In this document: piece by piece, positions 1-58,493 of the stretch
How the letters are laid out: each line of letters begins with the position of its first letter
Position numbering within the stretch: position 1 is the first letter of the stretch
IMG/VR virus record: IMGVR_UViG_3300043449_000801
Coordinates: 1 to 58,493 of that record
Strand: one strand, 5' to 3'
Source of the DNA: a virus
Lineage: Duplodnaviria > Caudoviricetes
DNA length: 58,493 nucleotides
Program-made: the position numbers and the translations under genes
Notes under the pieces: generated by a model
Databases searched by the model: none
The model's input: the letters and a program-made list of their open reading frames with translations, nothing else
What the model was told of the DNA's origin: nothing

Positions 1-37
1 GTGGATTGCGTGTGAGTGTGAAGGATGGTATCAGGGA

Positions 38-229
38 ATGTACCTCAACCAATTGTCTGTTCACAATAAACGTTTGGAGAAGGCCAACTACCTTGTTGAC
101 CTAGCCAGTAGGAACGAAGACAACATGGATAGGTTGCAGATATTACTAGAAAGAAAGAACATGCTATTGGAAAAAATACAGGAGATTTATCAACTGTATT
201 CAAATTTACCATATGTTTGTAACCCCTAA
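38..229 (+). CDS. Hypothetical coiled-coil protein, possibly the 3' part of a gene starting before the window
   Basis: Frame is open from position 2 to the stop at 229; helical character; no recognisable motif. Confidence 0.45.
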   Translation: MYLNQLSVHNKRLEKANYLVDLASRNEDNMDRLQILLERKNMLLEKIQEIYQLYSNLPYVCNP

Positions 230-276
230 TGACAGAGGGTGAAATCTGTCTTAACTCAATTCAATTTTATTTAATT

Positions 277-786
277 ATGGCACATTGGAGAGCTAACTTC
301 AAGGAGTCTGATAAGTACCTAGGTGCAGTAGACCTATGGGATGATCAGAAGAAGAACTACAAGCAGGTTGTGGTTCACGTTGAGAAATTTTTTCAAGACG
401 AAATGGTTGGACAAATGGGTAAGGAGCGAAAGGTATTCGCCAAGCTTAAGGAGTTCACTAAACCTATGGTGGTAAACGTCACCAACTTCAAACGACTACA
501 GAAGTTGTTTGATTCAGTTGAGCAAGACCTATTCGTTGGGAATCCTATCGCACTAGGTGTTGAGAAGGTAAGCAGTCCGGAGGGGAAGGTAGATGCGCTT
601 CGCTTCAGTTCTCGCGCACCACAGGTGCAAGCAGCGAATAAAAAGCCTGCGCTACCAGATGATTCCCTACCACGAGCGATTGCATCAATCACTAGTAAGG
701 CGATGTCGATTAAGAGTATACTCGATAAGTATACAGTAACAGCAGAACAACGTAAAGCTTTAGAAGATGCAGCTAAGGACCTATAA
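277..786 (+). CDS. Conserved phage recombination-module protein (putative ssDNA-annealing/binding)
   Basis: ATG at 277 follows an AT-rich start context (MAHWRANF...YLGAVDL); lies directly upstream of exonuclease and SSB; function inferred from synteny. Confidence 0.55.
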   Translation: MAHWRANFKESDKYLGAVDLWDDQKKNYKQVVVHVEKFFQDEMVGQMGKERKVFAKLKEFTKPMVVNVTNFKRLQKLFDSVEQDLFVGNPIALGVEKVSSPEGKVDALRFSSRAPQVQAANKKPALPDDSLPRAIASITSKAMSIKSILDKYTVTAEQRKALEDAAKDL

Positions 787-1591
787 CATTGCGCCATTAT
801 TCCTAGGCACGGATGGCTTGACTGACAGCCAAGCAGCAGAGCTGTCTAAGCTACAGCAGAGGCATGCGGACTTCCTTACAGAGGAAGACCCAAAGAAACG
901 AGCCAAGCTTAAGCTTACAGAAAAAATGGAGGCTGAGTACGATCGCTTAGTAAACATAGTGCATAACCTTTCAGAAGGAAAGGTAGAACTATCTCAGGGA
1001 GCGAAGACCTTGATACGAGAGTACGTTGATGAGGAGCTGTATGGATACAAGCCAACGTTCAGCAGCAAGGAAACGGAGAAGGGTAACGAGGTAGAGGATG
1101 ACAGCATCGACCTTTACAACAGGCTGTTCTTCAAGGACCACAAGAAACTAAAACCTGGTGACAAGTACTACGAACTTAAGCATGGTATTATTGTCGGACA
1201 TCCTGACATTGTTTGTGACCTTGAGAAGAAGGTTAAGGATGCCAAGTCCGCATGGAATAAGAAGACCTTTCCAAAGCTACCGGAGGATGCCTACAACGCT
1301 ACGCATGTGTGGCAGGTGAAGACATACCTGTACATGCTTAAGATGATGACAGGCGAAGAGTGGAGACACGGAGAAGTATTCTATGCACTAGCAGACACAC
1401 CTGAAGGTCTTGTTCCGGAGTGGGAGGATGACAGCTTACATGTTATGAGTAACGTTCCGTTGAATATGCGTTTAACGGTGGTTGATGTCGAGCTTACAGA
1501 TGCAGATATCGAACACATGGAGAGAAGAATAAAGGCTGCAATGAAGTTCGCAGCAGAGTATAAAGAGCAATTATTAAATAAAAACCGATGA
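767..1591 (+). CDS. YqaJ/lambda-exonuclease-like PD-(D/E)XK nuclease
   Basis: Motifs KGNEVE, GHPD, DAKS, WQVKTY. Confidence 0.75.
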   Translation: MQLRTYNIAPLFLGTDGLTDSQAAELSKLQQRHADFLTEEDPKKRAKLKLTEKMEAEYDRLVNIVHNLSEGKVELSQGAKTLIREYVDEELYGYKPTFSSKETEKGNEVEDDSIDLYNRLFFKDHKKLKPGDKYYELKHGIIVGHPDIVCDLEKKVKDAKSAWNKKTFPKLPEDAYNATHVWQVKTYLYMLKMMTGEEWRHGEVFYALADTPEGLVPEWEDDSLHVMSNVPLNMRLTVVDVELTDADIEHMERRIKAAMKFAAEYKEQLLNKNR

Positions 1592-1938
1592 GTGATTTCA
1601 AAGTAGAAGGTGTGCTTAAGCACATTGGTGATACAGTGGTTGTATCAGAAAAGTTTAGCAAGCGTGAGTTCGTGTTGACTGTTCCTCACGATCAGTATCC
1701 ACAGCACGTGTCTTTCCAATTGACGCAAGCTAAATGCGACAACATTAACTCCTATGGTGTAGGACAAAATGTTGCCGTGTCTTTTAACCTACGTGGTAGG
1801 GAGTGGACATCTCCACAAGGAGAAGTAAAGTACTTCAACACACTAGAGGCATGGCGCATTGAGTCAGCAGGTAGTTCAGCACCTCAAGAAGTAGTGGCCA
1901 CAGAAGTATTGCCAGAAGAGGGAGATCTTCCGTTCTAA
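1588..1938 (+). CDS. Single-stranded DNA-binding protein, DUF3127 family
   Basis: FSKREFV, YPQHVSFQ, FNLRGREW, YFNTLEAWRI and acidic DLPF tail. Confidence 0.88.
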   Translation: MSDFKVEGVLKHIGDTVVVSEKFSKREFVLTVPHDQYPQHVSFQLTQAKCDNINSYGVGQNVAVSFNLRGREWTSPQGEVKYFNTLEAWRIESAGSSAPQEVVATEVLPEEGDLPF

Positions 1939-1958
1939 TCTTTAACCATTAACAGTTC

Positions 1959-1989
1959 AGCCCACAGACATTACATCTGTGGGTTTTTT
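1959..1989 (+). terminator. Rho-independent terminator after ssb
   Basis: AGCCCACAGA-cattaca-TCTGTGGGTT followed by a T-run. Confidence 0.8.
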
Positions 1990-2004
1990 AACCAAATTAA
2001 AATC

Positions 2005-4395
2005 ATGATAACGTTATTTAGAGATTTAAAACAAACAGATAGTCCTTACTACCTTCCGGTAGAGAAGGTGTTGGACAGAATAAAGAACGGTAACTCACGA
2101 GAACTGTGTGAGAAGATTCGCATGTACGAAGGTGCTGACAACAAATCCAAGCGTAACGAACTAAAGAAGCTACTACCTGCTATTTGTTTTAGTGGAAAGT
2201 TCATTAACCGAAGCAAGCAAGGAATCGTAGAACACAGCGGTCTGATATGCATAGACTTCGATGGATTCTTAGATGAGTGGAGCATGCTTGACTACAAGGC
2301 GTTCCTAATCAATGACGAGTACTCATACGCTGTGTTTGTTAGCCCATCTGGAGATGGTTTGAAGGTGCTAGTAAAGATACCACCAAGCATCGACAACCAT
2401 GTGAACTTCTTCCTGTCACTTAAAAGATACTACAACGTACCTGAGTTCGATTCTACCACTAAGGATATCAGCAGGGTATGCTTTGAGTCATGGGATCCAG
2501 ACCTATACATTAATGAGAACAGCACACTATGGGAAGACCTCACAGAGGAAGAACACCTAGTGTATGACACGAAGACTAGCCGTAGTACTATACGATTGAC
2601 AAACCACGAAGAGATTGTGCGTAGACTACTTGTATGGTGGGAGCGTGACTTCGGAATGGTGCAGGGACAGAAGAACAATAACCTGTTCATCTTAGCTGCT
2701 GCGCTTAATGACTTCGGTGTATCAGAGAGCGATGCACGACAAGTGTTGCTGTCATATGACGAGGGAGGAAAGGAGCGCGAGATTCTTAACATCCTACGCA
2801 GTGCATACAAGAACGTATCTGCACACGGAACGAAGTTCTATGAGGACAATAGCCGGACAGACAGCATCCGTACTATGGCCAAGCAAGGTGTGCCACTTGG
2901 GGAAATCATGAGCCGTAACGCATCTATTAGTCAGGATGTTATTAAGAGTATTACTCAGGATGCCAACGACAATGACGTTACTATCTTCTGGTCGAAGAAT
3001 ACTAGAGGAAACGTGGTGCATATCAACCACTTATATAAGGAATACCTAGAGTACATGGGGTATGGTAAGTACTACGTTGAGAATGGTAACACGTTCGTGT
3101 TTGTGCAGGTGGGTAATAACATCATCTCAGACGCATATGATACTACCATCAAGGACGCGGTACTGAATGACTACTTGTATAAACTAGAGGATAAGAGTAT
3201 CTACAACTACTTCGCTGATAAGAAGGGCCTATTCAAGGAAGACCACCTATCGTTCCTTAACACCATTAAGCCTAACATTATGGTAGACAATGCACATACA
3301 GCATACCTGTACTATCGTAACTGTATGGTCAAGGTGACAGCCAACGATGTAGAGATTATGGATTACAGCGACATCGATGGATACATATGGGAGAAGCAGA
3401 TAATCAACAGAGACTTTGTCAAGGCTGACTATGAGAACGCTGTGTATAAGAAGTTCATAGCCAACATCGGAGGGAAGGACGACATAAGGATACGATCAAT
3501 CGAATCGACAGCAGGATACCTTATGCATAGCTACAAGCCACCAAGCTATGCTCCAGCTGTAATCATTAACGATGAAGTAATCAGCGACAATCCGGAGGGA
3601 GGAACAGGTAAGGGTATCTTTGTTAATAGTCTAGGCCACATGAAGAGATGCGTGACTATAGACGGTAAGTCGTTTACATTTAACAAGTCGTTTCCTTATC
3701 AGACAGTGTCGGCAGATACTCAGTTGTTGGTGTTTGATGACGTTAGCCGGTACTTTGACTTCGAGAAGCTGTTCTCTATCATTACGGAAGGGATAACGCT
3801 TGAGAAGAAGAATAAGGATGCAATTAAGATACCTTTTGAGAAGAGTCCTAAGATTATTATCACAACAAACTATGCGATTAAAGGTGCAGGTAATTCGTTT
3901 GAGAGACGTAAGTGGGAGCTAGAGTTCGCACAGCACTATCATAAGGGCTTTACTCCAGAGCATGAGTTTGGGCATCAGTTGTTCACAGAGTGGGACAAAG
4001 ATGAGTGGGCTAGGTTCGACAACTACATGATTGCTAACCTACAGCTATACCTTCGTAATGGTCTACAGGAGAGTCAGTTCAAGAACCTTCGCGAGCGGAA
4101 GTTTATCGCTGAGACATCTATGGACTTCTATGAGTGGTGTAAGGATAGGTTCAACGTGATGACTAAGAACGGATCCGAGACGTTAGGCATAGACCTACAT
4201 CGTAGCTTTGTGTTACAGAACCCTGACTACAGCGAGAGAGGTAAGTACTGTATACCTCTTGCTAGGTTCTACAGATGGATAGACCTTTGGGGAGAGTTCC
4301 AATTCAATCAACGTCCGGTAACGTTTAGGAGTAGTAATGGTAAGATGATTAGGTTTGAGATGAAGCCTGATGAACAGGGTGAACTAAATTTTTGA
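2005..4395 (+). CDS. Primase-helicase (BT4734/VirE-N-like primase domain, PriCT-like region, C-terminal P-loop helicase)
   Basis: HSGLICIDFD, SPSGDGLK, DISRVCFESWDP; Walker A GGTGKG, Walker B VFDD. Confidence 0.85.
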   Translation: MITLFRDLKQTDSPYYLPVEKVLDRIKNGNSRELCEKIRMYEGADNKSKRNELKKLLPAICFSGKFINRSKQGIVEHSGLICIDFDGFLDEWSMLDYKAFLINDEYSYAVFVSPSGDGLKVLVKIPPSIDNHVNFFLSLKRYYNVPEFDSTTKDISRVCFESWDPDLYINENSTLWEDLTEEEHLVYDTKTSRSTIRLTNHEEIVRRLLVWWERDFGMVQGQKNNNLFILAAALNDFGVSESDARQVLLSYDEGGKEREILNILRSAYKNVSAHGTKFYEDNSRTDSIRTMAKQGVPLGEIMSRNASISQDVIKSITQDANDNDVTIFWSKNTRGNVVHINHLYKEYLEYMGYGKYYVENGNTFVFVQVGNNIISDAYDTTIKDAVLNDYLYKLEDKSIYNYFADKKGLFKEDHLSFLNTIKPNIMVDNAHTAYLYYRNCMVKVTANDVEIMDYSDIDGYIWEKQIINRDFVKADYENAVYKKFIANIGGKDDIRIRSIESTAGYLMHSYKPPSYAPAVIINDEVISDNPEGGTGKGIFVNSLGHMKRCVTIDGKSFTFNKSFPYQTVSADTQLLVFDDVSRYFDFEKLFSIITEGITLEKKNKDAIKIPFEKSPKIIITTNYAIKGAGNSFERRKWELEFAQHYHKGFTPEHEFGHQLFTEWDKDEWARFDNYMIANLQLYLRNGLQESQFKNLRERKFIAETSMDFYEWCKDRFNVMTKNGSETLGIDLHRSFVLQNPDYSERGKYCIPLARFYRWIDLWGEFQFNQRPVTFRSSNGKMIRFEMKPDEQGELNF

Positions 4396-4398
4396 TTT

Positions 4399-5862
4399 AT
4401 GATTAAAGTAGGAAGTGATTTTAGCGGAGTGGGTGCATTCAATCAGGCACTAATGAGATTAGGAGTTGAGTATACTGAGTTGTTCGCATGTGACATGGAT
4501 AAGTATGCTAGGCAAACATTCATTCATAACTATGGAGAGCCTGCATACTATCCAACAAACGTATATGATAGAGAGATACCAACTGAATCATTGGATATTT
4601 ACATGACATCACCTCCATGCCAGGCCTTTAGTTTAGCTGGCAAGCGATTAGGCAAGGACGATAAACGAGGTATATTGTTCTTTAATTCGCATGAATTTAT
4701 TAAGGAAAACAAACCAAGGTATTTCATATTTGAGAATGTCAAAGGATTGTTGTCTGATGATGGAGGTAAGACCTTTAGTGAATGGTGTAATATGTTAGGT
4801 GGTAAATCAGTCAATGGTAATCCTGTAATATTTCCATACGAAGAAAGCGTACCTTATCATATCTATTGGAAGGTATTGAATGCAAAGCATCACGGAGTAC
4901 CACAGAACAGGGAGCGTGTGTTTATAATTGGCATTCGTGATGATGAGGATAACACATTTAGATGGCCTGTTGAGGAGCATTTGACTAAGCGATTGAATGA
5001 TGTGTTACAGGAGGATGTGGATGATAAGTATTTTTTGAGTGAAAATACTGTCAACAAACTTGTGGAGTATGATAAAAAACAAAAAGAAAACGGCAATGGA
5101 TTTGGAGCAAAATTTCATAATTCTACAGATGTAATGTCCGCATTGAAAGTTGGTGGGGGTGGTTGTGATGACCTTGTTAAAATCAAATCAGCCACATCAA
5201 AAGGATATGAGGAGGCAACTGAAGGTGATAGTATAAACTTCAGCGTTCCTAATTCAGAAACAAGGAGAGGTCGTGTTGGTAAAGGTGTAGCTCAAACATT
5301 GGACACGGCTTGTAATCAAGGGGTGATGATAGGCGCATTTAGAGGTAGAAATCCTGACAATCCATCAGACAGAACAACAGGAGTACCAACGGAACAAAGA
5401 CTTGAAATAAACAATCAAGGAACAAGCAACACCATTACATCTGTGCAGAAGGATAATGTTGTTATTCAAGTAGGAGACTATCGAAAAGATGAAGGATATG
5501 AGGAGGCAACTGAAGGAGATAGTATAAACTTCAGCGTTCCTAATTCAGAAACAAGGAGGGGCAGGGTAGGTAAAGGTGTAGCTCAAACATTAGATACAGC
5601 TTGTAATCAGGCAATAATACATAATTGCATAACAGAAGCAATAGGTAGACAAGGTTCATCAATGGAATATATCGATTCTTGTAAAAAAGTTTATAAATCA
5701 ACACACCAAATACGCAGGCTAACACCAAGAGAATGTTTCCGCCTCATGGATTTCCCTGATACGTTTACATGGCCTGTATCAGACAGCCAAGCATACAAGC
5801 AGGCAGGGAATTCGATTGTGGTAAATGTACTTTATAAAATACTTAAGAACCTGAGCCTATGA
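4399..5862 (+). CDS. DNA (cytosine-5) methyltransferase with an expanded, duplicated target-recognition region
   Basis: Motif I FSGVG, catalytic PCQ, ENV, QNRERVF, motifs IX/X RRLTPREC and GNS. Confidence 0.93.
   Translation: MIKVGSDFSGVGAFNQALMRLGVEYTELFACDMDKYARQTFIHNYGEPAYYPTNVYDREIPTESLDIYMTSPPCQAFSLAGKRLGKDDKRGILFFNSHEFIKENKPRYFIFENVKGLLSDDGGKTFSEWCNMLGGKSVNGNPVIFPYEESVPYHIYWKVLNAKHHGVPQNRERVFIIGIRDDEDNTFRWPVEEHLTKRLNDVLQEDVDDKYFLSENTVNKLVEYDKKQKENGNGFGAKFHNSTDVMSALKVGGGGCDDLVKIKSATSKGYEEATEGDSINFSVPNSETRRGRVGKGVAQTLDTACNQGVMIGAFRGRNPDNPSDRTTGVPTEQRLEINNQGTSNTITSVQKDNVVIQVGDYRKDEGYEEATEGDSINFSVPNSETRRGRVGKGVAQTLDTACNQAIIHNCITEAIGRQGSSMEYIDSCKKVYKSTHQIRRLTPRECFRLMDFPDTFTWPVSDSQAYKQAGNSIVVNVLYKILKNLSL
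5203..5610 (+). repeat. 117-bp direct repeat inside the methyltransferase (5203-5319 and 5494-5610)
   Basis: Both copies encode GYEEATEGDSINFSVPNSETRRGRVGKGVAQTLDTACNQ; 10 nt differences, all synonymous. Confidence 0.95.
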
Positions 5863-7100
5863 AAGAGCTACGAGGCTACCAATCTCAAGGTGCTGTTAAT
5901 GGATGTAACATCCTTAAGATGCACAATATACTATACATGGCATGGAGTGTAAGGACTGGAAAGACTGCAACATCTATGGAGGTGTGTAGGTTATATTATG
6001 CAAAAGAAGTGTTGTTCCTAACTAAGAAGAAAGCAATTAAGAACATCGAGGAAGACTATCGTGACTTTGGTTTTGATAAGCACTTCAACATCACAGTTAC
6101 CAACAACGAGTCCATGCACAAGATTGAAGATCCATCTAAGTTCGATGTTGTGATACACGATGAGTCCCATCGCTTCGGATCTCTAGCCAAGCCTAACACA
6201 GGAGCCAAGCTTTTTAAGAAGTTATTCTCCGGTAAGCCAATCATCCTTCTGAGTGGTACACCTTCACCAGAGTCCTTTAGTCAGATGTACCATCAGTTCT
6301 GGATATCAGACTACTCGCCTTGGAGGAGATATCCTAACTTCTATAAATGGGCAGCAGACTATGTAAAACCTGCTCAGAAGAGAGTTGGTGCGTTCATGTA
6401 CAACGACTACTCGCATGGAATAGAGGACAAGATAATGGCTGACCTACAGTACATTATGACAACCTATACGCAGGAGCAGGCAGGGTTCAAGTCTACCATA
6501 GATGAAGAGGTGCTGCACGTTAGGATGCTACCACGCACATACGATATGGTTGACAAACTATTCGCAGACAGAGTTGTGCAGGGGAAGAATGAGGTGATAC
6601 TCGCAGACACAGCTGCAAAGCTGTTGCAGAAAGTACACCAGCTGTATAGTGGCACAGTTAAGTTTGAGAGTGGTAACTCAATGATACTTGACTTCAGTAA
6701 GGCAGAGTATATTAAAGAGCGTTTTGCCAATTCACGGATAGGAATATTCTATGTATTCAAGGCAGAGCTAGAAGCACTGCGTCAAGTGTTTGGTGATGAG
6801 AACCTTACAACCAATATAGATGAGTTCGACTCCGGAAAATATCAGTCTATAGCCTTACAAACAGTGTCCGGTCGTGAGGGTATAAGCTTAAAAAATGCAG
6901 ACTATCTTGTGTTCTATAACATTATGCATAGTGCTGTATCCTATTGGCAGGCACGAGATCGGATGACTACAATGGATCGCACGTACAACAAAGTGTATTG
7001 GGTATTTGCTGATGGAGGAATAGAGGATAAGATTTATAAGGTAGTAAAGAGCAAGAAAAAGTATACAACTAATATTTTTAAAAATGATTATTTCAAGTGA
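5859..7100 (+). CDS. SF2 (SNF2-like) helicase
   Basis: RTGKT, DESH, LSGTP, EGISL, QARDR motifs. Confidence 0.85.
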   Translation: MKELRGYQSQGAVNGCNILKMHNILYMAWSVRTGKTATSMEVCRLYYAKEVLFLTKKKAIKNIEEDYRDFGFDKHFNITVTNNESMHKIEDPSKFDVVIHDESHRFGSLAKPNTGAKLFKKLFSGKPIILLSGTPSPESFSQMYHQFWISDYSPWRRYPNFYKWAADYVKPAQKRVGAFMYNDYSHGIEDKIMADLQYIMTTYTQEQAGFKSTIDEEVLHVRMLPRTYDMVDKLFADRVVQGKNEVILADTAAKLLQKVHQLYSGTVKFESGNSMILDFSKAEYIKERFANSRIGIFYVFKAELEALRQVFGDENLTTNIDEFDSGKYQSIALQTVSGREGISLKNADYLVFYNIMHSAVSYWQARDRMTTMDRTYNKVYWVFADGGIEDKIYKVVKSKKKYTTNIFKNDYFK

Positions 7101-7359
7101 TATGACACCTAAAGAAAAAGCACAGCAACTGTATGACCTATTTTATTTTGTGGATACACACGATGGGTATGGACAATACGACAGGGAATTAACGCATGAA
7201 GACCGGAAGGAATGTGTTAAGATACTAGTAAAGCAAATCATTAATGTGTTGGTATTTACAGATATGTCTACAATGGTTGGTAGGTTTTGCGAACGCCACA
7301 GGAGCTACTATGAAAAGGTTATTAATGAGTTGGATAACATTGAACGTGATTGGCTATGA
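7084..7359 (+). CDS. Hypothetical phage protein (TPKEKA-type N-terminus)
   Basis: ORF packed in the operon; N-terminus resembles the ORF at 58288. Confidence 0.6.
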   Translation: MIISSDMTPKEKAQQLYDLFYFVDTHDGYGQYDRELTHEDRKECVKILVKQIINVLVFTDMSTMVGRFCERHRSYYEKVINELDNIERDWL

Positions 7360-7610
7360 GTATACTAGATGACCCGAATGTACAGCTGTTGGTTAAGACA
7401 TTTGATTTAAAACTACCTCCTCCTGCATCGTTTGAGGTAACAGAGTACAAGTACATTGAAGACGTAGGAATCGTTATTAAAACTGTAAAGGTGTTGGATA
7501 GTAGTGGGAATTTAATTAAGTTTGCCAAGCTTAAGGAACTAACTCCTTACTTGCATAGATTTCCAGTTAAATTCAGTGGAGGCGAAAGTACAAAAGAAAC
7601 TAATAAATGA
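7350..7610 (+). CDS. Hypothetical protein
   Basis: ORF overlapping both neighbours in the operon. Confidence 0.55.
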   Translation: MAMSILDDPNVQLLVKTFDLKLPPPASFEVTEYKYIEDVGIVIKTVKVLDSSGNLIKFAKLKELTPYLHRFPVKFSGGESTKETNK

Positions 7611-7836
7611 CCTTGAGTCCAAGGGATACTACGTTATCAAACTTTCGGTAACCAACAAGAACGGAATACCTGACATCATCGCCATACCTAAGGACTGCAC
7701 ATGCGAGTTCTATGAAGTCAAAAGACCTGGTGGTGTGGTTAGTCAGCTACAGAAGTTCAGAGCAAAAGAATTAGAAGAACACGGAATTAAAGTATTTATG
7801 CACGATGGAACATCAACTAGAATATCAGATTTATAG
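7576..7836 (+). CDS. VRR-NUC / Holliday-junction-resolvase-like nuclease
   Basis: E..VQ, GIPD, FYEVK and LQ motifs. Confidence 0.78.
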   Translation: MEAKVQKKLINDLESKGYYVIKLSVTNKNGIPDIIAIPKDCTCEFYEVKRPGGVVSQLQKFRAKELEEHGIKVFMHDGTSTRISDL

Positions 7837-8101
7837 AGAGTACTTAGGAGGTAATATAGGGCATGTCGAGATACAGAAGAAATACAACATCACAGCTACA
7901 GTCCTTGATAGAATCATGGATCACTTCTACTATAGAGAACAGCCTGGAAGATGTAAGCTTGGAAGCAAGACAGCACCATACTATGCAACTGAAGCAGAGA
8001 TGCTTATACCTGAATACAAATACGATGATTTAAGTTTAATTGAAAAACAGTTTTATGAAAGTAAAAGTAAAGAAAGCGAAGAAGGAGGATGCATGGTATG
8101 A
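7805..8101 (+). CDS. Hypothetical protein, possible HTH
   Basis: ORF in operon; EIQKKYNITATVL is HTH-like. Confidence 0.5.
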   Translation: MEHQLEYQIYREYLGGNIGHVEIQKKYNITATVLDRIMDHFYYREQPGRCKLGSKTAPYYATEAEMLIPEYKYDDLSLIEKQFYESKSKESEEGGCMV

Positions 8102-8507
8102 CATGCACATTGGTAGAACCTTTGAAGTAGTTGGTACTGATGACTATAGCGGAACGTATGCTGTGCTAGTTAAGGACAGTATCAAGTATATATACTCTGA
8201 TGACGTAGAGGTAGTAAAGGAGGATGAGCATTACGATAATAGTAACGGAAGTATTTACAAGTTTGCTCAAGATCATAAACTAAATGCGTATGAGTTCGAC
8301 ATCATTAAGCGTGTAGTGCGATGCCGAAAGAAAAACCAATTCGAAAGTGACTTAGAAAAAACTAAAAGAGTCATTGACCTGTACTTAAAAGAGTTTAATT
8401 ATGGTGCATATAAATACAAAGTTGATAAATGTATATGCGATCATAAGGTAACATTTGTTGGATATGACAACAAAACCTATTGTCTTAAATGCCACTTGCC
8501 AAAATGA
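8055..8507 (+). CDS. DUF3310 (SaV-like) domain protein
   Basis: EHY...IIKRVVRCRKK..FESDLEK pattern; ATG at 8055 preferred over TTG at 8040. Confidence 0.6.
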   Translation: MKVKVKKAKKEDAWYDMHIGRTFEVVGTDDYSGTYAVLVKDSIKYIYSDDVEVVKEDEHYDNSNGSIYKFAQDHKLNAYEFDIIKRVVRCRKKNQFESDLEKTKRVIDLYLKEFNYGAYKYKVDKCICDHKVTFVGYDNKTYCLKCHLPK

Positions 8508-8809
8508 AGAAGCCATCCATCCCACAAAAATACCTTACGTTAGCTATAGTCCTTCCAGTGCTAGGTGACTTTATCGAGGACCTAAGAGATAGCAACATCT
8601 TTCGTCAAGACCTTAAGAGAAGAGCGAACATGTTCTTAGATATTCTCAGAACTGCCGATAATAAGTTCTACGATCGAAGCAGGTTCAAGAATCTAACTGA
8701 TGAAGAATACCAACAAAAGATAAGAGAGATGGGAGACAAACAACATGAGGTTGCTATGTTGTTTAGAAATTGGGTCGCTGAAAATATGTATGACCCTATG
8801 GAAAAATAG
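8489..8809 (+). CDS. Hypothetical protein
   Basis: ORF in operon. Confidence 0.55.
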   Translation: MPLAKMKKPSIPQKYLTLAIVLPVLGDFIEDLRDSNIFRQDLKRRANMFLDILRTADNKFYDRSRFKNLTDEEYQQKIREMGDKQHEVAMLFRNWVAENMYDPMEK

Positions 8810-9011
8810 TATATCTTTGTTAAAAACAACTGTGCATCAAGAATTACTCATCTATGTTAATTCTGTCATGAATGAATTCTATGACCTAGGAGCTAGGCTC
8901 TACGAGGGAATGGTAGACAAGGATGAGGAAGAAGTTGAAGAGTCAATCAGACAACTTAAGAAGATGCTTACAGACGTACAAAGATCATATTCCCATGAGT
9001 CCGAAAAGTAA
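8745..9011 (+). CDS. Hypothetical helical protein (true start probably downstream)
   Basis: ORF fills the gap between neighbours. Confidence 0.45.
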   Translation: MRLLCCLEIGSLKICMTLWKNSISLLKTTVHQELLIYVNSVMNEFYDLGARLYEGMVDKDEEEVEESIRQLKKMLTDVQRSYSHESEK

Positions 9012-10002
9012 AGAACTAGACAAGGTAATTTATGAGTACCTAGAAAATTTCTCTGAGTATCCTACGCTTACAATAGCCAAGATGATTCGTGAGGATTATC
9101 CTGGATTATTTAACACATTGGAAGATTCTCGCCAAGCAGTAAGATACAGAAGGAACGAAAGAATTGAACGTAAAAATGAAAAGCACGAGAAGTATCAGAG
9201 AACTTCTGAGCAAAGGAAAGCAGCTCTAGGTGCTTTTAAACTTCCGGAAAGTGATTATCAGAAGAAGGATGACTACCTTATTCCTGTAGGTAATAATCGT
9301 GGATTAATTATGAATGACATCCACATACCTTACCACGACATGACAGCTCTTGAGGCAGCTATCACTCATGGTATTAATTTCAAGCCTAACTTCATTTACT
9401 TGAATGGAGATACTATTGATATGTATCAGGCATCTCGATTCATTAAGGATAGACTTAAGAGAGACATTGCCGGAGAGCTTGAGCTTACTCGTGAGTTCTT
9501 GCGTATGCTTCAAGATACATTCAGCTGTACCATTTACTTTAAGATGGGTAACCACGAAGATCGATGGGAGCATTACATGATGACTAAGGCTCCAGAATTA
9601 TTAGGTATAAAGGACTTTAAATTGTCAGAGATACTTAGATTCGGTGAGCTTGGAGTTCAGCAGGTAGACAGCAAGCAATTGTGTCGTATGGGCAATATGA
9701 TTGTAATGCATGGTCATGAGTTCGGTCAGAGTGTATTTAGTCCTGTGAATAGTGCGCGAGGTCTATACATGAAGGCTAAGGCTAACTGTGCTGTAGGACA
9801 TCACCACCAGACTAGTGAACACACGGAGAAGGATGTAAACGGAAACGTAGTTACTACGTTCTCTATTGGATCCTTGTGTGGATTGTCACCGGACTATTTC
9901 CCTTACAACAAATGGAATCACGGATTTGCCACCATTGAGACTGAACCCAATGGTGACTATGAATTTCGGAACTATAGAATCATCAATGGCAAAGTCCAGT
10001 GA
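8995..10002 (+). CDS. Calcineurin-like metallophosphoesterase with an N-terminal helical domain
   Basis: DIH, GD.ID, GNHE, HGH, GHHH motifs; start MSPKSK at 8995 preferred. Confidence 0.85.
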   Translation: MSPKSKELDKVIYEYLENFSEYPTLTIAKMIREDYPGLFNTLEDSRQAVRYRRNERIERKNEKHEKYQRTSEQRKAALGAFKLPESDYQKKDDYLIPVGNNRGLIMNDIHIPYHDMTALEAAITHGINFKPNFIYLNGDTIDMYQASRFIKDRLKRDIAGELELTREFLRMLQDTFSCTIYFKMGNHEDRWEHYMMTKAPELLGIKDFKLSEILRFGELGVQQVDSKQLCRMGNMIVMHGHEFGQSVFSPVNSARGLYMKAKANCAVGHHHQTSEHTEKDVNGNVVTTFSIGSLCGLSPDYFPYNKWNHGFATIETEPNGDYEFRNYRIINGKVQ

Positions 10003-10019
10003 TGAGTGTGAAAGAAAGA

Positions 10020-13000
10020 TTACTTTCCATATTTGCTGTAGTAAATTTGAAATGCTTTATCAGATACTTTTTCACCTGATAACCCCATTATTTCTTGTAA
10101 GTAAGCCATTTCATCTCCACTCATTTTAGGACCAAACTCCATGTACAGCTTGTATGCTTGAACCTCTGGTACAGTTTCATATACGATATCTAACATTCCC
10201 TTATTTAAGTTTCTATTGCGAATGTATGTGTCATACTTTCTAACGTATTTCTCAACATCCTGTCCTTCAAAGTTATCTGTAATAATATCTGTCAATTCAC
10301 CGTATGACATCTCTTTTCCTGAATCGTAAACCTTATTGATTTTATTGTATATACTTTGTTCTTTCATCCATATTTCAGACTCAATACTAGTCTCCATATC
10401 TTTCATTTTGTCTTGTCTAACAAAACTTAATATGTCTGGATCCGTATACTTTACTAATTTATTTCCAGCAGACTCAATCATCAAGTTACCACATGCCTTT
10501 ATATCTTCTACAAAACCTGTTGCTCCGAACATGCCATTCATTGCTGCATATGCAATGTGGACCATTGGATTAGTAGAAGGAGATGTAATTATTTTCTCTA
10601 TGGCTACCTTTGTTTTTGCAGGAGACATTTTAAAAGCAGGAGCAATTACTTTATAAAACTCTTCTATTTTATTATCGTAAACACCTTGATACTCTTCTTT
10701 TATTTTTTTATCCCTTGGCTGCTTGAATATTTCTTTACCTGTAAATGTATCTATGTTATATGATAAAGCTATATATGCTGCTACGCCTGGATTTTTACCA
10801 GCTAATTCAGTAGGCCATATTGGCATTGATTTTTTAAATGTTTCATACATTAAACCTGTATCTACATTGTAATCACTACCACCCATTTCAAAAAACATTT
10901 TGTATGCATACTGTTCTATTATAGTAGTAAGTATAGATACAACAGGTAATTTTTTAATCTTCGCATATTGAAGATTTCCATCTTTATCTTTTTTACCTGT
11001 AAATACTACGTGATATCCAGCTTTTGTATGTGCAGGAACTGAATCAAGGGCATCTTTTAGCTTTCTCATTTTCTCCTCTTCATCATCTCCATCGATTGCT
11101 GATAATGCAACTGCTAATGAATAATATGCCATACCTCCAGTTGCTAATGCAACTTGCGACATACTAACTCCAAATGCAATTGGATTTTCTTTAGCAAACT
11201 TAAGAGACTTTCTAACACCTTGTGTTGAAGCATTCAAATAAGGCATTACAGGATCAATTGCTTTTATGGTGCTTCCTCCTTGACTAAAGTCAACAAGCTC
11301 CCTAGCTTCTCTAGCTGCATCCCACATAATATCATCAAGTGCCTGTCCTGTTGGCTCTTGACCGTTATTTTCTTTTTTGTATTTAGCAATAAGATTATTT
11401 TTTTGTTTAGAATATACAGCAATTCTCATCGCGAATTCAGACTTTGTACCTAAATAAGACATACATGCGCCAACTGCTAAGAATGGTTTTGCTACATATG
11501 ATTTAATAGAACCTGCACTAAGCATAGATTTTATTCCTACTATTCCATCTTGTGAAAGAAAATCAATAGCTCCACCATGCTCAACATACTCTCTATATAG
11601 TTTATTTTCATATTCTTCATTCATTATTGATCTAATGTCATCATAGATACCACGAATAAATTTCATTGAGAACCCAGTAGTTGCTTGAACTATTGCTAGA
11701 GGTTTAAACCAACTATAAACATTTGTTAGAAACGTAGCATTGAATATATCTACAGGAACGTTACCTATGATAAACAATGGGTTACCAACGGTTGCCATAT
11801 ATCTAAGTATACCTACTCCTGTAAATTGACCTACTTTTCTCATTTTGTTGTTTAATTCAACATTCTTTATATCAAGTATTTGATTAGCGTACATTGAATC
11901 AACAACCATTATCCTTTGTTGTCCATTAACAAAGTAAGTTATTGGAGTAAATCCTACCAACTCTGCTTTTTGATTAGGACCTGAGAAATCCCCTAGTTCA
12001 TACTTTTGTACAGGTCTACCATCTTTAGTTGTTTTTACTATCGGGTTTTCCTTTATATATTTTGATATGGCATCCTTTTCTTCTTGTGTAGCTGTTTCAA
12101 TTGCTTCTGCCCAAGCTACTAACATATCATTCTCAAATGCCCTTGCAGCTACCGTATGAATGTTCATCATTAGTAACCACCTAGAGTCCATGATTATATC
12201 ATTCTCGTTTTTGTCAGATAATGCTTGGATATCTTTTCTACTTACACCTAATGTAGAGGCTTGGCTATCTGCATTACCAGGATTAGCATTATCACCAATA
12301 ATATACTTAATGACTTTTATTGGAGAGTATTCTCTATCCTTAAATCTTAAATATGTTTCTTCATTTATACGACCAGATTCAAACAGAATTCTTAGGTTAT
12401 CATTAAACTCTAAGAAGTATCGTTTTGCTCTTTTGTTTAAATTATCAAAATTATTTTCTCCTATACTTTCTCTAATTCGATTTAAGTCAGCCATAGCATT
12501 GGCTTCATTATATCCATTTATACCTGTGTAGGGGGGTTTACCCTCGTTTCTTCTATTAACATTAATATCAATAATACGTCTAGCATAAATTATTTGATTT
12601 AATATTTCCAAAGACTTAGAGTCTAGTCCTCCGTACACTACTCTATCTATACGCTTAAACCTATAAGATGCGAATCCTGTTGCTCCAGCTTTAGTAATAA
12701 GCATATTAAAAGCTCGTTTGGCAGCATCATTCTTGATGCCTTTCATTAATCGCTTAATACCCTCTTGACGATCAAATATTGCTTTGTTTGCATATCGATA
12801 CGCCCTAACAAATATATTAGCATCGTATCTTCTTTTTAATGCATCTTGACTTTGCTTGTAAATTTCTTCAACAGTAATATCTTTAGCAGGCTTCATCTGA
12901 GTCATTGCCTGAATAATATCTGCATCACTAAATCCATTGTTTCTAAGGTATACCTCTATAGCATCGTCCTTAATATCATTAGCCCTAGCAGTAGCAACAA

Positions 13001-16000
13001 TGTAATCAATGTTGTTTTGCTTAGAGAATAATACTTGTAGAGACTTTATATTATCTGTTGTTATTTCTTTTCCTCCAAGTAAAGACGCTAGTGATCCATC
13101 AACAAATTGATTTAATGACAATTTTTGGAACTCTTCTGGAGACAAATTCTCAAATGCTTTGAACTTAGATTTAACATAATTGAATACGGCATTCAACCAA
13201 TTCTTAAATTTTGATTTTGTTCCGGCTTCAATTAAAAGTTCTCCACGACTTGCAATCAAATCGGCCATTGCTTCTTCTCTTGCTAATTCGTTATCTCCAA
13301 GCTCTTTAATTTTTTGCTTGAGTATAGATGTTCCTTCCAAGAGATCAAATCCCTTTTGTAATAATCCTGGATTATTTGCTCTTAAGAAGTTCATCCATAT
13401 GTGAGAGAACTCGTGTATGGCTGTATTAGAATTAGCCTTCTCAGGATTCAAGAATATTTTTCCATCAGTTGTAAATCCATATACTACTTCTCCATCCTTT
13501 ACAAATTGTTTTACATTAGGATCTTGTAAAGCAGCATCAAAATCTTCTTGAGTATCTACTATAGTAACTGTAGGAAAAGCTAACTTAAGCTTGGCTATTA
13601 ATTTTTGTAGTTCAGTCATCTTGTCAGATAACTTAGCTCCTACAAACGCTTTAGTTGTAGCTATAGCTCCAGAAACAGCGATTGATTGACTTATTGCTGA
13701 ACTTACACTAGGTAACTCACCACTTGTATTAGGTTTAAGCATAGCAAATGTTTTGCTATACATTTCAGGAAATACATCGGCAGCATGAACAGGATTCTCA
13801 AGAATACCTATTAGCTGTCCTTTCATACCAAAAGGATAATTACCATGAACCAATTCTCCTTTAGCAGCAGATGTAACACCTCCATTCAATACATCTATAC
13901 CCACGATAGCAATAACATGGTTAGGTGGAATTTTACTACTTGCTTCTTCTTGAATTATATTATTCAATGTTTGAAGGTGTATGTATTTATAGAATTCACT
14001 TCCTTTATTTCCAACTAATGCTAAACCAGCTTTACTTCTAGGTTCTCCAGGTTTTGTTTCTTTATCTAATTCAATTCCACCTGTAAATAAGAAATCTGTA
14101 ACTATCAATCTTTTACCTATTGGTCTTAACTTAGACATGTTATCTAAAAGCTCATCAATAGTTTTAAAGTTGTTTTCTTTAATGAATTTTATAACTACAT
14201 TTTCTTGTATTTCCTTTTTATATATTTGATTTGCTTCTTTCTCACTTAATAATTTTTTGCCTTCTTTTTTTCTTTTATTATTTTTAGATTTTACAGGTTT
14301 AGAAGCGATATCATCTATTAAACCGTTTAAAGAATCTGTCCTTTCTTTTTTATTAAAATTGCTTTTAATAGTATCAGATGCTAATCTAAATAGTGCCTCA
14401 TTTGTTTTTATTGATGCTTGACCCATTTTAACAACAGCCATAGGAATATGACCATTTGGAAGTTTTCCTTCAGCCCAAAGCCTATCAAATAAAGACTTGT
14501 TTTTATTATATATTTCTAATGCTCTTTTATATGTGTCCTTACTTGATTTTAAATCAGTATTTGCCCATGCATTATTTTCATTACCATCTGTCAGATTAAA
14601 TCCAAGCCCACCATTTATATCAATAGTATTTCCTGTGAATGGATTACTAACAGAACCAGATGAAAGCTGATCAGATATAGTGAATATAAAAGGAATACCA
14701 TTGTATTCAGAAATATTTTTTATTACACCTTTATTCCAAGCTGCCTTAAGTTTATTGCCAAATCTAGATATCAATGATTTGATATTGATTTTGTTTTTGG
14801 TAGTTAAATTAGATGGAACATCAAACTCAGCAAATTCTTCAGGAAGCTGATTCATTTCATCTGTTACTTCTTCTACATCTCCTGCATCTATTGCATTCTG
14901 TGGCTCCTGTTTTTCCTTCTTAAACTTAGGCGGAGTCTTACCAAGTAATGCATCAAGTTTAGCAACATCTGCATCAATATCCTCCTTAGTCCTAGGCTTT
15001 TCTTCCGTAGTTACTTCTTCTTCTGGAGCAACCTCTTCTTCTGCAACTACTTCAGCCTCTACAGGTTGGGCTGCTGCTGTGGGTTCAGCTGTAGGTTGTT
15101 CTCCTGCTGGTTCAACTGCTGCTGCTGTTGGTTGGGTTGCTGTTGGTTCAACTGTTGGTTGAGCTTGTACAGGTACTTCAACTGCTGCCGTTTCGACAGG
15201 AGCTGTAACTTCTGGAAGTTGGATAGACTCTGTTGCTGCTTGGAATTCTTCATCTTGTTCTAATAAATCGTTTATAAATTGCTGTTGTTCAGGCGTCTGT
15301 ATCTTTTGCAATTCAATTTGATATGCAATATCTACAGCATCCTGTCCGGTAAACATTTGAGTTTGTCCTGCATCATTTTTCAATGACACATTCATTACTT
15401 CTCCTGCCGGATTATATTCAATACCTTGAGTAGGTAGTTCCATCTGCATGTTCCAATTGTTTCCGTCAATTGAAACTTGACCTTGTGGAGTTACAGAAAC
15501 TCTTTCTTCTTGTACCTCAAGACCTGGAAGTTCAGAGTTCATCACCTCATCTACATTTCCAAGCTCGTATATCTTTCCAGAATCTCTGTCTTCAAATACT
15601 ACTTGCTGCCCTTCAACATAAACATCACCTGATAATGGAGCATCTAATTTAGCTCCTCCAAATGAAGTTAATGTAGCAGGTCTATTTATTACTTCAGAAA
15701 CAACTACTCTAGGTGTTTCTGTTGCTACTACTTCTTCCTCCCTGATGTCTTGCCCACCTTCTTGGGTAGTGACTTGAGGTTCTGCTTGGGGTACTCCTTG
15801 CGCCATTTCTCCGCTAACTTCGGCTTTTGGCTGAACAGGTACTTCACTTGTTGTTTGCTCTTGAACGGCATTTTCTGAAATTTTTATAAGTTCAACATTA
15901 ATTTCTGCAATCCTTCTCCTTTGAGGTGTGGCAAGACTTTCATCTTTATTCGCTATATATTTCTCTAAGTTAGCTTTTTCTGTCATTAAATCAAGTGCTA

Positions 16001-18986
16001 CAGACTTATCTTCTACACTCATATTATCAGGCATAGAATTAATCCTTCCTTGAATATCTTTAAATGAGTTAGAAATTTCTTTAGCTTGCTCCTTAGTATA
16101 CTTGCCACTAATTATACCTGCCTTAAGATTAGCCAATAGAGCTTGATCAATATTCTCCATCTTGGCGGCATTCATTAATACCTCAAGTTGTTCCTTATTT
16201 AAATTCTCTCTAAACTTATTTCCTGTTATTGTACTAGCAGTTGTAACCGTACTCATGATACCACCACCTAATGCACCTAGGTATCCTTCATACAATACAT
16301 CTGCATATATTTCTTTTGCGCTCTTATTGTTAAAGTAATCAGAGCCAACCATTCCGTCATATACCTCCTGTATTCCAATCTTTGATACAGCTTGAGTCAT
16401 CTCAGTTAATCCCTCACCTGCGCCTCCAATCAAGGCATCCATAGGTAAAGTGGCAAACATTTTCTTTGTGCTATTGACAATAGCTGCTTGAATAAATTCC
16501 TTTGATGCATTCTCAGGAATATCCATAAAGGCATCCTTAATAACAGCATGAGTTATTTGTCTTCCAAGACCTGTTTTTTGTAGTGCTAAGTCTAAACCAA
16601 ATTTTTCAAGTATTGAACTTACAATACCATATGTTCCAGCCATTAATACCTTAGATGTTTCTGATGGTCCAGCACCACTAGGATCTTTAATCATATCAAG
16701 CTCATCCTTCATCTCATTGTATGACTGAGCAAAGAATGATGCATATGTAGCAGGCCCTCCACCCATAGCAAGACCTGTAGTTAATGCTCCAAGTGATTCA
16801 CCTAAACTAAATATTGCCTTAGTAACATCGCTTCTATTTTTAGAGTTCATATACTCCTCTGTAGTATAATCTCCAGTAATAAAATTAATGATACTTTCTT
16901 GTTCTTTTTTAGTTAACATTCCTAATCTAGGTAATGCTGTTAATCCTTTAATATATTTTTTAGAAATACCACCAATGAAAGTACCTCTTGCTTCATTAAC
17001 AATATATTCAGCTGCAATTGATTCGTCTATTGATTTAGTAATAGTTCCTAGATATTTAGTCTCATCTTTTAAATCAACCCCCATTTGTTTTATTTCACCT
17101 TGGAGTTGTTCCATTTTAGGCTTATACTGTTCGTTGAACTCCTCTTCACTTATCTTTCCTGATCTGATTCGCTCATTTGCATCATCAGCATAAATCTGAA
17201 GAAGCTTCATTTTTGCATTATAATTTTGAAATGACTTATTTATATCATCTGCAAACTTACTTGCGTTACCTATTGTCTCTTTGTCATTAGGAAGATATGC
17301 AACCATATTTTCCACCTCTTTATCATCGTATGGATTCTTTCCGGTTTCAATTGCTTTCTTCTGCTTGTAGTATATATCACGAAGAACTAAATAAGATTCT
17401 CTAGCATATTCTTTACGAGCTAGTCTTTCTTTCTCTTCTAATTTAAACTTATCTTCTTTTGTAACATTAATAATTTTATCTAAAACCATTGGTTGTTGAT
17501 CTGGAAGTCTATCATCTATATATTCAGGATCGCTATATATAGCTCTTCGATACTTATAGTTAGGACCAACCCAAGCACTATTTTCTTTTTCAGCTATTTC
17601 AAGTGACTTAGATGCATCAGCTAAATCTTTACTAGAATTTACTTTAATAAATTGACGCAGTCTTCTTGCCTCTTCGCTATCTCCTGCATCTGTCCAGTTA
17701 TCAAGACTGATTTTAATTGTATTCTTCCCATCTGGTGAAACCACTTCTATAGCATCACCAAACATGTCAGATATGGTATCATAAGTTCTTCCAAAAGAAA
17801 ACGTAGGGAACTTAGCTTTAAGTTTCTTAATTACTACATCTTCTTCATTGCCTATAAGTGATGAATTAACTGATAACAAGTTTGTGTCAAACTCTTTCTT
17901 TTTAATTAACTCTACATCCTCAGCAACACCTGAAAACTTGTCTCGTGCAGCATCGTATTTTATCTGCTTATTGAATTGAGCATTCAATGCATCAATTGAA
18001 CCCTTTGAAGTAATCCTAAAGAAATCACTGTATCCTTTAGGACGCTTTTCCCAATAAGGTTCGTTTGTTGCTTTATCTACACCTATTCTATACTCAACGT
18101 CATCCTTTCCTGGATATCCTACATATGTTTGTTCAATCGTACTAGATGATGCATTCTGATTAAACATTTTGTTTAATGTAGCTACCCTCTTAGGATCCTT
18201 TACCTGTTTGTAATCAAATACGTATCCTGTCTTTCCTGTCTTTTCATTTTTATATGTAAGTGGCTTTCCGTTTTGATATTGAATTACACTTTCATTCCAA
18301 ACAGGTATGCCTGATTCAGTATAAACTAATTCATATTCTTTATCTGTTTTACCAGGTATAGTATATTTCTTAGGAGCTTCATACTTTTCTGCCTTTGGTT
18401 TTGTTTCTCCTGCAAGAACTTTACCTGCGCCTACTACAGCTTCAGTTATTTCTTTATTTATTTTTTGAGATACGCCTTCAGGAACAGTTGATTTTACAGT
18501 TGTAAATTCCTTAGTCTTAACAGGAGTGTATGTCTTGGCATATTTCTCTAGTGCAGAAATTCTACTTTTTTCGTTTATCTTAACGTAATTTCCTGTTTCA
18601 CCTAAATCAATATACCACTGATTATTTGTCTTCTTGTATACTGCATCTTCCCTTCCTGGATACCGATATGATCCACTAGGTTTAACAATAGACTCAACAG
18701 CCTTTTGTACTCCTGCACTAACTGCCTTCGACAACGCACCCGAAGAAGAAGGTTTTGCTGCCCCACTTCCAGGAGATGCCGTAGTGACTTTTTTTTTTGG
18801 TGGTTGAATGAATGCTGAACTAAAAGTATTAAAGTCAGTTGTTTGAAATATCTTAGCTTGTCTTCCTAAGTTATATAACTTCTTTATCTGATCTCCACTA
18901 GCTGATTTAAATGTGTTAAAGTCTGTGCTTTGTATTAAGCCAGATTGAACATACAAATCATACAGTTTCTTTAGTTTATCATTCAT
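10020..18986 (-). CDS. Giant (2988 aa) internal virion/ejection polyvalent protein with a zincin-like HExxH domain and LPD38-like C-terminus
   Basis: Last gene of the late operon after two ejection-like genes; IHEFSH...EEAMA; C-terminal VDFSQGG..PYLNASTQG. Confidence 0.7.
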   Translation of the reverse strand: MNDKLKKLYDLYVQSGLIQSTDFNTFKSASGDQIKKLYNLGRQAKIFQTTDFNTFSSAFIQPPKKKVTTASPGSGAAKPSSSGALSKAVSAGVQKAVESIVKPSGSYRYPGREDAVYKKTNNQWYIDLGETGNYVKINEKSRISALEKYAKTYTPVKTKEFTTVKSTVPEGVSQKINKEITEAVVGAGKVLAGETKPKAEKYEAPKKYTIPGKTDKEYELVYTESGIPVWNESVIQYQNGKPLTYKNEKTGKTGYVFDYKQVKDPKRVATLNKMFNQNASSSTIEQTYVGYPGKDDVEYRIGVDKATNEPYWEKRPKGYSDFFRITSKGSIDALNAQFNKQIKYDAARDKFSGVAEDVELIKKKEFDTNLLSVNSSLIGNEEDVVIKKLKAKFPTFSFGRTYDTISDMFGDAIEVVSPDGKNTIKISLDNWTDAGDSEEARRLRQFIKVNSSKDLADASKSLEIAEKENSAWVGPNYKYRRAIYSDPEYIDDRLPDQQPMVLDKIINVTKEDKFKLEEKERLARKEYARESYLVLRDIYYKQKKAIETGKNPYDDKEVENMVAYLPNDKETIGNASKFADDINKSFQNYNAKMKLLQIYADDANERIRSGKISEEEFNEQYKPKMEQLQGEIKQMGVDLKDETKYLGTITKSIDESIAAEYIVNEARGTFIGGISKKYIKGLTALPRLGMLTKKEQESIINFITGDYTTEEYMNSKNRSDVTKAIFSLGESLGALTTGLAMGGGPATYASFFAQSYNEMKDELDMIKDPSGAGPSETSKVLMAGTYGIVSSILEKFGLDLALQKTGLGRQITHAVIKDAFMDIPENASKEFIQAAIVNSTKKMFATLPMDALIGGAGEGLTEMTQAVSKIGIQEVYDGMVGSDYFNNKSAKEIYADVLYEGYLGALGGGIMSTVTTASTITGNKFRENLNKEQLEVLMNAAKMENIDQALLANLKAGIISGKYTKEQAKEISNSFKDIQGRINSMPDNMSVEDKSVALDLMTEKANLEKYIANKDESLATPQRRRIAEINVELIKISENAVQEQTTSEVPVQPKAEVSGEMAQGVPQAEPQVTTQEGGQDIREEEVVATETPRVVVSEVINRPATLTSFGGAKLDAPLSGDVYVEGQQVVFEDRDSGKIYELGNVDEVMNSELPGLEVQEERVSVTPQGQVSIDGNNWNMQMELPTQGIEYNPAGEVMNVSLKNDAGQTQMFTGQDAVDIAYQIELQKIQTPEQQQFINDLLEQDEEFQAATESIQLPEVTAPVETAAVEVPVQAQPTVEPTATQPTAAAVEPAGEQPTAEPTAAAQPVEAEVVAEEEVAPEEEVTTEEKPRTKEDIDADVAKLDALLGKTPPKFKKEKQEPQNAIDAGDVEEVTDEMNQLPEEFAEFDVPSNLTTKNKINIKSLISRFGNKLKAAWNKGVIKNISEYNGIPFIFTISDQLSSGSVSNPFTGNTIDINGGLGFNLTDGNENNAWANTDLKSSKDTYKRALEIYNKNKSLFDRLWAEGKLPNGHIPMAVVKMGQASIKTNEALFRLASDTIKSNFNKKERTDSLNGLIDDIASKPVKSKNNKRKKEGKKLLSEKEANQIYKKEIQENVVIKFIKENNFKTIDELLDNMSKLRPIGKRLIVTDFLFTGGIELDKETKPGEPRSKAGLALVGNKGSEFYKYIHLQTLNNIIQEEASSKIPPNHVIAIVGIDVLNGGVTSAAKGELVHGNYPFGMKGQLIGILENPVHAADVFPEMYSKTFAMLKPNTSGELPSVSSAISQSIAVSGAIATTKAFVGAKLSDKMTELQKLIAKLKLAFPTVTIVDTQEDFDAALQDPNVKQFVKDGEVVYGFTTDGKIFLNPEKANSNTAIHEFSHIWMNFLRANNPGLLQKGFDLLEGTSILKQKIKELGDNELAREEAMADLIASRGELLIEAGTKSKFKNWLNAVFNYVKSKFKAFENLSPEEFQKLSLNQFVDGSLASLLGGKEITTDNIKSLQVLFSKQNNIDYIVATARANDIKDDAIEVYLRNNGFSDADIIQAMTQMKPAKDITVEEIYKQSQDALKRRYDANIFVRAYRYANKAIFDRQEGIKRLMKGIKNDAAKRAFNMLITKAGATGFASYRFKRIDRVVYGGLDSKSLEILNQIIYARRIIDINVNRRNEGKPPYTGINGYNEANAMADLNRIRESIGENNFDNLNKRAKRYFLEFNDNLRILFESGRINEETYLRFKDREYSPIKVIKYIIGDNANPGNADSQASTLGVSRKDIQALSDKNENDIIMDSRWLLMMNIHTVAARAFENDMLVAWAEAIETATQEEKDAISKYIKENPIVKTTKDGRPVQKYELGDFSGPNQKAELVGFTPITYFVNGQQRIMVVDSMYANQILDIKNVELNNKMRKVGQFTGVGILRYMATVGNPLFIIGNVPVDIFNATFLTNVYSWFKPLAIVQATTGFSMKFIRGIYDDIRSIMNEEYENKLYREYVEHGGAIDFLSQDGIVGIKSMLSAGSIKSYVAKPFLAVGACMSYLGTKSEFAMRIAVYSKQKNNLIAKYKKENNGQEPTGQALDDIMWDAAREARELVDFSQGGSTIKAIDPVMPYLNASTQGVRKSLKFAKENPIAFGVSMSQVALATGGMAYYSLAVALSAIDGDDEEEKMRKLKDALDSVPAHTKAGYHVVFTGKKDKDGNLQYAKIKKLPVVSILTTIIEQYAYKMFFEMGGSDYNVDTGLMYETFKKSMPIWPTELAGKNPGVAAYIALSYNIDTFTGKEIFKQPRDKKIKEEYQGVYDNKIEEFYKVIAPAFKMSPAKTKVAIEKIITSPSTNPMVHIAYAAMNGMFGATGFVEDIKACGNLMIESAGNKLVKYTDPDILSFVRQDKMKDMETSIESEIWMKEQSIYNKINKVYDSGKEMSYGELTDIITDNFEGQDVEKYVRKYDTYIRNRNLNKGMLDIVYETVPEVQAYKLYMEFGPKMSGDEMAYLQEIMGLSGEKVSDKAFQIYYSKYGK

Positions 18987-19004
18987 ACTATTTAATATTA
19001 TTAA

Positions 19005-20555
19005 TTATCCTCCACCAAATATAGCGTCACCTTTTCCTTGGGTTGAACCCATTCCACTACCTCCTGATTTTGTTTTAGGAGCAGGACCTCTCCAGTTTCT
19101 TGATCTCCATATCTCTTGTTGTCGTTTGCCTTCGTTTTGTTGTGTAGGGCTATCTCCAAAGAATTTTATTAACCAAAAATCATTAAGGCCTGATGATCCA
19201 GTTTTAGGTATAGGATTCTTATATCCCACATCCCATTTCTGATATAATGCATAACCATCGATTTTATTACCATTCTTATCTCTATTTGGCCCTACAATAT
19301 AATTCTTATCATTTAGATTAGCAGATAACATATTATAGTCTCCGTTTTGCCAAGCAGGACCTATTTGCTCATACTTAGTTATTGGCTTTTCTTCTTTTGG
19401 CTGATTACCGCCACCGCCACCGCCACCGCCTCCAGTTCCTCTAATGTTAGGCTGTAATGGTGTTCCTGAAATCTTGTTAGCAAAGCTAAAGTCTATCTCA
19501 CCTCTAACCCTATTTTTAGCTAGTTCCTTCTGCTCTTCTGTAAGTACAGGCATATATACTCCATCAGGAGTCAATTCATTATTTATAAGACTTAGTTCAA
19601 TTCTTTTTATCTCTTCTTCTGTAGGAAACATTGCTTGCCCTTTATAACCTGAGTCTTTTCTAATTTGCATCAACTCAGCTATCTTTTCCTGCATAATGGC
19701 ATCTCTCTGCTCTGGAGTGTCATAGTACTCTGGGCTATCAATTTCACCATTATCTACAAGAATACTTACCTGCGCCTTAGGATTACTATCTGGAGCAATA
19801 GAGTTTACTGCTCTTTCAACCATATATTTATATTCAGGTCTTGTTTTTACGCCTTCAATATTCATTTCTCCCTTTTGACCTAAGTCTTTCCAAATTGTTT
19901 CAGTTGCCCAATTTTGAGTTATATCCTCTACCCTTGCTGGCAAATTAATTCTAGAAGCAGCTAAGTTCTCCGGAAGTGCCATAGAACGAACGTCCATTAC
20001 TTCGTTAGTAACTAGACCTGTTTGTGGGTCTACTTTAGCAATGTATATTCTACCGTCAGATCCTGTCTTAATTTGTTTGTCTTTGATACCTTCAGTAAAT
20101 TCACCGAACTTCTTCAACAAATAATCTGTCTCATAGTTACTAGCAGGAATAACTCCATTCTCATCCGGCTCTTGTCGTTGCAGAATTGTAGTTACCCTTT
20201 CATCTTGGCTCTTCAATACATTGGCAAGCATCTGATAACTTTCCTCAAGATTACGGTTCCTACGAACGTATTCTGTTTCGGACATCTTACCAGCCTTTAG
20301 GTCTTTGTTCCACTGAAGTAAATCCTTACGCATATTATCTACTCCATTAAGCATGAAGTCATTTAATGTCTGAGTTTTACCAGGAATCCAAGAGTCTAAT
20401 AGCTTTTGGTTAGCTACTTCTACCTGATCAAGTTTTTGTCTTCTTTCTTGACGCTTATCTAATACACCATAAATCTTTTCAGCAAGTTCATTAGATAACG
20501 CACTGTAGTCAGGTCTTGATGTTGGAACATATCCAGCGTATGTAATTTCTGCCAT
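19005..20555 (-). CDS. Internal virion (ejection) protein
   Basis: Position between the small and giant ejection genes; helical with a poly-Gly linker. Confidence 0.55.
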   Translation of the reverse strand: MAEITYAGYVPTSRPDYSALSNELAEKIYGVLDKRQERRQKLDQVEVANQKLLDSWIPGKTQTLNDFMLNGVDNMRKDLLQWNKDLKAGKMSETEYVRRNRNLEESYQMLANVLKSQDERVTTILQRQEPDENGVIPASNYETDYLLKKFGEFTEGIKDKQIKTGSDGRIYIAKVDPQTGLVTNEVMDVRSMALPENLAASRINLPARVEDITQNWATETIWKDLGQKGEMNIEGVKTRPEYKYMVERAVNSIAPDSNPKAQVSILVDNGEIDSPEYYDTPEQRDAIMQEKIAELMQIRKDSGYKGQAMFPTEEEIKRIELSLINNELTPDGVYMPVLTEEQKELAKNRVRGEIDFSFANKISGTPLQPNIRGTGGGGGGGGGNQPKEEKPITKYEQIGPAWQNGDYNMLSANLNDKNYIVGPNRDKNGNKIDGYALYQKWDVGYKNPIPKTGSSGLNDFWLIKFFGDSPTQQNEGKRQQEIWRSRNWRGPAPKTKSGGSGMGSTQGKGDAIFGGG

Positions 20556-20567
20556 GATTATAATGTT

Positions 20568-21194
20568 TTATCCTTCTGGTGTAGTATTGGGTTTATCAAC
20601 CTTATATTCAAACCACTTGTCCCAATTTTTTCCTTCAGGAGCAAATGCAGGTAACGCACCTAATCCAGATGCAAGACCACTTCCAATACTTTCAAACATT
20701 CCGCCAACAGCTGCGTTCTTATTCGCTTGTGCAGTACCTGCTGCTAATTGTGCGCCCTCAAGTTCAGAAGAATATAAATCTCCAAGCCTTGCTTCTTTGC
20801 GCTTATTCATTTCTTCTTGTACAGAAGCTTGATCTCTCTTCAATTGGTATTGAGCCTCAGCTGCTTGCGCTCCTACATCAAGTGCTCCTGCTTTTACTCC
20901 TTGAGTTAAGTTTCCTACACCTCCAATAAGAGACTCAGCTCCTGCGCCTTGCAACGCTTGAAGACCTTGTGACGCTCCACTTTTAATAGCGTCCATAGCC
21001 ATGTTATATCCCTGCATAGGCACTTGTACTGATGCGAATGGATTCTCAGAGGATATCCCTTCAATTCGTTTCTTAGCCGCTAAAGCTGCATTCTGAGCAG
21101 CCTTCTTTTCTTTATTGGCTTGCACCATCTGAGCAATACTCATTCCGGTTCCTAATAAGGATGTTGCTAAACCTGTAATTAATCCTATTGGCAT
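20568..21194 (-). CDS. Small internal virion (ejection) protein
   Basis: Ala/Gly/Gln-rich, hydrophobic N- and C-terminal helices flanking a coiled coil. Confidence 0.65.
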   Translation of the reverse strand: MPIGLITGLATSLLGTGMSIAQMVQANKEKKAAQNAALAAKKRIEGISSENPFASVQVPMQGYNMAMDAIKSGASQGLQALQGAGAESLIGGVGNLTQGVKAGALDVGAQAAEAQYQLKRDQASVQEEMNKRKEARLGDLYSSELEGAQLAAGTAQANKNAAVGGMFESIGSGLASGLGALPAFAPEGKNWDKWFEYKVDKPNTTPEG

Positions 21195-21205
21195 ATCTAT
21201 AATTT

Positions 21206-21937
21206 TTAAGGAGAACTTTTAAATACTGATGACGATACTTCAAACAACTCAACCTCTGACCCTTCAAATATAGAAAGTTCTACTTGCATGTAGTAACCTC
21301 TAAGACCAAAAGATTCAGCTAAGTTGTTTTTTATGTATACGATATAATCACCCAATGCTGGAGACGCAACTAGAGAAAATGTCACAGATGTATCTGTGTT
21401 ACTAATTACTGTACCAATTAGTGTGAGTGAGTTTATGTTAATATCGTATACATATAGAGAATCTCCTGCACTAATATTACTATCAACATTTGCTAGTTCT
21501 ATAGTGTTAGGAGGAGTAAGACCAAGTACTTGACCAAGTCCTTGTGTGTACAATTCGTGTGAGTCGTTTGTACCAGCAACGCTTCTAATGTAAGACATCC
21601 ATGAGCCTTCTTTCTCAAGGAAATAAGTAGAGTCGTTGTATCCATTGCTTAGGTCAGTATTAAACGTAGCACTCCAAGGATGTGTACTCTCTAGCTCAAG
21701 TGTCTTAAACATCTTATTCTGAGTAGGTTCTTGGTTGAATACTGTTGTTATAACCGATGGGTAACTAACACCATAAAAACTGTTGCGACTACTGTTTGAG
21801 TCATGCTTGTATAATTGACCCTGCTTCCATGTATAAAATGAACTATTTAATCCTAACATCCAATCTGGATTGTAACTCCAAAAAGAAGTCCAACCGTTAG
21901 ATGATGGAGAAAACGTTATTGTATTAGGATTTGGCAT
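21206..21937 (-). CDS. Tail protein; resembles the C-terminal part of a nozzle/stabilization protein
   Basis: TITFS...GWTSFWSY.PD, KMFKTLELE, GLRGYY motifs. Confidence 0.6.
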   Translation of the reverse strand: MPNPNTITFSPSSNGWTSFWSYNPDWMLGLNSSFYTWKQGQLYKHDSNSSRNSFYGVSYPSVITTVFNQEPTQNKMFKTLELESTHPWSATFNTDLSNGYNDSTYFLEKEGSWMSYIRSVAGTNDSHELYTQGLGQVLGLTPPNTIELANVDSNISAGDSLYVYDININSLTLIGTVISNTDTSVTFSLVASPALGDYIVYIKNNLAESFGLRGYYMQVELSIFEGSEVELFEVSSSVFKSSP

Positions 21938-21941
21938 AGTA

Positions 21942-21949
21942 CAAAGGTA
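21942..21949 (-). promoter_or_regulatory. Bacteroidota -7 promoter element TACCTTTG, 4 nt before ATG
   Basis: Matches TAnnTTTG; intergenic. Confidence 0.65.
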
Positions 21950-21955
21950 GTAAAT

Positions 21956-22870
21956 TTATACCAAACAACTATTGACAGACTTCATTGCTTGGTAGTACAT
22001 GTATGAACATCTACTCTTGTCTATGTCCAATGTTTCCTTGAATGGAAACTTATCTATGTATGCAGCTTTGAAGAACATTCCTTGACTCGCATTAGGTACT
22101 CCGGCATTATGGAAGAAGTGTACATAGTCCCACCTCTCAGATGGACATGTGGCCCAACAGAAGTCAAACTCCCTTGGCACAACAATCTCGTGTCCCCTTC
22201 TCCACGCTACCCATAATTCTGCCCACATACTTGCAGTCCAACATTGGATGCCATACGGATCACCTTCCTTCTTTAGATGGCTCACACTTCTTAGGTATGT
22301 GTATATGTCTCTGCATCCTTTATAGACCTCTGCCCAATAAGATGCATCAATATTCTTCATCAGCTTCTGTGCGCCACCAGAGTTTTCTTGGTTAGCCTCA
22401 ACTACTGAACGCTCTATGCCTATTATTTGACACATGCCGTCAAGTATAGACTCATCCTTGCTCTTGATGTAGTTGGCTCCAATATAGCTGATAGTATCAC
22501 TGAAGTACCACTTATCGTCATTTAGGAAAGGAGTAAAGTCGAAGTACCTAGTAAACAAGAAGTCACAGTCGTGGAAAAATACAGAGCAGTCTTTAAGGTA
22601 TGTGTGTTGCTTGAAGTGCTTCTCTAGTATATGTGCCTGTATTGCAGGAGGATAGTCGCACTCTCCCATTGTGTCTTGGTATATGTATATACCTACGTCA
22701 GGGAAGTTTTCCTTTAGCTTGTACCACGAATCAGGAATCTCTTCTAGGTATCCTGCCACTACGTGTATGTCCTCTTCCTTATATCCTAATGATATGAAGT
22801 TGTGAAGGTAGACCTCAACCTGCCAAGCGTAATAGTCTATTGCAGGTTGAGCTGAAATTAATTTTAGCAT
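21956..22870 (-). CDS. Putative glycosyltransferase resembling peptidyl O-glycosyltransferases (GT95 HPAT / GT96 SERGT1-like)
   Basis: YYAWQ, DYPP, DxD (HDCDF), WTASMWA and late FFH motifs in the expected order. Confidence 0.65.
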   Translation of the reverse strand: MLKLISAQPAIDYYAWQVEVYLHNFISLGYKEEDIHVVAGYLEEIPDSWYKLKENFPDVGIYIYQDTMGECDYPPAIQAHILEKHFKQHTYLKDCSVFFHDCDFLFTRYFDFTPFLNDDKWYFSDTISYIGANYIKSKDESILDGMCQIIGIERSVVEANQENSGGAQKLMKNIDASYWAEVYKGCRDIYTYLRSVSHLKKEGDPYGIQCWTASMWAELWVAWRRGHEIVVPREFDFCWATCPSERWDYVHFFHNAGVPNASQGMFFKAAYIDKFPFKETLDIDKSRCSYMYYQAMKSVNSCLV

Positions 22871-25740
22871 GTTATTGAATTACCGGTCCAATCGTTACCA
22901 TCCCACTCGTAAGCAACAAAGGTATTAATTTGCCGGTAATATGCAGCATCTGCAAGTATATAATTTCCAAGATATAGTTGATACAACTTATTTCCTATTA
23001 CACCTAGTGCTCCGTCTGCAAATCTTTGAACTACAACATCAGTACATACAGATGATACCGAGCCTTTTCTTGCATATATTGTAGTTAATGGAGGAAGTGT
23101 AGTAGTTGTGGTTGTGCTTGTAGTTGTACTTGTAGTTGTGCTTGTAGTTGTTGTAGTTGTTGTAGTGGTCGTAATACCTGTACAATCAAAACAACTAGCA
23201 TAAGTAAACAATACCATTGGTACAGCTGGTGCAAATGAACCTATATTAACTATAGTATAGCAGTTACCATCGTCACACTTAACTACTGTAGTATTTGGTA
23301 TTATACTAAATGATTGTTGTGCAATTGTAGTAAGACCCATACCTCCACATATTCTTGCTAAATAGTAATTAGTAGGAACAGTTGTAGTTGTGGTTGTAGT
23401 TGTAGTTGAACAAATAACAAAGTCTAATACCTGTCCTGTAGATGATATTTGGATAGACCAATCTCCACCCATTGTGGGTACATTGTACCAATATCCATTA
23501 CCTACTACAGGTACAGTTCCAAGTGAATCTGAATAAACAAAATCATTTATAGTTGGTAATGCTGATACCCCATTGTGATAGAACACTGTATATGGTCCTC
23601 CTGTGTTACTACACGCATCGTATGCTGATGCATATTGGGTAGGATCCATATTAAATGACGTGTATACAGGTGCTGTAGTAGTGGTTGTCGTAGTTGTTGT
23701 AGTAGTTATACCAAGACAGTCATTACAGTCAATATATAAGTTAACTGGATTCTCTATTGTTTGATATGGGAACGATGCTGTTGTAACGCCTGTTATTTCC
23801 CAACAGTTACCATCAGTAGTCTTAACATAATCACCTACAACTATTCCAAATGTGGTTGAGTCAAAAAGAACGGCTGTTACTGTTGGGTCAGTACATAGCG
23901 TTGCATCAAACCAATCTCCTGTTGGAAGGGTAGTTGTCGTAGTAGTTGTGGTAGTAGACGTAGTTGTTGTTGTGACCGTAGGACACTCGTTCTTTTCACA
24001 TACGTTACCTGTCTCACATATCTTAATAGAGTATGTAGAGTGGTCGATGTGATACCACTGACCTCCTCCCATAAATTTGGTCTGAGCAGTAGCGTCTGTG
24101 TATATAGTGTCATTTACATCTGGAACTCTTCCTTGTCCATTGTGATACAACAAACTATAGATTGGTGACACAGCACATGCAGCGTCTCCGGTATCTCCAA
24201 AGTTTTCTACATCAATAGCAAAAGGTGTTAACTTAATACCTGTTTGTATGACGATATTTATATCTTTCGTGGCACTAGGCCCAGAGCAGTTTGAAGCTCT
24301 TAATGTTAACGGGAAAGTACATGACTCTTCAGGAATACCTGTAATATTTCCTGTGTCAGCAGAGAATGTTAGACCTTTAGGTAATAAGAACTCAGGACAT
24401 ATTTTGTCAAAAAGAGTACTTATACCATCTCCAACTACAACTACTGGATCTCCACTTGTTGAACAAACATACACAGGTATATTATCTACTCCTACCGTTA
24501 TGTTTTGTGAATTTCCATAACAATCTGTATAGGTATACAATGTGCCTCTTGTTCCTCCTGTTAACTCATATGTTTCGCACGTTGTAATCAACTGCCAATT
24601 AGTAGGATTTCCAGATGCTTGTAAATATATATTAATTGACTCACCTTCAGTTAGATATATGTCATCTTGATAAATGAATGGAACAGCTGCTTCATTGCAG
24701 TCACACGGTCCGTGTAAAGTAACCAATCCACTTTCATTAACAAATGTGTATATTCCACCACTTACTGGTGGAGATACCATTACTGTATCGCTTACTATAT
24801 GATAAGCATTTTCACCATTATATAGTGTGGATCCGATTGAATCTGTATATATAGTATCACCAGTTACAGGATATGTACCAGAGCCATTATGCCAATATTG
24901 AGTTGTTGCTGTTTGAGAACATGCTGCAGACACGTCTGCACCAGGCGTTGTATCAATATAAAATGTTTTTAGATATGTATTTACTTGATTTAATACATAA
25001 GATGCCACAGATAATGGCGCATATACTGTAAGCACAGCCTTTGGTTCTTCTATTATTTTTTTGAATAATAATGAACCTGTGCCGTTGTCTACTAATCCAT
25101 CATAAGGAAATACTAGATTAATTTCGTCTTGACTTATACCTGCTGCAAGTAATGAAGACACATTTCCAAGACTATTTAATCCTATGTATCCAGTGTCAAA
25201 TATTGTCTCATTATTATACTCAAGTACATATCTACATGGTCTAGCTAATGTTTGATAGTCAACACCTGAAATACCTCTTCTAGTACCATAGTCAATGCTG
25301 ATATACCTTGTAGATGGGTCACCTGTATAAGATGCTATACCGGAATTTAGATTGTCTTGATAATCCCATATTAGATACAGGTTGTCGTAGTCATTTGGAT
25401 TACTAAATACGAACGACCCTTCATACCTTCCTCCAACTAGTGCTACAGGAACGGCTGTAGCCAATGATATCATTAGGTCTTTCTGAGTGCTGTCATATAC
25501 TTCATTAGTAACTAAGTAATACAGCTTGTTATTCAATGAAGGCTCAAAGTTTTTCAATGAAGGATCAGCGTTAATTAACCCCGTATATGCAGTAACAGTA
25601 GCCCCATCATAAGGCATGAAGTCAATTCCTCCAATACCTGTTAATGAATCAAATAAAGCTACTTGTGACGGACCAAGCTCGATATTGTTTATATCGAAAT
25701 TTGAGCTTCCTGTATATGAAAAACCTTGATTAGTAAACAT
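22864..25740 (-). CDS. Virion surface/tail appendage protein with an Ig-like domain, Cys-rich repeats and four poly-Thr tracts
   Basis: LPKGLTFSADTGNITGIP (He_PIG-like), three HNG..P...D..Y.D repeats, Thr runs; located in the tail cluster. Confidence 0.7.
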   Translation of the reverse strand: MFTNQGFSYTGSSNFDINNIELGPSQVALFDSLTGIGGIDFMPYDGATVTAYTGLINADPSLKNFEPSLNNKLYYLVTNEVYDSTQKDLMISLATAVPVALVGGRYEGSFVFSNPNDYDNLYLIWDYQDNLNSGIASYTGDPSTRYISIDYGTRRGISGVDYQTLARPCRYVLEYNNETIFDTGYIGLNSLGNVSSLLAAGISQDEINLVFPYDGLVDNGTGSLLFKKIIEEPKAVLTVYAPLSVASYVLNQVNTYLKTFYIDTTPGADVSAACSQTATTQYWHNGSGTYPVTGDTIYTDSIGSTLYNGENAYHIVSDTVMVSPPVSGGIYTFVNESGLVTLHGPCDCNEAAVPFIYQDDIYLTEGESINIYLQASGNPTNWQLITTCETYELTGGTRGTLYTYTDCYGNSQNITVGVDNIPVYVCSTSGDPVVVVGDGISTLFDKICPEFLLPKGLTFSADTGNITGIPEESCTFPLTLRASNCSGPSATKDINIVIQTGIKLTPFAIDVENFGDTGDAACAVSPIYSLLYHNGQGRVPDVNDTIYTDATAQTKFMGGGQWYHIDHSTYSIKICETGNVCEKNECPTVTTTTTSTTTTTTTTTLPTGDWFDATLCTDPTVTAVLFDSTTFGIVVGDYVKTTDGNCWEITGVTTASFPYQTIENPVNLYIDCNDCLGITTTTTTTTTTTAPVYTSFNMDPTQYASAYDACSNTGGPYTVFYHNGVSALPTINDFVYSDSLGTVPVVGNGYWYNVPTMGGDWSIQISSTGQVLDFVICSTTTTTTTTTVPTNYYLARICGGMGLTTIAQQSFSIIPNTTVVKCDDGNCYTIVNIGSFAPAVPMVLFTYASCFDCTGITTTTTTTTTTSTTTSTTTSTTTTTTLPPLTTIYARKGSVSSVCTDVVVQRFADGALGVIGNKLYQLYLGNYILADAAYYRQINTFVAYEWDGNDWTGNSITC
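23098..23980 (-). repeat. Four poly-Thr coding tracts (approx. 23098-23172, 23381-23407, 23674-23707, 23930-23980)
   Basis: Runs of ACN codons with mixed third positions. Confidence 0.9.
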
Positions 25741-25741
25741 A

Positions 25742-28700
25742 TTAATTATTAATTTTTGGTGGAGGGTCGTGATTGACTACTACATTCAAAACAATAGGCT
25801 TAGAACGCCCTTGAATTAAAGTAAAGTAAACCATTTTATCACAATATGAAACTCTGAATATTATAGACCTAACAGCACCTGAATTATTTACCGCTACGTC
25901 TGCAAATATATCTGATGATTGGTATCCTGATGTTTGAAATCCTGTAACCCAGTTAGTTCCAAATCCATTATCAACTAATGCTAGTGACCAATTGACATCT
26001 GTGATGATTGTGAAGAGATTAATATTATTTCCACCAAATTTACCAACAGACCATTGGTTTCTGCTTAATGCAAGAGTGCATCCTAGAATTGTTATACTAT
26101 TGTTTGATAAAGTATACAATTGATTGTTAGGATCGTATGCGCCAAGTTTTTGTGTATTTGGATAATCTCTCAACAAGTCAATAAAATAATCCTTCATTCC
26201 TGTATCAGATATTTCTACTACTTGATTATCTGATAGCGCAAGTACTACACCTCTTCTAGCATCCGTAAAGAATGACTCAGATCCCCATGTAGCAAACGAC
26301 TCAGGATTCTTACTTATTCCGTACTCATGAGGGAACATTACTTGATTGCCTAATACTTGTGGAATAGAAGCAATAGATCCACCTCCTGAAGCGTCTGATA
26401 GGATATTCTTTTCATAAAGAACCACACTTATTTTATCCTCTTGAAGAACAAGGATATCAGACTCTCTAGCATAAAGCTTTTGAATGGACCCATATTCACC
26501 ATCTAAGTACTTGAAGTTAGCTGTAGATAGATTGAACTCGTTTAACCTATTTACTCCTGTATTCTCTCCCAATATGCTACTATAACAAATAGCATTCTTG
26601 CTTACTTTTCTTCCGTAGCTATCAACAATTGCTGATGTTCTAGGGCTATACTCCAAAGTAAATCCATTCCAGTCATCCCTTATCCTATTTGTTTCAAGAC
26701 CATTAGCGTAAGCCCATGCATTGAAGTCAGAGTTAACCGTAGCTCTAGGATTATTAAGAACTACCTTTGCTCCTAATAAAGATGTTTGATTTTGCTCAAA
26801 TGCATCATATCCTGCTGTACCGGCATACGGAGTTGTGTATGCAGGCATTATATAGTCAACAATTACATTGTATGGGTCTGGAGTACTTATTATCTCATAG
26901 TATCCATTCGGTAAGTTTGGATTACTTGACTTTACATATATGCTCTCACCAACAACATACTTATGCATTTGATCAGTAGTAGGTGTTGAACCAGGTACTA
27001 ACTGACCTAAGTTCGTTTTACCAACTAATGTTGATGGACCAGATGGGACTATTGTAGCATCAGCGAATGACCATAGAACAGTATGTAGATTGTTTCGTAT
27101 AGGAAATGTTCTGCTTAGTTCATGGTATATGTTCAAGTCATCCTCTTCTGGAACTGTCTCTGCAATCAATGAATTGTCAAAACGTTTCACTGTAATAGAT
27201 GCCGACATTCTGTTAAAACCTTCTCCTTGTGAAGTATATGGAATAATACTACCCCTAATCAACATGTACATTGGATTAGTAACTATGTTCGAATAATTTC
27301 CGAATATAGGACCAGTATTTATTGTTGTATATACTACATCTATAAAGTTATTTAATTGTTGTCCTTGATAAAAAGTACTAACATTTACATTTTGTGATAA
27401 AGTATTAAAGTTAGATCCCCTCCTAAATGATACAGCTGTTTTATTTAATTGTACTCCTGCTGCATCTGTGTATGAAAAGTTCAAATAAGTTCCAGATTCA
27501 ACAAACCATTCTTCAATGTTTTCATATGTTCCATTGCTGTAAAATGTTTGTATATAATCTGATGCACTTGGATTTAATAATTCATTTATTTTTATTTCAA
27601 TAATGTCACCAGGAAATATTTCAGTGTCATTATATATACTAACCGCCAATGGACATATTGGCGCACCACTTTGATGTGGTTGATTTGGAACAAAATAATT
27701 ATAATTTATATTCCCTCTTAAATTTATTTTCCAAACATCACCTATTGATGGTTGTTGATTCCATACAATCCAAACACCTAATGAATTATTTTGACTAAAT
27801 ACAGTTCCAGCAGAAGTAACATTAATCCAATATGGAGTATTTATTGAAATATTACTTGTTGTCCATGAACCACTTAAATCAACTGCTGTTGTCCATCTAA
27901 ACTGAGTATTGCTTATTACTTGTACTGTAACTCTATAGCTACTATTTGCATTATACTTATTTGGAGATATAGTTGGATTTGTTGGTGGTGATGAAAGTGC
28001 TAATGCTGTTGGATTTGATTCCCCATAATATATAGGATTTTCAGCATATTTTATAGTTTGATTTCCTACAGATGTAAATTGTGTTGTTGGTGTATATGAA
28101 GCTCCATAAGATTCTGTATAGTAAGTAGTTAATCCTAATGTGTTGTTTAATTCGTATGCAGAATCAACTTTTATCTTAAAGTAAAGTCCTGCTTGCGCTC
28201 CATTGATAAAGTTTGTAGGTTGAGATTTTAATTCTAATACCTTATACTTTTTATTTACAAATGTTGGCCCTGTAGCAGTACACTTAAAAATAATATACCC
28301 TCCCACAGGAATTTTATCTTTATCAGATTCATGTATTAAGAAATACCTAAACTGATCTTTAAGATAAAAGTATATAGGGAATATATTATAATAACTTCCC
28401 TTTCCTTGCTTGATAACTAACCTATAGTTAGTTGCCCACTGAGGAGGTCTATTTGCTATGTTTACGGTTAAACTATTCCCCTTGTTTGACTGAGTAGGAG
28501 GTATGTATACAGTACTCGCATTATTTAGATTGTCAGGAGCTAATACAGTAGTTGTTCTTCCGTAGTCATCTAGGTATTGGATACCTATTTGGTAATCTCT
28601 GTCAGATCTAAATGTTTGTATTGGCGCACCTTCATCAAGTATGTCAAAAGACTTGTACTTGACAGATAATACAATCTTCTCAAACACATCATAAAACTGA

Positions 28701-29752
28701 GTGTAGTTACCATACATTATTCTATTACCAACATAATCCTGTGCCTTAGCTAACAATGGAACATTGTCAAAAAGCCTAGTTAGTTGCTCAGGAGATAAAA
28801 CAGTATATGTTTTATCATTACTGAACTTGTATTCGGTATATATGTTGTCAGATATGTTTGAGTTTTGTTTATTTATAGTGTCAACTACAAAGGTATTTAA
28901 GCTACGAGCATCACGCATGATTATCTGTATCTCCTTCACAAACTCATTACCTGTAAACATAGTAATGTATGCAAGGTTATACCTATTGAGCATGGCCTTA
29001 TTAAACCCTGCATTGTAGTCAACCAAGTAATCTTTTGCTTGAAATGCTACAGCAGAGAATGGAGATAACGAACTATATTGATTATCAACATACTTATACC
29101 TATAAGAAAAGTATAAGAACCTATCCTCCATGTTGTTTGCTTGGTCAACCAAGTTAGGATCTTCTGTATTCTCAAAGCGTAGCTTTGGAGCATTCAATGG
29201 AGGAGCCATAATAACATTAATGTCTTGGTCAATGCGTGGATCATCAACTGCATACCCACCATTACCATTAACATCTGCTTTTACTCTTGATATGTTTATC
29301 TTTCTTGGTGGATTATAGTTATCAGTCCAATAAAGAAAACCATTTACATAGTTGATTCCAGTAACAATAAACTCCCTATTGAAATTAAGCTTACTAATAC
29401 TTGAAGGAGTAGCTTTGTTAGACTGTAATACCCTAACTATGTTTCCAGATATTTCATTGTATTCGTAAATACCATCAAATTCATCAGCAGTAACAAGCCA
29501 ATAGATAAGATTATCCTTCTCACTTGCTACAGCACCGATAGTCCTAGCGTTTGTTAAATTCCTATTAGTGACATTCGCAAGGTTACCAATTAAGATGTTA
29601 CCCTTCTGATTTTTTACAGCACCAATATTTCCTGAGTCAGCACTATCAACACTTACGTTTTCAGCATGTCTATATACTCCTTCAGGTATAAGCCTCTCAT
29701 CGAGGTCTTTATTCATGATACCTGTTACAAATGTATTTTTTACTTCAGGCAT
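25742..29752 (-). CDS. Tail nozzle/stabilization protein (P22 gp10 / crAss-like)
   Basis: N-terminal F..GIMNKDLDERL..G.YR.A.NV; LYWTDNYNPPRKIN; C-terminal GSIQKL, YGISKNPESFA, FFTD.RRG. Confidence 0.75.
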   Translation of the reverse strand: MPEVKNTFVTGIMNKDLDERLIPEGVYRHAENVSVDSADSGNIGAVKNQKGNILIGNLANVTNRNLTNARTIGAVASEKDNLIYWLVTADEFDGIYEYNEISGNIVRVLQSNKATPSSISKLNFNREFIVTGINYVNGFLYWTDNYNPPRKINISRVKADVNGNGGYAVDDPRIDQDINVIMAPPLNAPKLRFENTEDPNLVDQANNMEDRFLYFSYRYKYVDNQYSSLSPFSAVAFQAKDYLVDYNAGFNKAMLNRYNLAYITMFTGNEFVKEIQIIMRDARSLNTFVVDTINKQNSNISDNIYTEYKFSNDKTYTVLSPEQLTRLFDNVPLLAKAQDYVGNRIMYGNYTQFYDVFEKIVLSVKYKSFDILDEGAPIQTFRSDRDYQIGIQYLDDYGRTTTVLAPDNLNNASTVYIPPTQSNKGNSLTVNIANRPPQWATNYRLVIKQGKGSYYNIFPIYFYLKDQFRYFLIHESDKDKIPVGGYIIFKCTATGPTFVNKKYKVLELKSQPTNFINGAQAGLYFKIKVDSAYELNNTLGLTTYYTESYGASYTPTTQFTSVGNQTIKYAENPIYYGESNPTALALSSPPTNPTISPNKYNANSSYRVTVQVISNTQFRWTTAVDLSGSWTTSNISINTPYWINVTSAGTVFSQNNSLGVWIVWNQQPSIGDVWKINLRGNINYNYFVPNQPHQSGAPICPLAVSIYNDTEIFPGDIIEIKINELLNPSASDYIQTFYSNGTYENIEEWFVESGTYLNFSYTDAAGVQLNKTAVSFRRGSNFNTLSQNVNVSTFYQGQQLNNFIDVVYTTINTGPIFGNYSNIVTNPMYMLIRGSIIPYTSQGEGFNRMSASITVKRFDNSLIAETVPEEDDLNIYHELSRTFPIRNNLHTVLWSFADATIVPSGPSTLVGKTNLGQLVPGSTPTTDQMHKYVVGESIYVKSSNPNLPNGYYEIISTPDPYNVIVDYIMPAYTTPYAGTAGYDAFEQNQTSLLGAKVVLNNPRATVNSDFNAWAYANGLETNRIRDDWNGFTLEYSPRTSAIVDSYGRKVSKNAICYSSILGENTGVNRLNEFNLSTANFKYLDGEYGSIQKLYARESDILVLQEDKISVVLYEKNILSDASGGGSIASIPQVLGNQVMFPHEYGISKNPESFATWGSESFFTDARRGVVLALSDNQVVEISDTGMKDYFIDLLRDYPNTQKLGAYDPNNQLYTLSNNSITILGCTLALSRNQWSVGKFGGNNINLFTIITDVNWSLALVDNGFGTNWVTGFQTSGYQSSDIFADVAVNNSGAVRSIIFRVSYCDKMVYFTLIQGRSKPIVLNVVVNHDPPPKINN

Positions 29753-29754
29753 GG

Positions 29755-30657
29755 TTACTTAATTTGTTTACCTTGACCACGAAGAGTCATTAGTAATCTA
29801 GATGGATGTAAGTTACTTAGTCTAAGCTTTGCATTTCGTAGCTCGGCATGTTTCTCATCCCTTGCCATTTTTCTTTCGTACATTGGAACACCTAACTTAG
29901 CGTTAAGCAAACACCATTTAACGTATCTATACACAAACTCTTCAGCAAATTTATGCACTACAATCTCTGATTCATTTCCGTTTGCCATTCCATCGGAAAT
30001 GTACTCAAGAACAATTGTCTGATCTGATACACCAGATGAGAAGTCAATCACTCCATTGTTAATTCTGAAGTGTGGTCCGGCAGAAAGAGTTGATGGATCT
30101 ACCATAAACTTAGCCCCTACTTCATAACCAAAACACCAAAGGCCGTCTACACACCAACCATAACATCCGTTGTATAGACCTGGGCCTTCGTATAGTGTTT
30201 GATTTATTCTATCTAGGTCTAATCTTGAGGTTCCTACCAATACCTCTCCGTTGTTGTCGAATAAGATATTGTTGTTGTTATCTTGTAGATATCCAAGTGC
30301 GCTATTAGCTTGTCTATTTTCATACAGTGGACGAAGCACACCATTAATCAAAATGGATATACGAACATAATTAACGTAGTCTGAAGGAAGGATAAACTTA
30401 AGGTTGCTACCAACGTTCATCTCGATGGTCTTAATCGCTCTAAGCGCATCGTAATGAAGCATCTTTATTCCTTGCTTTGCGTGGAATATAACCTCATAAC
30501 GTTTGACGTTATTAACTAGCTTATCGTTTCCGACATACATTGCCATAAAATTATTCACTATATCAGCTAAAGATACATACTGATATGACCCCCAGTTTTG
30601 GTCTTCTGGAACTACACCGTTATTGGTATAGTACTGATATGGAGTAATATATGGCAT
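29755..30657 (-). CDS. Tail ring/adaptor structural protein
   Basis: LPSDYVNYVRI, LEYISDG, AKLRLSN; between capsid and nozzle genes. Confidence 0.6.
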   Translation of the reverse strand: MPYITPYQYYTNNGVVPEDQNWGSYQYVSLADIVNNFMAMYVGNDKLVNNVKRYEVIFHAKQGIKMLHYDALRAIKTIEMNVGSNLKFILPSDYVNYVRISILINGVLRPLYENRQANSALGYLQDNNNNILFDNNGEVLVGTSRLDLDRINQTLYEGPGLYNGCYGWCVDGLWCFGYEVGAKFMVDPSTLSAGPHFRINNGVIDFSSGVSDQTIVLEYISDGMANGNESEIVVHKFAEEFVYRYVKWCLLNAKLGVPMYERKMARDEKHAELRNAKLRLSNLHPSRLLMTLRGQGKQIK

Positions 30658-30660
30658 TTA

Positions 30661-31392
30661 TTATGTTTTTTGTTGGCTATTTAACAATTCATTTGCTGTT
30701 GCTGCTTGAACAACTTCAGCCTCTCCAATTGATATTCCTGCGTATCCTAATATTTTTAGAACTAGGTCTGTCTCATATTTCAATGGTAGTTCGAAGTCTT
30801 GGTAGTCCACTGCTGATGGATCAAAGAAAGGGACACCATTGGTGAATGACTGCCATGTCCATTTAGGATCAAGTGGATACCTAATGTATTGAGCTGTAAC
30901 TATACCTGTTCCAGAGATAACATCTGGATACACTTGTATTTCATTAGAGGAATTAGTGTATATGGGATATGTTGTAGATGGCTGTGTAAAGCCTGACAAC
31001 AATACGTTGTTTATTTTTGAGTGAGATATTTTCTCTATCTCATTAATATTGTCATACAATACCTTATCGAGATAGTAGCAGTCTGCGGGAATCTCGTATT
31101 TAAGTGTGATGTTGTTGTAGGTAAGTATACCGTATGTAGAGAATATGTCGATTGCTTCTTCTACTTGTTTTGCTATATCAGTATATCCTGCGTTGTGTAC
31201 CCTATCATCATATACGCTTCCATTATATCTGTTATTTTGTTTATTAACAGCCTTACTATACATGTAGAACATATTCTCAAATATCTCTAGCTGTGCTTGC
31301 TTTGCGTATAGATTAAACTCCATTGGAGTTATGTACCCACGATTATCTTTGCTAATAATTGAAAGGACTGTATTTCGTACACTATTAATCAT
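30661..31392 (-). CDS. Head-tail adaptor/tail tubular protein
   Basis: GYITPMEFN.YA..AQLE, YIRYP..PKW; synteny. Confidence 0.6.
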   Translation of the reverse strand: MINSVRNTVLSIISKDNRGYITPMEFNLYAKQAQLEIFENMFYMYSKAVNKQNNRYNGSVYDDRVHNAGYTDIAKQVEEAIDIFSTYGILTYNNITLKYEIPADCYYLDKVLYDNINEIEKISHSKINNVLLSGFTQPSTTYPIYTNSSNEIQVYPDVISGTGIVTAQYIRYPLDPKWTWQSFTNGVPFFDPSAVDYQDFELPLKYETDLVLKILGYAGISIGEAEVVQAATANELLNSQQKT

Positions 31393-31396
31393 AGTA

Positions 31397-31404
31397 CAAA
31401 GATA
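31397..31404 (-). promoter_or_regulatory. -7 promoter element TATCTTTG, 4 nt before ATG
   Basis: TAnnTTTG immediately after a terminator. Confidence 0.65.
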
Positions 31405-31406
31405 AT

Positions 31407-31433
31407 AAAAAAGGCACTAACAAATAGTGCCTT
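31407..31433 (-). terminator. Rho-independent terminator
   Basis: AAGGCACTA/TAGTGCCTT stem with a T-run on the minus strand. Confidence 0.8.
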
Positions 31434-31456
31434 CTTCATGTGTTAAGTACAAGGTG

Positions 31457-31732
31457 TTATGCTAGTGTAATACTAGTTACTTCAACTGGAGGAGTTACTG
31501 TAAAAACAGGATTAGTCCAAGAAGTAGTTAATGCTGAAGCAATTTGATTCTGAACGAAATCACGGAAATCGTCATTTGCCACAGTATCATGTGTAATAGT
31601 AAGTATCTCTGTTGTTCCTACATATTGAATAGTAGTTGTGGTTGCAGTAGCTTGTGAAACAAGAACTACACCTTTAACAGAAACTAACTGATAAGTACTA
31701 CCAGCAATTGGGAATTTTAAAAACTTTTCCAT
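31457..31732 (-). CDS. Small putative virion protein
   Basis: Beta-rich 91 aa ORF in the capsid cluster, preceded by a TATCTTTG promoter-like element near 31763-31770. Confidence 0.6.
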   Translation of the reverse strand: MEKFLKFPIAGSTYQLVSVKGVVLVSQATATTTTIQYVGTTEILTITHDTVANDDFRDFVQNQIASALTTSWTNPVFTVTPPVEVTSITLA

Positions 31733-31773
31733 TTTAAAAAAATTAATGGGTTAAACAAAGTACAAAGATAATA

Positions 31774-32529
31774 CTATTTGTTGAACTCGTCTTCAAGGTA
31801 CTTGTATAGCTCAAGTCCTTCATCAGACATTAGCCAAGACATAAATACATCTTCTTTGTTTTCACCAAATGGAACAGTTAGAATTTTCTTTTTGTTATTC
31901 TTTAAGTTATAATGTATATCTTTTCCTGCTCTAAATGTAACATATCCTTCGTTGAATGCTCTTGCAGCAGCATTTGTTACATCTAAATTAGGATCATCAA
32001 TTGCATCTAAAAAGTCTTGAGGATAATTTCGTGCAAACAACAAGATATCATGCTTTAATTCAGCAGATGTCATCTTGTCTACATTTACATTTAAATGCAC
32101 ACGAGCAATAGATTGCATTTTCGTTAACTCTAAAGACCTAGCTGCAATAAGTGCGTCTACCTCAAGATTTAAGTTATGTACCCTTTCTTCAGCTGCTTTC
32201 TGTGGGTCAAATTCATAGAATAATGTACCACCATTTTTTATATTATCTGGGTGATAATCCATAAATTGCTGAAGAATTGGATTTGTTTTTGGAATGTTTA
32301 ACTTTCCGTCTTCCATTACAATAGGCTCTAAGATAGCAGTGCCATCTTGCTCATCTTCAAAAATAGATTTCTGATTTTTAGAATATCGTAGTGGACGATT
32401 AATTCCTTTTTCTTCATCAAAGTGAAGTAACTGTCTACGCTTATTACTTCTTGATTGAATAAAAAAACTAACTGGAGTTTTGTCTTGTTTTAAAAGATAA
32501 GTTCTATCCTTTAGATTTGTTGTTTTCAT
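31774..32529 (-). CDS. Conserved hypothetical protein downstream of the capsid gene
   Basis: 251 aa ORF with an A-rich start context. Confidence 0.7.
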   Translation of the reverse strand: MKTTNLKDRTYLLKQDKTPVSFFIQSRSNKRRQLLHFDEEKGINRPLRYSKNQKSIFEDEQDGTAILEPIVMEDGKLNIPKTNPILQQFMDYHPDNIKNGGTLFYEFDPQKAAEERVHNLNLEVDALIAARSLELTKMQSIARVHLNVNVDKMTSAELKHDILLFARNYPQDFLDAIDDPNLDVTNAAARAFNEGYVTFRAGKDIHYNLKNNKKKILTVPFGENKEDVFMSWLMSDEGLELYKYLEDEFNK

Positions 32530-32547
32530 TTGATTTTATTTAAATTA

Positions 32548-32580
32548 AAAAATAAAGAGAGCCTCACTGATGAGGCTCTC
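32548..32580 (-). terminator. Rho-independent terminator after the major capsid gene
   Basis: GAGAGCCTCA/TGAGGCTCTC 10-bp stem followed by TTTATTTTT on the minus strand. Confidence 0.85.
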
Positions 32581-32590
32581 TGAGAATTTA

Positions 32591-34000
32591 TTAGTCTTTG
32601 AACAATACAAAGTTATTCGCTCCAAGAGTACAAAGCGCACGCTCAGAAAGGAAATTAACCTCCATTGCATCCAAATCACTAGTAGCTGCACCACCAGCAG
32701 AACCTGTAACCCAAGTTTTCAACTTACGGTTTTCAGCTTCAGAAGCACGGTAACGAACGTGAAGGAATGGTCGCTTCATGTTTTTACCCATGATTTGATC
32801 GTATACTGACATAGTACCAGCAGGGATAAGAACTCCGTTAATAGCACCACCAACGATACCTCCGCGAAGAGCTGCATCATTCAAGTACTTCCAGTCAGAC
32901 TTATAGAAGTCATAACCTCTTCGGAAAGAACTAAATCCTAAGCTAATAGACATATCCTTATCGTTATCAAACAAACCATAAGAAGTGCCACCAACTCCGT
33001 AAGAGTTTTGAGCAGCTAACATATCATCGATATCGAAAGAGAACTCACGATTAACAAACAATACGTTTTCAGCGATAGCACCTTGCTTATCCAATCGATT
33101 AACGATATCATCGAATTCACCAAGAGTGGAAGGATTACCTCCAGACCATACGTTACCACGAGTTTCGATGGCATCGAATAAACCTTGGGATCCTGAAGTA
33201 ACTGTCAAAGGAGTAGCTGCAACACCTGAAAGAGCTTCAGTAGGAACATGCTCAATCATCATCATTTCAAGATAGTCATCAAAACGAAGACGAGTCTCAT
33301 GCTCTGCTTTAACATACCAAAGGTATCCAGAAGCACCGTTCTCAGTAGTAACCTCAACCCAACCAATTTGAGCCATATCAGAACCTGATACTTCAAATTT
33401 GTCTTTAATGATTACAGGCTTAACTTCGAAGATATCATCTACTGGGTCAAGTGAACCCTGCATTCCTTGGCTACCTTTTCTGAATTCAGAACCATATACA
33501 AAAGCTGTAATACCAGCAGATGCTTGGAATCCTGTAGGTTGACCAGCAGCAGCATAGTAAGCTACGGTGAACTCATCTGGTCCTCCAACTCCAACTGTAT
33601 CGATATATGCCTTAGCAGAAACATTTAATGTGTTATCTGATAAAAATACAGTTTGACCAGCTCGGAAGTTACATGTACCACCACCAACTTGAAAAGTTGT
33701 GGTTGGGTCACCATCAGTTCCTGCTGAAATAACTGTTACATCTGTATACTTAGTATGCAAACGACCTTGCTCTGCCCACTTAATCAAGTCAGAAGCTGAA
33801 GGAATTTCAGCACTAACATTACGTAGGAAAGAAGCAATAGAACGATTTCCATATCGCTCAAATTCTTGCTCATAAGTATCAGGAAGATACTGATTCAAGA
33901 AATCGAAATCAGAGCTAGAAAGATAATTTGTTGGTAAAGTAGTCTTTACCGAACTAGGGGTTAAACTTACCCCTGGCGTTGTTAACAATGAACCTGCCAT
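32591..34000 (-). CDS. Major capsid protein
   Basis: Follows portal and scaffold genes; KWAEQGRLH, SGSDMAQIGWVE, FLSERALC; strong downstream terminator. Confidence 0.8.
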   Translation of the reverse strand: MAGSLLTTPGVSLTPSSVKTTLPTNYLSSSDFDFLNQYLPDTYEQEFERYGNRSIASFLRNVSAEIPSASDLIKWAEQGRLHTKYTDVTVISAGTDGDPTTTFQVGGGTCNFRAGQTVFLSDNTLNVSAKAYIDTVGVGGPDEFTVAYYAAAGQPTGFQASAGITAFVYGSEFRKGSQGMQGSLDPVDDIFEVKPVIIKDKFEVSGSDMAQIGWVEVTTENGASGYLWYVKAEHETRLRFDDYLEMMMIEHVPTEALSGVAATPLTVTSGSQGLFDAIETRGNVWSGGNPSTLGEFDDIVNRLDKQGAIAENVLFVNREFSFDIDDMLAAQNSYGVGGTSYGLFDNDKDMSISLGFSSFRRGYDFYKSDWKYLNDAALRGGIVGGAINGVLIPAGTMSVYDQIMGKNMKRPFLHVRYRASEAENRKLKTWVTGSAGGAATSDLDAMEVNFLSERALCTLGANNFVLFKD

Positions 34001-34011
34001 TTTACTTTAGT

Positions 34012-35127
34012 TTAACGTTTACGAATTTTTAATTTACCTTCGTAACCATTATCCTCTAACACTTTGACTTGGAATCCACCTGCCTTTGGTGAAGGTGTCG
34101 GTGAACTTCTCATATCTATGTTCTTAGACTCTCTATCAAAATTAGTCACTGCATCAGCTTTTCCTTTTTCATAGAAAAACCTAGCGGTTTTATCTGGATC
34201 CATAGCCATAGCGATAGCTTTGTGGAACTGTTCGGCATCCCTCAAGTATCCTTTATCATCTAAAAAGTTGTTGATAAAGTTCACTATATTAGATTGCTTC
34301 GCCATGATGTCTTTCGCTTCACCAGGTTTGAAAACGATGTCGTTATTATCATCAACATTAAATCGAAATCCATCGAAGTTGTTGGAGAAGAACTCATCTG
34401 TCTTCTTCTGAAAAAACTCAGACTTCTTGGTCTGTTCTTCAAGCTCAGAGGACTGGTCACGCTTATATGCTTTAAAGGATTCATAAGCTTCTCTCTCTTC
34501 CTGTGGAACGAATGATTCTCTTGACTCAAGAGGAACCTTGTATTGTTCCTTTAGACCTTCAAAATACTTAATCGCCTTTTTCAGCTCTTGTTTCTTAGAC
34601 AGCTTGCGTTCGCGAATGTCGTCCTCAGAATCTAGGTCTTCATCATAAGAAAACTTACTCAACCTATATTCCACATCCTCGTCATCATCACCTTGTTCTC
34701 GGTAATAATCAGCAAGTAGTCTTTCGGGGTCTGCTGTGGTTAAGTCTCTGTTCAACTTAACAAAGTCTTCTATTCCACGCCCTGTTTCTCTTTTGTACTT
34801 TTGAAAAGCAGCTACATCTGACTCTAATTCATCTTGAACAGCTCGTTCTTGAATTAATTCGTCAATAGAACTAACCTCTCTATTGTACTTGTTTTTAATG
34901 TGAGAAAGAATCACGTTATCATCAATCTCTATATTTTGTGGGGTTTCAGACGTTACTGAACCCTCTTGCAATGAAGCATCAACCGTTTCTTGTTGTGCTT
35001 CTCTAGGAGCCTCTGAAGTTGCTTCAGCTACCTCCTGTTGATGCTGCTCGACTAATTCTGTCTCTAGCTCTTGCAGAGACTTTTCTTCAAAGTCGACAGC
35101 GCGTACTTTAAATTTCGGTTCTTCCAT
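34012..35127 (-). CDS. Capsid scaffolding protein
   Basis: Highly acidic and helical; directly upstream of MCP; own promoter-like TAACTTTG at about 35148-35155. Confidence 0.7.
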   Translation of the reverse strand: MEEPKFKVRAVDFEEKSLQELETELVEQHQQEVAEATSEAPREAQQETVDASLQEGSVTSETPQNIEIDDNVILSHIKNKYNREVSSIDELIQERAVQDELESDVAAFQKYKRETGRGIEDFVKLNRDLTTADPERLLADYYREQGDDDEDVEYRLSKFSYDEDLDSEDDIRERKLSKKQELKKAIKYFEGLKEQYKVPLESRESFVPQEEREAYESFKAYKRDQSSELEEQTKKSEFFQKKTDEFFSNNFDGFRFNVDDNNDIVFKPGEAKDIMAKQSNIVNFINNFLDDKGYLRDAEQFHKAIAMAMDPDKTARFFYEKGKADAVTNFDRESKNIDMRSSPTPSPKAGGFQVKVLEDNGYEGKLKIRKR

Positions 35128-35178
35128 TACATTTGATTTAATTGGTACAAAGTTAAGTAAATTTTTCTATATATATTG

Positions 35179-35481
35179 TCAAGAGCCTTTTATCCACTTT
35201 TTACTAGGTGATCCTGTTTTACTAGGACTCCACTTTACTCTGTCGGCCCAGTAAGCAGCAGATAGTTTTCCCTTAGAAATATTTTTAGCATGACGGCTTT
35301 TAAATGCCTCACGTTGCCCTACAGTTTGATTCGTCTTAACTCCTTGTTGACCAAAGCGTATAGTCTTAATAATATCACCAACCTTAGCTACAACGATGTG
35401 TGACTTTGTTGGATGACTTGGTGTCTTCTTTGGTTTATTGAACCCTTCAACACCAGCTCTTGCTAAACGAGAATCTTTCAT
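35179..35481 (-). CDS. Small basic phage protein
   Basis: KSHIVVAK..IRFGQQG..FKSRH..SAAYWA. Confidence 0.7.
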   Translation of the reverse strand: MKDSRLARAGVEGFNKPKKTPSHPTKSHIVVAKVGDIIKTIRFGQQGVKTNQTVGQREAFKSRHAKNISKGKLSAAYWADRVKWSPSKTGSPSKKWIKGS

Positions 35482-35483
35482 TT

Positions 35484-35876
35484 TTACCCTCTGTATTTTG
35501 CAGTTTTTTTCATTATGCTTCTGGGTTGGCGAACAAATTGTTTACCCATTGCTTTGCCTATTCTTTTAGCTCTTGTAGTAGCACCATATTCTTGAGGGCT
35601 TAACGCTTCTCTAGCCGCTTTAGGTAAATACCTTTCACCTGTCTTTAGACTAGGCTTACCACTTTTGGTTCCCCATTCTTCTTTTGTCCATTTAGACAAA
35701 CTATTACTCGATGACTTCTTACCAATATAACCCCCACCAGATTCTTTGTACTTAGATACAGCAAGCTGTGCTTTTCGTGCTGACCATTGGCCTGCATTGC
35801 CGCCCTTTGTTCCTGCCTTAACAGAAGATACAATCCTGCTCCAAAGACCTGGATTTGATTTCTTAGAAGTACTCAT
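35484..35876 (-). CDS. Small basic protein (DUF5872-like)
   Basis: GQWSARKAQL..YK..GGGY, KWTKEEWGT, ERYLPK. Confidence 0.7.
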   Translation of the reverse strand: MSTSKKSNPGLWSRIVSSVKAGTKGGNAGQWSARKAQLAVSKYKESGGGYIGKKSSSNSLSKWTKEEWGTKSGKPSLKTGERYLPKAAREALSPQEYGATTRAKRIGKAMGKQFVRQPRSIMKKTAKYRG

Positions 35877-36094
35877 TATAGAAACCTACGTTTGTTCTTT
35901 ATGCGCTTAGTGATAGGAATATTTACACTAAGTGTAATATCAGATTCAGGCTTATAGTCGCTTCCTGAAGAAGTAGAGATATCTAAAGAAATAGGACCCC
36001 GAGACATTGTTACACCTCCAGTTATGTCATATCTGTTCTTACTGCCTGTTCCGGACAAGTAAGGATTCACTTTTAGTTTGCTAGGCTTTAACAT
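35876..36094 (-). CDS. Hypothetical beta-strand protein
   Basis: ORF coupled to its neighbours. Confidence 0.55.
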   Translation of the reverse strand: MLKPSKLKVNPYLSGTGSKNRYDITGGVTMSRGPISLDISTSSGSDYKPESDITLSVNIPITKRIKNKRRFL

Positions 36095-36096
36095 AA

Positions 36097-38532
36097 TTAT
36101 CTCGGTTCAAACGATCCTAAATCAAAGTTATCCAATGAATCTTCTTCTGATTCAAAGCTCAAAGGTGGAAGGTTGTTTTTACGCTGATTAATAAGCTCTG
36201 ACTGACGGGTTGCTTGTAGGTCTACACGCTTGTCTTTTGCTTTCTCACGTTCTTTCTCACGCTTCATCAATCCATCTGTCTCAATACCTTTAAGCTGCAT
36301 ATTGTACTCAAACTCAAGTGCCATCAATTCTTTTTTCTTCTCAACCTCAAACTGCATACGTTGCATATCTAGTTGAGCTTCATTTTGTTTGATAGCAATC
36401 TTAGCTTGTGCCTCCATCTGTGCTGTCTGTTGCTTCTGCTGTGCAGCAGCTTCTTGAGACTGCATATTAATCTGCATTTGTATCTGAGACTGCATGTCTT
36501 CTCGTTTCTGACGCTCAAGTGTTTTACGCTTACGCTTAACCTTAAGTAGTTCATTAGCGAGTTTCAGATTCTTAATCATACGAATATCAATAGCGTCCTC
36601 AAGATCAATCTGATCTCTGCTAAGTGCTATCTGTATGTTCTGCTCTACTTGCTGTTTTTCTTCTTCATCTGGTGCAAGTTCTATGAATATACCAAATGAA
36701 TGTAAGTATAGGTTCTTGATATCATCAAGTATGGAAAGATTGTACTTACCAACCTGCATCGCGAACTCCTCTCTGAAGTCTGCGTAGTTAAGTATATCAG
36801 CTACACGTAGTGATATGCCTTCTGCCAATCGCTTAGTAACCATTAAACCTCCTTGTAGGATGTGTCGTGTAGCTACGTTGCTATTTAGTGCAGCAAGCTT
36901 CTGAACACCAACAAGTGCGTTTGGATCAGGAGAAGAACCGTCACGAGCTTCATTAAGACCTGTGACATCACGTATCATGTTTAGGTTATAGTTGTAGTGA
37001 TTAATCAACGCAGACATCTTAGATGCACCACTATTGGTCTGTAGTTCCTGAATAGGAACTCGTGCGTTGTTAAACTCACCATCACCGGTATAGCTCCGAC
37101 CAACTACCGAACCAGTTTGGAAGTACATCTTAAGTGCATCCTCTGGATTGTATGCTGCTCCTGTACCAAGGTCTACTTCAGAGATACCATCTGCATCTAT
37201 GAATACACCATCAGGAACAACTCGTGACATCACTTGCTGTAGCTTAAGGTGTGTTAATTGTATCTGATCGGCAAATGGAATCATTCGTTTTACAAGAGAC
37301 TGTATTTGTCCCTTGTACATACTTGGTGAATTTATAATGTAATTACAAAGTGCTTTCTGAGTAGCTGCTTCTGGACGAACCATATTTTTCAGAAGGTCCC
37401 ACTTAATAATAATATTACTACCTAAAACAAGAACTCCTTCGTACCATACATCCTTAACAATATCCAATCGCTCAAACGATGGATTGTCAGGTGTAGGCTT
37501 AAAGTTCTCATCTCTTTTAATAACTCGCTCCCCTCCGTTCTCTAGTTTTTTCTTTTTGTATACAAAACGTTTTTCAGTCTTGTAGTTAAAGTACAGAAGA
37601 GTGACCATCTCGTTATTAAAGACATCCTCTTGGAATGTTCTAATAACAGGCCAATAGTTATACCACGCAGAGCCAGAGTTCTTGATGTCTGTTAAATCTT
37701 CATCCGTTAGTTCCGGATTCATCTTGCGTAACTCAGTGTAGTGTACCTGCTTTACTTCACCAATGTAGTACACATCGGAGAAGTCAGGCTTCTCTGTATA
37801 ACTATAAACAAGTGCAGCTGGGTCAACATATTCTATTTTAACCCCTGCTCCAGGATAGAATGAATGCTTTACAGCACCTATGCCAATCTCTGTTAAGTCT
37901 CTATCTACTTGTGGCTTAACTACATCCTTGTAGTCATTCATGTCGAAAAGAGTATTGATTGCAATCTCTTCTGCGATTTCGATAGATGGCTTATACTTTA
38001 ATTGCATGTAAAGAGCAAGCTCCTCATCATTCTCAGGTATTTCATCTGGTGGAACATTGTAGGCATCAATGCCAAACTCTTGTTTCGTTTTCTCTAATAT
38101 GTTTTTTGCAAGCATATCAGATTCAACCATGTCCTGAAATACATTCTTTTTTTCAGCAGACATTACGTCTTGCGATTCTGCCTTAATTGAATAAAGACGG
38201 TCAGCCATACCGTTAACAACTATATCCACAAACTTTGGGATAATTGATACAGGCTTCCAATCTAAATTAAGGTAAGATAAATCTCCATCTACAGCCAAAA
38301 GTTTCTTGTACATCTCTGTGGGCTGCTCGCCTCGTCCGTACAAACGTAACTTATGGAACTCTAAATATTGATCATAGTAACGACAGTTTCCGGAGTTAAC
38401 TCTTCTAAACCATTCGCCTTCAATAGACTTCCCAACCTTTAAACCATAATCCTTAGATGCCTTCTCAGCATCCGTGGCCATTTGATTTGGAAATGGAGTG
38501 CTACTAATAACTACAGATGGTTTTTTATCCAT
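36097..38532 (-). CDS. Portal protein
   Basis: 811 aa directly after terminase; IIPKFVDIVVNG, IRDVTGLNEARDGS, long Gln-rich C-terminal coiled coil. Confidence 0.85.
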   Translation of the reverse strand: MDKKPSVVISSTPFPNQMATDAEKASKDYGLKVGKSIEGEWFRRVNSGNCRYYDQYLEFHKLRLYGRGEQPTEMYKKLLAVDGDLSYLNLDWKPVSIIPKFVDIVVNGMADRLYSIKAESQDVMSAEKKNVFQDMVESDMLAKNILEKTKQEFGIDAYNVPPDEIPENDEELALYMQLKYKPSIEIAEEIAINTLFDMNDYKDVVKPQVDRDLTEIGIGAVKHSFYPGAGVKIEYVDPAALVYSYTEKPDFSDVYYIGEVKQVHYTELRKMNPELTDEDLTDIKNSGSAWYNYWPVIRTFQEDVFNNEMVTLLYFNYKTEKRFVYKKKKLENGGERVIKRDENFKPTPDNPSFERLDIVKDVWYEGVLVLGSNIIIKWDLLKNMVRPEAATQKALCNYIINSPSMYKGQIQSLVKRMIPFADQIQLTHLKLQQVMSRVVPDGVFIDADGISEVDLGTGAAYNPEDALKMYFQTGSVVGRSYTGDGEFNNARVPIQELQTNSGASKMSALINHYNYNLNMIRDVTGLNEARDGSSPDPNALVGVQKLAALNSNVATRHILQGGLMVTKRLAEGISLRVADILNYADFREEFAMQVGKYNLSILDDIKNLYLHSFGIFIELAPDEEEKQQVEQNIQIALSRDQIDLEDAIDIRMIKNLKLANELLKVKRKRKTLERQKREDMQSQIQMQINMQSQEAAAQQKQQTAQMEAQAKIAIKQNEAQLDMQRMQFEVEKKKELMALEFEYNMQLKGIETDGLMKREKEREKAKDKRVDLQATRQSELINQRKNNLPPLSFESEEDSLDNFDLGSFEPR

Positions 38533-40772
38533 TATCTCTTTAATTGACTAACGTTGCCAACACTATTGTCGTATCTTGCAAATTTAATACTAATTTTTGA
38601 CTTTTGTACCACACTAGTATTTTGGTTCTTACGTGTTGCCATTATCGCTAATCCTGAACTAATTGCAGCATCGAACTTAGTCCTGTTGTTTATATCAAAC
38701 TTAGCCCATTCTTCTAGTGTTCTTGTGAAGTACATGTTACCCATTTCATCGGGTTCTCTGTACGTACCTTCTGAATCATAACCTACGTACTGCTCTATAT
38801 ACGAACCTATTCCAGAGGCGTGAGCCTGCTTAACGTCTTCAGATGAGTTGGGTATACCTCCTACCTCAGCTTCAAACCTAGATAGTTTTGATATGTGTTT
38901 GTCAGGTCTGTTTAATGAGAATGCTCTGTATCCTCTATCTTTTAGGTAGTATAGTAGCCTAGTCTTGTTATTCTCAATAAGTATTGGCATACCATAGAAG
39001 TGGATAGCCATCAGCACATCTTCAAAGAATATCTCTGCTGTTTGTGTTCTTGTTACATATTCAAGAAAAAACTGATTAGTAGGCGCATTGGTGTCCATAT
39101 GGAATCCGGTGAGGCCATGTAAAGCACCATTAGATCCACCACCGCCAACTGTGCCAGATATATCGTAGGGGTCACAACCAAAAGCACCCAAATGATCATT
39201 TCCAGGTCTTCGTTTTCCATTTCTATCTTTTATTATATTATTTCTAACACCTATAGGAGGTATCCAAGACAATGTAAACTTGCCGGATGGATCAGGTGTC
39301 CATATTACTTCTGTATCTTTCTCACCATTCTTCCAATGGAAGTTTCCTTTTGTGAGTACTCTATCTTTGATTAGAGAGTCGTTATAATCGATTTGCTGAT
39401 ATATCTTTGATAGGTTGTACAAAGACTGCTTAGACTCATCCCTAAATGCATGAGACTCAGTCCTAGGCATCTGTCTGTAGAACTCATTAAGTGCATCAGG
39501 ATCATTCTTAAGTGCATCAACTTCGTTATTCCAATATGTGATTACACCATTTTCAATCATTTCACCATCAATACCCTCAATAGGTTTCTTTGGGTCTTCT
39601 AATACAGGCCATCCATATTTGTCAATGTAACCCTCAAAGTTCCACTCCATAGGTATGAATAAACTATATAATCCTGATTTAGTCTGTCCATTGGAAGAAC
39701 GCTTGCGTGGATCAGAGTCATTAAATAACTTCTTGAAGTTGTCACCACCCTTTGCAAGTGCGTTCGATGTAGAACCCATCATACACTTACCAATAATCCT
39801 ACTACCGAGACGAAGACATGTCTTTGTTACGCGCCAGTTGTTAAGAATGTTTTCTGGCTTTTCCCATTTACCGGATTCATCATGAACTAGTAGTAGCAAC
39901 TTCTCACCGTCATAGCTGTTGTCAGCTGTATTCTTCCAGTCAATAGTTGTATCAAGACCTTCGATTCCAAGCTCCTTTTCTTCGTTCATGCTCTTCTTGG
40001 TAATCTTAGATGCAGGAACTCTAAACGAAAGTTCTGTCTTTGGATTATCCATACCATCCTGTACGGGCTTGAAAAAGAATGGATAGTTCCTTACAATAGG
40101 CACTACCTTATCTGTAAACATCTTCTTGGCATCACCACCGGTCTTTGATAGTATACCTAAACGTGAGTCTTTGGATATTGTACCTATGTTACATGTTTCT
40201 CCTGAACTCATAAACGAGAAACCACTACGTCTGTTTTTTAGATAGCACATACCATAGCATCTATTGTCTGCCTTACACGCTTCCCAATAAATAAAGAATA
40301 TCCTATTTGATTCACGAAAATCAGGAAGACCGATATCTATCTTGGACCATTGCAGGTACATGTAGTGTGTTCCTGTAATGTATGTTGGTTTATTGTTATT
40401 CATAAACCAATGACCTAGTTCTCTTCTGTCGAACTCCTGCTCGATGTAGTCAATCCATTGATTCTTAAAAACATTGTCTCTACGCATCCATTCGAAGGAT
40501 GTCTTTATGTTCTTAAGTTCTTTTGGATATTCAGCAGCAACCCATCTATTTTCTCCTTGTGGTACATCTGATGGTGTTTTAGGAAGTCCTATAAATAACC
40601 CATTAATCTCATATATATCACCAAGTGTTCCATCTTTCGATATGACCACAATATCATACTCCTTATGATATCCATAACTCCATGACTTTGACCTATTCTT
40701 ATTCCTAATAGAAGTTTCTCCAATATGATCATTGGCAACTCGGTATATGTCATAGTTATGATTTTTTACCAT
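38532..40772 (-). CDS. Terminase large subunit
   Basis: Walker A-like KNRRSGFS, Walker B VHDESGK, MGST, nuclease GCDPY, IENN, FDAAIS. Confidence 0.9.
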   Translation of the reverse strand: MVKNHNYDIYRVANDHIGETSIRNKNRSKSWSYGYHKEYDIVVISKDGTLGDIYEINGLFIGLPKTPSDVPQGENRWVAAEYPKELKNIKTSFEWMRRDNVFKNQWIDYIEQEFDRRELGHWFMNNNKPTYITGTHYMYLQWSKIDIGLPDFRESNRIFFIYWEACKADNRCYGMCYLKNRRSGFSFMSSGETCNIGTISKDSRLGILSKTGGDAKKMFTDKVVPIVRNYPFFFKPVQDGMDNPKTELSFRVPASKITKKSMNEEKELGIEGLDTTIDWKNTADNSYDGEKLLLLVHDESGKWEKPENILNNWRVTKTCLRLGSRIIGKCMMGSTSNALAKGGDNFKKLFNDSDPRKRSSNGQTKSGLYSLFIPMEWNFEGYIDKYGWPVLEDPKKPIEGIDGEMIENGVITYWNNEVDALKNDPDALNEFYRQMPRTESHAFRDESKQSLYNLSKIYQQIDYNDSLIKDRVLTKGNFHWKNGEKDTEVIWTPDPSGKFTLSWIPPIGVRNNIIKDRNGKRRPGNDHLGAFGCDPYDISGTVGGGGSNGALHGLTGFHMDTNAPTNQFFLEYVTRTQTAEIFFEDVLMAIHFYGMPILIENNKTRLLYYLKDRGYRAFSLNRPDKHISKLSRFEAEVGGIPNSSEDVKQAHASGIGSYIEQYVGYDSEGTYREPDEMGNMYFTRTLEEWAKFDINNRTKFDAAISSGLAIMATRKNQNTSVVQKSKISIKFARYDNSVGNVSQLKR

Positions 40773-41055
40773 TTGACTTTGCTCTACCTTCTGCGAATCC
40801 GCTATTAGGGTTAACTACCTTTTGTTCTACTTCAGACACTTTTGCTCTCTCTTGGTCTATGCGCTCTAATATCGATAGCGCATCCTCAAAAGCCAACCTT
40901 TTTGCTGCTGCTGCGTTCTTCATTTTATCTGCACCTAAATCATCATCGTAAGAGTTAGTTATGATAGGCATCTCAAGAACCTTAATAAGCTCATCTACAG
41001 ACCTTTCAGCAGCCTCAAGAACTCTATCTTTTTTTGCTGTTAAATCTTTAAGCAT
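40756..41055 (-). CDS. Putative terminase small subunit
   Basis: Helical 99 aa ORF overlapping the TerL start. Confidence 0.5.
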   Translation of the reverse strand: MLKDLTAKKDRVLEAAERSVDELIKVLEMPIITNSYDDDLGADKMKNAAAAKRLAFEDALSILERIDQERAKVSEVEQKVVNPNSGFAEGRAKSNGKKS

Positions 41056-41603
41056 AAGTTCTTAAGTTTTATACGATACATTATCTCTTCATTTATTCTA
41101 AACTCATACTCTGATTCTGGCTGGAAGGATACCATATCTCCTTTCTTAAGTATATTGTTTTCAGGAACGTACTCAAGAATACCATGAAGATGCATTAATA
41201 TATCTGTGTCAGTTAGAATCTTTTGATTTAAGTCTTTCTTTATAGGTTTAACAAAACAGAACGGATATGGCGCACACCATTCGCCATTTGGTTCCCTATA
41301 TAAAAAGACTTGATCAAGTTCCACAATAAACACATCATCCTTGTAGTGATTCCAACTTGAACGCTCATTACCTTTCATGTCGTAATAGATACGAAATACA
41401 TTGTGATGAACGATTATTTGGTCACCAGGTTTAATGTTTCCATCGTAACCAATTGGCACTGACTCAACTATACCTATTCTATTTGTGACAGTATGGTCTT
41501 CCTGAGAAGAAGATATAATGAAATCCTTATCGCCATATTGGCGCATATTGTCGTATCTAACGCCTTTGTTGGGGCGTATTACAAAGTAATGTGGTGACCT
41601 CAT
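41040..41603 (-). CDS. Tandem GroES-like domain protein
   Basis: Two units of F..P...G.V..VP...IK.GD (IKPGDQIIV and LKKGDMVSF). Confidence 0.6.
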   Translation of the reverse strand: MRSPHYFVIRPNKGVRYDNMRQYGDKDFIISSSQEDHTVTNRIGIVESVPIGYDGNIKPGDQIIVHHNVFRIYYDMKGNERSSWNHYKDDVFIVELDQVFLYREPNGEWCAPYPFCFVKPIKKDLNQKILTDTDILMHLHGILEYVPENNILKKGDMVSFQPESEYEFRINEEIMYRIKLKNLCLKI

Positions 41604-41604
41604 T

Positions 41605-41823
41605 TTAGAAATTTATGTTATACTCTATTGTTACGGGCATTGTGGTATTAACGGATTTCCACTTTACAGCTTCTCCATTCTTTTCTACCCACACATCGAT
41701 TAACCCTTCATCATTCTTAATAATATCGTACACCATATATTCACCCTTCATTACAGGCTTTCCTACCTGATAATGCATGGCGTTAAGTGGGTCTGTACCT
41801 ATTGATATTTTTCTAATGATCAT
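41605..41823 (-). CDS. Hypothetical protein
   Basis: IRKISIG.D...AMHY.VG ORF in operon. Confidence 0.65.
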   Translation of the reverse strand: MIIRKISIGTDPLNAMHYQVGKPVMKGEYMVYDIIKNDEGLIDVWVEKNGEAVKWKSVNTTMPVTIEYNINF

Positions 41824-42065
41824 TGAGTAATTATCATTCCGGATTCAGTGTCTATACGACCTTCTCCATATTTTTCATAAAATTCCTTCTGCAAGTTACC
41901 TACTTCATTCTGAGCAATCTCAATATTTGTAAGTGTAGTTTGCTTGTCAATCTTAAGCCTTTCTTCTGTAATAGTAATGTCGGCTAAATGAGAACGTAGC
42001 TCGTAGTAATTTTTACGTGAGGCATTAAAACGTTCTAGTTCTTCTGATGTTAATTGTTTTTCCAT
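41820..42065 (-). CDS. Coiled-coil hypothetical protein
   Basis: Ends EKYGEGRID.ESG; preceded by TATATTTG at 42082-42089. Confidence 0.65.
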   Translation of the reverse strand: MEKQLTSEELERFNASRKNYYELRSHLADITITEERLKIDKQTTLTNIEIAQNEVGNLQKEFYEKYGEGRIDTESGMIITQ

Positions 42066-42090
42066 TTTATTTAATTTGGTACAAATATAT

Positions 42091-42116
42091 AAAAAAAAGG
42101 GCTACCGAAGTAGCCC
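42091..42116 (-). terminator. Rho-independent terminator with a cUUCGg tetraloop
   Basis: GGGCTAC-TTCG-GTAGCCC followed by T8 on the minus strand. Confidence 0.9.
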
Positions 42117-42150
42117 TAATCTAACAGTAAGATGCAAGAAAAATTAAGAG
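42091..42150 (-). ncRNA. Candidate ~60-nt small RNA
   Basis: Promoter TATATTTG (42155-42162) and terminator enclose an interval with no ORF. Confidence 0.45.
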
Positions 42151-42168
42151 TACACAAATATACAAAAA

Positions 42169-42603
42169 TTATACTGTATGTACTATTAACTCAACATACA
42201 AATCATCTAACAATGCATCTTGAGCAACTCCTGCTGAATATGTGTTAAATGAAACTTCGTTATCGTTTAAAACAGAAAAATCAAAGGTGTTATCTTCTGC
42301 TGTTGAAACACCTATAATCATTCCTGCTTTTGCGTTATCAAATGTACCTGTGGATGTAAATATATATTGACCTACTCCATCATAAGACCATGTACCAGTA
42401 ATTGTATTTCCTGGAACTAATGTTGCAACTGGCGCAGTAACACCTGTTTGAGTAAGATAAGCACGATAAATACTCGTAGAACGCTCAATATCAATAATCT
42501 CTTGAGGGGTAATGTTCTTAGTTACACCTGTGTCAGCGTCAGAACAAATGATTTTATCGCCTGCCTTAGCAGTACCTACAGTATAGTTATTTATCTTTCC
42601 CAT
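42169..42603 (-). CDS. Putative virion/tail accessory protein
   Basis: Beta-rich (YRAYLTQTG..AP, W.Y.GVGQY); TATCTTTG at 42608-42615, 4 nt before ATG. Confidence 0.6.
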   Translation of the reverse strand: MGKINNYTVGTAKAGDKIICSDADTGVTKNITPQEIIDIERSTSIYRAYLTQTGVTAPVATLVPGNTITGTWSYDGVGQYIFTSTGTFDNAKAGMIIGVSTAEDNTFDFSVLNDNEVSFNTYSAGVAQDALLDDLYVELIVHTV

Positions 42604-42622
42604 AATGCAAAGATACTAAATT

Positions 42623-42760
42623 TTATCTTCCCTGTCGATTATACGACTTAGTGTAGTTCTTACTACTCTTTAGCTTAGATGTTTTGCTCTTAGCATGAAC
42701 TCCAGGACGGGATACTTTGTACTTTCCTACCCTTACAACATTTGGTGATTTAGATGCCAT
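42623..42760 (-). CDS. 45 aa very basic protein (absent from ORF track)
   Basis: MASKSPNVVRVGKYKVSRPGVHAKSKTSKLKSSKNYTKSYNRQGR; fills the gap and overlaps the endolysin stop. Confidence 0.65.
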   Translation of the reverse strand: MASKSPNVVRVGKYKVSRPGVHAKSKTSKLKSSKNYTKSYNRQGR

Positions 42761-43445
42761 TGGTAAGTGATTTAAGCATTTCAATCATCTTTGGTTGAGG
42801 AGAAATATCGCTCTTATCTCTTCTATATGAGTTGTGTGTATACAATCCTGGAACAGCAGTCAATGCGTTCTTGGATACCTTCCACATGTCATTTTCATTA
42901 TATGTAATCGGAATATTCCAGATTTTGTTCCAATATATTGACAACTTACGTACAGATTCAATCTGTGCATCTGTGTATGCATGGTAGTATTTATGCCCTT
43001 TATATGGTACAGGAAGCTCACATACTTGATCATTAGGAACTACTCTATCTACATAGTTATAGTATTTTCCATCTGATTTCAATCTAAGAGGTCCCCAGTT
43101 ACATATCTCAATACCAATAGCATTAGGATCTAGTGAACGATAAGGAACACCCATAGCTCGGAATACATCAGGTTTAATACCTAAATGGTAAGCCCAATAC
43201 TTAGAAGAAAATGCTTGGCAAATCTCCCCATCATAAGTATCCTTGCTAAGTCCTTTACCTGAGATAGTAACACAAGTAGCTATTCTACCTCTATCGTCAT
43301 TATCCCACATCTTTATTACACCAGGACCGGAAGAGTTTCCAGCTGTGTGATGTAGAACAATTTGTAACTTTTTAGTTTCCTTCTTGATGTACTGAGACTC
43401 AGACATCGGAACCTGCTTTATCTTAGATAGGTCAAGCAAAGACAT
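42750..43445 (-). CDS. Endolysin, N-acetylmuramoyl-L-alanine amidase (Amidase_2)
   Basis: IVLHHTAG, WAYHLG, IGIEICN, YTDAQI, THNS..DKSD. Confidence 0.88.
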   Translation of the reverse strand: MSLLDLSKIKQVPMSESQYIKKETKKLQIVLHHTAGNSSGPGVIKMWDNDDRGRIATCVTISGKGLSKDTYDGEICQAFSSKYWAYHLGIKPDVFRAMGVPYRSLDPNAIGIEICNWGPLRLKSDGKYYNYVDRVVPNDQVCELPVPYKGHKYYHAYTDAQIESVRKLSIYWNKIWNIPITYNENDMWKVSKNALTAVPGLYTHNSYRRDKSDISPQPKMIEMLKSLTNGI

Positions 43446-43708
43446 TACTTTCTAAATTTACGAGTAACTAATTTAACGATAATCTCACCAACCTTTTTGA
43501 AGAACCCTTTCTCTGCATCAACATGTACATTAGTTCCTTCTGGTGTCTTATCAACTTCAACAGTAAGGTTTTTACCGTGTAATTGAAAATGTTTATCTGT
43601 CTCATTCTTTTCGAATTCAACATTTACATTCTTAGTATCAACCTTAACATCGATGTTTTTTCCTTGCTTTTTGACTTTTACTTCAAAGTCTTCTTTTCGA
43701 TTTTCCAT
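43445..43708 (-). CDS. Hypothetical protein in the lysis cassette
   Basis: Repeating V.V.K beta strands and an amphipathic C-terminus. Confidence 0.6.
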   Translation of the reverse strand: MENRKEDFEVKVKKQGKNIDVKVDTKNVNVEFEKNETDKHFQLHGKNLTVEVDKTPEGTNVHVDAEKGFFKKVGEIIVKLVTRKFRK

Positions 43709-43714
43709 AGTTAA

Positions 43715-43894
43715 TTATTCTTCTGAGAACAAATTTGATAAAAATTTTCCAATTACACCGCTAAATAATGCAATATATGCAAGCCAATCTACTTTTTCAT
43801 ATATGGCAAACGATGTAATGGTTGCGCTTGCAGCAAGCAAAGAGTCTCCAATTTTTCTCCATTTCTTAGGAGTAGGAGCATAATACTTTTTCAT
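43715..43894 (-). CDS. Putative holin, 59 aa, two TM segments (absent from ORF track)
   Basis: MKKYYAPTPKKWRKIGDSLLAASATITSFAIYEKVDWLAYIALFSGVIGKFLSNLFSEE; ATGA overlap with the upstream gene. Confidence 0.65.
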   Translation of the reverse strand: MKKYYAPTPKKWRKIGDSLLAASATITSFAIYEKVDWLAYIALFSGVIGKFLSNLFSEE

Positions 43895-44178
43895 CTGTTT
43901 ACTATTAATTCTCTTACAGCTAAAGATAAGTCACTCACATTTCTAGCTAGGTTTTTTATCTCTAGTTGTGTCTGTTCCATCAAGGCTTGATACTTTAGGC
44001 GTGATTCTTGTTCTACTAGTTCTATCTTACCTTTTAACTTTCCTTGATCTTCAATGACCTTATTTTGGCCATCTACAACCTTCTTAAGGTCTGCGTGAGC
44101 CATTCTTAGAAAGTATCCTATAATTGCTATCACTGTTGCAATTACAAATAATATTACGGGTACGCTTGAGTTTGTCAT
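43891..44178 (-). CDS. Membrane-anchored coiled-coil lysis accessory protein
   Basis: N-terminal TM plus coiled coil, within the lysis cassette. Confidence 0.55.
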   Translation of the reverse strand: MTNSSVPVILFVIATVIAIIGYFLRMAHADLKKVVDGQNKVIEDQGKLKGKIELVEQESRLKYQALMEQTQLEIKNLARNVSDLSLAVRELIVNR

Positions 44179-44180
44179 GA

Positions 44181-44531
44181 TTATTCTCTTGTTGTTTGTT
44201 CACTATCTCTTATTAATACAGGGCTTGTTATGGCTAATGAGGCTCCTTGTCTGTTATATGCCGTAATTACACACTTTATATTACATCCAACATCACTTTG
44301 AGTTAACTCATATGTGTCTGAACTAGAAGCAATTAAATCATTTCTATACCAAAGATAATCATATGACTCAACATCATTTTCCCACCTACCTAGGTCTACA
44401 TATAATACTCCTCCTGGTGAAGGGGTTCCAGATAATGATGGGGCAACTACACATATTGGAATTCCTTCCGGATTCTTCTCTATCAGGTTATTGTTAGAAG
44501 CAAAGAATGGTATGGATCCAAAGTTGTACAT
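44181..44531 (-). CDS. Ig-like domain protein
   Basis: P.LSGTP..G, G.W, Y.Y.WYR, TY.LT..DVG..I.C..TA.N. Confidence 0.65.
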   Translation of the reverse strand: MYNFGSIPFFASNNNLIEKNPEGIPICVVAPSLSGTPSPGGVLYVDLGRWENDVESYDYLWYRNDLIASSSDTYELTQSDVGCNIKCVITAYNRQGASLAITSPVLIRDSEQTTRE

Positions 44532-44821
44532 TACTTAAGAATAAGTGTTACGCTACCTGAAGTAAGTTGAATGTTATAGAAAGGCTTGTTGATATCAAGA
44601 GGTGTAAGTAATGCACCTGCTTTTACTGCTACAAGTGGAGCAGCTATTTGATCTGCAAGAACATTATAAATAACATCATTAGTATCAATACTTTCTAATG
44701 TATCAAAAATTGTATCCTGTAAAACAGCGATTGCATATACTCTTCCAGTATAAAGCGAAGTGTCATTCAAGATATATGAACCTCCTCGTGCTGTTAATAT
44801 TTCACCATATGAATTTGCCAT
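44531..44821 (-). CDS. Small putative virion protein
   Basis: Beta-rich, ends IQLTSGSV. Confidence 0.55.
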   Translation of the reverse strand: MANSYGEILTARGGSYILNDTSLYTGRVYAIAVLQDTIFDTLESIDTNDVIYNVLADQIAAPLVAVKAGALLTPLDINKPFYNIQLTSGSVTLILK

Positions 44822-44827
44822 CTGACG

Positions 44828-45103
44828 TTATTTTTTTGTTGTTTTACCGTTTGCTCCGTTTCTTGCCCTATTTGTTCTATAGTTTTCCTTTACCATTTTT
44901 CCACCCCTCGTGTGGCTCATGTCAAGGTTATCACCATTTCCATACGTACCAGCCTTTCGATTAGCACGATTTAACTCTACTCTTTTCTTGCGCTCCCTGT
45001 CTGTCTTGTTCAGCTCACGCTGCTGCTTAAGCCTCTTCTCACGAGCTTCAGGATTAGCTGCGTAGTACCTCGCTGTCCTCCCTCTTGTTGCCATAAGGTA
45101 CAA
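44828..45103 (-). CDS. Basic protein with a degenerate HNH-like motif
   Basis: GDNLDMSH...NRARN. Confidence 0.5.
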   Translation of the reverse strand: MYLMATRGRTARYYAANPEAREKRLKQQRELNKTDRERKKRVELNRANRKAGTYGNGDNLDMSHTRGGKMVKENYRTNRARNGANGKTTKK

Positions 45104-45257
45104 GTTTATTTAATGACTGCTTACGCTCTTCGCATCCACAGTCTTCAATTATTCCTAACTCAACAGCCTTATTAACAGCGTACTTGATGCCCGTCTTCTC
45201 CGCGAGAAACTCTACCGTATCACCAAGTCCTTTATGCCGTTTAATAACCTGTATCAT
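45054..45257 (-). CDS. Hypothetical phage protein
   Basis: GLGDTVE..TGIK...CGCEERK..LN. Confidence 0.65.
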   Translation of the reverse strand: MIQVIKRHKGLGDTVEFLAEKTGIKYAVNKAVELGIIEDCGCEERKQSLNKLVPYGNKREDSEVLRS

Positions 45258-45457
45258 TTTTTCTTCTTCATCATGTTCATCATGGACATAGAACTCATGT
45301 TGTTCATGCCATTCATCATGGACATTTTAAGTCGAATTTCTTTAGCCTCACCCTCCATTTCTTTCATATCTTTCATTGACTTCTTTAATGAAATCAACTT
45401 ATCGATATAAGTCTCATTTGAAGAGTATGGCTTATTGTATGGGTACTTATTTTTCAT
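45254..45457 (-). CDS. Met/Lys-rich small protein
   Basis: ORF preceded by TATATTTG (45462-45469), 4 nt before ATG. Confidence 0.55.
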   Translation of the reverse strand: MKNKYPYNKPYSSNETYIDKLISLKKSMKDMKEMEGEAKEIRLKMSMMNGMNNMSSMSMMNMMKKKK

Positions 45458-45503
45458 ACCACAAATATACGTAAAAATATGTATCTAATTGAAAGTAAAA
45501 ACA

Positions 45504-45728
45504 TCAGAGATAAAGAGCAGAAATAAAGCTATCTATATCTTCGTAAGACTCACCATCTATGGTACAACTCAAATCAAGAAGAATAATCCCAGAGTCTGTG
45601 TACACGTGTACTTGGCTATTGCTTATGACTTGGTAGTATTGGCCGTCTATATCTATGAATTGGTAGAACACATCGTAATGTGAAAATCCACCTTCTATTT
45701 TCGTAATATTATACATATCGTTTTGCAA
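45504..45728 (-). CDS. Small tail-fibre-associated protein
   Basis: Overlaps the end of the tail fibre gene. Confidence 0.5.
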   Translation of the reverse strand: MQNDMYNITKIEGGFSHYDVFYQFIDIDGQYYQVISNSQVHVYTDSGIILLDLSCTIDGESYEDIDSFISALYL

Positions 45729-47325
45729 ATGCGTATTGTACTACCGCAGTAGTGGCTGTTGATGATGGTTGTACTGCAAATATAAGATAATAAGTAAGTG
45801 TTTCGTCAAATGTAATACTTCCATTCGCACCTGTTGACGTGAAGTCAGTTGCTACTGTCGTACCTGTATTAACGCAAATTAAGTTGTTAATTGTTGGGTT
45901 GATAAACAATGATCTACGTCCTTGAGTAAACCAGTTACTTGTTGTCATTGAATTAAATACCCCAAGCAACGTTGCACCTGTCAAGGAATCCGATGTGTTA
46001 ATGTATACTTGAAACGCTATAGTACCTGTAAGTGTTGCAACCCTTATCGCCCTTGCTTCAATCTCTAATATACTAATTGCACTTATTGTGTTCGCAGGAA
46101 GAGTAATTGTTGCACTCTTGGTCATGGCAGTAACACCTGTAACATTGGTTCCTGTTACAATTCCAAGGGATGGGTTTCCATTTATTGTGATGTTGCCTGA
46201 TCCAAGTAAGGAAGTACTGTTGATTGTCTTTATGTTTGTTCCGGATATAAGCAAATCCTGCTTACCATTGAATGTGTTCCAATCAGTTGATGAAAGGTAA
46301 CCACTTGTAGATGTTGTTGCTTGAGTTATTCCTATAGTGCCTGATGTTGTAATAGGTCCACCTGTAATAGGTGCTGATGTAGCAACAGATGTTACCGTTC
46401 CTGACCCCCCGCTTGGTGCTTGTGCTACCCATAACGAACCGTTATATGTAAGAACATCGTTAGTAGTTGGAGGTATAGTTATTAAGTCAACATCGTGTAT
46501 CTCATCTAACTCATAACCGTTTTGAACCCTTACGTATATCTGACCGTTACCAGCGTTAGCTCTCTCAACAATACCTGCATATACCAAGTGATTTGGAGCA
46601 TAAGGCTTTACGTTTGTAAGAGATCCTGCTGTAGCACCTACATATAAGGTATCTCCTGCTGTATACATACTTGTGTTTAAGTTCTGTATTACACCCTGAG
46701 TTATTATAAACCCTGTGCCGTTTGAAGGAATAGAGCTGCTAAATACAAGGCCTACAGTCTTAGCAGATGTTGCATCACTCGTGTTATTCGCTAATTTAAC
46801 AGACATCCTATCTCCTGATGCGCTAAATGCATATACTGGCTCACCCTTGTTTATTGTTACACTGTCATCATTGGTTACAAACGCAAACATCTGATTAGGT
46901 GCTATACCAATCATTTGGAAGTTAGTCCCATCGTAAATAACTAAAAACTCTTGGCCTACACGTATGTCTCCACCTATTATATTTACATCGTTATTCTTAA
47001 CAAGATTAATCGCACCTAATCCATTGATATCCAATGTGGCTCCATTAACATTATTCGTATTAAACTTTATAATGTAAGCTTCGTTTGTAGTATACGATGT
47101 TACTCCAGCTATAGTTGTTGTATAAATATCTGTAACAGCTGCTGTAGCTGTTCCACTCTTTATCCCACTACCAGAAGATGGAGTGGACCATGTTCCGTCA
47201 CCCCTTAAGTATGTCGTAGCATCATACGTACCACTACCAAGATTAAACAACGGGACCTTATCCTCCTGAGAGAAAGGTATAATCTTGTCTAAAACTTTCT
47301 TAAGTGGACGAGGGAATATGCTCAT
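45709..47325 (-). CDS. Tail fibre / receptor-binding protein
   Basis: YLRGDGTW, YELDEIHDV, GTVTSV, SGYLSSTDWNTFNGKQ, SGTNIKTIN..SLLGSGNI fibre-type modules; TATATTTG at 47333-47340. Confidence 0.8.
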   Translation of the reverse strand: MSIFPRPLKKVLDKIIPFSQEDKVPLFNLGSGTYDATTYLRGDGTWSTPSSGSGIKSGTATAAVTDIYTTTIAGVTSYTTNEAYIIKFNTNNVNGATLDINGLGAINLVKNNDVNIIGGDIRVGQEFLVIYDGTNFQMIGIAPNQMFAFVTNDDSVTINKGEPVYAFSASGDRMSVKLANNTSDATSAKTVGLVFSSSIPSNGTGFIITQGVIQNLNTSMYTAGDTLYVGATAGSLTNVKPYAPNHLVYAGIVERANAGNGQIYVRVQNGYELDEIHDVDLITIPPTTNDVLTYNGSLWVAQAPSGGSGTVTSVATSAPITGGPITTSGTIGITQATTSTSGYLSSTDWNTFNGKQDLLISGTNIKTINSTSLLGSGNITINGNPSLGIVTGTNVTGVTAMTKSATITLPANTISAISILEIEARAIRVATLTGTIAFQVYINTSDSLTGATLLGVFNSMTTSNWFTQGRRSLFINPTINNLICVNTGTTVATDFTSTGANGSITFDETLTYYLIFAVQPSSTATTAVVQYAFAKRYV

Positions 47326-47355
47326 TATGTCGCAAATATACTCTATTTTTGTGAC

Positions 47356-47901
47356 ATGATTGGAACAGTTAAGAGGAAACCAGTTATCCTAATAAAGAGG
47401 AAAAATCCTAAAAAAAAGAAGAAGAGAGTACTCATCGCAGACCGTGAAGAGCCAGAGCATAACTTCATGAAGTACTACAAAGTCATCAAGTACTGGGCGA
47501 AGCGAAACTACAACCTTACAGAGCCTGACCTAGAGATGCTGTTCTTCCTTCATGACGAACGCCTGTTCAAACAGGCGAACTTCGAAGAATACAACAACAT
47601 ATTCTCGTGGGACTCAAGACGCTTCCAACGTCTCATGCGTAATGGCATGATACACGTATGGCGTAAGCCTATGGGTAATGAGGCACGACTCTATGAGCTT
47701 ACGCGCACCGGCAAAAGACTAATCACAAGAATGTACCAAATGATGCTTGGAAATGAGCCGATTCCTACATCCCCAAGAAGGAACACTATCTTCTCATCGA
47801 AGAGATTCTCCGATAAGGTCTATGCAATGGCAATCAATAAGTTCAACGAAGAGATCAAAGCACCAAAGCAACATCTCGATACTGAATCATCCGATACATA
47901 G
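47356..47901 (+). CDS. Winged-helix (MarR-like) protein, the only plus-strand gene inside the late block
   Basis: L..PDLEMLFFL ... LMRNGMI ... YELTRTGKRL. Confidence 0.6.
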   Translation: MIGTVKRKPVILIKRKNPKKKKKRVLIADREEPEHNFMKYYKVIKYWAKRNYNLTEPDLEMLFFLHDERLFKQANFEEYNNIFSWDSRRFQRLMRNGMIHVWRKPMGNEARLYELTRTGKRLITRMYQMMLGNEPIPTSPRRNTIFSSKRFSDKVYAMAINKFNEEIKAPKQHLDTESSDT

Positions 47902-48115
47902 ATTCACCACTCCTGTAGTCGTGTCCCTGTACCGCATCGTATACGATCCTATCACCCTTCTTAATGCTTCCGTTGTGTTCGCTAGATACCACAACGATAC
48001 CCTCTTGGTATCGCTGCTTAGTAACCTCCTTCCCACTGAGCAATAGTCCGCTGCTGCTTTCCTGAACCTCAACCTTACAAGGCTCAACCAACAAAAAGTT
48101 ATTTAACGCTATCAT
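47855..48115 (-). CDS. groES: Co-chaperonin GroES
   Basis: ALNNFLLVEP, SSSGLLL, GIVV, IKKGDRIVY; adjacent to groEL. Confidence 0.82.
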   Translation of the reverse strand: MIALNNFLLVEPCKVEVQESSSGLLLSGKEVTKQRYQEGIVVVSSEHNGSIKKGDRIVYDAVQGHDYRSGESMYRMIQYRDVALVL

Positions 48116-49688
48116 TCTCTCTTACATTAGTTATTATCGCATTGGTGCTTAGTATCGTCACAGCGACACTCACAGCGTTCATCAGCGCACTCTTAGTGAC
48201 CTTACACGGATCAATAACACCCATCTTCATCATGTTACCATACGTGCCATTCTTAACGTCATAACCAAACCAAAAGTTCTCTGCAATAACATCAGTGAAC
48301 ACGTTGTCCCATCCAAGGCCTGCGTTCGCGCAGATCTTCTTAAATGGCGCATACACCGCATTCAACAGAATGTTCTTCGCCTCAACCTGATCACTGCTGT
48401 ACGACTTTGTTGGAAGGGAGTCATCGATGTCATACATCGCACGAATCAACGCCATACCGGACCCAGGCAATACACCCTCCTCCTTGGCAGCCTTTACAGC
48501 CAACACCGCGTCATCGATCCTATCCCTCAACTCCTTCTGTTCAATGTCGCTCTGCGCTCCAACGTAAATAACACCTATGCCACCGTATATGTTGGCAATC
48601 CTTTCGTTTATGAACTGCACATCAGCCTCAGTTGTCTCCTGCTCTATGCTATCCTTAAGCTGTGCAATGTATCCCTTCAACTCAGGACTCTCTTCCGCAG
48701 GAACAATAACAGTGTTATCCTGACCAACGATTATTCTCTTCGCCTTACCAAGCCCCTCCATCGAACACAACGCTAAGTTGTCACCAGTAGACTCACTATA
48801 GTAATGCGCCCCAAGAGCTACTGCGATGTCGCGCATCATGTCATCCTTCCTATATCCGAAGTTAGGAGGCATAATGTGGCAGCAACGTATCTTGTTCTTC
48901 ACTACGTTCATGCTTAATGTCGCAAGAACCTGTGGAGATAAGTTACCGATGATCAACAACGGCTTATTGTCTCTCACTATTGGTGCGAGTATCGCCTCAA
49001 TATTAGCCAAGTTACTTATCTCAGCATCTGTCACCAATACATACGCGTCCTCTAGAACACACTCGTTCTTCTTATGGTCCGTAACAAAGTACTTCGATGT
49101 CCATCCTCGCTGAACCCTGATACCTGAGATCACTTCACTGTATGTCTTCGTAGTCTTACTGTTCTCAACAACAACGTACTCCACGTTGCTGTAAACATCA
49201 GATATTAACTTCCCAATCACAGGGTCGTTGTTCGAAGAGATAGTTGCCACATCGAGCAACACCTTCCCATTAACTCTCTTAGACTTCTTGTCAAGTACCT
49301 TACATACCTTATCAGCGATAGCCTGGATGTTACGCAGCACCTCAGTCTTGTTAGCCCATTCACCCATAGACTCAAACGAATCAATAATGGCCTTAGTCAA
49401 CACGATGCTCGTAGTTGTTCCATCACCTGCCATCGTGGCTGTCTTCGATGCTGCCTCTCTTACAAGCTGCACCGCTAGGTTCTCCACCGGATCGTACAAG
49501 TTAATCGACTTGGCTACAGTCACTCCATCCTTCGTTACAGTCACACCACCAACGTGGTTCTCTGACTCTACTAATACCGTCTGTCCGCAAGGACCTAGCG
49601 TGGATGACACCGCAGCTTCAATGATCGAGATGCCGGACTTAAGCTTATTACGCCCGTTCTCGTCTAATAATACCTGTTTAACTATCAT
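48099..49688 (-). CDS. groEL: Chaperonin GroEL
   Basis: TLGP.G, TKDGVTVAK, AGDGTTT, ERIA, EEGVLPG.G, GVIDP.KV. Confidence 0.95.
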   Translation of the reverse strand: MIVKQVLLDENGRNKLKSGISIIEAAVSSTLGPCGQTVLVESENHVGGVTVTKDGVTVAKSINLYDPVENLAVQLVREAASKTATMAGDGTTTSIVLTKAIIDSFESMGEWANKTEVLRNIQAIADKVCKVLDKKSKRVNGKVLLDVATISSNNDPVIGKLISDVYSNVEYVVVENSKTTKTYSEVISGIRVQRGWTSKYFVTDHKKNECVLEDAYVLVTDAEISNLANIEAILAPIVRDNKPLLIIGNLSPQVLATLSMNVVKNKIRCCHIMPPNFGYRKDDMMRDIAVALGAHYYSESTGDNLALCSMEGLGKAKRIIVGQDNTVIVPAEESPELKGYIAQLKDSIEQETTEADVQFINERIANIYGGIGVIYVGAQSDIEQKELRDRIDDAVLAVKAAKEEGVLPGSGMALIRAMYDIDDSLPTKSYSSDQVEAKNILLNAVYAPFKKICANAGLGWDNVFTDVIAENFWFGYDVKNGTYGNMMKMGVIDPCKVTKSALMNAVSVAVTILSTNAIITNVRENDSVK

Positions 49689-49704
49689 TTGATTTAATTT
49701 GATG

Positions 49705-49745
49705 CAAATATATAAAAAAAGTGACCCGATTGAGCCACTTTTTTT
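49705..49745 (-). terminator. Terminator (49714-49745) directly followed by the groEL promoter TATATTTG (49705-49712)
   Basis: GTGGCTC-AATC-GGGTCAC then T7 on the minus strand, then TAnnTTTG. Confidence 0.75.
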
Positions 49746-49764
49746 GATTTATTGGTGTAGAGTG

Positions 49765-50298
49765 TTATTGTTTTTTACCTTTCTTATACGTTCTTGTATA
49801 GAGAGTTGTTTCAGTTTTAGGGTCATATTTAAAATTACTAAATCTAACAGAAGGATCTTTTCTCTGATACCCTTTCATTTGATTTAGCATATAACTACGA
49901 TCAGATGCAGGTAATGCATTCATATATGTAGTTGAATCCATAGCATTCATTTTTTCCATTTGAGCAATACTTCTTCCTCCCTTCTTAGCATTTATTGTTC
50001 TTACAACTAGTGGTTTAGTATTCTCTTTTTTTACAGGTTGCTTCTTACGCGTAACAGTTACTCCAGGTAAGTTCTTTGTTAACGCTTGATCAAGCAACTT
50101 CTTGTTTACTTGACTTTTTCCAGTATAAGCTGTACCAGAAGTGCTAGTTGTTCTCCTAGTAGAAGAAGTAGTGCTTGTCTTCTTTGTAGGAGCTTTTTGT
50201 GTGTTTTTTGCAGCAGTCTTAACCTTACTAACTGCTGTTTTCATCATTCGACCAGCTACCTTAAATGGGTTTCCTGGATTTTTTCTAGTTGTTGCCAT
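49765..50298 (-). CDS. Lys/Thr-rich basic protein (paralog 1)
   Basis: Low-complexity basic N-terminus; shared C-terminal AMDS...QMK...FKYDPKT. Confidence 0.7.
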   Translation of the reverse strand: MATTRKNPGNPFKVAGRMMKTAVSKVKTAAKNTQKAPTKKTSTTSSTRRTTSTSGTAYTGKSQVNKKLLDQALTKNLPGVTVTRKKQPVKKENTKPLVVRTINAKKGGRSIAQMEKMNAMDSTTYMNALPASDRSYMLNQMKGYQRKDPSVRFSNFKYDPKTETTLYTRTYKKGKKQ

Positions 50299-50323
50299 AG
50301 TATTTTTTATTATATATTATTAT

Positions 50324-50932
50324 TTAATAGGCCGTAAACACGTAACTTCCTGTTTTAGGATCATACTTAAAATCCTTAAATCTTGTTCCAGGTCCATACT
50401 TTTTTTGAGCAGCCTTCATTTGTCTCATTGCCATATCTTTTGAATTTGCTCCATATTTCTGTCCAGCGGAACCAGTAAATGGCAAACCAGATTTAGGAGA
50501 AGCAGGTGCATTTCTTATTGTATTAACAAATGTAGCTGAATCCATCGCTGGTAATGCTGATATTTTTTGTCGAGTCATACCACCTAAAGATAGATATCCT
50601 CCACCTTTACCTTTAGGCTTAACTGTTACTCCTCTTAGGTTCTTAATCTTAGCATTGGCCTCCTTACGAGTCATCTCTCCAGACTTCTTCTTAGCCTTGT
50701 AGCCCTTAATAACGTCTTTCTTCTTTGGACCTACGCTAACTGGAGCAAATTCTCTAACTCCTCCTACACGAGATACGACACCGGAAGCAGCTGAACCTCC
50801 CTTAGACTTACCCGTTCCTTTCTCTCCTCCAAAGACGCTTCTAATCTTACTAACAACGTCCTTGCTTGTAACCTTCCTGCTGGAAGATGTAGTCTTGGCC
50901 TTTTTACCAGGCCCTGTTCTCATTATCGCCAT
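50324..50932 (-). CDS. Lys/Gly-rich basic protein (paralog 2)
   Basis: Shares AMDS...QMK...FKYDPKT with 49765-50298. Confidence 0.7.
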   Translation of the reverse strand: MAIMRTGPGKKAKTTSSSRKVTSKDVVSKIRSVFGGEKGTGKSKGGSAASGVVSRVGGVREFAPVSVGPKKKDVIKGYKAKKKSGEMTRKEANAKIKNLRGVTVKPKGKGGGYLSLGGMTRQKISALPAMDSATFVNTIRNAPASPKSGLPFTGSAGQKYGANSKDMAMRQMKAAQKKYGPGTRFKDFKYDPKTGSYVFTAY

Positions 50933-50965
50933 GACAATTTTTTTTTTTAAAGTTTAAACATAATG

Positions 50966-51002
50966 CAAATATATAAAAAAAGCGCAACATTACGCTGCGC
51001 TT
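50966..51002 (-). terminator. Terminator (50975-51002) followed by promoter TATATTTG (50966-50973)
   Basis: GCGCAGC-GTAAT-GTTGCGC then T7 on the minus strand. Confidence 0.75.
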
Positions 51003-51024
51003 CTTATAACCACCACTACTAAAC

Positions 51025-51393
51025 CTATTCCTCAGCCTTTATTATAGACACTACATTGTCCTCCTCTGAGTAACATACCACAACAGTTGATTGAGTACCA
51101 TCGCCATCAAGACCCTCGTATACACGACTTACCAAACCATCCTCCTTATCAATCCTAGTAGGCTTACTAAAGTCACCACCCATGTACTCCAAGTACTCCT
51201 TAATGTAGTCATCCATCGTCTCATCATCTATCTCTCCGAAGAAGTAGAACATCCCAACCTCTCCCTTAACCTGATACCATGTGTCAAAGTTCTCGATGCC
51301 ATCCTCAGACGAAACAGTTACAACATCATACTGACCAAACGAACCGAACGATAATCCCATCACCATCCCGATTAAAAAAACTACTTTCTTCAT
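51025..51393 (-). CDS. Acidic exported protein with a Sec signal peptide
   Basis: MKK + hydrophobic core + SFG/Q cleavage site typical of Bacteroidota. Confidence 0.65.
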   Translation of the reverse strand: MKKVVFLIGMVMGLSFGSFGQYDVVTVSSEDGIENFDTWYQVKGEVGMFYFFGEIDDETMDDYIKEYLEYMGGDFSKPTRIDKEDGLVSRVYEGLDGDGTQSTVVVCYSEEDNVVSIIKAEE

Positions 51394-51494
51394 ATCTATT
51401 AATTTTTAGTTACAGACCTATAACGGGGCGTAAGCCCATATGTAACAACACCAATTAAAAAAAATGTTGGGAAATGACGGTCTGTGACGGTCCA

Positions 51495-51780
51495 GTGCTG
51501 ACTTTGTGCTGACATTTTTTGGGTTAAATGCCTACTAATGAGGGCGTTAGCCTTTTTTGTGTCAAGATTACGGCTCTGACGCGATTTTTTTTTTTTTATT
51601 TTTCTATTTTCTCTATTTTCTTATATATATATTATTTTTTTTTTTTTTCGTAATATAGTAACATCTTAACACTAAATAGAGCTAACTAACTGATAATCAA
51701 CAAATTAACCCTTTTTCAACTAAGCATTTAGGCAGCACTAAATGGCAAATCTTAACACTTTTCGACCAATCTTGACACTA
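51495..51780. repeat. Origin-like iteron/AT-rich element, copy A
   Basis: GTGYYRA repeats facing inverted TCTTRACACT repeats around a poly-T/TATATATA core; inverted homolog at 55271-55560. Confidence 0.7.
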
Positions 51781-52493
51781 TCACATATGCTGGGGGAGTG
51801 GGTAATAAATACAATTCACGAGCTTTGCTCGTGGCGGAAACCGACCTAAATCAGCATGGGGGGTATGTATTTCCATAACTTTCTCCAAACTTTTTGGCGT
51901 TTTTATCTAGGTAGGTACATGCATACATAGGTAGGTCTATCATTCGTCGTGGATGCACCCCCTATAGTTGTGTTATCCTACTGGTAGTCAGGCACTTATA
52001 TTTCTATTTAACATAATAGTAGTTATAGGACATCGAGACATAACTAACTGACAATCAATTGACTATAAGAATGAACATCCCTGGACGCGTCTATATTTAC
52101 GTAGCTTTCCAATAATCGCACATGAATTCACGTGCATTATTCGTATCGATACGCATCGATTCGTATCACATTTGATTGCGTTTTGTTCGGTCCGGTTTTG
52201 CGTTTAGGAGCGCACATCTTCGGACGTTCAAAAATCACCCAACCAAATCCGAACAAAGAAACGAATCTGCGCTTTATTGAATCCCGCGCACGTAAGGAGA
52301 TGCATAACTAACTGAATATCAATAGCTTGGATGAATGTTAGTCAGATGTGGATATCTGTCGGCATAAAAAAATGTTAAAATCAAAAAAAAATTTCATCCA
52401 TAACTCTCTATTTATCAGTCAGTTAGATGTAACTACAAAAAAAAGATTAAAAAATATTGCACAAAGAATGTTACTAATTCAAAAGAAAGTAGT

Positions 52494-52548
52494 TATATTT
52501 ACAGAAGTGATTCAAACGAGACATCACAACGACACAAGATCTTTGACA
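52494..52548 (+). promoter_or_regulatory. Early promoter (-7 TATATTTA) followed by a small hairpin and boxA-like GATCTTTGACA (52538-52548)
   Basis: One mismatch to TAnnTTTG; boxA-like sequence resembles rrn leader antiterminators. Confidence 0.55.
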
Positions 52549-52752
52549 TATGTAAGTATATATCAGCAAGCGGTGCGGATGTTATATACTTTACACATTG
52601 GGTGCAACATCTAGTTCGGGATGTTGATAACACTGACTTAGTAGAACGGCATATGGGATTTTATCCGCGATATGCACAACATGGTGTAGTTAGAGTGACT
52701 AATTAATGGTAGCGATAACCACTACACCACTAACCAAATAAAACAAGTAATC

Positions 52753-52917
52753 ATGGAGTATGCATTGTTTAAAGGATTCAACAAAGTAGGTATCTTTCCT
52801 AACTACGAATCAGCAAAGAAAGCTATCAATGGAGATGGTATTTATAATATTTGCGCCATTAAAGCCATTAACGGAAAGCTAACAATATTATCAAGGGAAG
52901 CAATAAGAATAGGTTAA
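52753..52917 (+). CDS. 54 aa early protein (absent from ORF track)
   Basis: MEYALFKGFNKVGIFPNYESAKKAINGDGIYNICAIKAINGKLTILSREAIRIG; TAACCAAA-type leader; stop lies inside hammerhead stem I. Confidence 0.7.
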   Translation: MEYALFKGFNKVGIFPNYESAKKAINGDGIYNICAIKAINGKLTILSREAIRIG

Positions 52918-52967
52918 CTGATGAGTCTTTAGTAGACGAAATGCCGTAGCAATACGGCATCTTAACC
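52912..52967 (+). ncRNA. Hammerhead ribozyme, type I (copy 1), predicted AUC cleavage after 52961
   Basis: GGTTAA CTGATGA GTCT-ttagt-AGAC GAAA TGCCGTA-gcaa-TACGGCA TC TTAACC. Confidence 0.93.
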
Positions 52968-52983
52968 AAATAAATCAAGTAAC

Positions 52984-53106
52984 ATGAGAGCAATCAATTT
53001 AACAGTGAACATCCTATTTGTAGGAATGGTAGTAGTAGCAATCGCATTCGCGATGTACAAAGTAATCAGTGGTGCGCCAATCGGCAGCTATACTGCAATG
53101 GGATAA
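52984..53106 (+). CDS. 40 aa single-TM early protein (absent from ORF track)
   Basis: MRAINLTVNILFVGMVVVAIAFAMYKVISGAPIGSYTAMG. Confidence 0.7.
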   Translation: MRAINLTVNILFVGMVVVAIAFAMYKVISGAPIGSYTAMG

Positions 53107-53139
53107 ACAGAGTATTAATAACCAAAAAAAATCAATCAC

Positions 53140-53247
53140 ATGAGCGCAAGAATTTTAAAGATAGAAGGCCGTTACGAAGTTATCGGTTTCTTTCAAAATG
53201 ACGTACTAATTAGGACTACCAAAAGGTTAGTTACTAACTGGAAATAG
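53140..53247 (+). CDS. 35 aa early protein (absent from ORF track)
   Basis: MSARILKIEGRYEVIGFFQNDVLIRTTKRLVTNWK; TAACCAAAAAAA leader; stop overlaps hammerhead 2. Confidence 0.6.
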   Translation: MSARILKIEGRYEVIGFFQNDVLIRTTKRLVTNWK

Positions 53248-53303
53248 GTTAACTGATGAGAATTTAGTATTCGAAACGGCATTCACGAGATGCCGTCTTA
53301 ACC
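53247..53303 (+). ncRNA. Hammerhead ribozyme, type I (copy 2), predicted GUC cleavage after 53297
   Basis: GGTTAA CTGATGA GAAT-ttagt-ATTC GAAA CGGCAT-tcacgag-ATGCCG TC TTAACC. Confidence 0.93.
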
Positions 53304-53319
53304 AAAAAAATCAATTATT

Positions 53320-53658
53320 ATGGAAAGGAAAGAAATTATTGCAGCAATTGAGAACATGTGCAGCGAAGATTTATTCATGCTTAACAACATTTTTTGTGAT
53401 GTAATGAGCTGCTACGATGACCAAATATTTGGTAACGATGAGGAGTTTTTTAACATGTTTTTTGAGGGGAAACCAATGGAAGCCGCAAGGGCTGCCGTGT
53501 TTGGTGATTACAATTTTCATCACGAATATGTAAAGTTCAACGGATACGGAAATTTGGAAAGCTTTGATTTTATTGGTATTGAAAATCTACCTGACAGTTT
53601 GGATAGAATTGTAGATGCAATTGAAGAAAGCTTTAATGCATTTGAGGATTTATTTTAA
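53320..53658 (+). CDS. Acidic early protein
   Basis: 112 aa, D/E-rich, FGDYN...KFNGYGNLESF. Confidence 0.8.
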   Translation: MERKEIIAAIENMCSEDLFMLNNIFCDVMSCYDDQIFGNDEEFFNMFFEGKPMEAARAAVFGDYNFHHEYVKFNGYGNLESFDFIGIENLPDSLDRIVDAIEESFNAFEDLF

Positions 53659-53710
53659 TTAATTAATAGAGGGGCGCGCATTCTGTCAACGCGAAATTAA
53701 ATTAAGGGTT

Positions 53711-53863
53711 ATGAAAAAGTTAATTCAAATTTTAATGCTCGTATGCATGTTCTTATTGACGTTAAGTTTATTGGACAATCCGAATACAGACCTATGCCTA
53801 TTGGGGATGGGTTATGTATTGACAATGGGAATATTATTGGTATCAATCACAGAAAAAAAGTAA
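53711..53863 (+). CDS. 50 aa two-TM membrane protein (absent from ORF track)
   Basis: MKKLIQILMLVCMFLLTLSLLDNPNTDLCLLGMGYVLTMGILLVSITEKK. Confidence 0.65.
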   Translation: MKKLIQILMLVCMFLLTLSLLDNPNTDLCLLGMGYVLTMGILLVSITEKK

Positions 53864-53866
53864 GTT

Positions 53867-53998
53867 ATGTTAACACGAATTTCATTAGTAGGATTGGCCA
53901 TGTACATTCCGATAGGATTGTATCTAGGCATCGTTGAAGAGACAAGGCTAGCGATGACGATAGCTGTATTATTAATCATTAAAGCATTAAGGAAATGA
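53867..53998 (+). CDS. 43 aa two-TM membrane protein (absent from ORF track)
   Basis: MLTRISLVGLAMYIPIGLYLGIVEETRLAMTIAVLLIIKALRK; ATGA overlap with the next gene. Confidence 0.65.
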   Translation: MLTRISLVGLAMYIPIGLYLGIVEETRLAMTIAVLLIIKALRK

Positions 53999-54549
53999 AA
54001 GCACAAACTTTTTTACCGCTGTTCAGCGGATTCTACGGGTCACATTGGGATAGTGTTGATTTTTATGGGGAGGAGGAATACTTCTCCCTTCCAGATGGGG
54101 ATGAATTTTGGGAGTACGTTGATTGGGACAAATACCATAACCACATCGCAAAGGAAATGTGTTATGAGGTATGTATGATGCTGAGTGAATTCGTAACTGA
54201 TATTGAATTCGAATCCATATCAAGCCCTAAGTACTACAATTTTGAGAACGATAGCATCAATTGCACTATCGAATTTAACGAGGGAAAAGTGAATGACTAC
54301 ATACGTTCAAAGGGTCACGCATTTTCTGAATACATCCGCAAAAAATATACTAGCCGTGATGGATTCATATCGTTCTATTCAAACGATGCAAACGAATGGA
54401 TTGATTCATGGACGGAAGATCCGCACATGGTTGGGGCTGTTCTTCAATTCATTTGTGAAGAGGAGGGATTTGAAGAGCCTTTTGATTTGAATGATTGTCA
54501 CATCGGATTGTTTTACAAAGATGAAATTTACCAACACCAAATAGTATGA
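53995..54549 (+). CDS. Acidic/aromatic early protein
   Basis: FSGFYGS, SPKYYNFENDSI, YTSRDGFISFYSN. Confidence 0.8.
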   Translation: MKAQTFLPLFSGFYGSHWDSVDFYGEEEYFSLPDGDEFWEYVDWDKYHNHIAKEMCYEVCMMLSEFVTDIEFESISSPKYYNFENDSINCTIEFNEGKVNDYIRSKGHAFSEYIRKKYTSRDGFISFYSNDANEWIDSWTEDPHMVGAVLQFICEEEGFEEPFDLNDCHIGLFYKDEIYQHQIV

Positions 54550-54854
54550 AAAGAAATTTCGAAGACTTACCTCAGGCAGTGCAGGACGCATTGCTTGAGG
54601 CCCGCGATGCACAAGGTGCATTGATGCTGTTGTTCAGGGCAGGCTATACCTGTACGATAATTGAAGGAGATGTAGACCTTTCCTCGATAAAGGAACGCGA
54701 AAAGGATTTACGCAAGGTTATTAATCCTAACCTGAAGAGTAACGGCAAAATCGTTGAGGTAATCCGGACCATTGGATGGAAATGCGTTTGCTTGTTTGAG
54801 GGGAGCAATCGCGAGTATATTATTAACAAAGGAAGTCTCCAAAGGATTTCCTAA
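54546..54854 (+). CDS. Hypothetical early protein
   Basis: Start overlaps the previous stop. Confidence 0.6.
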   Translation: MKRNFEDLPQAVQDALLEARDAQGALMLLFRAGYTCTIIEGDVDLSSIKEREKDLRKVINPNLKSNGKIVEVIRTIGWKCVCLFEGSNREYIINKGSLQRIS

Positions 54855-54868
54855 TAACACTAACAGAT

Positions 54869-55048
54869 ATGAAAAGTTTAGAAGAAATGAGAGAGGAATT
54901 AGGCCATGAAACTGTACGTGAAATGGTCTACGATTACGCATTTTCAAGTATTGTTCCAGCATGCTGTGATAATGGATGTATGGTAGAGCCTGATGGCAAA
55001 TGTTCACATGGTCATCCGAGCATACTGTTGGAATATGGTTTGGTATAA
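54869..55048 (+). CDS. 59 aa putative Zn-binding protein (absent from ORF track)
   Basis: CCDNGCMVEPDGKCSHGHPS. Confidence 0.7.
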   Translation: MKSLEEMREELGHETVREMVYDYAFSSIVPACCDNGCMVEPDGKCSHGHPSILLEYGLV

Positions 55049-55065
55049 ATTCGTAACTTCAAGGT

Positions 55066-55272
55066 ATGAAAAAGTTCATAGCGTCAGTAGTCCCATTTGG
55101 ATTAGCAGAAGAATGGGTGTTCAAAGGCCTGGAGGGTGATGATGACAATTCACGAATCGTTGAGTTAATTGTAAGCATGAGCGATACAGGAATACCTCTG
55201 TTTAAGATCAATCACTACGGCCCACAGAACAAGATATCGAAAGTAATTATCGAAGACATCTTCCTAAATTAG
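55066..55272 (+). CDS. Hypothetical protein
   Basis: ORF in the early operon. Confidence 0.55.
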   Translation: MKKFIASVVPFGLAEEWVFKGLEGDDDNSRIVELIVSMSDTGIPLFKINHYGPQNKISKVIIEDIFLN

Positions 55273-55560
55273 TGTTAAGAATGCTGTAAAAGTGTCAAGA
55301 TTCAGTGTTTAGTGTTGACTAAGTGCTTAGTTGAAAACAGCTGAATCCTTTACTGTATCTATCTTTCCTTTATTTTAGTGTTAAGATGTTAGTATTATTA
55401 TAAAAAAAAAAAATAAGTATATATATAAGAGAGAATAAGAGAGGAAAAAAATAAAAAAATTTCGTGATGCTGTCGTCATGTCAGCACTAATAAAATTAAG
55501 TAGTTCATAATCAATTGTTTAACCAATGTTACTTGCAACACAACGTTAGCACAACGTAGC
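55271..55560. repeat. Origin-like iteron/AT-rich element, copy B (inverted relative to copy A)
   Basis: AGTGTYRA at 55271, 55291, 55311 and 55377; poly-A/TATATATA core; 18, 14 and 13 bp exact inverted matches to copy A. Confidence 0.7.
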
Positions 55561-55578
55561 ATTAATCTCATTATCAAT

Positions 55579-56070
55579 ATGTTAGATAACATTAAGTATT
55601 TGGTCGCTAAGTACGACCTTGATTCGCCACAAAAGACTAGAGATAGGTCTTACAGAAGGTATTTCCTTTATGACTACCTGTATCCGCTGCTTACCTTAGA
55701 AAAGATAGGCGAGTTGTTTAACCGTGACCATGCAACAGTTCTCAAGGGTATCCGCATGGCGCAGCTCTTTGAGTCTGCCAATGACAATGTGTATTTGGAA
55801 ATGGTGAAGGATGTCCGCGATGATTTAGTTGGCGCGGTTGCCTCTGGTGACGTTCAAAGGACTGCGGCTGGCGTGGTTAAGCATTTCCATGAGATTCTTC
55901 TGAAGACTCAGGACGATCCATTTGAGGATGTCGCATGGGAGATTGCGGTTAGTGTGGTGGAGATGATTGCAGGAACGCAGCAAGATAGGCAGCAGCTGTT
56001 CTGGAAGGATGTCGCTAAAAAAATAAAAGGGATAGGTTGTAACCATTTTGAGAAAGATACGTTATCTTAG
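55579..56070 (+). CDS. DnaA C-terminal-like HTH protein
   Basis: LTLEKIGELFNRDHATVLKGI resembles Bac_DnaA_C. Confidence 0.7.
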   Translation: MLDNIKYLVAKYDLDSPQKTRDRSYRRYFLYDYLYPLLTLEKIGELFNRDHATVLKGIRMAQLFESANDNVYLEMVKDVRDDLVGAVASGDVQRTAAGVVKHFHEILLKTQDDPFEDVAWEIAVSVVEMIAGTQQDRQQLFWKDVAKKIKGIGCNHFEKDTLS

Positions 56071-56190
56071 CACATTCTATCTGACAGCAGGTTTTTTAGG
56101 TATCCCTCCTGATGGGCACATCAGAAGTACGAATAGAGTGATATCTGTTCGTACTACGAAACGCTTTCATGGTGTTTTTTTGGTTATAGA

Positions 56191-56220
56191 GTCGGGAGGC
56201 GTGATTTCCTCCCGATTTTT
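56191..56220 (+). terminator. Rho-independent terminator
   Basis: GTCGGGAGG-cgtgattt-CCTCCCGAT followed by a T-run. Confidence 0.75.
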
Positions 56221-56245
56221 ATGTCTAACTTAAATTAAATTAATT

Positions 56246-56791
56246 ATGTTATTTTATTTCAACAAAAAGAAACGAAGGTACATGCGAGTGCCAAATGAGG
56301 TTTACTACGCATTGATTGCAGTGTTGGTTGGTTACCTTGTGCTAAACAGGCAGAAGATTATTAAGTCTGATCCTAAGATAGTAAAGGTAGTAGTCCATGA
56401 CACGATTGTATCAGGACCTATTAAACCTACACGGGAGAACATCTACAAGTACATCGTTGCGTGTGGCATCAAGCACCCGGATATCGTATACAGGCAGGCG
56501 TTGTTAGAGAGTGGGTTCTGTTCGAACCTATATAGGAAGGCTAACAATCTGTTCGGCATGCGCGTAGCACGTAGCAGGCCAACAACAGCGAAGGGTGAGT
56601 ATAGTGGCTTCGCGCGTTATGACAATTGGATGGAGAGTGTGCAGGACTACGCGTTGTATCAGGCTGCATACATGAGGAAGGCGAGAACTAGAGAACAATA
56701 CTTCAACGCATTGGATGACAGCTATTGTGTTGGGCATGGCTACAGCACGAAGCTTAGGTCCTTGAGTGACGAGGTGTTGCGTAAACTATAA
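56246..56791 (+). CDS. GH73-like glucosaminidase/muramidase with an N-terminal TM anchor
   Basis: QALLESG, NNLFGM, FARYDNWMESVQDY. Confidence 0.75.
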   Translation: MLFYFNKKKRRYMRVPNEVYYALIAVLVGYLVLNRQKIIKSDPKIVKVVVHDTIVSGPIKPTRENIYKYIVACGIKHPDIVYRQALLESGFCSNLYRKANNLFGMRVARSRPTTAKGEYSGFARYDNWMESVQDYALYQAAYMRKARTREQYFNALDDSYCVGHGYSTKLRSLSDEVLRKL

Positions 56792-56794
56792 GTT

Positions 56795-57433
56795 ATGGCA
56801 TACATAGAGAGTAATTTTTTCCCCATTAAAGTATTCGTAAGGAACGAGTACATGTACCAAGGTACGAAGGGTCACGGTACTTTTTCGGAGGGTGTGGTGT
56901 TGTCTGTTAGATGCATGCCTGGACAGGCAGCCTTGTTTCAGGTGTTGTTGGACAATGGCGTGGTACGTGACAAGTTACCGAGTCATGCGTTGTTGACAGC
57001 TCCTAAGATACCATCTCCCGACTTGCCGTTCCACTACCTACAGATATGGAACTGCTTCAGTTATCGGTTCAGTGTGCATACGATTAACTATTTGTACGAC
57101 ACACCGGTATCTGTGTACATGAAGGATAGAGTATGGTACGAGGGAAGTTACTACGCTACTATTAATTGGGGCGCGAATGATTTGAACAGCGACTATACCT
57201 TAGCGGAGGATCCATTGGAGCATAAGTGTCACCATGTGATTCTTTTGGACAATGGGCAGATAGCACTACAGCCCAACAACAGGATAAGGTGGTCGGAGCC
57301 ATCGTTCGTTACGAAGCCTTTCCCAAGCAGACCGGACTACATGGTGAATAAGGACTACTACAACTGCGAAGGGTTTGATAAGTGGCATACGGAGGATAGC
57401 GATGTAATGTTTTACGAAATAGAGAAGATATGA
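56795..57433 (+). CDS. Conserved hypothetical phage protein
   Basis: LQIWNCFSY, EHKCHHVILLDNGQIALQPNNRI. Confidence 0.75.
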   Translation: MAYIESNFFPIKVFVRNEYMYQGTKGHGTFSEGVVLSVRCMPGQAALFQVLLDNGVVRDKLPSHALLTAPKIPSPDLPFHYLQIWNCFSYRFSVHTINYLYDTPVSVYMKDRVWYEGSYYATINWGANDLNSDYTLAEDPLEHKCHHVILLDNGQIALQPNNRIRWSEPSFVTKPFPSRPDYMVNKDYYNCEGFDKWHTEDSDVMFYEIEKI

Positions 57434-57678
57434 ACACACCAATGCAGATGTTGATTGCCTATCTGGAGGCATCGATAGTGATTAATGACGATGGTCATTC
57501 GGACCGTAACGAGACGTACAGTAGGGTTATAGCCATTGCGAAGATATACGCAGAGCATGAGTTGTATCTGTTGCGTACTTTTTTTGAGGCAGGGCATAAC
57601 CATGCGGTAGGAAAGAAGATAGGTGCTGTAGATAAGTTCCCTGAGTTTGATGAATATATTAAGAGGTATGAAGAATAA
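57430..57678 (+). CDS. Hypothetical protein
   Basis: ORF coupled to its neighbours. Confidence 0.55.
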   Translation: MNTPMQMLIAYLEASIVINDDGHSDRNETYSRVIAIAKIYAEHELYLLRTFFEAGHNHAVGKKIGAVDKFPEFDEYIKRYEE

Positions 57679-58291
57679 AGTAGAGTTATTAGGTTGGTAT
57701 GGGTCTGACTTAGTGCATGCCCAATCGGCATGGACGAGTACTAGTAGAGACCTAACGGAGGAGAAGTTAGGAAGGGTTGATAAGCTGTTGACGATGTTGG
57801 CGAGCGAAGGACACCACACACCATTTGAGAAGTCTTCACTACACTTCTTGGTGACTTGCGATCAGGCATCACACATCCACTTGCTGAAGCACAGAATAGG
57901 CGTGAGTGTGAACGGAGAGAGCGCACGTTACAAGGAACTGACGGAAGACAAGTCATACATTCCGGAGGATTGGTATGGTACAAGTTGGGGATCGATGTTA
58001 TCGATTTACACACACAAGATGAACGGATTGTATCACGCGTGTTTGGAGGACCTTACACCTAAGCTAGGAAGAAAGAGAGCAAAGGAGAGTGCGCGGTTCT
58101 TTAAGATGATGAACAGTCAGATTACGTTGGATGTGATGTTTAACTGGAGGTCTTTCTACCACTTCTTGAAGCTGAGGGATAGTGAGCATGCCCAGGTTGA
58201 GATTAGGCAGATAGCACAGGAGATGTTGCGGTTGGTGAAGGATATTGAAGGAAATCCATTTGAAGAAACAATTAAAGCGTTTAAATTATGA
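57668..58291 (+). CDS. thyX: FAD-dependent thymidylate synthase ThyX
   Basis: GHHTPFE, KHRIGVSVNGESARY, KESARF, NWRS..HF..LR..HAQ.EIR. Confidence 0.9.
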   Translation: MKNKVELLGWYGSDLVHAQSAWTSTSRDLTEEKLGRVDKLLTMLASEGHHTPFEKSSLHFLVTCDQASHIHLLKHRIGVSVNGESARYKELTEDKSYIPEDWYGTSWGSMLSIYTHKMNGLYHACLEDLTPKLGRKRAKESARFFKMMNSQITLDVMFNWRSFYHFLKLRDSEHAQVEIRQIAQEMLRLVKDIEGNPFEETIKAFKL

Positions 58292-58493
58292 TTAGTCCAG
58301 AAGAAAAAGCAAAAAAAATATTTGATTATTATTATTTCTTTATGCGTAATAACAAAGATAGAAGGTATTTATCTATACAATGCGCATTAATTGCAGTTGA
58401 TGAATGTATTGAATCAACAAAACAATTAATACATCATTACATAAAATCAGATGAAAGTAGATACTCTGATATATATTTATCGATGTCTATATC
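58288..58493 (+). CDS. Hypothetical protein running off the window end (SPEEKA-type N-terminus)
   Basis: MISPEEKAKKIFDYY...QCALIAVDECI; ATGA overlap with thyX. Confidence 0.6.
   Translation, partial: MISPEEKAKKIFDYYYFFMRNNKDRRYLSIQCALIAVDECIESTKQLIHHYIKSDESRYSDIYLSMSI

Follow-up and report, generated by a model that had tools for sequence, protein, structure and literature searches.

A candidate phage glycosyltransferase encoded beside the threonine tracts of virion proteins

A small, stand-alone enzyme with a predicted GT-A glycosyltransferase fold is encoded directly behind a virion protein bearing four threonine tracts in a crAss-like phage, and its homologs are found beside such tracts in many other phages. 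The pair lies on the minus strand of IMG/VR record IMGVR_UViG_3300043449_000801, whose 58,493 nucleotides were analysed as a whole and are referred to as the window. The predicted fold and the genomic comparisons strongly support the idea that the phage encodes a glycosyltransferase reserved for the Thr tracts on one of its virion proteins, and the enzyme probably O-glycosylates these tracts on the phage's own particle. The pairing points to a widespread, unstudied way by which phages may sugar-coat their own particles. An earlier note on this DNA had proposed a glycosylation system of this kind with a GT95/GT96-like enzyme; the link between enzyme and tracts held, glycosylation of the tracts we infer, and the GT95/GT96 assignment found no support.

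The enzyme gene (21956..22870, minus strand; 304 aa) starts inside the last codon and stop codon of the gene for the 958 aa tract protein (22864..25740, minus strand), the shared ATGCTAA giving an overlap of 7 nt. Both ORFs, the four Thr/Ser tracts and the overlap lie where the earlier note had placed them. In addition to its appearance in the ORF list and its AF2 model, the 304 aa protein is recognised by phrog_4417 (E 4.3e-62; residues 2–300 against profile positions 1–292 of 293), which is annotated as 'unknown function'. It had no match in NCBIfam or in Pfam, the latter searched down to E ≤ 1, and the family is previously unnamed. The motifs listed in the same note, namely YYAWQ (aa 13), DYPP (72), a DxD within HDCDF (100), WTASMWA (211) and a late His, were all found and are invariant or nearly so in the family. 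The DxD is formed by D101 and D103 in the context SVFFHDCDF, directly after a strand at residues 96–99 in the sequence and AF2 model, and the late His is the invariant H254 in FFHNAG. In an alignment of 58 sequences W16, Y73, D103, M215, W216 and H254 are invariant, with Q17, D101 and W211 kept in at least 90% of sequences. Two additional alignments repeat this pattern, and Q168 and K268 are, like D101, D103 and H254, (near-)invariant over hundreds of divergent sequences. On these alignments the motifs are evidently not chance occurrences. No membrane segment was predicted in the protein (maximum 19-aa hydropathy 0.82). The family is present in just 77 of 50,697 phage records, and a second recognised glycosyltransferase domain (GT2, GT6, GT7C, GT25, GT29 or Gly_transf_sug) is carried by 24 of 80 longer representatives. 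No further glycosyltransferase was found among the 7 + 35 ORFs of the window that were scanned.

A GT-A fold, on which the proposal had been made to depend beforehand, was recovered from a confident AF2 model (pLDDT 96.0, pTM 0.93) in which strands alternate with helices. At E ≤ 1e-3, Foldseek returned 188 matches in the PDB; all of the best ones listed are GT-A transferases, among them the UGGT catalytic domain (E 4.7e-7), LgtC, XXYLT1, GTA/GTB and glycogenin. VIA-align, a fold comparison independent of Foldseek, returned 108 chains at Z ≥ 8, the best 32 being glycosyl- or sugar-phosphate transferases. These were headed by LgtC (Z 14.8, rmsd 3.4 Å, 233 residues aligned), followed by glycogenin (Z 14.4), the Skp1 alpha-galactosyltransferase (14.1) and UGGT (13.8); lower down came S. 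pneumoniae GlyE (12.8) and a transferase that glycosylates the PBCV-1 capsid (11.4). With the fold taken from the model, the protein can be assigned with high confidence to the GT-A glycosyltransferases. It appears closest to retaining enzymes of the GT8/GT24/GT6 type, among comparators that held no solved GT95 or GT96 structure, and a retaining stereochemistry is suggested by these nearest folds only. A DxD followed by a late His is the pattern of the classical metal site of GT-A enzymes, which in the GT8 enzyme LgtC is completed by the His; H254 is a candidate for this role. A shared GT-A fold does not prove the acceptor.

Placement by sequence gave weak links to known glycosyltransferase families. 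Membership of CAZy GT8 found no support, with no Pfam Glyco_transf_8 match in any of 58 members, and the likeness to that family is structural only. GT95 (Pfam HPAT, PF23452) was likewise unsupported, the 304 aa protein having no match. The best HPAT match in the family belongs to a distant representative, P0210, at 21.9 bits, below the cut-off of 23.9 bits; it is the sole match among 70 representatives and among 84 relatives of P0210, and the HPAT model at E ≤ 10 had no match in 10 phage genomes carrying the enzyme family. Comparison by hhalign with the fused GT2, GT6 and GT7C domains gave probabilities of at most 3.8%, and PDB profile searches with the enzyme family gave nothing significant.

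The 958 aa protein, first described as a tail-cluster protein, is indeed one and can be placed more precisely. From the ORF list and its relatives, aa 1–589 are identified as the central segment of the crassvirus muzzle, a tail-tip protein that is split here, and a Thr-linked extension of four domains (aa 590–958) is added to it. The muzzle N-terminal piece (25742..29752, minus strand; 1336 aa) lies upstream in the same operon-like run and matches Pfam crAss_MUZ (E 2.8e-11, 42.7 bits with a cut-off of 27) and phrog_14478, a virion structural protein (E 9e-171). A 243 aa protein directly downstream of the enzyme gene (21206..21937, minus strand) carries the muzzle C-terminal domain (Pfam crAss_MUZ_C, E 7.2e-18, 65.3 bits with a cut-off of 27; phrog_18548). 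The 958 aa protein itself is matched by phrog_21885 in three stretches. In relatives, the equivalent of aa 1–586 stands alone as an ORF of 586 aa or is joined to the N-terminal muzzle part, with fused ORFs of 1779–1787 aa in L071–L075. A phmmer search gave no direct match to the solved crAss001 chain.

Within the C-terminal extension (22867..23973, minus strand), four Thr tracts alternate with four small Cys-containing domains. Tract 1 covers aa 590–604 (15 residues; 23929..23973), tract 2 aa 679–689 (11 residues; 23674..23706), tract 3 aa 778–787 (10 residues; 23380..23409) and tract 4 aa 857–881 (25 residues; 23098..23172), all on the minus strand, and together they hold 56 Thr and 5 Ser, or 61 residues. 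Tandem Repeats Finder detected only short, imperfect arrays on the tracts (23929–23970, 23674–23707, 23380–23408 and 23102–23166, respectively), and the mix of Thr codons within them (ACA 25, ACT 21, ACC 6, ACG 4) is much like that outside. The tracts are a protein-level feature and not a simple DNA microsatellite. The window has 115 stop-to-stop frames that reach 80 aa; a Thr/Ser run of at least eight residues is unique to this ORF, with runs of six to seven residues in two further frames. By internal BLAST, the first extension domain resembles the third, the second resembles a core domain at aa 505–586, and the fourth is unique. Homologs of the extension are confined to the same phage clade.

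The association of enzyme and tracts was examined in 67 viral loci (L001–L067) picked solely for holding an enzyme homolog. An ORF with a tract of at least eight Thr/Ser residues lies directly upstream of the homolog in 61 of these (54 by script and 7 more by inspection), against a background of 21 tract-bearing ORFs in the 432 others on the same strand. Close relatives are common among the loci compared here and below; the counts are not phylogenetically independent, and Fisher p-values overstate the case. Loci L039 and L053 have no tract neighbour, L053 being cut off upstream. Once the tracts are masked, 14 families without sequence relationship can be told apart among the neighbours that bear them, 11 of which are left after dropping loci themselves picked for poly-Thr, and the partner proteins have only the tracts in common. 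In the reverse direction, the enzyme family was found at most 2 kb away in 8 of 60 viral loci picked solely for a Thr run, its gene always directly downstream of the tract gene; the other 52 lack it within 2 kb, so Thr runs exist without the enzyme.

The proposed co-occurrence with Thr-tract virion genes extends across unrelated phages and includes shared absence. Complete muzzle regions were available for 25 crAss-like loci, with enzyme and tracts both present in 14, neither present in 11 and no mixed case. In the enzyme-less relatives the homolog stops exactly where tract 1 starts and the extension is missing from every one; two relatives (97% and 100% complete) have no enzyme copy anywhere in the genome. 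A comparable split was observed for tail proteins of Firmicutes siphophages homologous to phiFL1A gp50, which have Thr tails in 2/2 phages with the enzyme and 0/6 phages without it, its absence from all six being taken from whole-record searches in which a positive control reached 1e-96. Of 17 named phages that carry the gene, 15 show homopolymeric Thr tracts, borne by capsid or tail proteins or by their neighbours, and the remaining two have interrupted Thr repeats. Lactococcus phage 1706, Lactobacillus phage iLp84 and Enterococcus phage phiFL1A are cultured carriers of the gene. These distributions indicate that enzyme and tracts were gained and lost jointly in several unrelated phage groups. 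In bacterial genomes, a Thr-tract neighbour lies beside 42 of 48 stand-alone enzyme copies and is lacking beside 6, and the fused two-domain copies of Bacteroidota chromosomes, which form a well-supported clade, have such a neighbour in just 1 of 27. A Thr tract does not accompany every copy of the enzyme family.

It could be supposed that the enzyme's target is the DNA of the phage, a glycan of the host envelope or some other virion site and that the Thr tracts are co-travelling flexible linkers. The fused chromosomal clade, being largely without tract neighbours, indicates that the fold can evidently serve other acceptors, and a C5 cytosine DNA methylase is encoded in the window at 4399–5862. 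Phage glycosyltransferases are also best known for DNA and host-serotype modification in the available text of PMC12619734. However, no 5-hydroxymethylation or TET-type gene was found among the window ORFs scanned, and the enzyme gene lies among the structural genes immediately behind the tract gene, in this phage with the start/stop overlap. The lack of mixed muzzle loci, the like split of the tail proteins and the 14 unrelated partner families sharing only tracts also stand against another acceptor, which is considered very unlikely.

Some other chemistry on the same tracts, such as transfer of sugar-1-phosphate in the manner of Stealth/GlcNAc-1-phosphotransferases ('phosphoglycosylation') or of another nucleotide-activated group, is given a low probability. 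It would fit weak Pfam Stealth_CR2 matches in 4 of 58 family members (best E 0.0019), Stealth-type fold matches to GNPTAB (Z 10.5, 10.2 and 9.9) and CpsY (10.1), and nucleotidyltransferases of the same superfold at Z 9.4–10.1. Yet GT8/GT24-type enzymes score clearly higher (Z 13–14.8) and fill the best Foldseek matches listed, the DxD and late His follow the classical GT-A pattern, the fusion partners are ordinary sugar transferases and the 304 aa protein itself has no Stealth match in Pfam. Least probable of all is an inactive GT-A-fold chaperone or lectin that binds the tracts, perhaps host-glycosylated, and aids folding or assembly. Dedicated assembly chaperones, too, typically show such tight genomic and probably translational coupling, but the metal and nucleotide-sugar motifs (D101, D103, H254, Q168 and K268), usually lost in pseudo-enzymes, are kept across the divergent sequences described above. 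To our knowledge, no host cytoplasmic Thr O-glycosylation system is available to supply such a substrate.

Under the preferred reading of O-glycosylation, in which we infer the attachment of sugar to Thr, the donor sugar and the retaining stereochemistry, the 304 aa protein would be a cytoplasmic, metal-dependent GT-A glycosyltransferase moving a sugar from a host nucleotide-sugar to Thr (and Ser) hydroxyls in runs of virion proteins. The target in the crAss-like phage would be the 369-residue extension on the free C-terminus of the middle muzzle piece, with its four small domains set on four Thr linkers. The enzyme gene is probably translationally coupled to that of its substrate, and from the start/stop overlap it is proposed that both are made together late in infection and that the tracts are modified before assembly. 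The outcome would be stiff, hydrated, protease-resistant 'bottle-brush' stalks jutting from the tail tip, six per virion if the muzzle is hexameric as in crAss001. In other phages members of the same enzyme family are paired with Thr tails on the major capsid and major tail proteins and on decoration proteins, and such tails would form a coat around head and tail tube.

More tentatively, a Thr run and a single small enzyme may perhaps form a portable, self-contained 'glyco-tag' adopted repeatedly by architecturally diverse phages, among them crAss-like podophages, siphophages and myophages of Firmicutes, and jumbo phages. If so, any virion protein gaining a Thr tail or linker would become glycosylated, and capsids, tail tubes and tail tips would bear mucin-like brushes that shape adsorption and stability as well as recognition by host defences or animal immunity. 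The six tail-tip glyco-stalks of the crAss-like phage could then be its first contact with the Bacteroidota host surface, whose own glycan-binding proteins might capture them.

Virion glycosylation in mycobacteriophages was reportedly treated by Freeman et al. 2023 in Cell Host Microbe. In the available text of PMC12619734 and PMC12363180, glycosyltransferases of Che8 (gp108–110), Corndog and Myrna modify the phage's own capsid and tail-tube subunits, with glycans at the subunit C-termini giving a glycan shield. The present system is alike in that a phage glycosyltransferase would modify its own virion, and the Firmicutes phages share the kinds of target protein. The enzymes are unrelated: in Che8, gp108 combines GT2 with a methyltransferase, gp109 resembles GT2 and gp110 belongs to GT25, and in hhalign none of them aligned to the enzyme family, the probabilities being 0.41%, 0.10% and 0.10%, respectively. 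Che8 targets end in short ...NKTGS and ...YSDGS sequences instead of Thr runs, its glycosyltransferase genes lie at the far genome end and not directly after the presumed substrate, and the 77 records with the enzyme family include no Mycobacterium phage. The best reading is of a logic like that of mycobacteriophage virion glycosylation, carried out by an enzyme of another lineage on what is probably another acceptor.

Over its full 304 residues the protein is matched best by LgtC, glycogenin, the UGGT catalytic domain, XXYLT1 and the LARGE1 xylosyltransferase domain, retaining enzymes of the GT8/GT24 type in CAZy (Z 13.1–14.8, rmsd 3.4–4.2 Å, 210–244 residues aligned; Foldseek E 5e-7 to 1e-4). 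Like the phage enzyme, they carry a DxD behind a central strand, and they have a late His to which H254 may correspond; several act on proteins or protein-bound glycans, whereas sequence identity is only 7–14% and the phage family has invariant motifs of its own (YYxWQ, GGAQ, WTAxMW and HNAG). We know of no comparator of this type that acts on poly-Thr.

The plant enzymes to which the earlier note had likened the 304 aa protein, hydroxyproline O-arabinosyltransferase (GT95) and peptidyl-serine alpha-galactosyltransferase (GT96), also add sugar to hydroxy-amino acids of repetitive proteins. P0210 is collinear with Pfam HPAT (residues 9–242 against profile positions 9–230 of 307, E 1.3e-4) and HPAT is found on 10% of members of an Atlas neighbour cluster, but the profile is unmatched by the 304 aa protein and nearly all relatives, and the plant enzymes are Golgi membrane proteins. 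In Firmicutes, too, the long Ser/Thr-rich repeats of the serine-rich-repeat adhesins are O-glycosylated in the cytoplasm by dedicated enzymes whose genes adjoin the substrate gene, and GlyE (5gvv), the fold match at Z 12.8, acts with others on PsrP after initiation by GtfA/B. That system differs in being bacterial, with a dedicated secretion pathway and initiation by a GT-B (GT4) pair, where the phage has a lone GT-A enzyme. PBCV-1 (2p6w) likewise encodes a GT-A enzyme that glycosylates its own capsid protein in the cytoplasm, although it is a eukaryotic giant virus with atypical, N-linked capsid glycans and no Thr tracts, and its fold similarity (Z 11.4) lies below that of the GT8 group.

In a crAss-like phage genome (58,493 bases, estimated completeness 96%), both genes considered here are located in the module for virion proteins. 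The earlier note had drawn attention to a 958 aa ORF with four long Thr/Ser tracts (22864..25740, minus strand) and an overlapping 304 aa ORF (21956..22870, minus strand), and both the coordinates and the tracts were confirmed. The tracts lie at aa 590-604 (15 residues), 679-689 (11 residues), 778-787 (10 residues) and 857-881 (25 residues), with a total of 56 Thr and 5 Ser, and no run of at least 8 Thr/Ser residues was detected in any other of the window frames of at least 80 aa (115 frames scanned). Thr codons inside the tracts are mixed, in about the same proportions as in the remainder of the gene, and Tandem Repeats Finder detected short, imperfect arrays only. The two genes meet at an ATGCTAA junction, where the ATG of the 304 aa ORF falls inside the final codon plus stop codon of the 958 aa gene.

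The ORF upstream (25742-29752, minus strand, 1336 aa) matched Pfam crAss_MUZ and that downstream (21206-21937, minus strand, 243 aa) matched crAss_MUZ_C, both above the curated cut-off, with portal, large terminase and other virion proteins encoded farther upstream. Relatives carry the stretch corresponding to aa 1-586 either as a separate 586 aa ORF or joined to the muzzle N-terminal part (ORFs of 1779-1787 aa). The 958 aa protein, which had been described as a tail-cluster protein, is thus on sequence evidence the middle piece of a split crassvirus muzzle protein with an additional C-terminal part. In the window the muzzle spans 21206-29752 (minus strand) as an N-terminal piece, a middle piece and a C-terminal-domain piece; the first two form a single ORF in related loci L071-L075, and locus L070 has three ORFs with the extension absent. 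In the crassvirus structural atlas, the muzzle is described as a hexamer at the tail tip, with a distal domain whose length differs through insertions and which is the probable point of contact with the cell surface (PMC10172136). In the extension (aa 590-958), the Thr tracts separate four small domains that contain Cys; one pair of domains is mutually alike and one resembles the final domain of the core. A search with aa 605-958 recovered orthologs of the same phage clade only and gave no functional label for these domains. Sequence searches against solved structures gave no match for the 958 aa and 1336 aa proteins, and an importin match to the 243 aa protein was judged spurious.

The 304 aa protein belongs to phrog_4417 (E 4e-62), a family labelled 'unknown function', and no Pfam or NCBIfam model matched it. 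The family is large: clustering at 50% identity gives 805 clusters, and 456 homologs of near length were found among clusters at 90% identity. The motifs YYAWQ, DYPP, HDCDF and WTASMWA noted previously are all present in the protein and were found to be the conserved positions of the family: an alignment of 58 sequences (29-72% identity) shows no variation at W16, Y73, D103, M215, W216 and H254 and very little at Q17, D101 and W211, a pattern repeated in two further family alignments. Longer forms account for 80 of the 150 best family representatives, and 24 of these 80 have a second recognised glycosyltransferase domain before or after the family domain. No membrane segment was predicted for the 304 aa protein.

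A fold model of this protein (mean pLDDT 96.0, pTM 0.93) has a core of alternating strands and helices, with the DxD motif immediately following strand 96-99. A Foldseek search of the PDB gave 188 matches at E<=0.001, and the top matches listed were all GT-A glycosyltransferases, among them the catalytic domain of UGGT (E 4.7e-7), LgtC, xyloside xylosyltransferase, WbbM, blood-group GTA/GTB and glycogenin. A second, independent structural aligner, run against 48,161 representative chains, returned LgtC (Z 14.8, rmsd 3.4 A over 233 aligned residues), glycogenin (Z 14.4 and 14.1), Skp1 alpha-galactosyltransferase (Z 14.1), UGGT (Z 13.8), WbbM and LARGE1 (Z 13.5), an Anaerococcus GT8 protein (Z 13.1), GlyE of S. 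pneumoniae (Z 12.8) and a PBCV-1 capsid-glycosylation transferase (Z 11.4), with Stealth-type sugar-phosphate transferases and nucleotidyltransferases lower down (Z 9.4-10.5). Because the model is confident and both methods matched it to such enzymes, the protein is, as modelled, a GT-A enzyme whose nearest structures are those of the retaining GT8/GT24 group, to which LgtC-, glycogenin- and UGGT-type enzymes belong.

The more specific assignment to GT95 in the earlier note did not hold for this protein. The corresponding Pfam model, HPAT, was run on the window protein, on sets of 58, 70 and 84 members of the family and on the complete genomes of 10 phages that carry it. It did not match the window protein, it found nothing in the 10 genomes, and its one notable match was to a distant family representative, P0210, which scored 21.9 bits where the cut-off is 23.9 and aligned collinearly across residues 9-242. 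None of 83 relatives of P0210 matched, no precomputed HPAT annotation was found on those relatives, and at E<=1 two of the 58 family members were matched. The ESM Atlas feature neighbours were unnamed viral clusters, one cluster with HPAT on 10% of its members, and DUF7164. A very distant relationship to HPAT is possible on these sequence comparisons. Other links were also tried: one family profile (A1) gave only TAL-effector repeat noise against solved-structure sequences, and another (A3) gave a non-significant match to chondroitin synthase 3 over the DxD region (E 1.5-2.1). Alignment of the family by hhalign with the GT2, GT2/7C and GT6 domains fused to relatives was nonsense in global mode and reached probabilities of 0.2-3.8% in local mode, though the DxD motifs were aligned.

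The core of the case for tract glycosylation is the linkage between the enzyme gene and Thr tracts, which the earlier note had suggested testing and which was found across unrelated phages. Sixty-seven loci (63 viral contigs and four named phages) were selected solely for encoding a homolog. In 61 of these (54 by script and seven that the script could not resolve) the directly upstream same-strand gene contains a Thr/Ser tract of at least 8 residues; among the 432 other ORFs of 150 aa or more on the same strand, only 21 have one. The tract protein lies two genes upstream of the enzyme in L040, L041 and L043, three upstream proteins with TTTxEP repeats are found in L052, the contig ends on the upstream side in L053, and L039 has no tract protein at the locus. 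Once the tracts are masked, the partner proteins make up 14 families with no sequence relationship to one another, or 11 without loci that were themselves picked for poly-Thr. The reverse test used 60 viral loci selected only because one of their ORFs has 10 or more Thr in a row. The enzyme family, present in just 77 of 50,697 phage records, was found within 2 kb in eight of them, each time directly downstream; it was not nearby in most of these loci. A GT2 enzyme was close to the Thr run in four further loci, and a radical-SAM/SPASM enzyme in one.

It should also be noted that two to three consecutive, extremely Thr-rich genes precede the enzyme in L052 (1851-7938, on a 321 kb jumbo-phage contig) and in L058 and L064 (5233-7972), with features such as TTTxEP repeats and proteins with more than 100 tract residues, a sign that some large phages may carry entire sets of mucin-like proteins in their virions. 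A 658 aa representative (P0144) joins the family domain to a radical-SAM/SPASM enzyme, and in an unrelated viral contig (L084, 1844-2911) a radical-SAM/SPASM gene adjoins a poly-Thr ORF; these links hint at further modification of Thr-rich or glycosylated tracts.

The joint presence or absence of enzyme and tracts was examined within the same clade using 80 loci fetched via the muzzle N-terminal part, 25 of which have a complete muzzle region. Both enzyme and tracts are present in 14 of the 25 and both are absent from 11, with no mixed case. The homolog in L070, which lacks the enzyme gene, ends ...CETGKVCDIYTCP, precisely where tract 1 of the window protein starts, and two muzzle loci lacking the gene have equally long insertions without tracts. 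No enzyme copy was detected genome-wide in two relatives without it at the locus (97% and 100% complete). A similar pattern was seen in tail proteins of Firmicutes siphophages, which have a common core ...PGE(T/K)xG(D/E)(Y/F)... and end in Thr runs in both enzyme-encoding phages, phiFL1A and R3.3. The homologous proteins of Javan47, 315.6, Javan311, phiJL-1, cIP1 and SPP1 have no such ends, and the enzyme is absent from the whole records of these six, in a search that found R3.3 at E 1e-96.

Among 17 named phages with the enzyme gene that were inspected, 15 have homopolymeric Thr tracts, carried by major tail, major capsid or small decoration-like proteins, or by small ORFs that overlap a structural gene at its end. 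Directly upstream of the enzyme, SAC12B encodes a (TTVKP)n Ig-domain protein, and LP65 has (TETQTQTQ)n repeats in both genes directly upstream, gp050 and gp051, the latter annotated as a structural protein. Just before the enzyme gene, small frames consisting almost wholly of Thr tracts overlap or follow the 3' end of a major capsid or tail gene in Staphylococcus phage SA2 (L204, 7670-7933), Arcanobacterium phage TPWB06 (L208, 7723-7929), Enterococcus phage VPE25 (L207, about 7725-7880, unannotated) and Enterococcus phage Planchet (L378, 6745-6888, unannotated). These look like programmed-frameshift C-terminal extensions such as that of SPP1 gp17.1*, in which case a minority of structural subunits would bear a long Thr tail.

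A scan of bacterial genomes, in which the best 80 of 134 relatives were taken, limits the association to one form of the enzyme. A Thr-tract ORF lies within 3 kb of 42 of 48 evaluable stand-alone copies, mostly directly upstream, compared with one of 27 fused two-domain copies. In a quick maximum-likelihood tree, almost every fused copy without a tract neighbour fell into a single Bacteroidota clade (30 rows, support 99). Separate from it are a Bacillota phage and prophage clade, with tracts in 43 of 45, and the aquatic-phage clade containing the window enzyme. The Thr-tract link is a property of the stand-alone phage form and not of the entire family. The Fisher values of 8e-53, 2e-13 (bacterial stand-alone versus fused) and 2e-7 (the 25 muzzle loci) ignore shared ancestry and count many close relatives. 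The fused clade consists of two-domain forms of 530-900 aa on Bacteroidota chromosomes (Chitinophaga, Pedobacter, Sphingobacterium) without Thr-tract neighbours, and its loci include L224, L229, L230, L232, L233, L236, L237, L240-L242, L249 and L254.

In the mechanism proposed, the muzzle genes would be co-transcribed late in infection and the enzyme, soluble and cytoplasmic, would be translated in step with the Thr-tract protein. It would use a host nucleotide sugar as donor, D101/D103 and probably H254 would bind a divalent metal, and the 61 tract residues would be decorated before muzzle assembly. Since no second transferase was found among the window ORFs scanned, the simplest expectation is one sugar per site or a chain extended by host enzymes; relatives with fused extra glycosyltransferase domains would build longer chains. 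In the crAss-like phage the product would be rigid, hydrated stalks that keep the four small domains at a distance from the tail tip; in Firmicutes phages, each capsid and tail-tube subunit would bear glycan tufts.

The closest functional precedent is virion glycosylation in mycobacteriophages, which has its principle in common with the proposed system. However, the enzymes of mycobacteriophage Che8 (gp108-110) are of GT2 and GT25 type and unrelated to the phrog_4417 family by hhalign comparison, and their target C-termini are short and without Thr runs, whereas the presumed acceptors in crAss-like and Firmicutes phages are Thr tracts. The literature searched contained no account of phrog_4417 or of poly-Thr tails on phage proteins, no description of glycosylation in crAss-like or Firmicutes phages, and virion glycosylation by phage-encoded enzymes in mycobacteriophages only, although the supplements of Freeman et al. 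(2023) may list others. Compared with mycobacteriophages, the proposed system has a different, much more widespread enzyme family and a distinctive, easily recognised predicted acceptor tag.

Carriers of this unnamed family include crAss-like phages, phages of Enterococcus and Staphylococcus that are relevant to therapy, and dairy phages of Lactococcus and Lactobacillus. Among the cultured ones are Lactococcus phages 1706 and CHPC836, Lactobacillus phage iLp84 and Enterococcus phages phiFL1A and VPE25. If the tracts are glycosylated, many 'hypothetical proteins' would gain a function and the unexplained Thr tails of capsid and tail proteins a meaning. Phage surface glycans would then be a variable in host range, stability, pharmacokinetics and antibody recognition, and a short Thr tag with a cytoplasmic enzyme of 300 residues would be an attractive tool for bacterial glyco-engineering.

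Elsewhere in the window, a 2988 aa ORF (10020-18986, minus strand) has a zincin-like HEFSH motif and no Pfam or PHROG match, and could represent one of the giant cargo proteins that crassvirus virions contain. A GroEL-type chaperonin (48099-49688, minus strand; Cpn60_TCP1, E 9e-52) and a GroES-like co-chaperonin (41040-41603, minus strand; phrog_13932) are encoded, as are a C5 cytosine DNA methylase (4399-5862, plus strand) and a ThyX thymidylate synthase (57647-58291, plus strand). An amidase_2 protein (42750-43445, minus strand) and a glucosaminidase-domain protein (56246-56791, plus strand) represent two types of cell-wall hydrolase within a single phage.

Follow-up and report, generated by a model that had tools for sequence, protein, structure and literature searches.

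Two type I hammerhead ribozymes in neighbouring spacers of a small-gene operon of a probable Bacteroidota phage

Hammerhead ribozymes in phages and in comparable systems

The hammerhead ribozymes of prophages have been described as clustered, flanking individual genes or small groups of genes, and cleavage by such clusters has been observed in E. coli as well as in vitro (Perreault et al. 2011, PMC3088659). Long phage transcripts were proposed as the targets of their processing activity, and in a halovirus a variant, HHphage, is located 13 nt before a start codon and near a mapped 5' end (PMC3088659). In a review of 2019 the role of such hammerheads was still presented as open (PMC6765202). 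Hammerheads of type I situated directly before ORFs were described in a 2026 paper on RNA viruses of fungi and plants, in one case with a cut 7 nt before the start codon and a processed end confirmed by RACE (PMC13725137).

The two ribozymes described here, HH1 and HH2, were found in a virus record of IMG/VR that was analysed over its full length of 58,493 bp (the window), and are a further instance of an arrangement known in phages since 2011. Like the clusters of Perreault et al., they are part of a group in which several sense-oriented hammerheads lie close together between varying phage genes; in the window itself, two neighbouring copies on a phage record share the orientation of the genes that flank them. 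Unlike those clusters (PMC3088659), the present ones form a defined type I subfamily with a capped stem I of 6 bp, a stem II of 4 bp and a UNANU loop II, their hosts are largely devoid of Shine-Dalgarno sequences, their arrays reach eight copies in 3 kb, and stem I together with the leader is usually uniform within a genome. The subfamily may already be contained in the alignments published in 2011 (PMC3088659). The hammerheads of the RNA viruses are likewise of type I, with a long helix III, and likewise fill a short spacer, but they belong to eukaryotic viruses and cap-independent translation was proposed for them, whereas HH1 and HH2 belong to an operon of a DNA phage with a bacterial host (PMC13725137). 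A literature search, whose range most subscription journals lay outside, returned nothing on the signature of the subfamily or on arrays of hammerheads in Bacteroidota phages.

Another comparison is offered by the RNase III sites among the early genes of T7 and by insulators of the RiboJ type, which cut a message into pieces with defined, context-independent 5' leaders. This is a functional likeness only, with nothing pointing to common descent; moreover, compared with the T7 sites, HH1 and HH2 would need no host enzyme and would leave 5'-OH and 2',3'-cyclic phosphate ends. This picture is modestly extended by the signature of the family, by the blind spot of Rfam towards it, by its long arrays and by a stem I and leader that stay the same within a genome, and the window taken alone yields an annotation that is correct but ordinary. 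The existence of a large family that Rfam does not detect means that routine annotation will miss these ribozymes, and the regularity of their architecture (one ribozyme per small gene, a stop codon in the ribozyme, a leader of ~20-26 nt) makes their purpose easier to test.

The phage genome and its host

The record comes from an uncultured freshwater virus and is estimated to be 96% complete. Its minus-strand genes, extending from 10 to 51.4 kb, include those of a portal protein, of a protein with a crAss-type muzzle domain and of a protein of 2988 aa. The plus-strand block starts at 52.7 kb with small ORFs of unknown function, and further along it encodes a DnaA-like HTH protein, ThyX, a primase-helicase, a cytosine methylase and a helicase. 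Both HH1 and HH2 are located within the first 600 nt of this block, behind an intergenic region of 1.36 kb. From this position the operon that contains them can reasonably be regarded as an early one, judging by gene order alone.

A Shine-Dalgarno-like 4-mer was found before just 2 of the 41 ORFs, and the positions from -20 to -1 before the start codons contain 46% A, compared with 29% in the genome. The matches of the primase come from phages of Flavobacterium, Nonlabens, Polaribacter, Cellulophaga, Bacteroides and Maribacter (15 of the 19 records; the remaining four are uncultured). Four of the six bacterial contigs with the same stem I and core are titled Bacteroidota, and one of these four is the complete genome of a cultured strain, Paraflavitalea speifideaquila BL16E, which carries two members of the family 83 nt apart, at 3203824-3203904 and 3203987-3204079 of the chromosome. 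The host of the phage is very probably a bacterium of the Bacteroidota, as indicated by these sequence comparisons.

Sequence and parts of the two ribozymes

The elements, spaced 335 nt apart, are both on the plus strand, amid plus-strand ORFs. Their parts are the following:

52912..52967, + strand: HH1, type I hammerhead, read from the sequence; predicted cut 52961/52962
52912-17 (GGUUAA) with 52962-67 (UUAACC), + strand: stem I of HH1
52918-24 (CUGAUGA), 52938-40 (GAA) and 52961 (C17), + strand: core of HH1
52925-37, + strand: stem II and loop of HH1, GUCU-UUAGU-AGAC
52941-60, + strand: stem III of HH1, AUGCCGUA-GCAA-UACGGCAU, with a GCAA loop
53247..53303, + strand: HH2, type I hammerhead, read from the sequence; predicted cut 53297/53298
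53247-52 (GGUUAA) with 53298-303 (UUAACC), + strand: stem I of HH2
53253-59 (CUGAUGA), 53273-75 (GAA) and 53297 (C17), + strand: core of HH2
53260-72, + strand: stem II and loop of HH2, GAAU-UUAGU-AUUC
53276-96, + strand: stem III of HH2, ACGGCAU-UCACGAG-AUGCCGU

By the criteria of Perreault et al. 2011 (PMC3088659, Methods) the hammerhead core is defined by C3 U4 G5 A6 N7 G8 A9, by G12 A13 A14, by the pair A15.1-U16.1 and by an H17 that is not G. Both elements contain CUGAUGA, GAAA and U-C, with an H17 other than G, and the two complete cores reported in a preliminary description of this DNA are intact on direct reading, together with the triplets preceding the cut, AUC in HH1 and GUC in HH2. 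The core-adjacent pairs 1.1-2.1, 10.1-11.1 and 15.1-16.1 are U-A, G-C and A-U, respectively, in each of them, and the topology is that of type I, in which loops close stems II and III while stem I is open. Stem I comprises 6 bp and stem II 4 bp, and stem III has a length of 8 bp in HH1 and of 7-8 bp in HH2. The same description had noted an identical stem I and loop II accompanied by compensated stems II and III, and this is what the sequence contains: two pairs of stem II are compensated between HH1 and HH2, and the inner stem III pairs have their bases exchanged.

When HH1 is folded alone, its minimum-energy fold is the hammerhead fold, at -17.1 kcal/mol; with flanks included, a slightly better competing fold exists. 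For HH2 alone the hammerhead fold lies 2.3 kcal/mol above the minimum-energy fold, i.e. a competing fold is better, and for HH2, and for both elements with flanks, it is 0.2-2.3 kcal/mol off the minimum. Stem II of HH2, composed of a G-C pair and three A-U pairs, is weak. The duplex of stem I left after cleavage has a computed energy of only ~ -4 kcal/mol, and because of this the cleavage products should separate.

Recognition by covariance models

The bare core pattern occurs twice in the window compared with 0.41 occurrences expected, and as two or more occurrences were obtained in 9 of 100 shuffles, this number is not significant. The Rfam hammerhead models, to which the preliminary description had looked for a check, gave zero matches at their gathering thresholds in the whole window. 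RF00163 (Hammerhead_1, gathering threshold 34 bits), searched directly, produced none at E<=10. RF03152 (RAGATH-1-hammerhead) aligns end to end with HH1, with a score of 36.3 bits that is below its gathering threshold of 56.3 (E 2e-4 in a search of 551 nt, 0.022 over the full window), and has no match to HH2. The catalytic core and the type I topology are common to these two Rfam families and to the ribozymes described here. Membership in RAGATH-1 was rejected on account of the sub-threshold score and of the upstream hairpin, which is unconserved: in HH1 its only counterpart is an A-U stem of 4 bp in the upstream ORF, no such hairpin is conserved in HH2 or in the family, and the conservation of the flank is limited to a single A. 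RAGATH-1 is not named in the main text of PMC5737381.

For a covariance model, R2, 19 sequences were taken from other viral contigs and none from the window. With this model HH2 obtains 78.2 bits (E 3.1e-19), one of the training sequences, L004 of another record, being nearly identical to HH2, and HH1 obtains 75.1 bits (E 2.4e-18). When all 58,493 bases were searched on both strands with filters off, R2 found no further hammerhead at E<=1, and hence the window contains exactly two copies; the next best match in the window, obtained with model R1, scored 12.8 bits (E=1). It is the comparative evidence that decides here, and by that evidence the whole motif, unlike the core alone, is beyond chance.

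The ribozyme family in IMG/VR

The first scan of IMG/VR used a pattern in which only the core, the ends of stem II and loop II were fixed. It yielded 37 matches in 36 loci, or 39 occurrences when the two of the window are counted, and 38 of these 39 have all six stem I pairs (6/6), at least 3 pairs in stem III, U16.1 and an H17 that is not G, all of them features lying outside the search pattern; the single failing occurrence is L038. Among the 21 distinct sequences 98.5% of the cells are paired and 12 of the 16 pairs change on both sides, so that the helices display the compensatory changes expected of a hammerhead. None of 500 shuffles matched this result (0/500), and sliding the partner strand by 1-3 columns reduced the paired cells to 26-45%.

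A looser pattern detected at least 127 stretches, and 80 loci were examined. Among the matches listed, 84 of 87 are complete hammerheads, which represent 77 distinct sequences; of the three incomplete ones in this set, two are located at locus edges and one, L119, fails outright. Stem I, again among the matches listed, is exactly 6 bp long in 76 of 77 sequences, is preceded by A in 75 of 76 and followed by A in 76 of 76, and begins with G in 74 of 76, which gives it an A/G-C/A cap; in the same set H17 is C in 66 cases and A in 11. The letters U, A and U of loop II were fixed by the looser pattern, and for this reason loop II was checked in 13 matches of the model that the pattern had missed, 12 of which keep UNANU. 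Natural hammerheads require a contact between stem I and loop II in order to act at cellular Mg2+. The flanking As, the end pair of stem I and the conserved letters of loop II are candidates for such a contact here.

As judged from these alignments, HH1 and HH2 are members of a large covarying family of IMG/VR. The invariant core and the compensatory changes in three stems, taken together across the aligned sequences, show selection on the ribozyme fold.

Position among the genes and the leader repeat

The ORFs and leaders that surround the two ribozymes are the following:

52753..52917, + strand: ORF of 54 aa upstream of HH1, whose TAA (52915-17) falls within the 5' strand of stem I; without a match in Pfam or PHROG
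52984..53106, + strand: ORF of 40 aa downstream of HH1; no Pfam or PHROG match
53140..53247, + strand: ORF of 35 aa upstream of HH2, with its TAG (53245-47) sharing the last base with nt 1 of HH2
53320..53658, + strand: ORF of 112 aa downstream of HH2; phrog_4534, function unknown
52962..52983, + strand: HH1 leader of 22 nt, UUAACCAAAUAAAUCAAGUAAC, A-rich and without Shine-Dalgarno sequence; a copy of repeat D1
53298..53319, + strand: HH2 leader of 22 nt, UUAACCAAAAAAAUCAAUUAUU; a copy of the same leader repeat
52728-52752, + strand: copy of the leader repeat without a hammerhead, before the 54-aa ORF
53116-53139, + strand: copy of the leader repeat without a hammerhead, before the 35-aa ORF

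The 35-aa ORF is 55% identical over 31 aa to an ORF of another record, G001, where it occupies a different relative position. The predicted cuts after 52961 and 53297, each 22 nt ahead of an AUG (52984 and 53320), and the overlap of each ribozyme with the upstream stop codon stand as they had first been described. This placement is shared by the family: the upstream stop begins between -15 and +7 of the first nucleotide of the ribozyme in 28 of 28 members examined, and the leaders of these members, which derive from 38 complete ones after repeats were dropped and have upstream ORFs of at least 30 codons, measure 19-35 nt. In a second set, comprising the 72 of 77 sequences among the matches listed that have a downstream ORF, the median leader length is 24.5 nt (interquartile range ~22-31), and a Shine-Dalgarno-like 4-mer is present in 26 of the 72 leaders; in both sets the ORFs were called mechanically. 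The exact distance of 22 nt in the window falls inside this spread, and its two leaders are copies of one repeat.

From 52168 to 54084 neither promoter-like nor terminator-like sites were found on the plus strand, and a scan for sites of the sigma-70 type found none on the plus strand near HH1 or HH2. The Bacteroidota -7 motif TANNTTTG occurs 78 times compared with 66 expected, i.e. it is not enriched, and it is absent from 51400-52750.

The leader repeat, UAACCAAA(W)AAA(W)CAA, is present in four copies before consecutive genes, at 52728, 52960, 53116 and 53296, and a hammerhead precedes the second and fourth of these only. A fifth copy is located before the primase gene, behind a terminator-like hairpin. 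The copies without a ribozyme indicate that the leader exists independently of it. In a search for hammerhead remnants no structure was found at 53107-53139, the hairpin present at 52682-52729 folds no better than shuffles (z -0.57), and nothing resembling a hammerhead was found at 53938-53994. When ribozymes of the same record were compared, in records that contain at least two, 25 of 32 pairs had the same 3' strand of stem I, 4 of 32 the same stem II with its loop and 1 of 32 the same stem III; across records, 151 of 748 pairs had the same stem I. These counts were made on non-independent pairs with near-duplicate records included and by a simple finder that missed some copies. Read most simply, these data would place the leader sequence under a constraint of its own, with stem I following along. 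The uniform stem I and leader, considered together with the leaders that have no ribozyme, suggest that the processed 5' end is selected in hosts lacking Shine-Dalgarno sequences.

Arrays and mosaicism in other records

Five other records contain 3, 1, 4, 1 and 8 copies of the ribozyme, and four more contain 2, 2, 3 and 2, all of them records that were reached through their hammerhead loci and that by construction have at least one copy each. The eight copies of G005 lie within 3 kb, all with the stem I GGUUAA/UUAACC, and neighbouring copies are parted by one or two small ORFs, which corresponds to about one gene per ribozyme. Evidence of mosaicism is provided by HH2, which over 66 nt shares 95.5% identity with a hammerhead of G001 whose flanking genes differ or are rearranged. 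In a DNA relative from run X2, position 52737 is joined to 52972, and both the 54-aa gene and HH1 are missing; the breakpoints fall in the two copies of the type-A leader. The named phage closest by its primase (MW202828.1, 48% amino acid identity over the whole protein) has no copy of the ribozyme, which indicates that the ribozymes are dispensable for phages of this kind.

Processing of the message and alternative explanations

It is considered probable that HH1 and HH2 are active cis-cleaving type I hammerheads, which fill two spacers of a polycistronic transcript that runs rightward in a Bacteroidota-type phage and is probably early. Protein-free and constitutive processing of the polycistronic message appears to be the most likely reading, because covarying hammerheads sit between co-directional small genes with no intervening promoter-like or terminator-like site. 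The preliminary description had also read the locus as one of early mRNA processing; the complete covarying hammerheads and the co-directional genes agree with the processing, and the word 'early' is owed to gene order only. Motif, covariation, family and placement are features of the sequences themselves, and from them cleavage itself, the moment at which it would occur and its consequences for stability and translation are inferred as follows. Once the 3' strand of stem I has been transcribed, each ribozyme would fold and cut after C17 (52961 and 53297). The upstream RNA would be left with a 2',3'-cyclic phosphate end, with stems II and III persisting as a structured 3' end, and the downstream RNA, which should dissociate easily, would carry a 5'-OH on UUAACC, 22 nt ahead of the AUG. 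The operon would in this way be converted into pieces with a common, unstructured, A-rich leader without Shine-Dalgarno sequence, and the stability and translation of the neighbouring small genes may become uncoupled. These effects of cutting on stability and translation are drawn from general knowledge. Against active ribozymes count the scores below threshold with the curated Rfam models, the weak stem II of HH2, the competing folds and the lack of copies in MW202828.1. It also counts against them that in an RNA-library run, X24, which contained 0.07 of the sampled words and gave contigs of relatives only, one relative's contig crosses the equivalent of the HH2 cut and continues for 255 letters, and thus uncleaved RNA or contaminating DNA was present there.

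The mosaic structure of the family raises the question of whether the hammerhead with its leader serves instead as a module boundary, that is, as a stretch of homology for swapping cassettes of early genes, cleavage being secondary or neutral, in a manner comparable to the promoter-stem-loop cassettes of T4-type phages. Such a role is compatible with processing, and as the principal explanation it is unlikely. It accords with the near identity of HH2 to the G001 copy despite the different or rearranged flanks, with the X2 junction (52737-52972) lying exactly between copies of the type-A leader, with a copy number ranging from 0 to 8 among the records examined, and with the within-record identity of stem I compared with stems II and III, in pair counts that include near-duplicate records. 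The identical tracts are, however, short (~18 and ~11 nt), and the covariation of three stems around an invariant core points to selection on the fold that goes beyond sequence identity. Somewhat less probable still is a regulated switch, in which the uncut ribozyme would hide the start region of the next gene and folding would be under the control of the terminating ribosome, making both cleavage and downstream translation dependent on translation of the upstream gene. Two proposals of the preliminary description lead in this direction. The release of a sequestered initiation region, suggested by the fact that the first 6 nt of the leader constitute the 3' strand of stem I, turns out to be weak, as only these 6 of the 22 leader bases are paired, in stem I, and all predicted folds leave the AUG and the rest of the leader, which is A-rich, unpaired. 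As for coupling to upstream termination, in each of the 28 members examined the stop codon does lie inside or adjoining the ribozyme's 5' part, but tight packing alone would explain the overlap, because this part has built-in stops (UAA or UAG in stem I and UGAUGA in the core) that fall in different frames. Furthermore, two genes with the same leader have no ribozyme, which argues that the leader works alone.

The processing of a linear message is also to be preferred to the formation of circles, which is quite improbable here. Both cuts followed by ligation would give a circular RNA of 336 nt (52962-53297) containing the 40-aa and 35-aa ORFs, and the joining, whether by the ribozyme or by a host ligase of the RtcB type, with a circular phage mRNA as the outcome, is to be judged equally improbable. 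Circles of the kind proposed are formed by retrozymes and viroid-like satellites. The identical stem I helices would allow the 5' end of the excised piece to pair with its own 3' ribozyme body, and the usual uniformity of stem I within a genome means that any ribozyme body could pair with any downstream leader; this uniformity, though, is explained more simply by the presence of the leader on genes without ribozymes. No back-joint was seen in the X24 run, a weak point given that its contigs are those of relatives only, and Perreault et al. found neither circular nor spliced products in their own systems (PMC3088659). That HH1 and HH2 are chance matches or inactive relics is the least credible explanation of all and can practically be set aside. 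It could appeal to the frequency of the bare core in shuffled sequences and to scores below the Rfam gathering thresholds, and it is opposed by the leave-out E-value of ~1e-18 obtained with R2, by the intactness of all core positions, by the strong covariation and by an architecture that is conserved throughout the family.

Leader Copies and Mosaicism around HH1

The A-rich leader that follows the hammerheads is not restricted to them, as UAACCAAA copies also precede genes without a hammerhead, including the primase gene, where a terminator-like hairpin (1962-1985) with a T run lies upstream of the leader copy.

1986-2004, leader copy before the primase gene, no hammerhead
52728-52754, leader copy, no hammerhead
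53116-53142, leader copy, no hammerhead

A block of 234 nt at 52737-52972, comprising a 54-aa gene and the first of the two hammerheads, HH1, is absent from a relative in the DNA run X2, in which the breakpoints of the missing block fall within the two leader copies. Further joints are found in the relatives, the entire 52.7-55 kb region thus being mosaic among them.

Hammerhead Arrays and Pairs in Other Genomes

Another record with the same hammerhead family, G005, carries eight hammerheads within 3 kb (8200-11096, loci L043 and L045), all with GGUUAA/UUAACC as their common stem I and UUAACCAAAAA as their leader, and neighbouring hammerheads are separated by one or two small ORFs. Two hammerheads of this family, 83 nt apart, are located at 3203824-3204079 (L187/L189) in the chromosome of Paraflavitalea speifideaquila BL16E (G010), a cultured Bacteroidota bacterium with a complete genome; this pair could provide an experimental system.

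Repeated Motif in the 1.36-kb Intergenic Region

The intergenic region preceding the plus-strand gene block contains three copies of the motif RCATAACTAACTGAnAATCAA, and a weaker copy lies elsewhere in the window.

51678-51703, copy 1
52036-52061, copy 2
52300-52325, copy 3
55497-55517, weaker copy

The deepest contig of the RNA-library run X24 (depth 45.6) starts at 51703, directly after the first copy. The copies possibly act as phage promoters, and the stretch at approximately 51703-51950, for which an Rfam search returned no match, may encode a non-coding RNA.

Other Phage Genes

The 112-aa protein encoded downstream of HH2 matches phrog_4534, which has no assigned function. Its gene shares 70-74% DNA identity over ~120-130 nt with hypothetical genes of SPO1-like Bacillus phages, an odd match for a Bacteroidota-type phage; the gene that it matches in phages Grass and P59 is covered by a feature annotated as a terminal or repeat region. 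The phage also codes for a chaperonin of the Cpn60/GroEL family, for ThyX, for a protein with a match to phrog_3704, whose annotation is 'ferredoxin', and for a 2988-aa protein without a match to any family.

53320-53658 (+), 112-aa protein
48099-49688 (-), 57647-58291 (+), 56795-57433 (+), 10020-18986 (-), genes for the chaperonin, ThyX, the phrog_3704 match, and the 2988-aa protein
25742-29752, crAss-type muzzle domain
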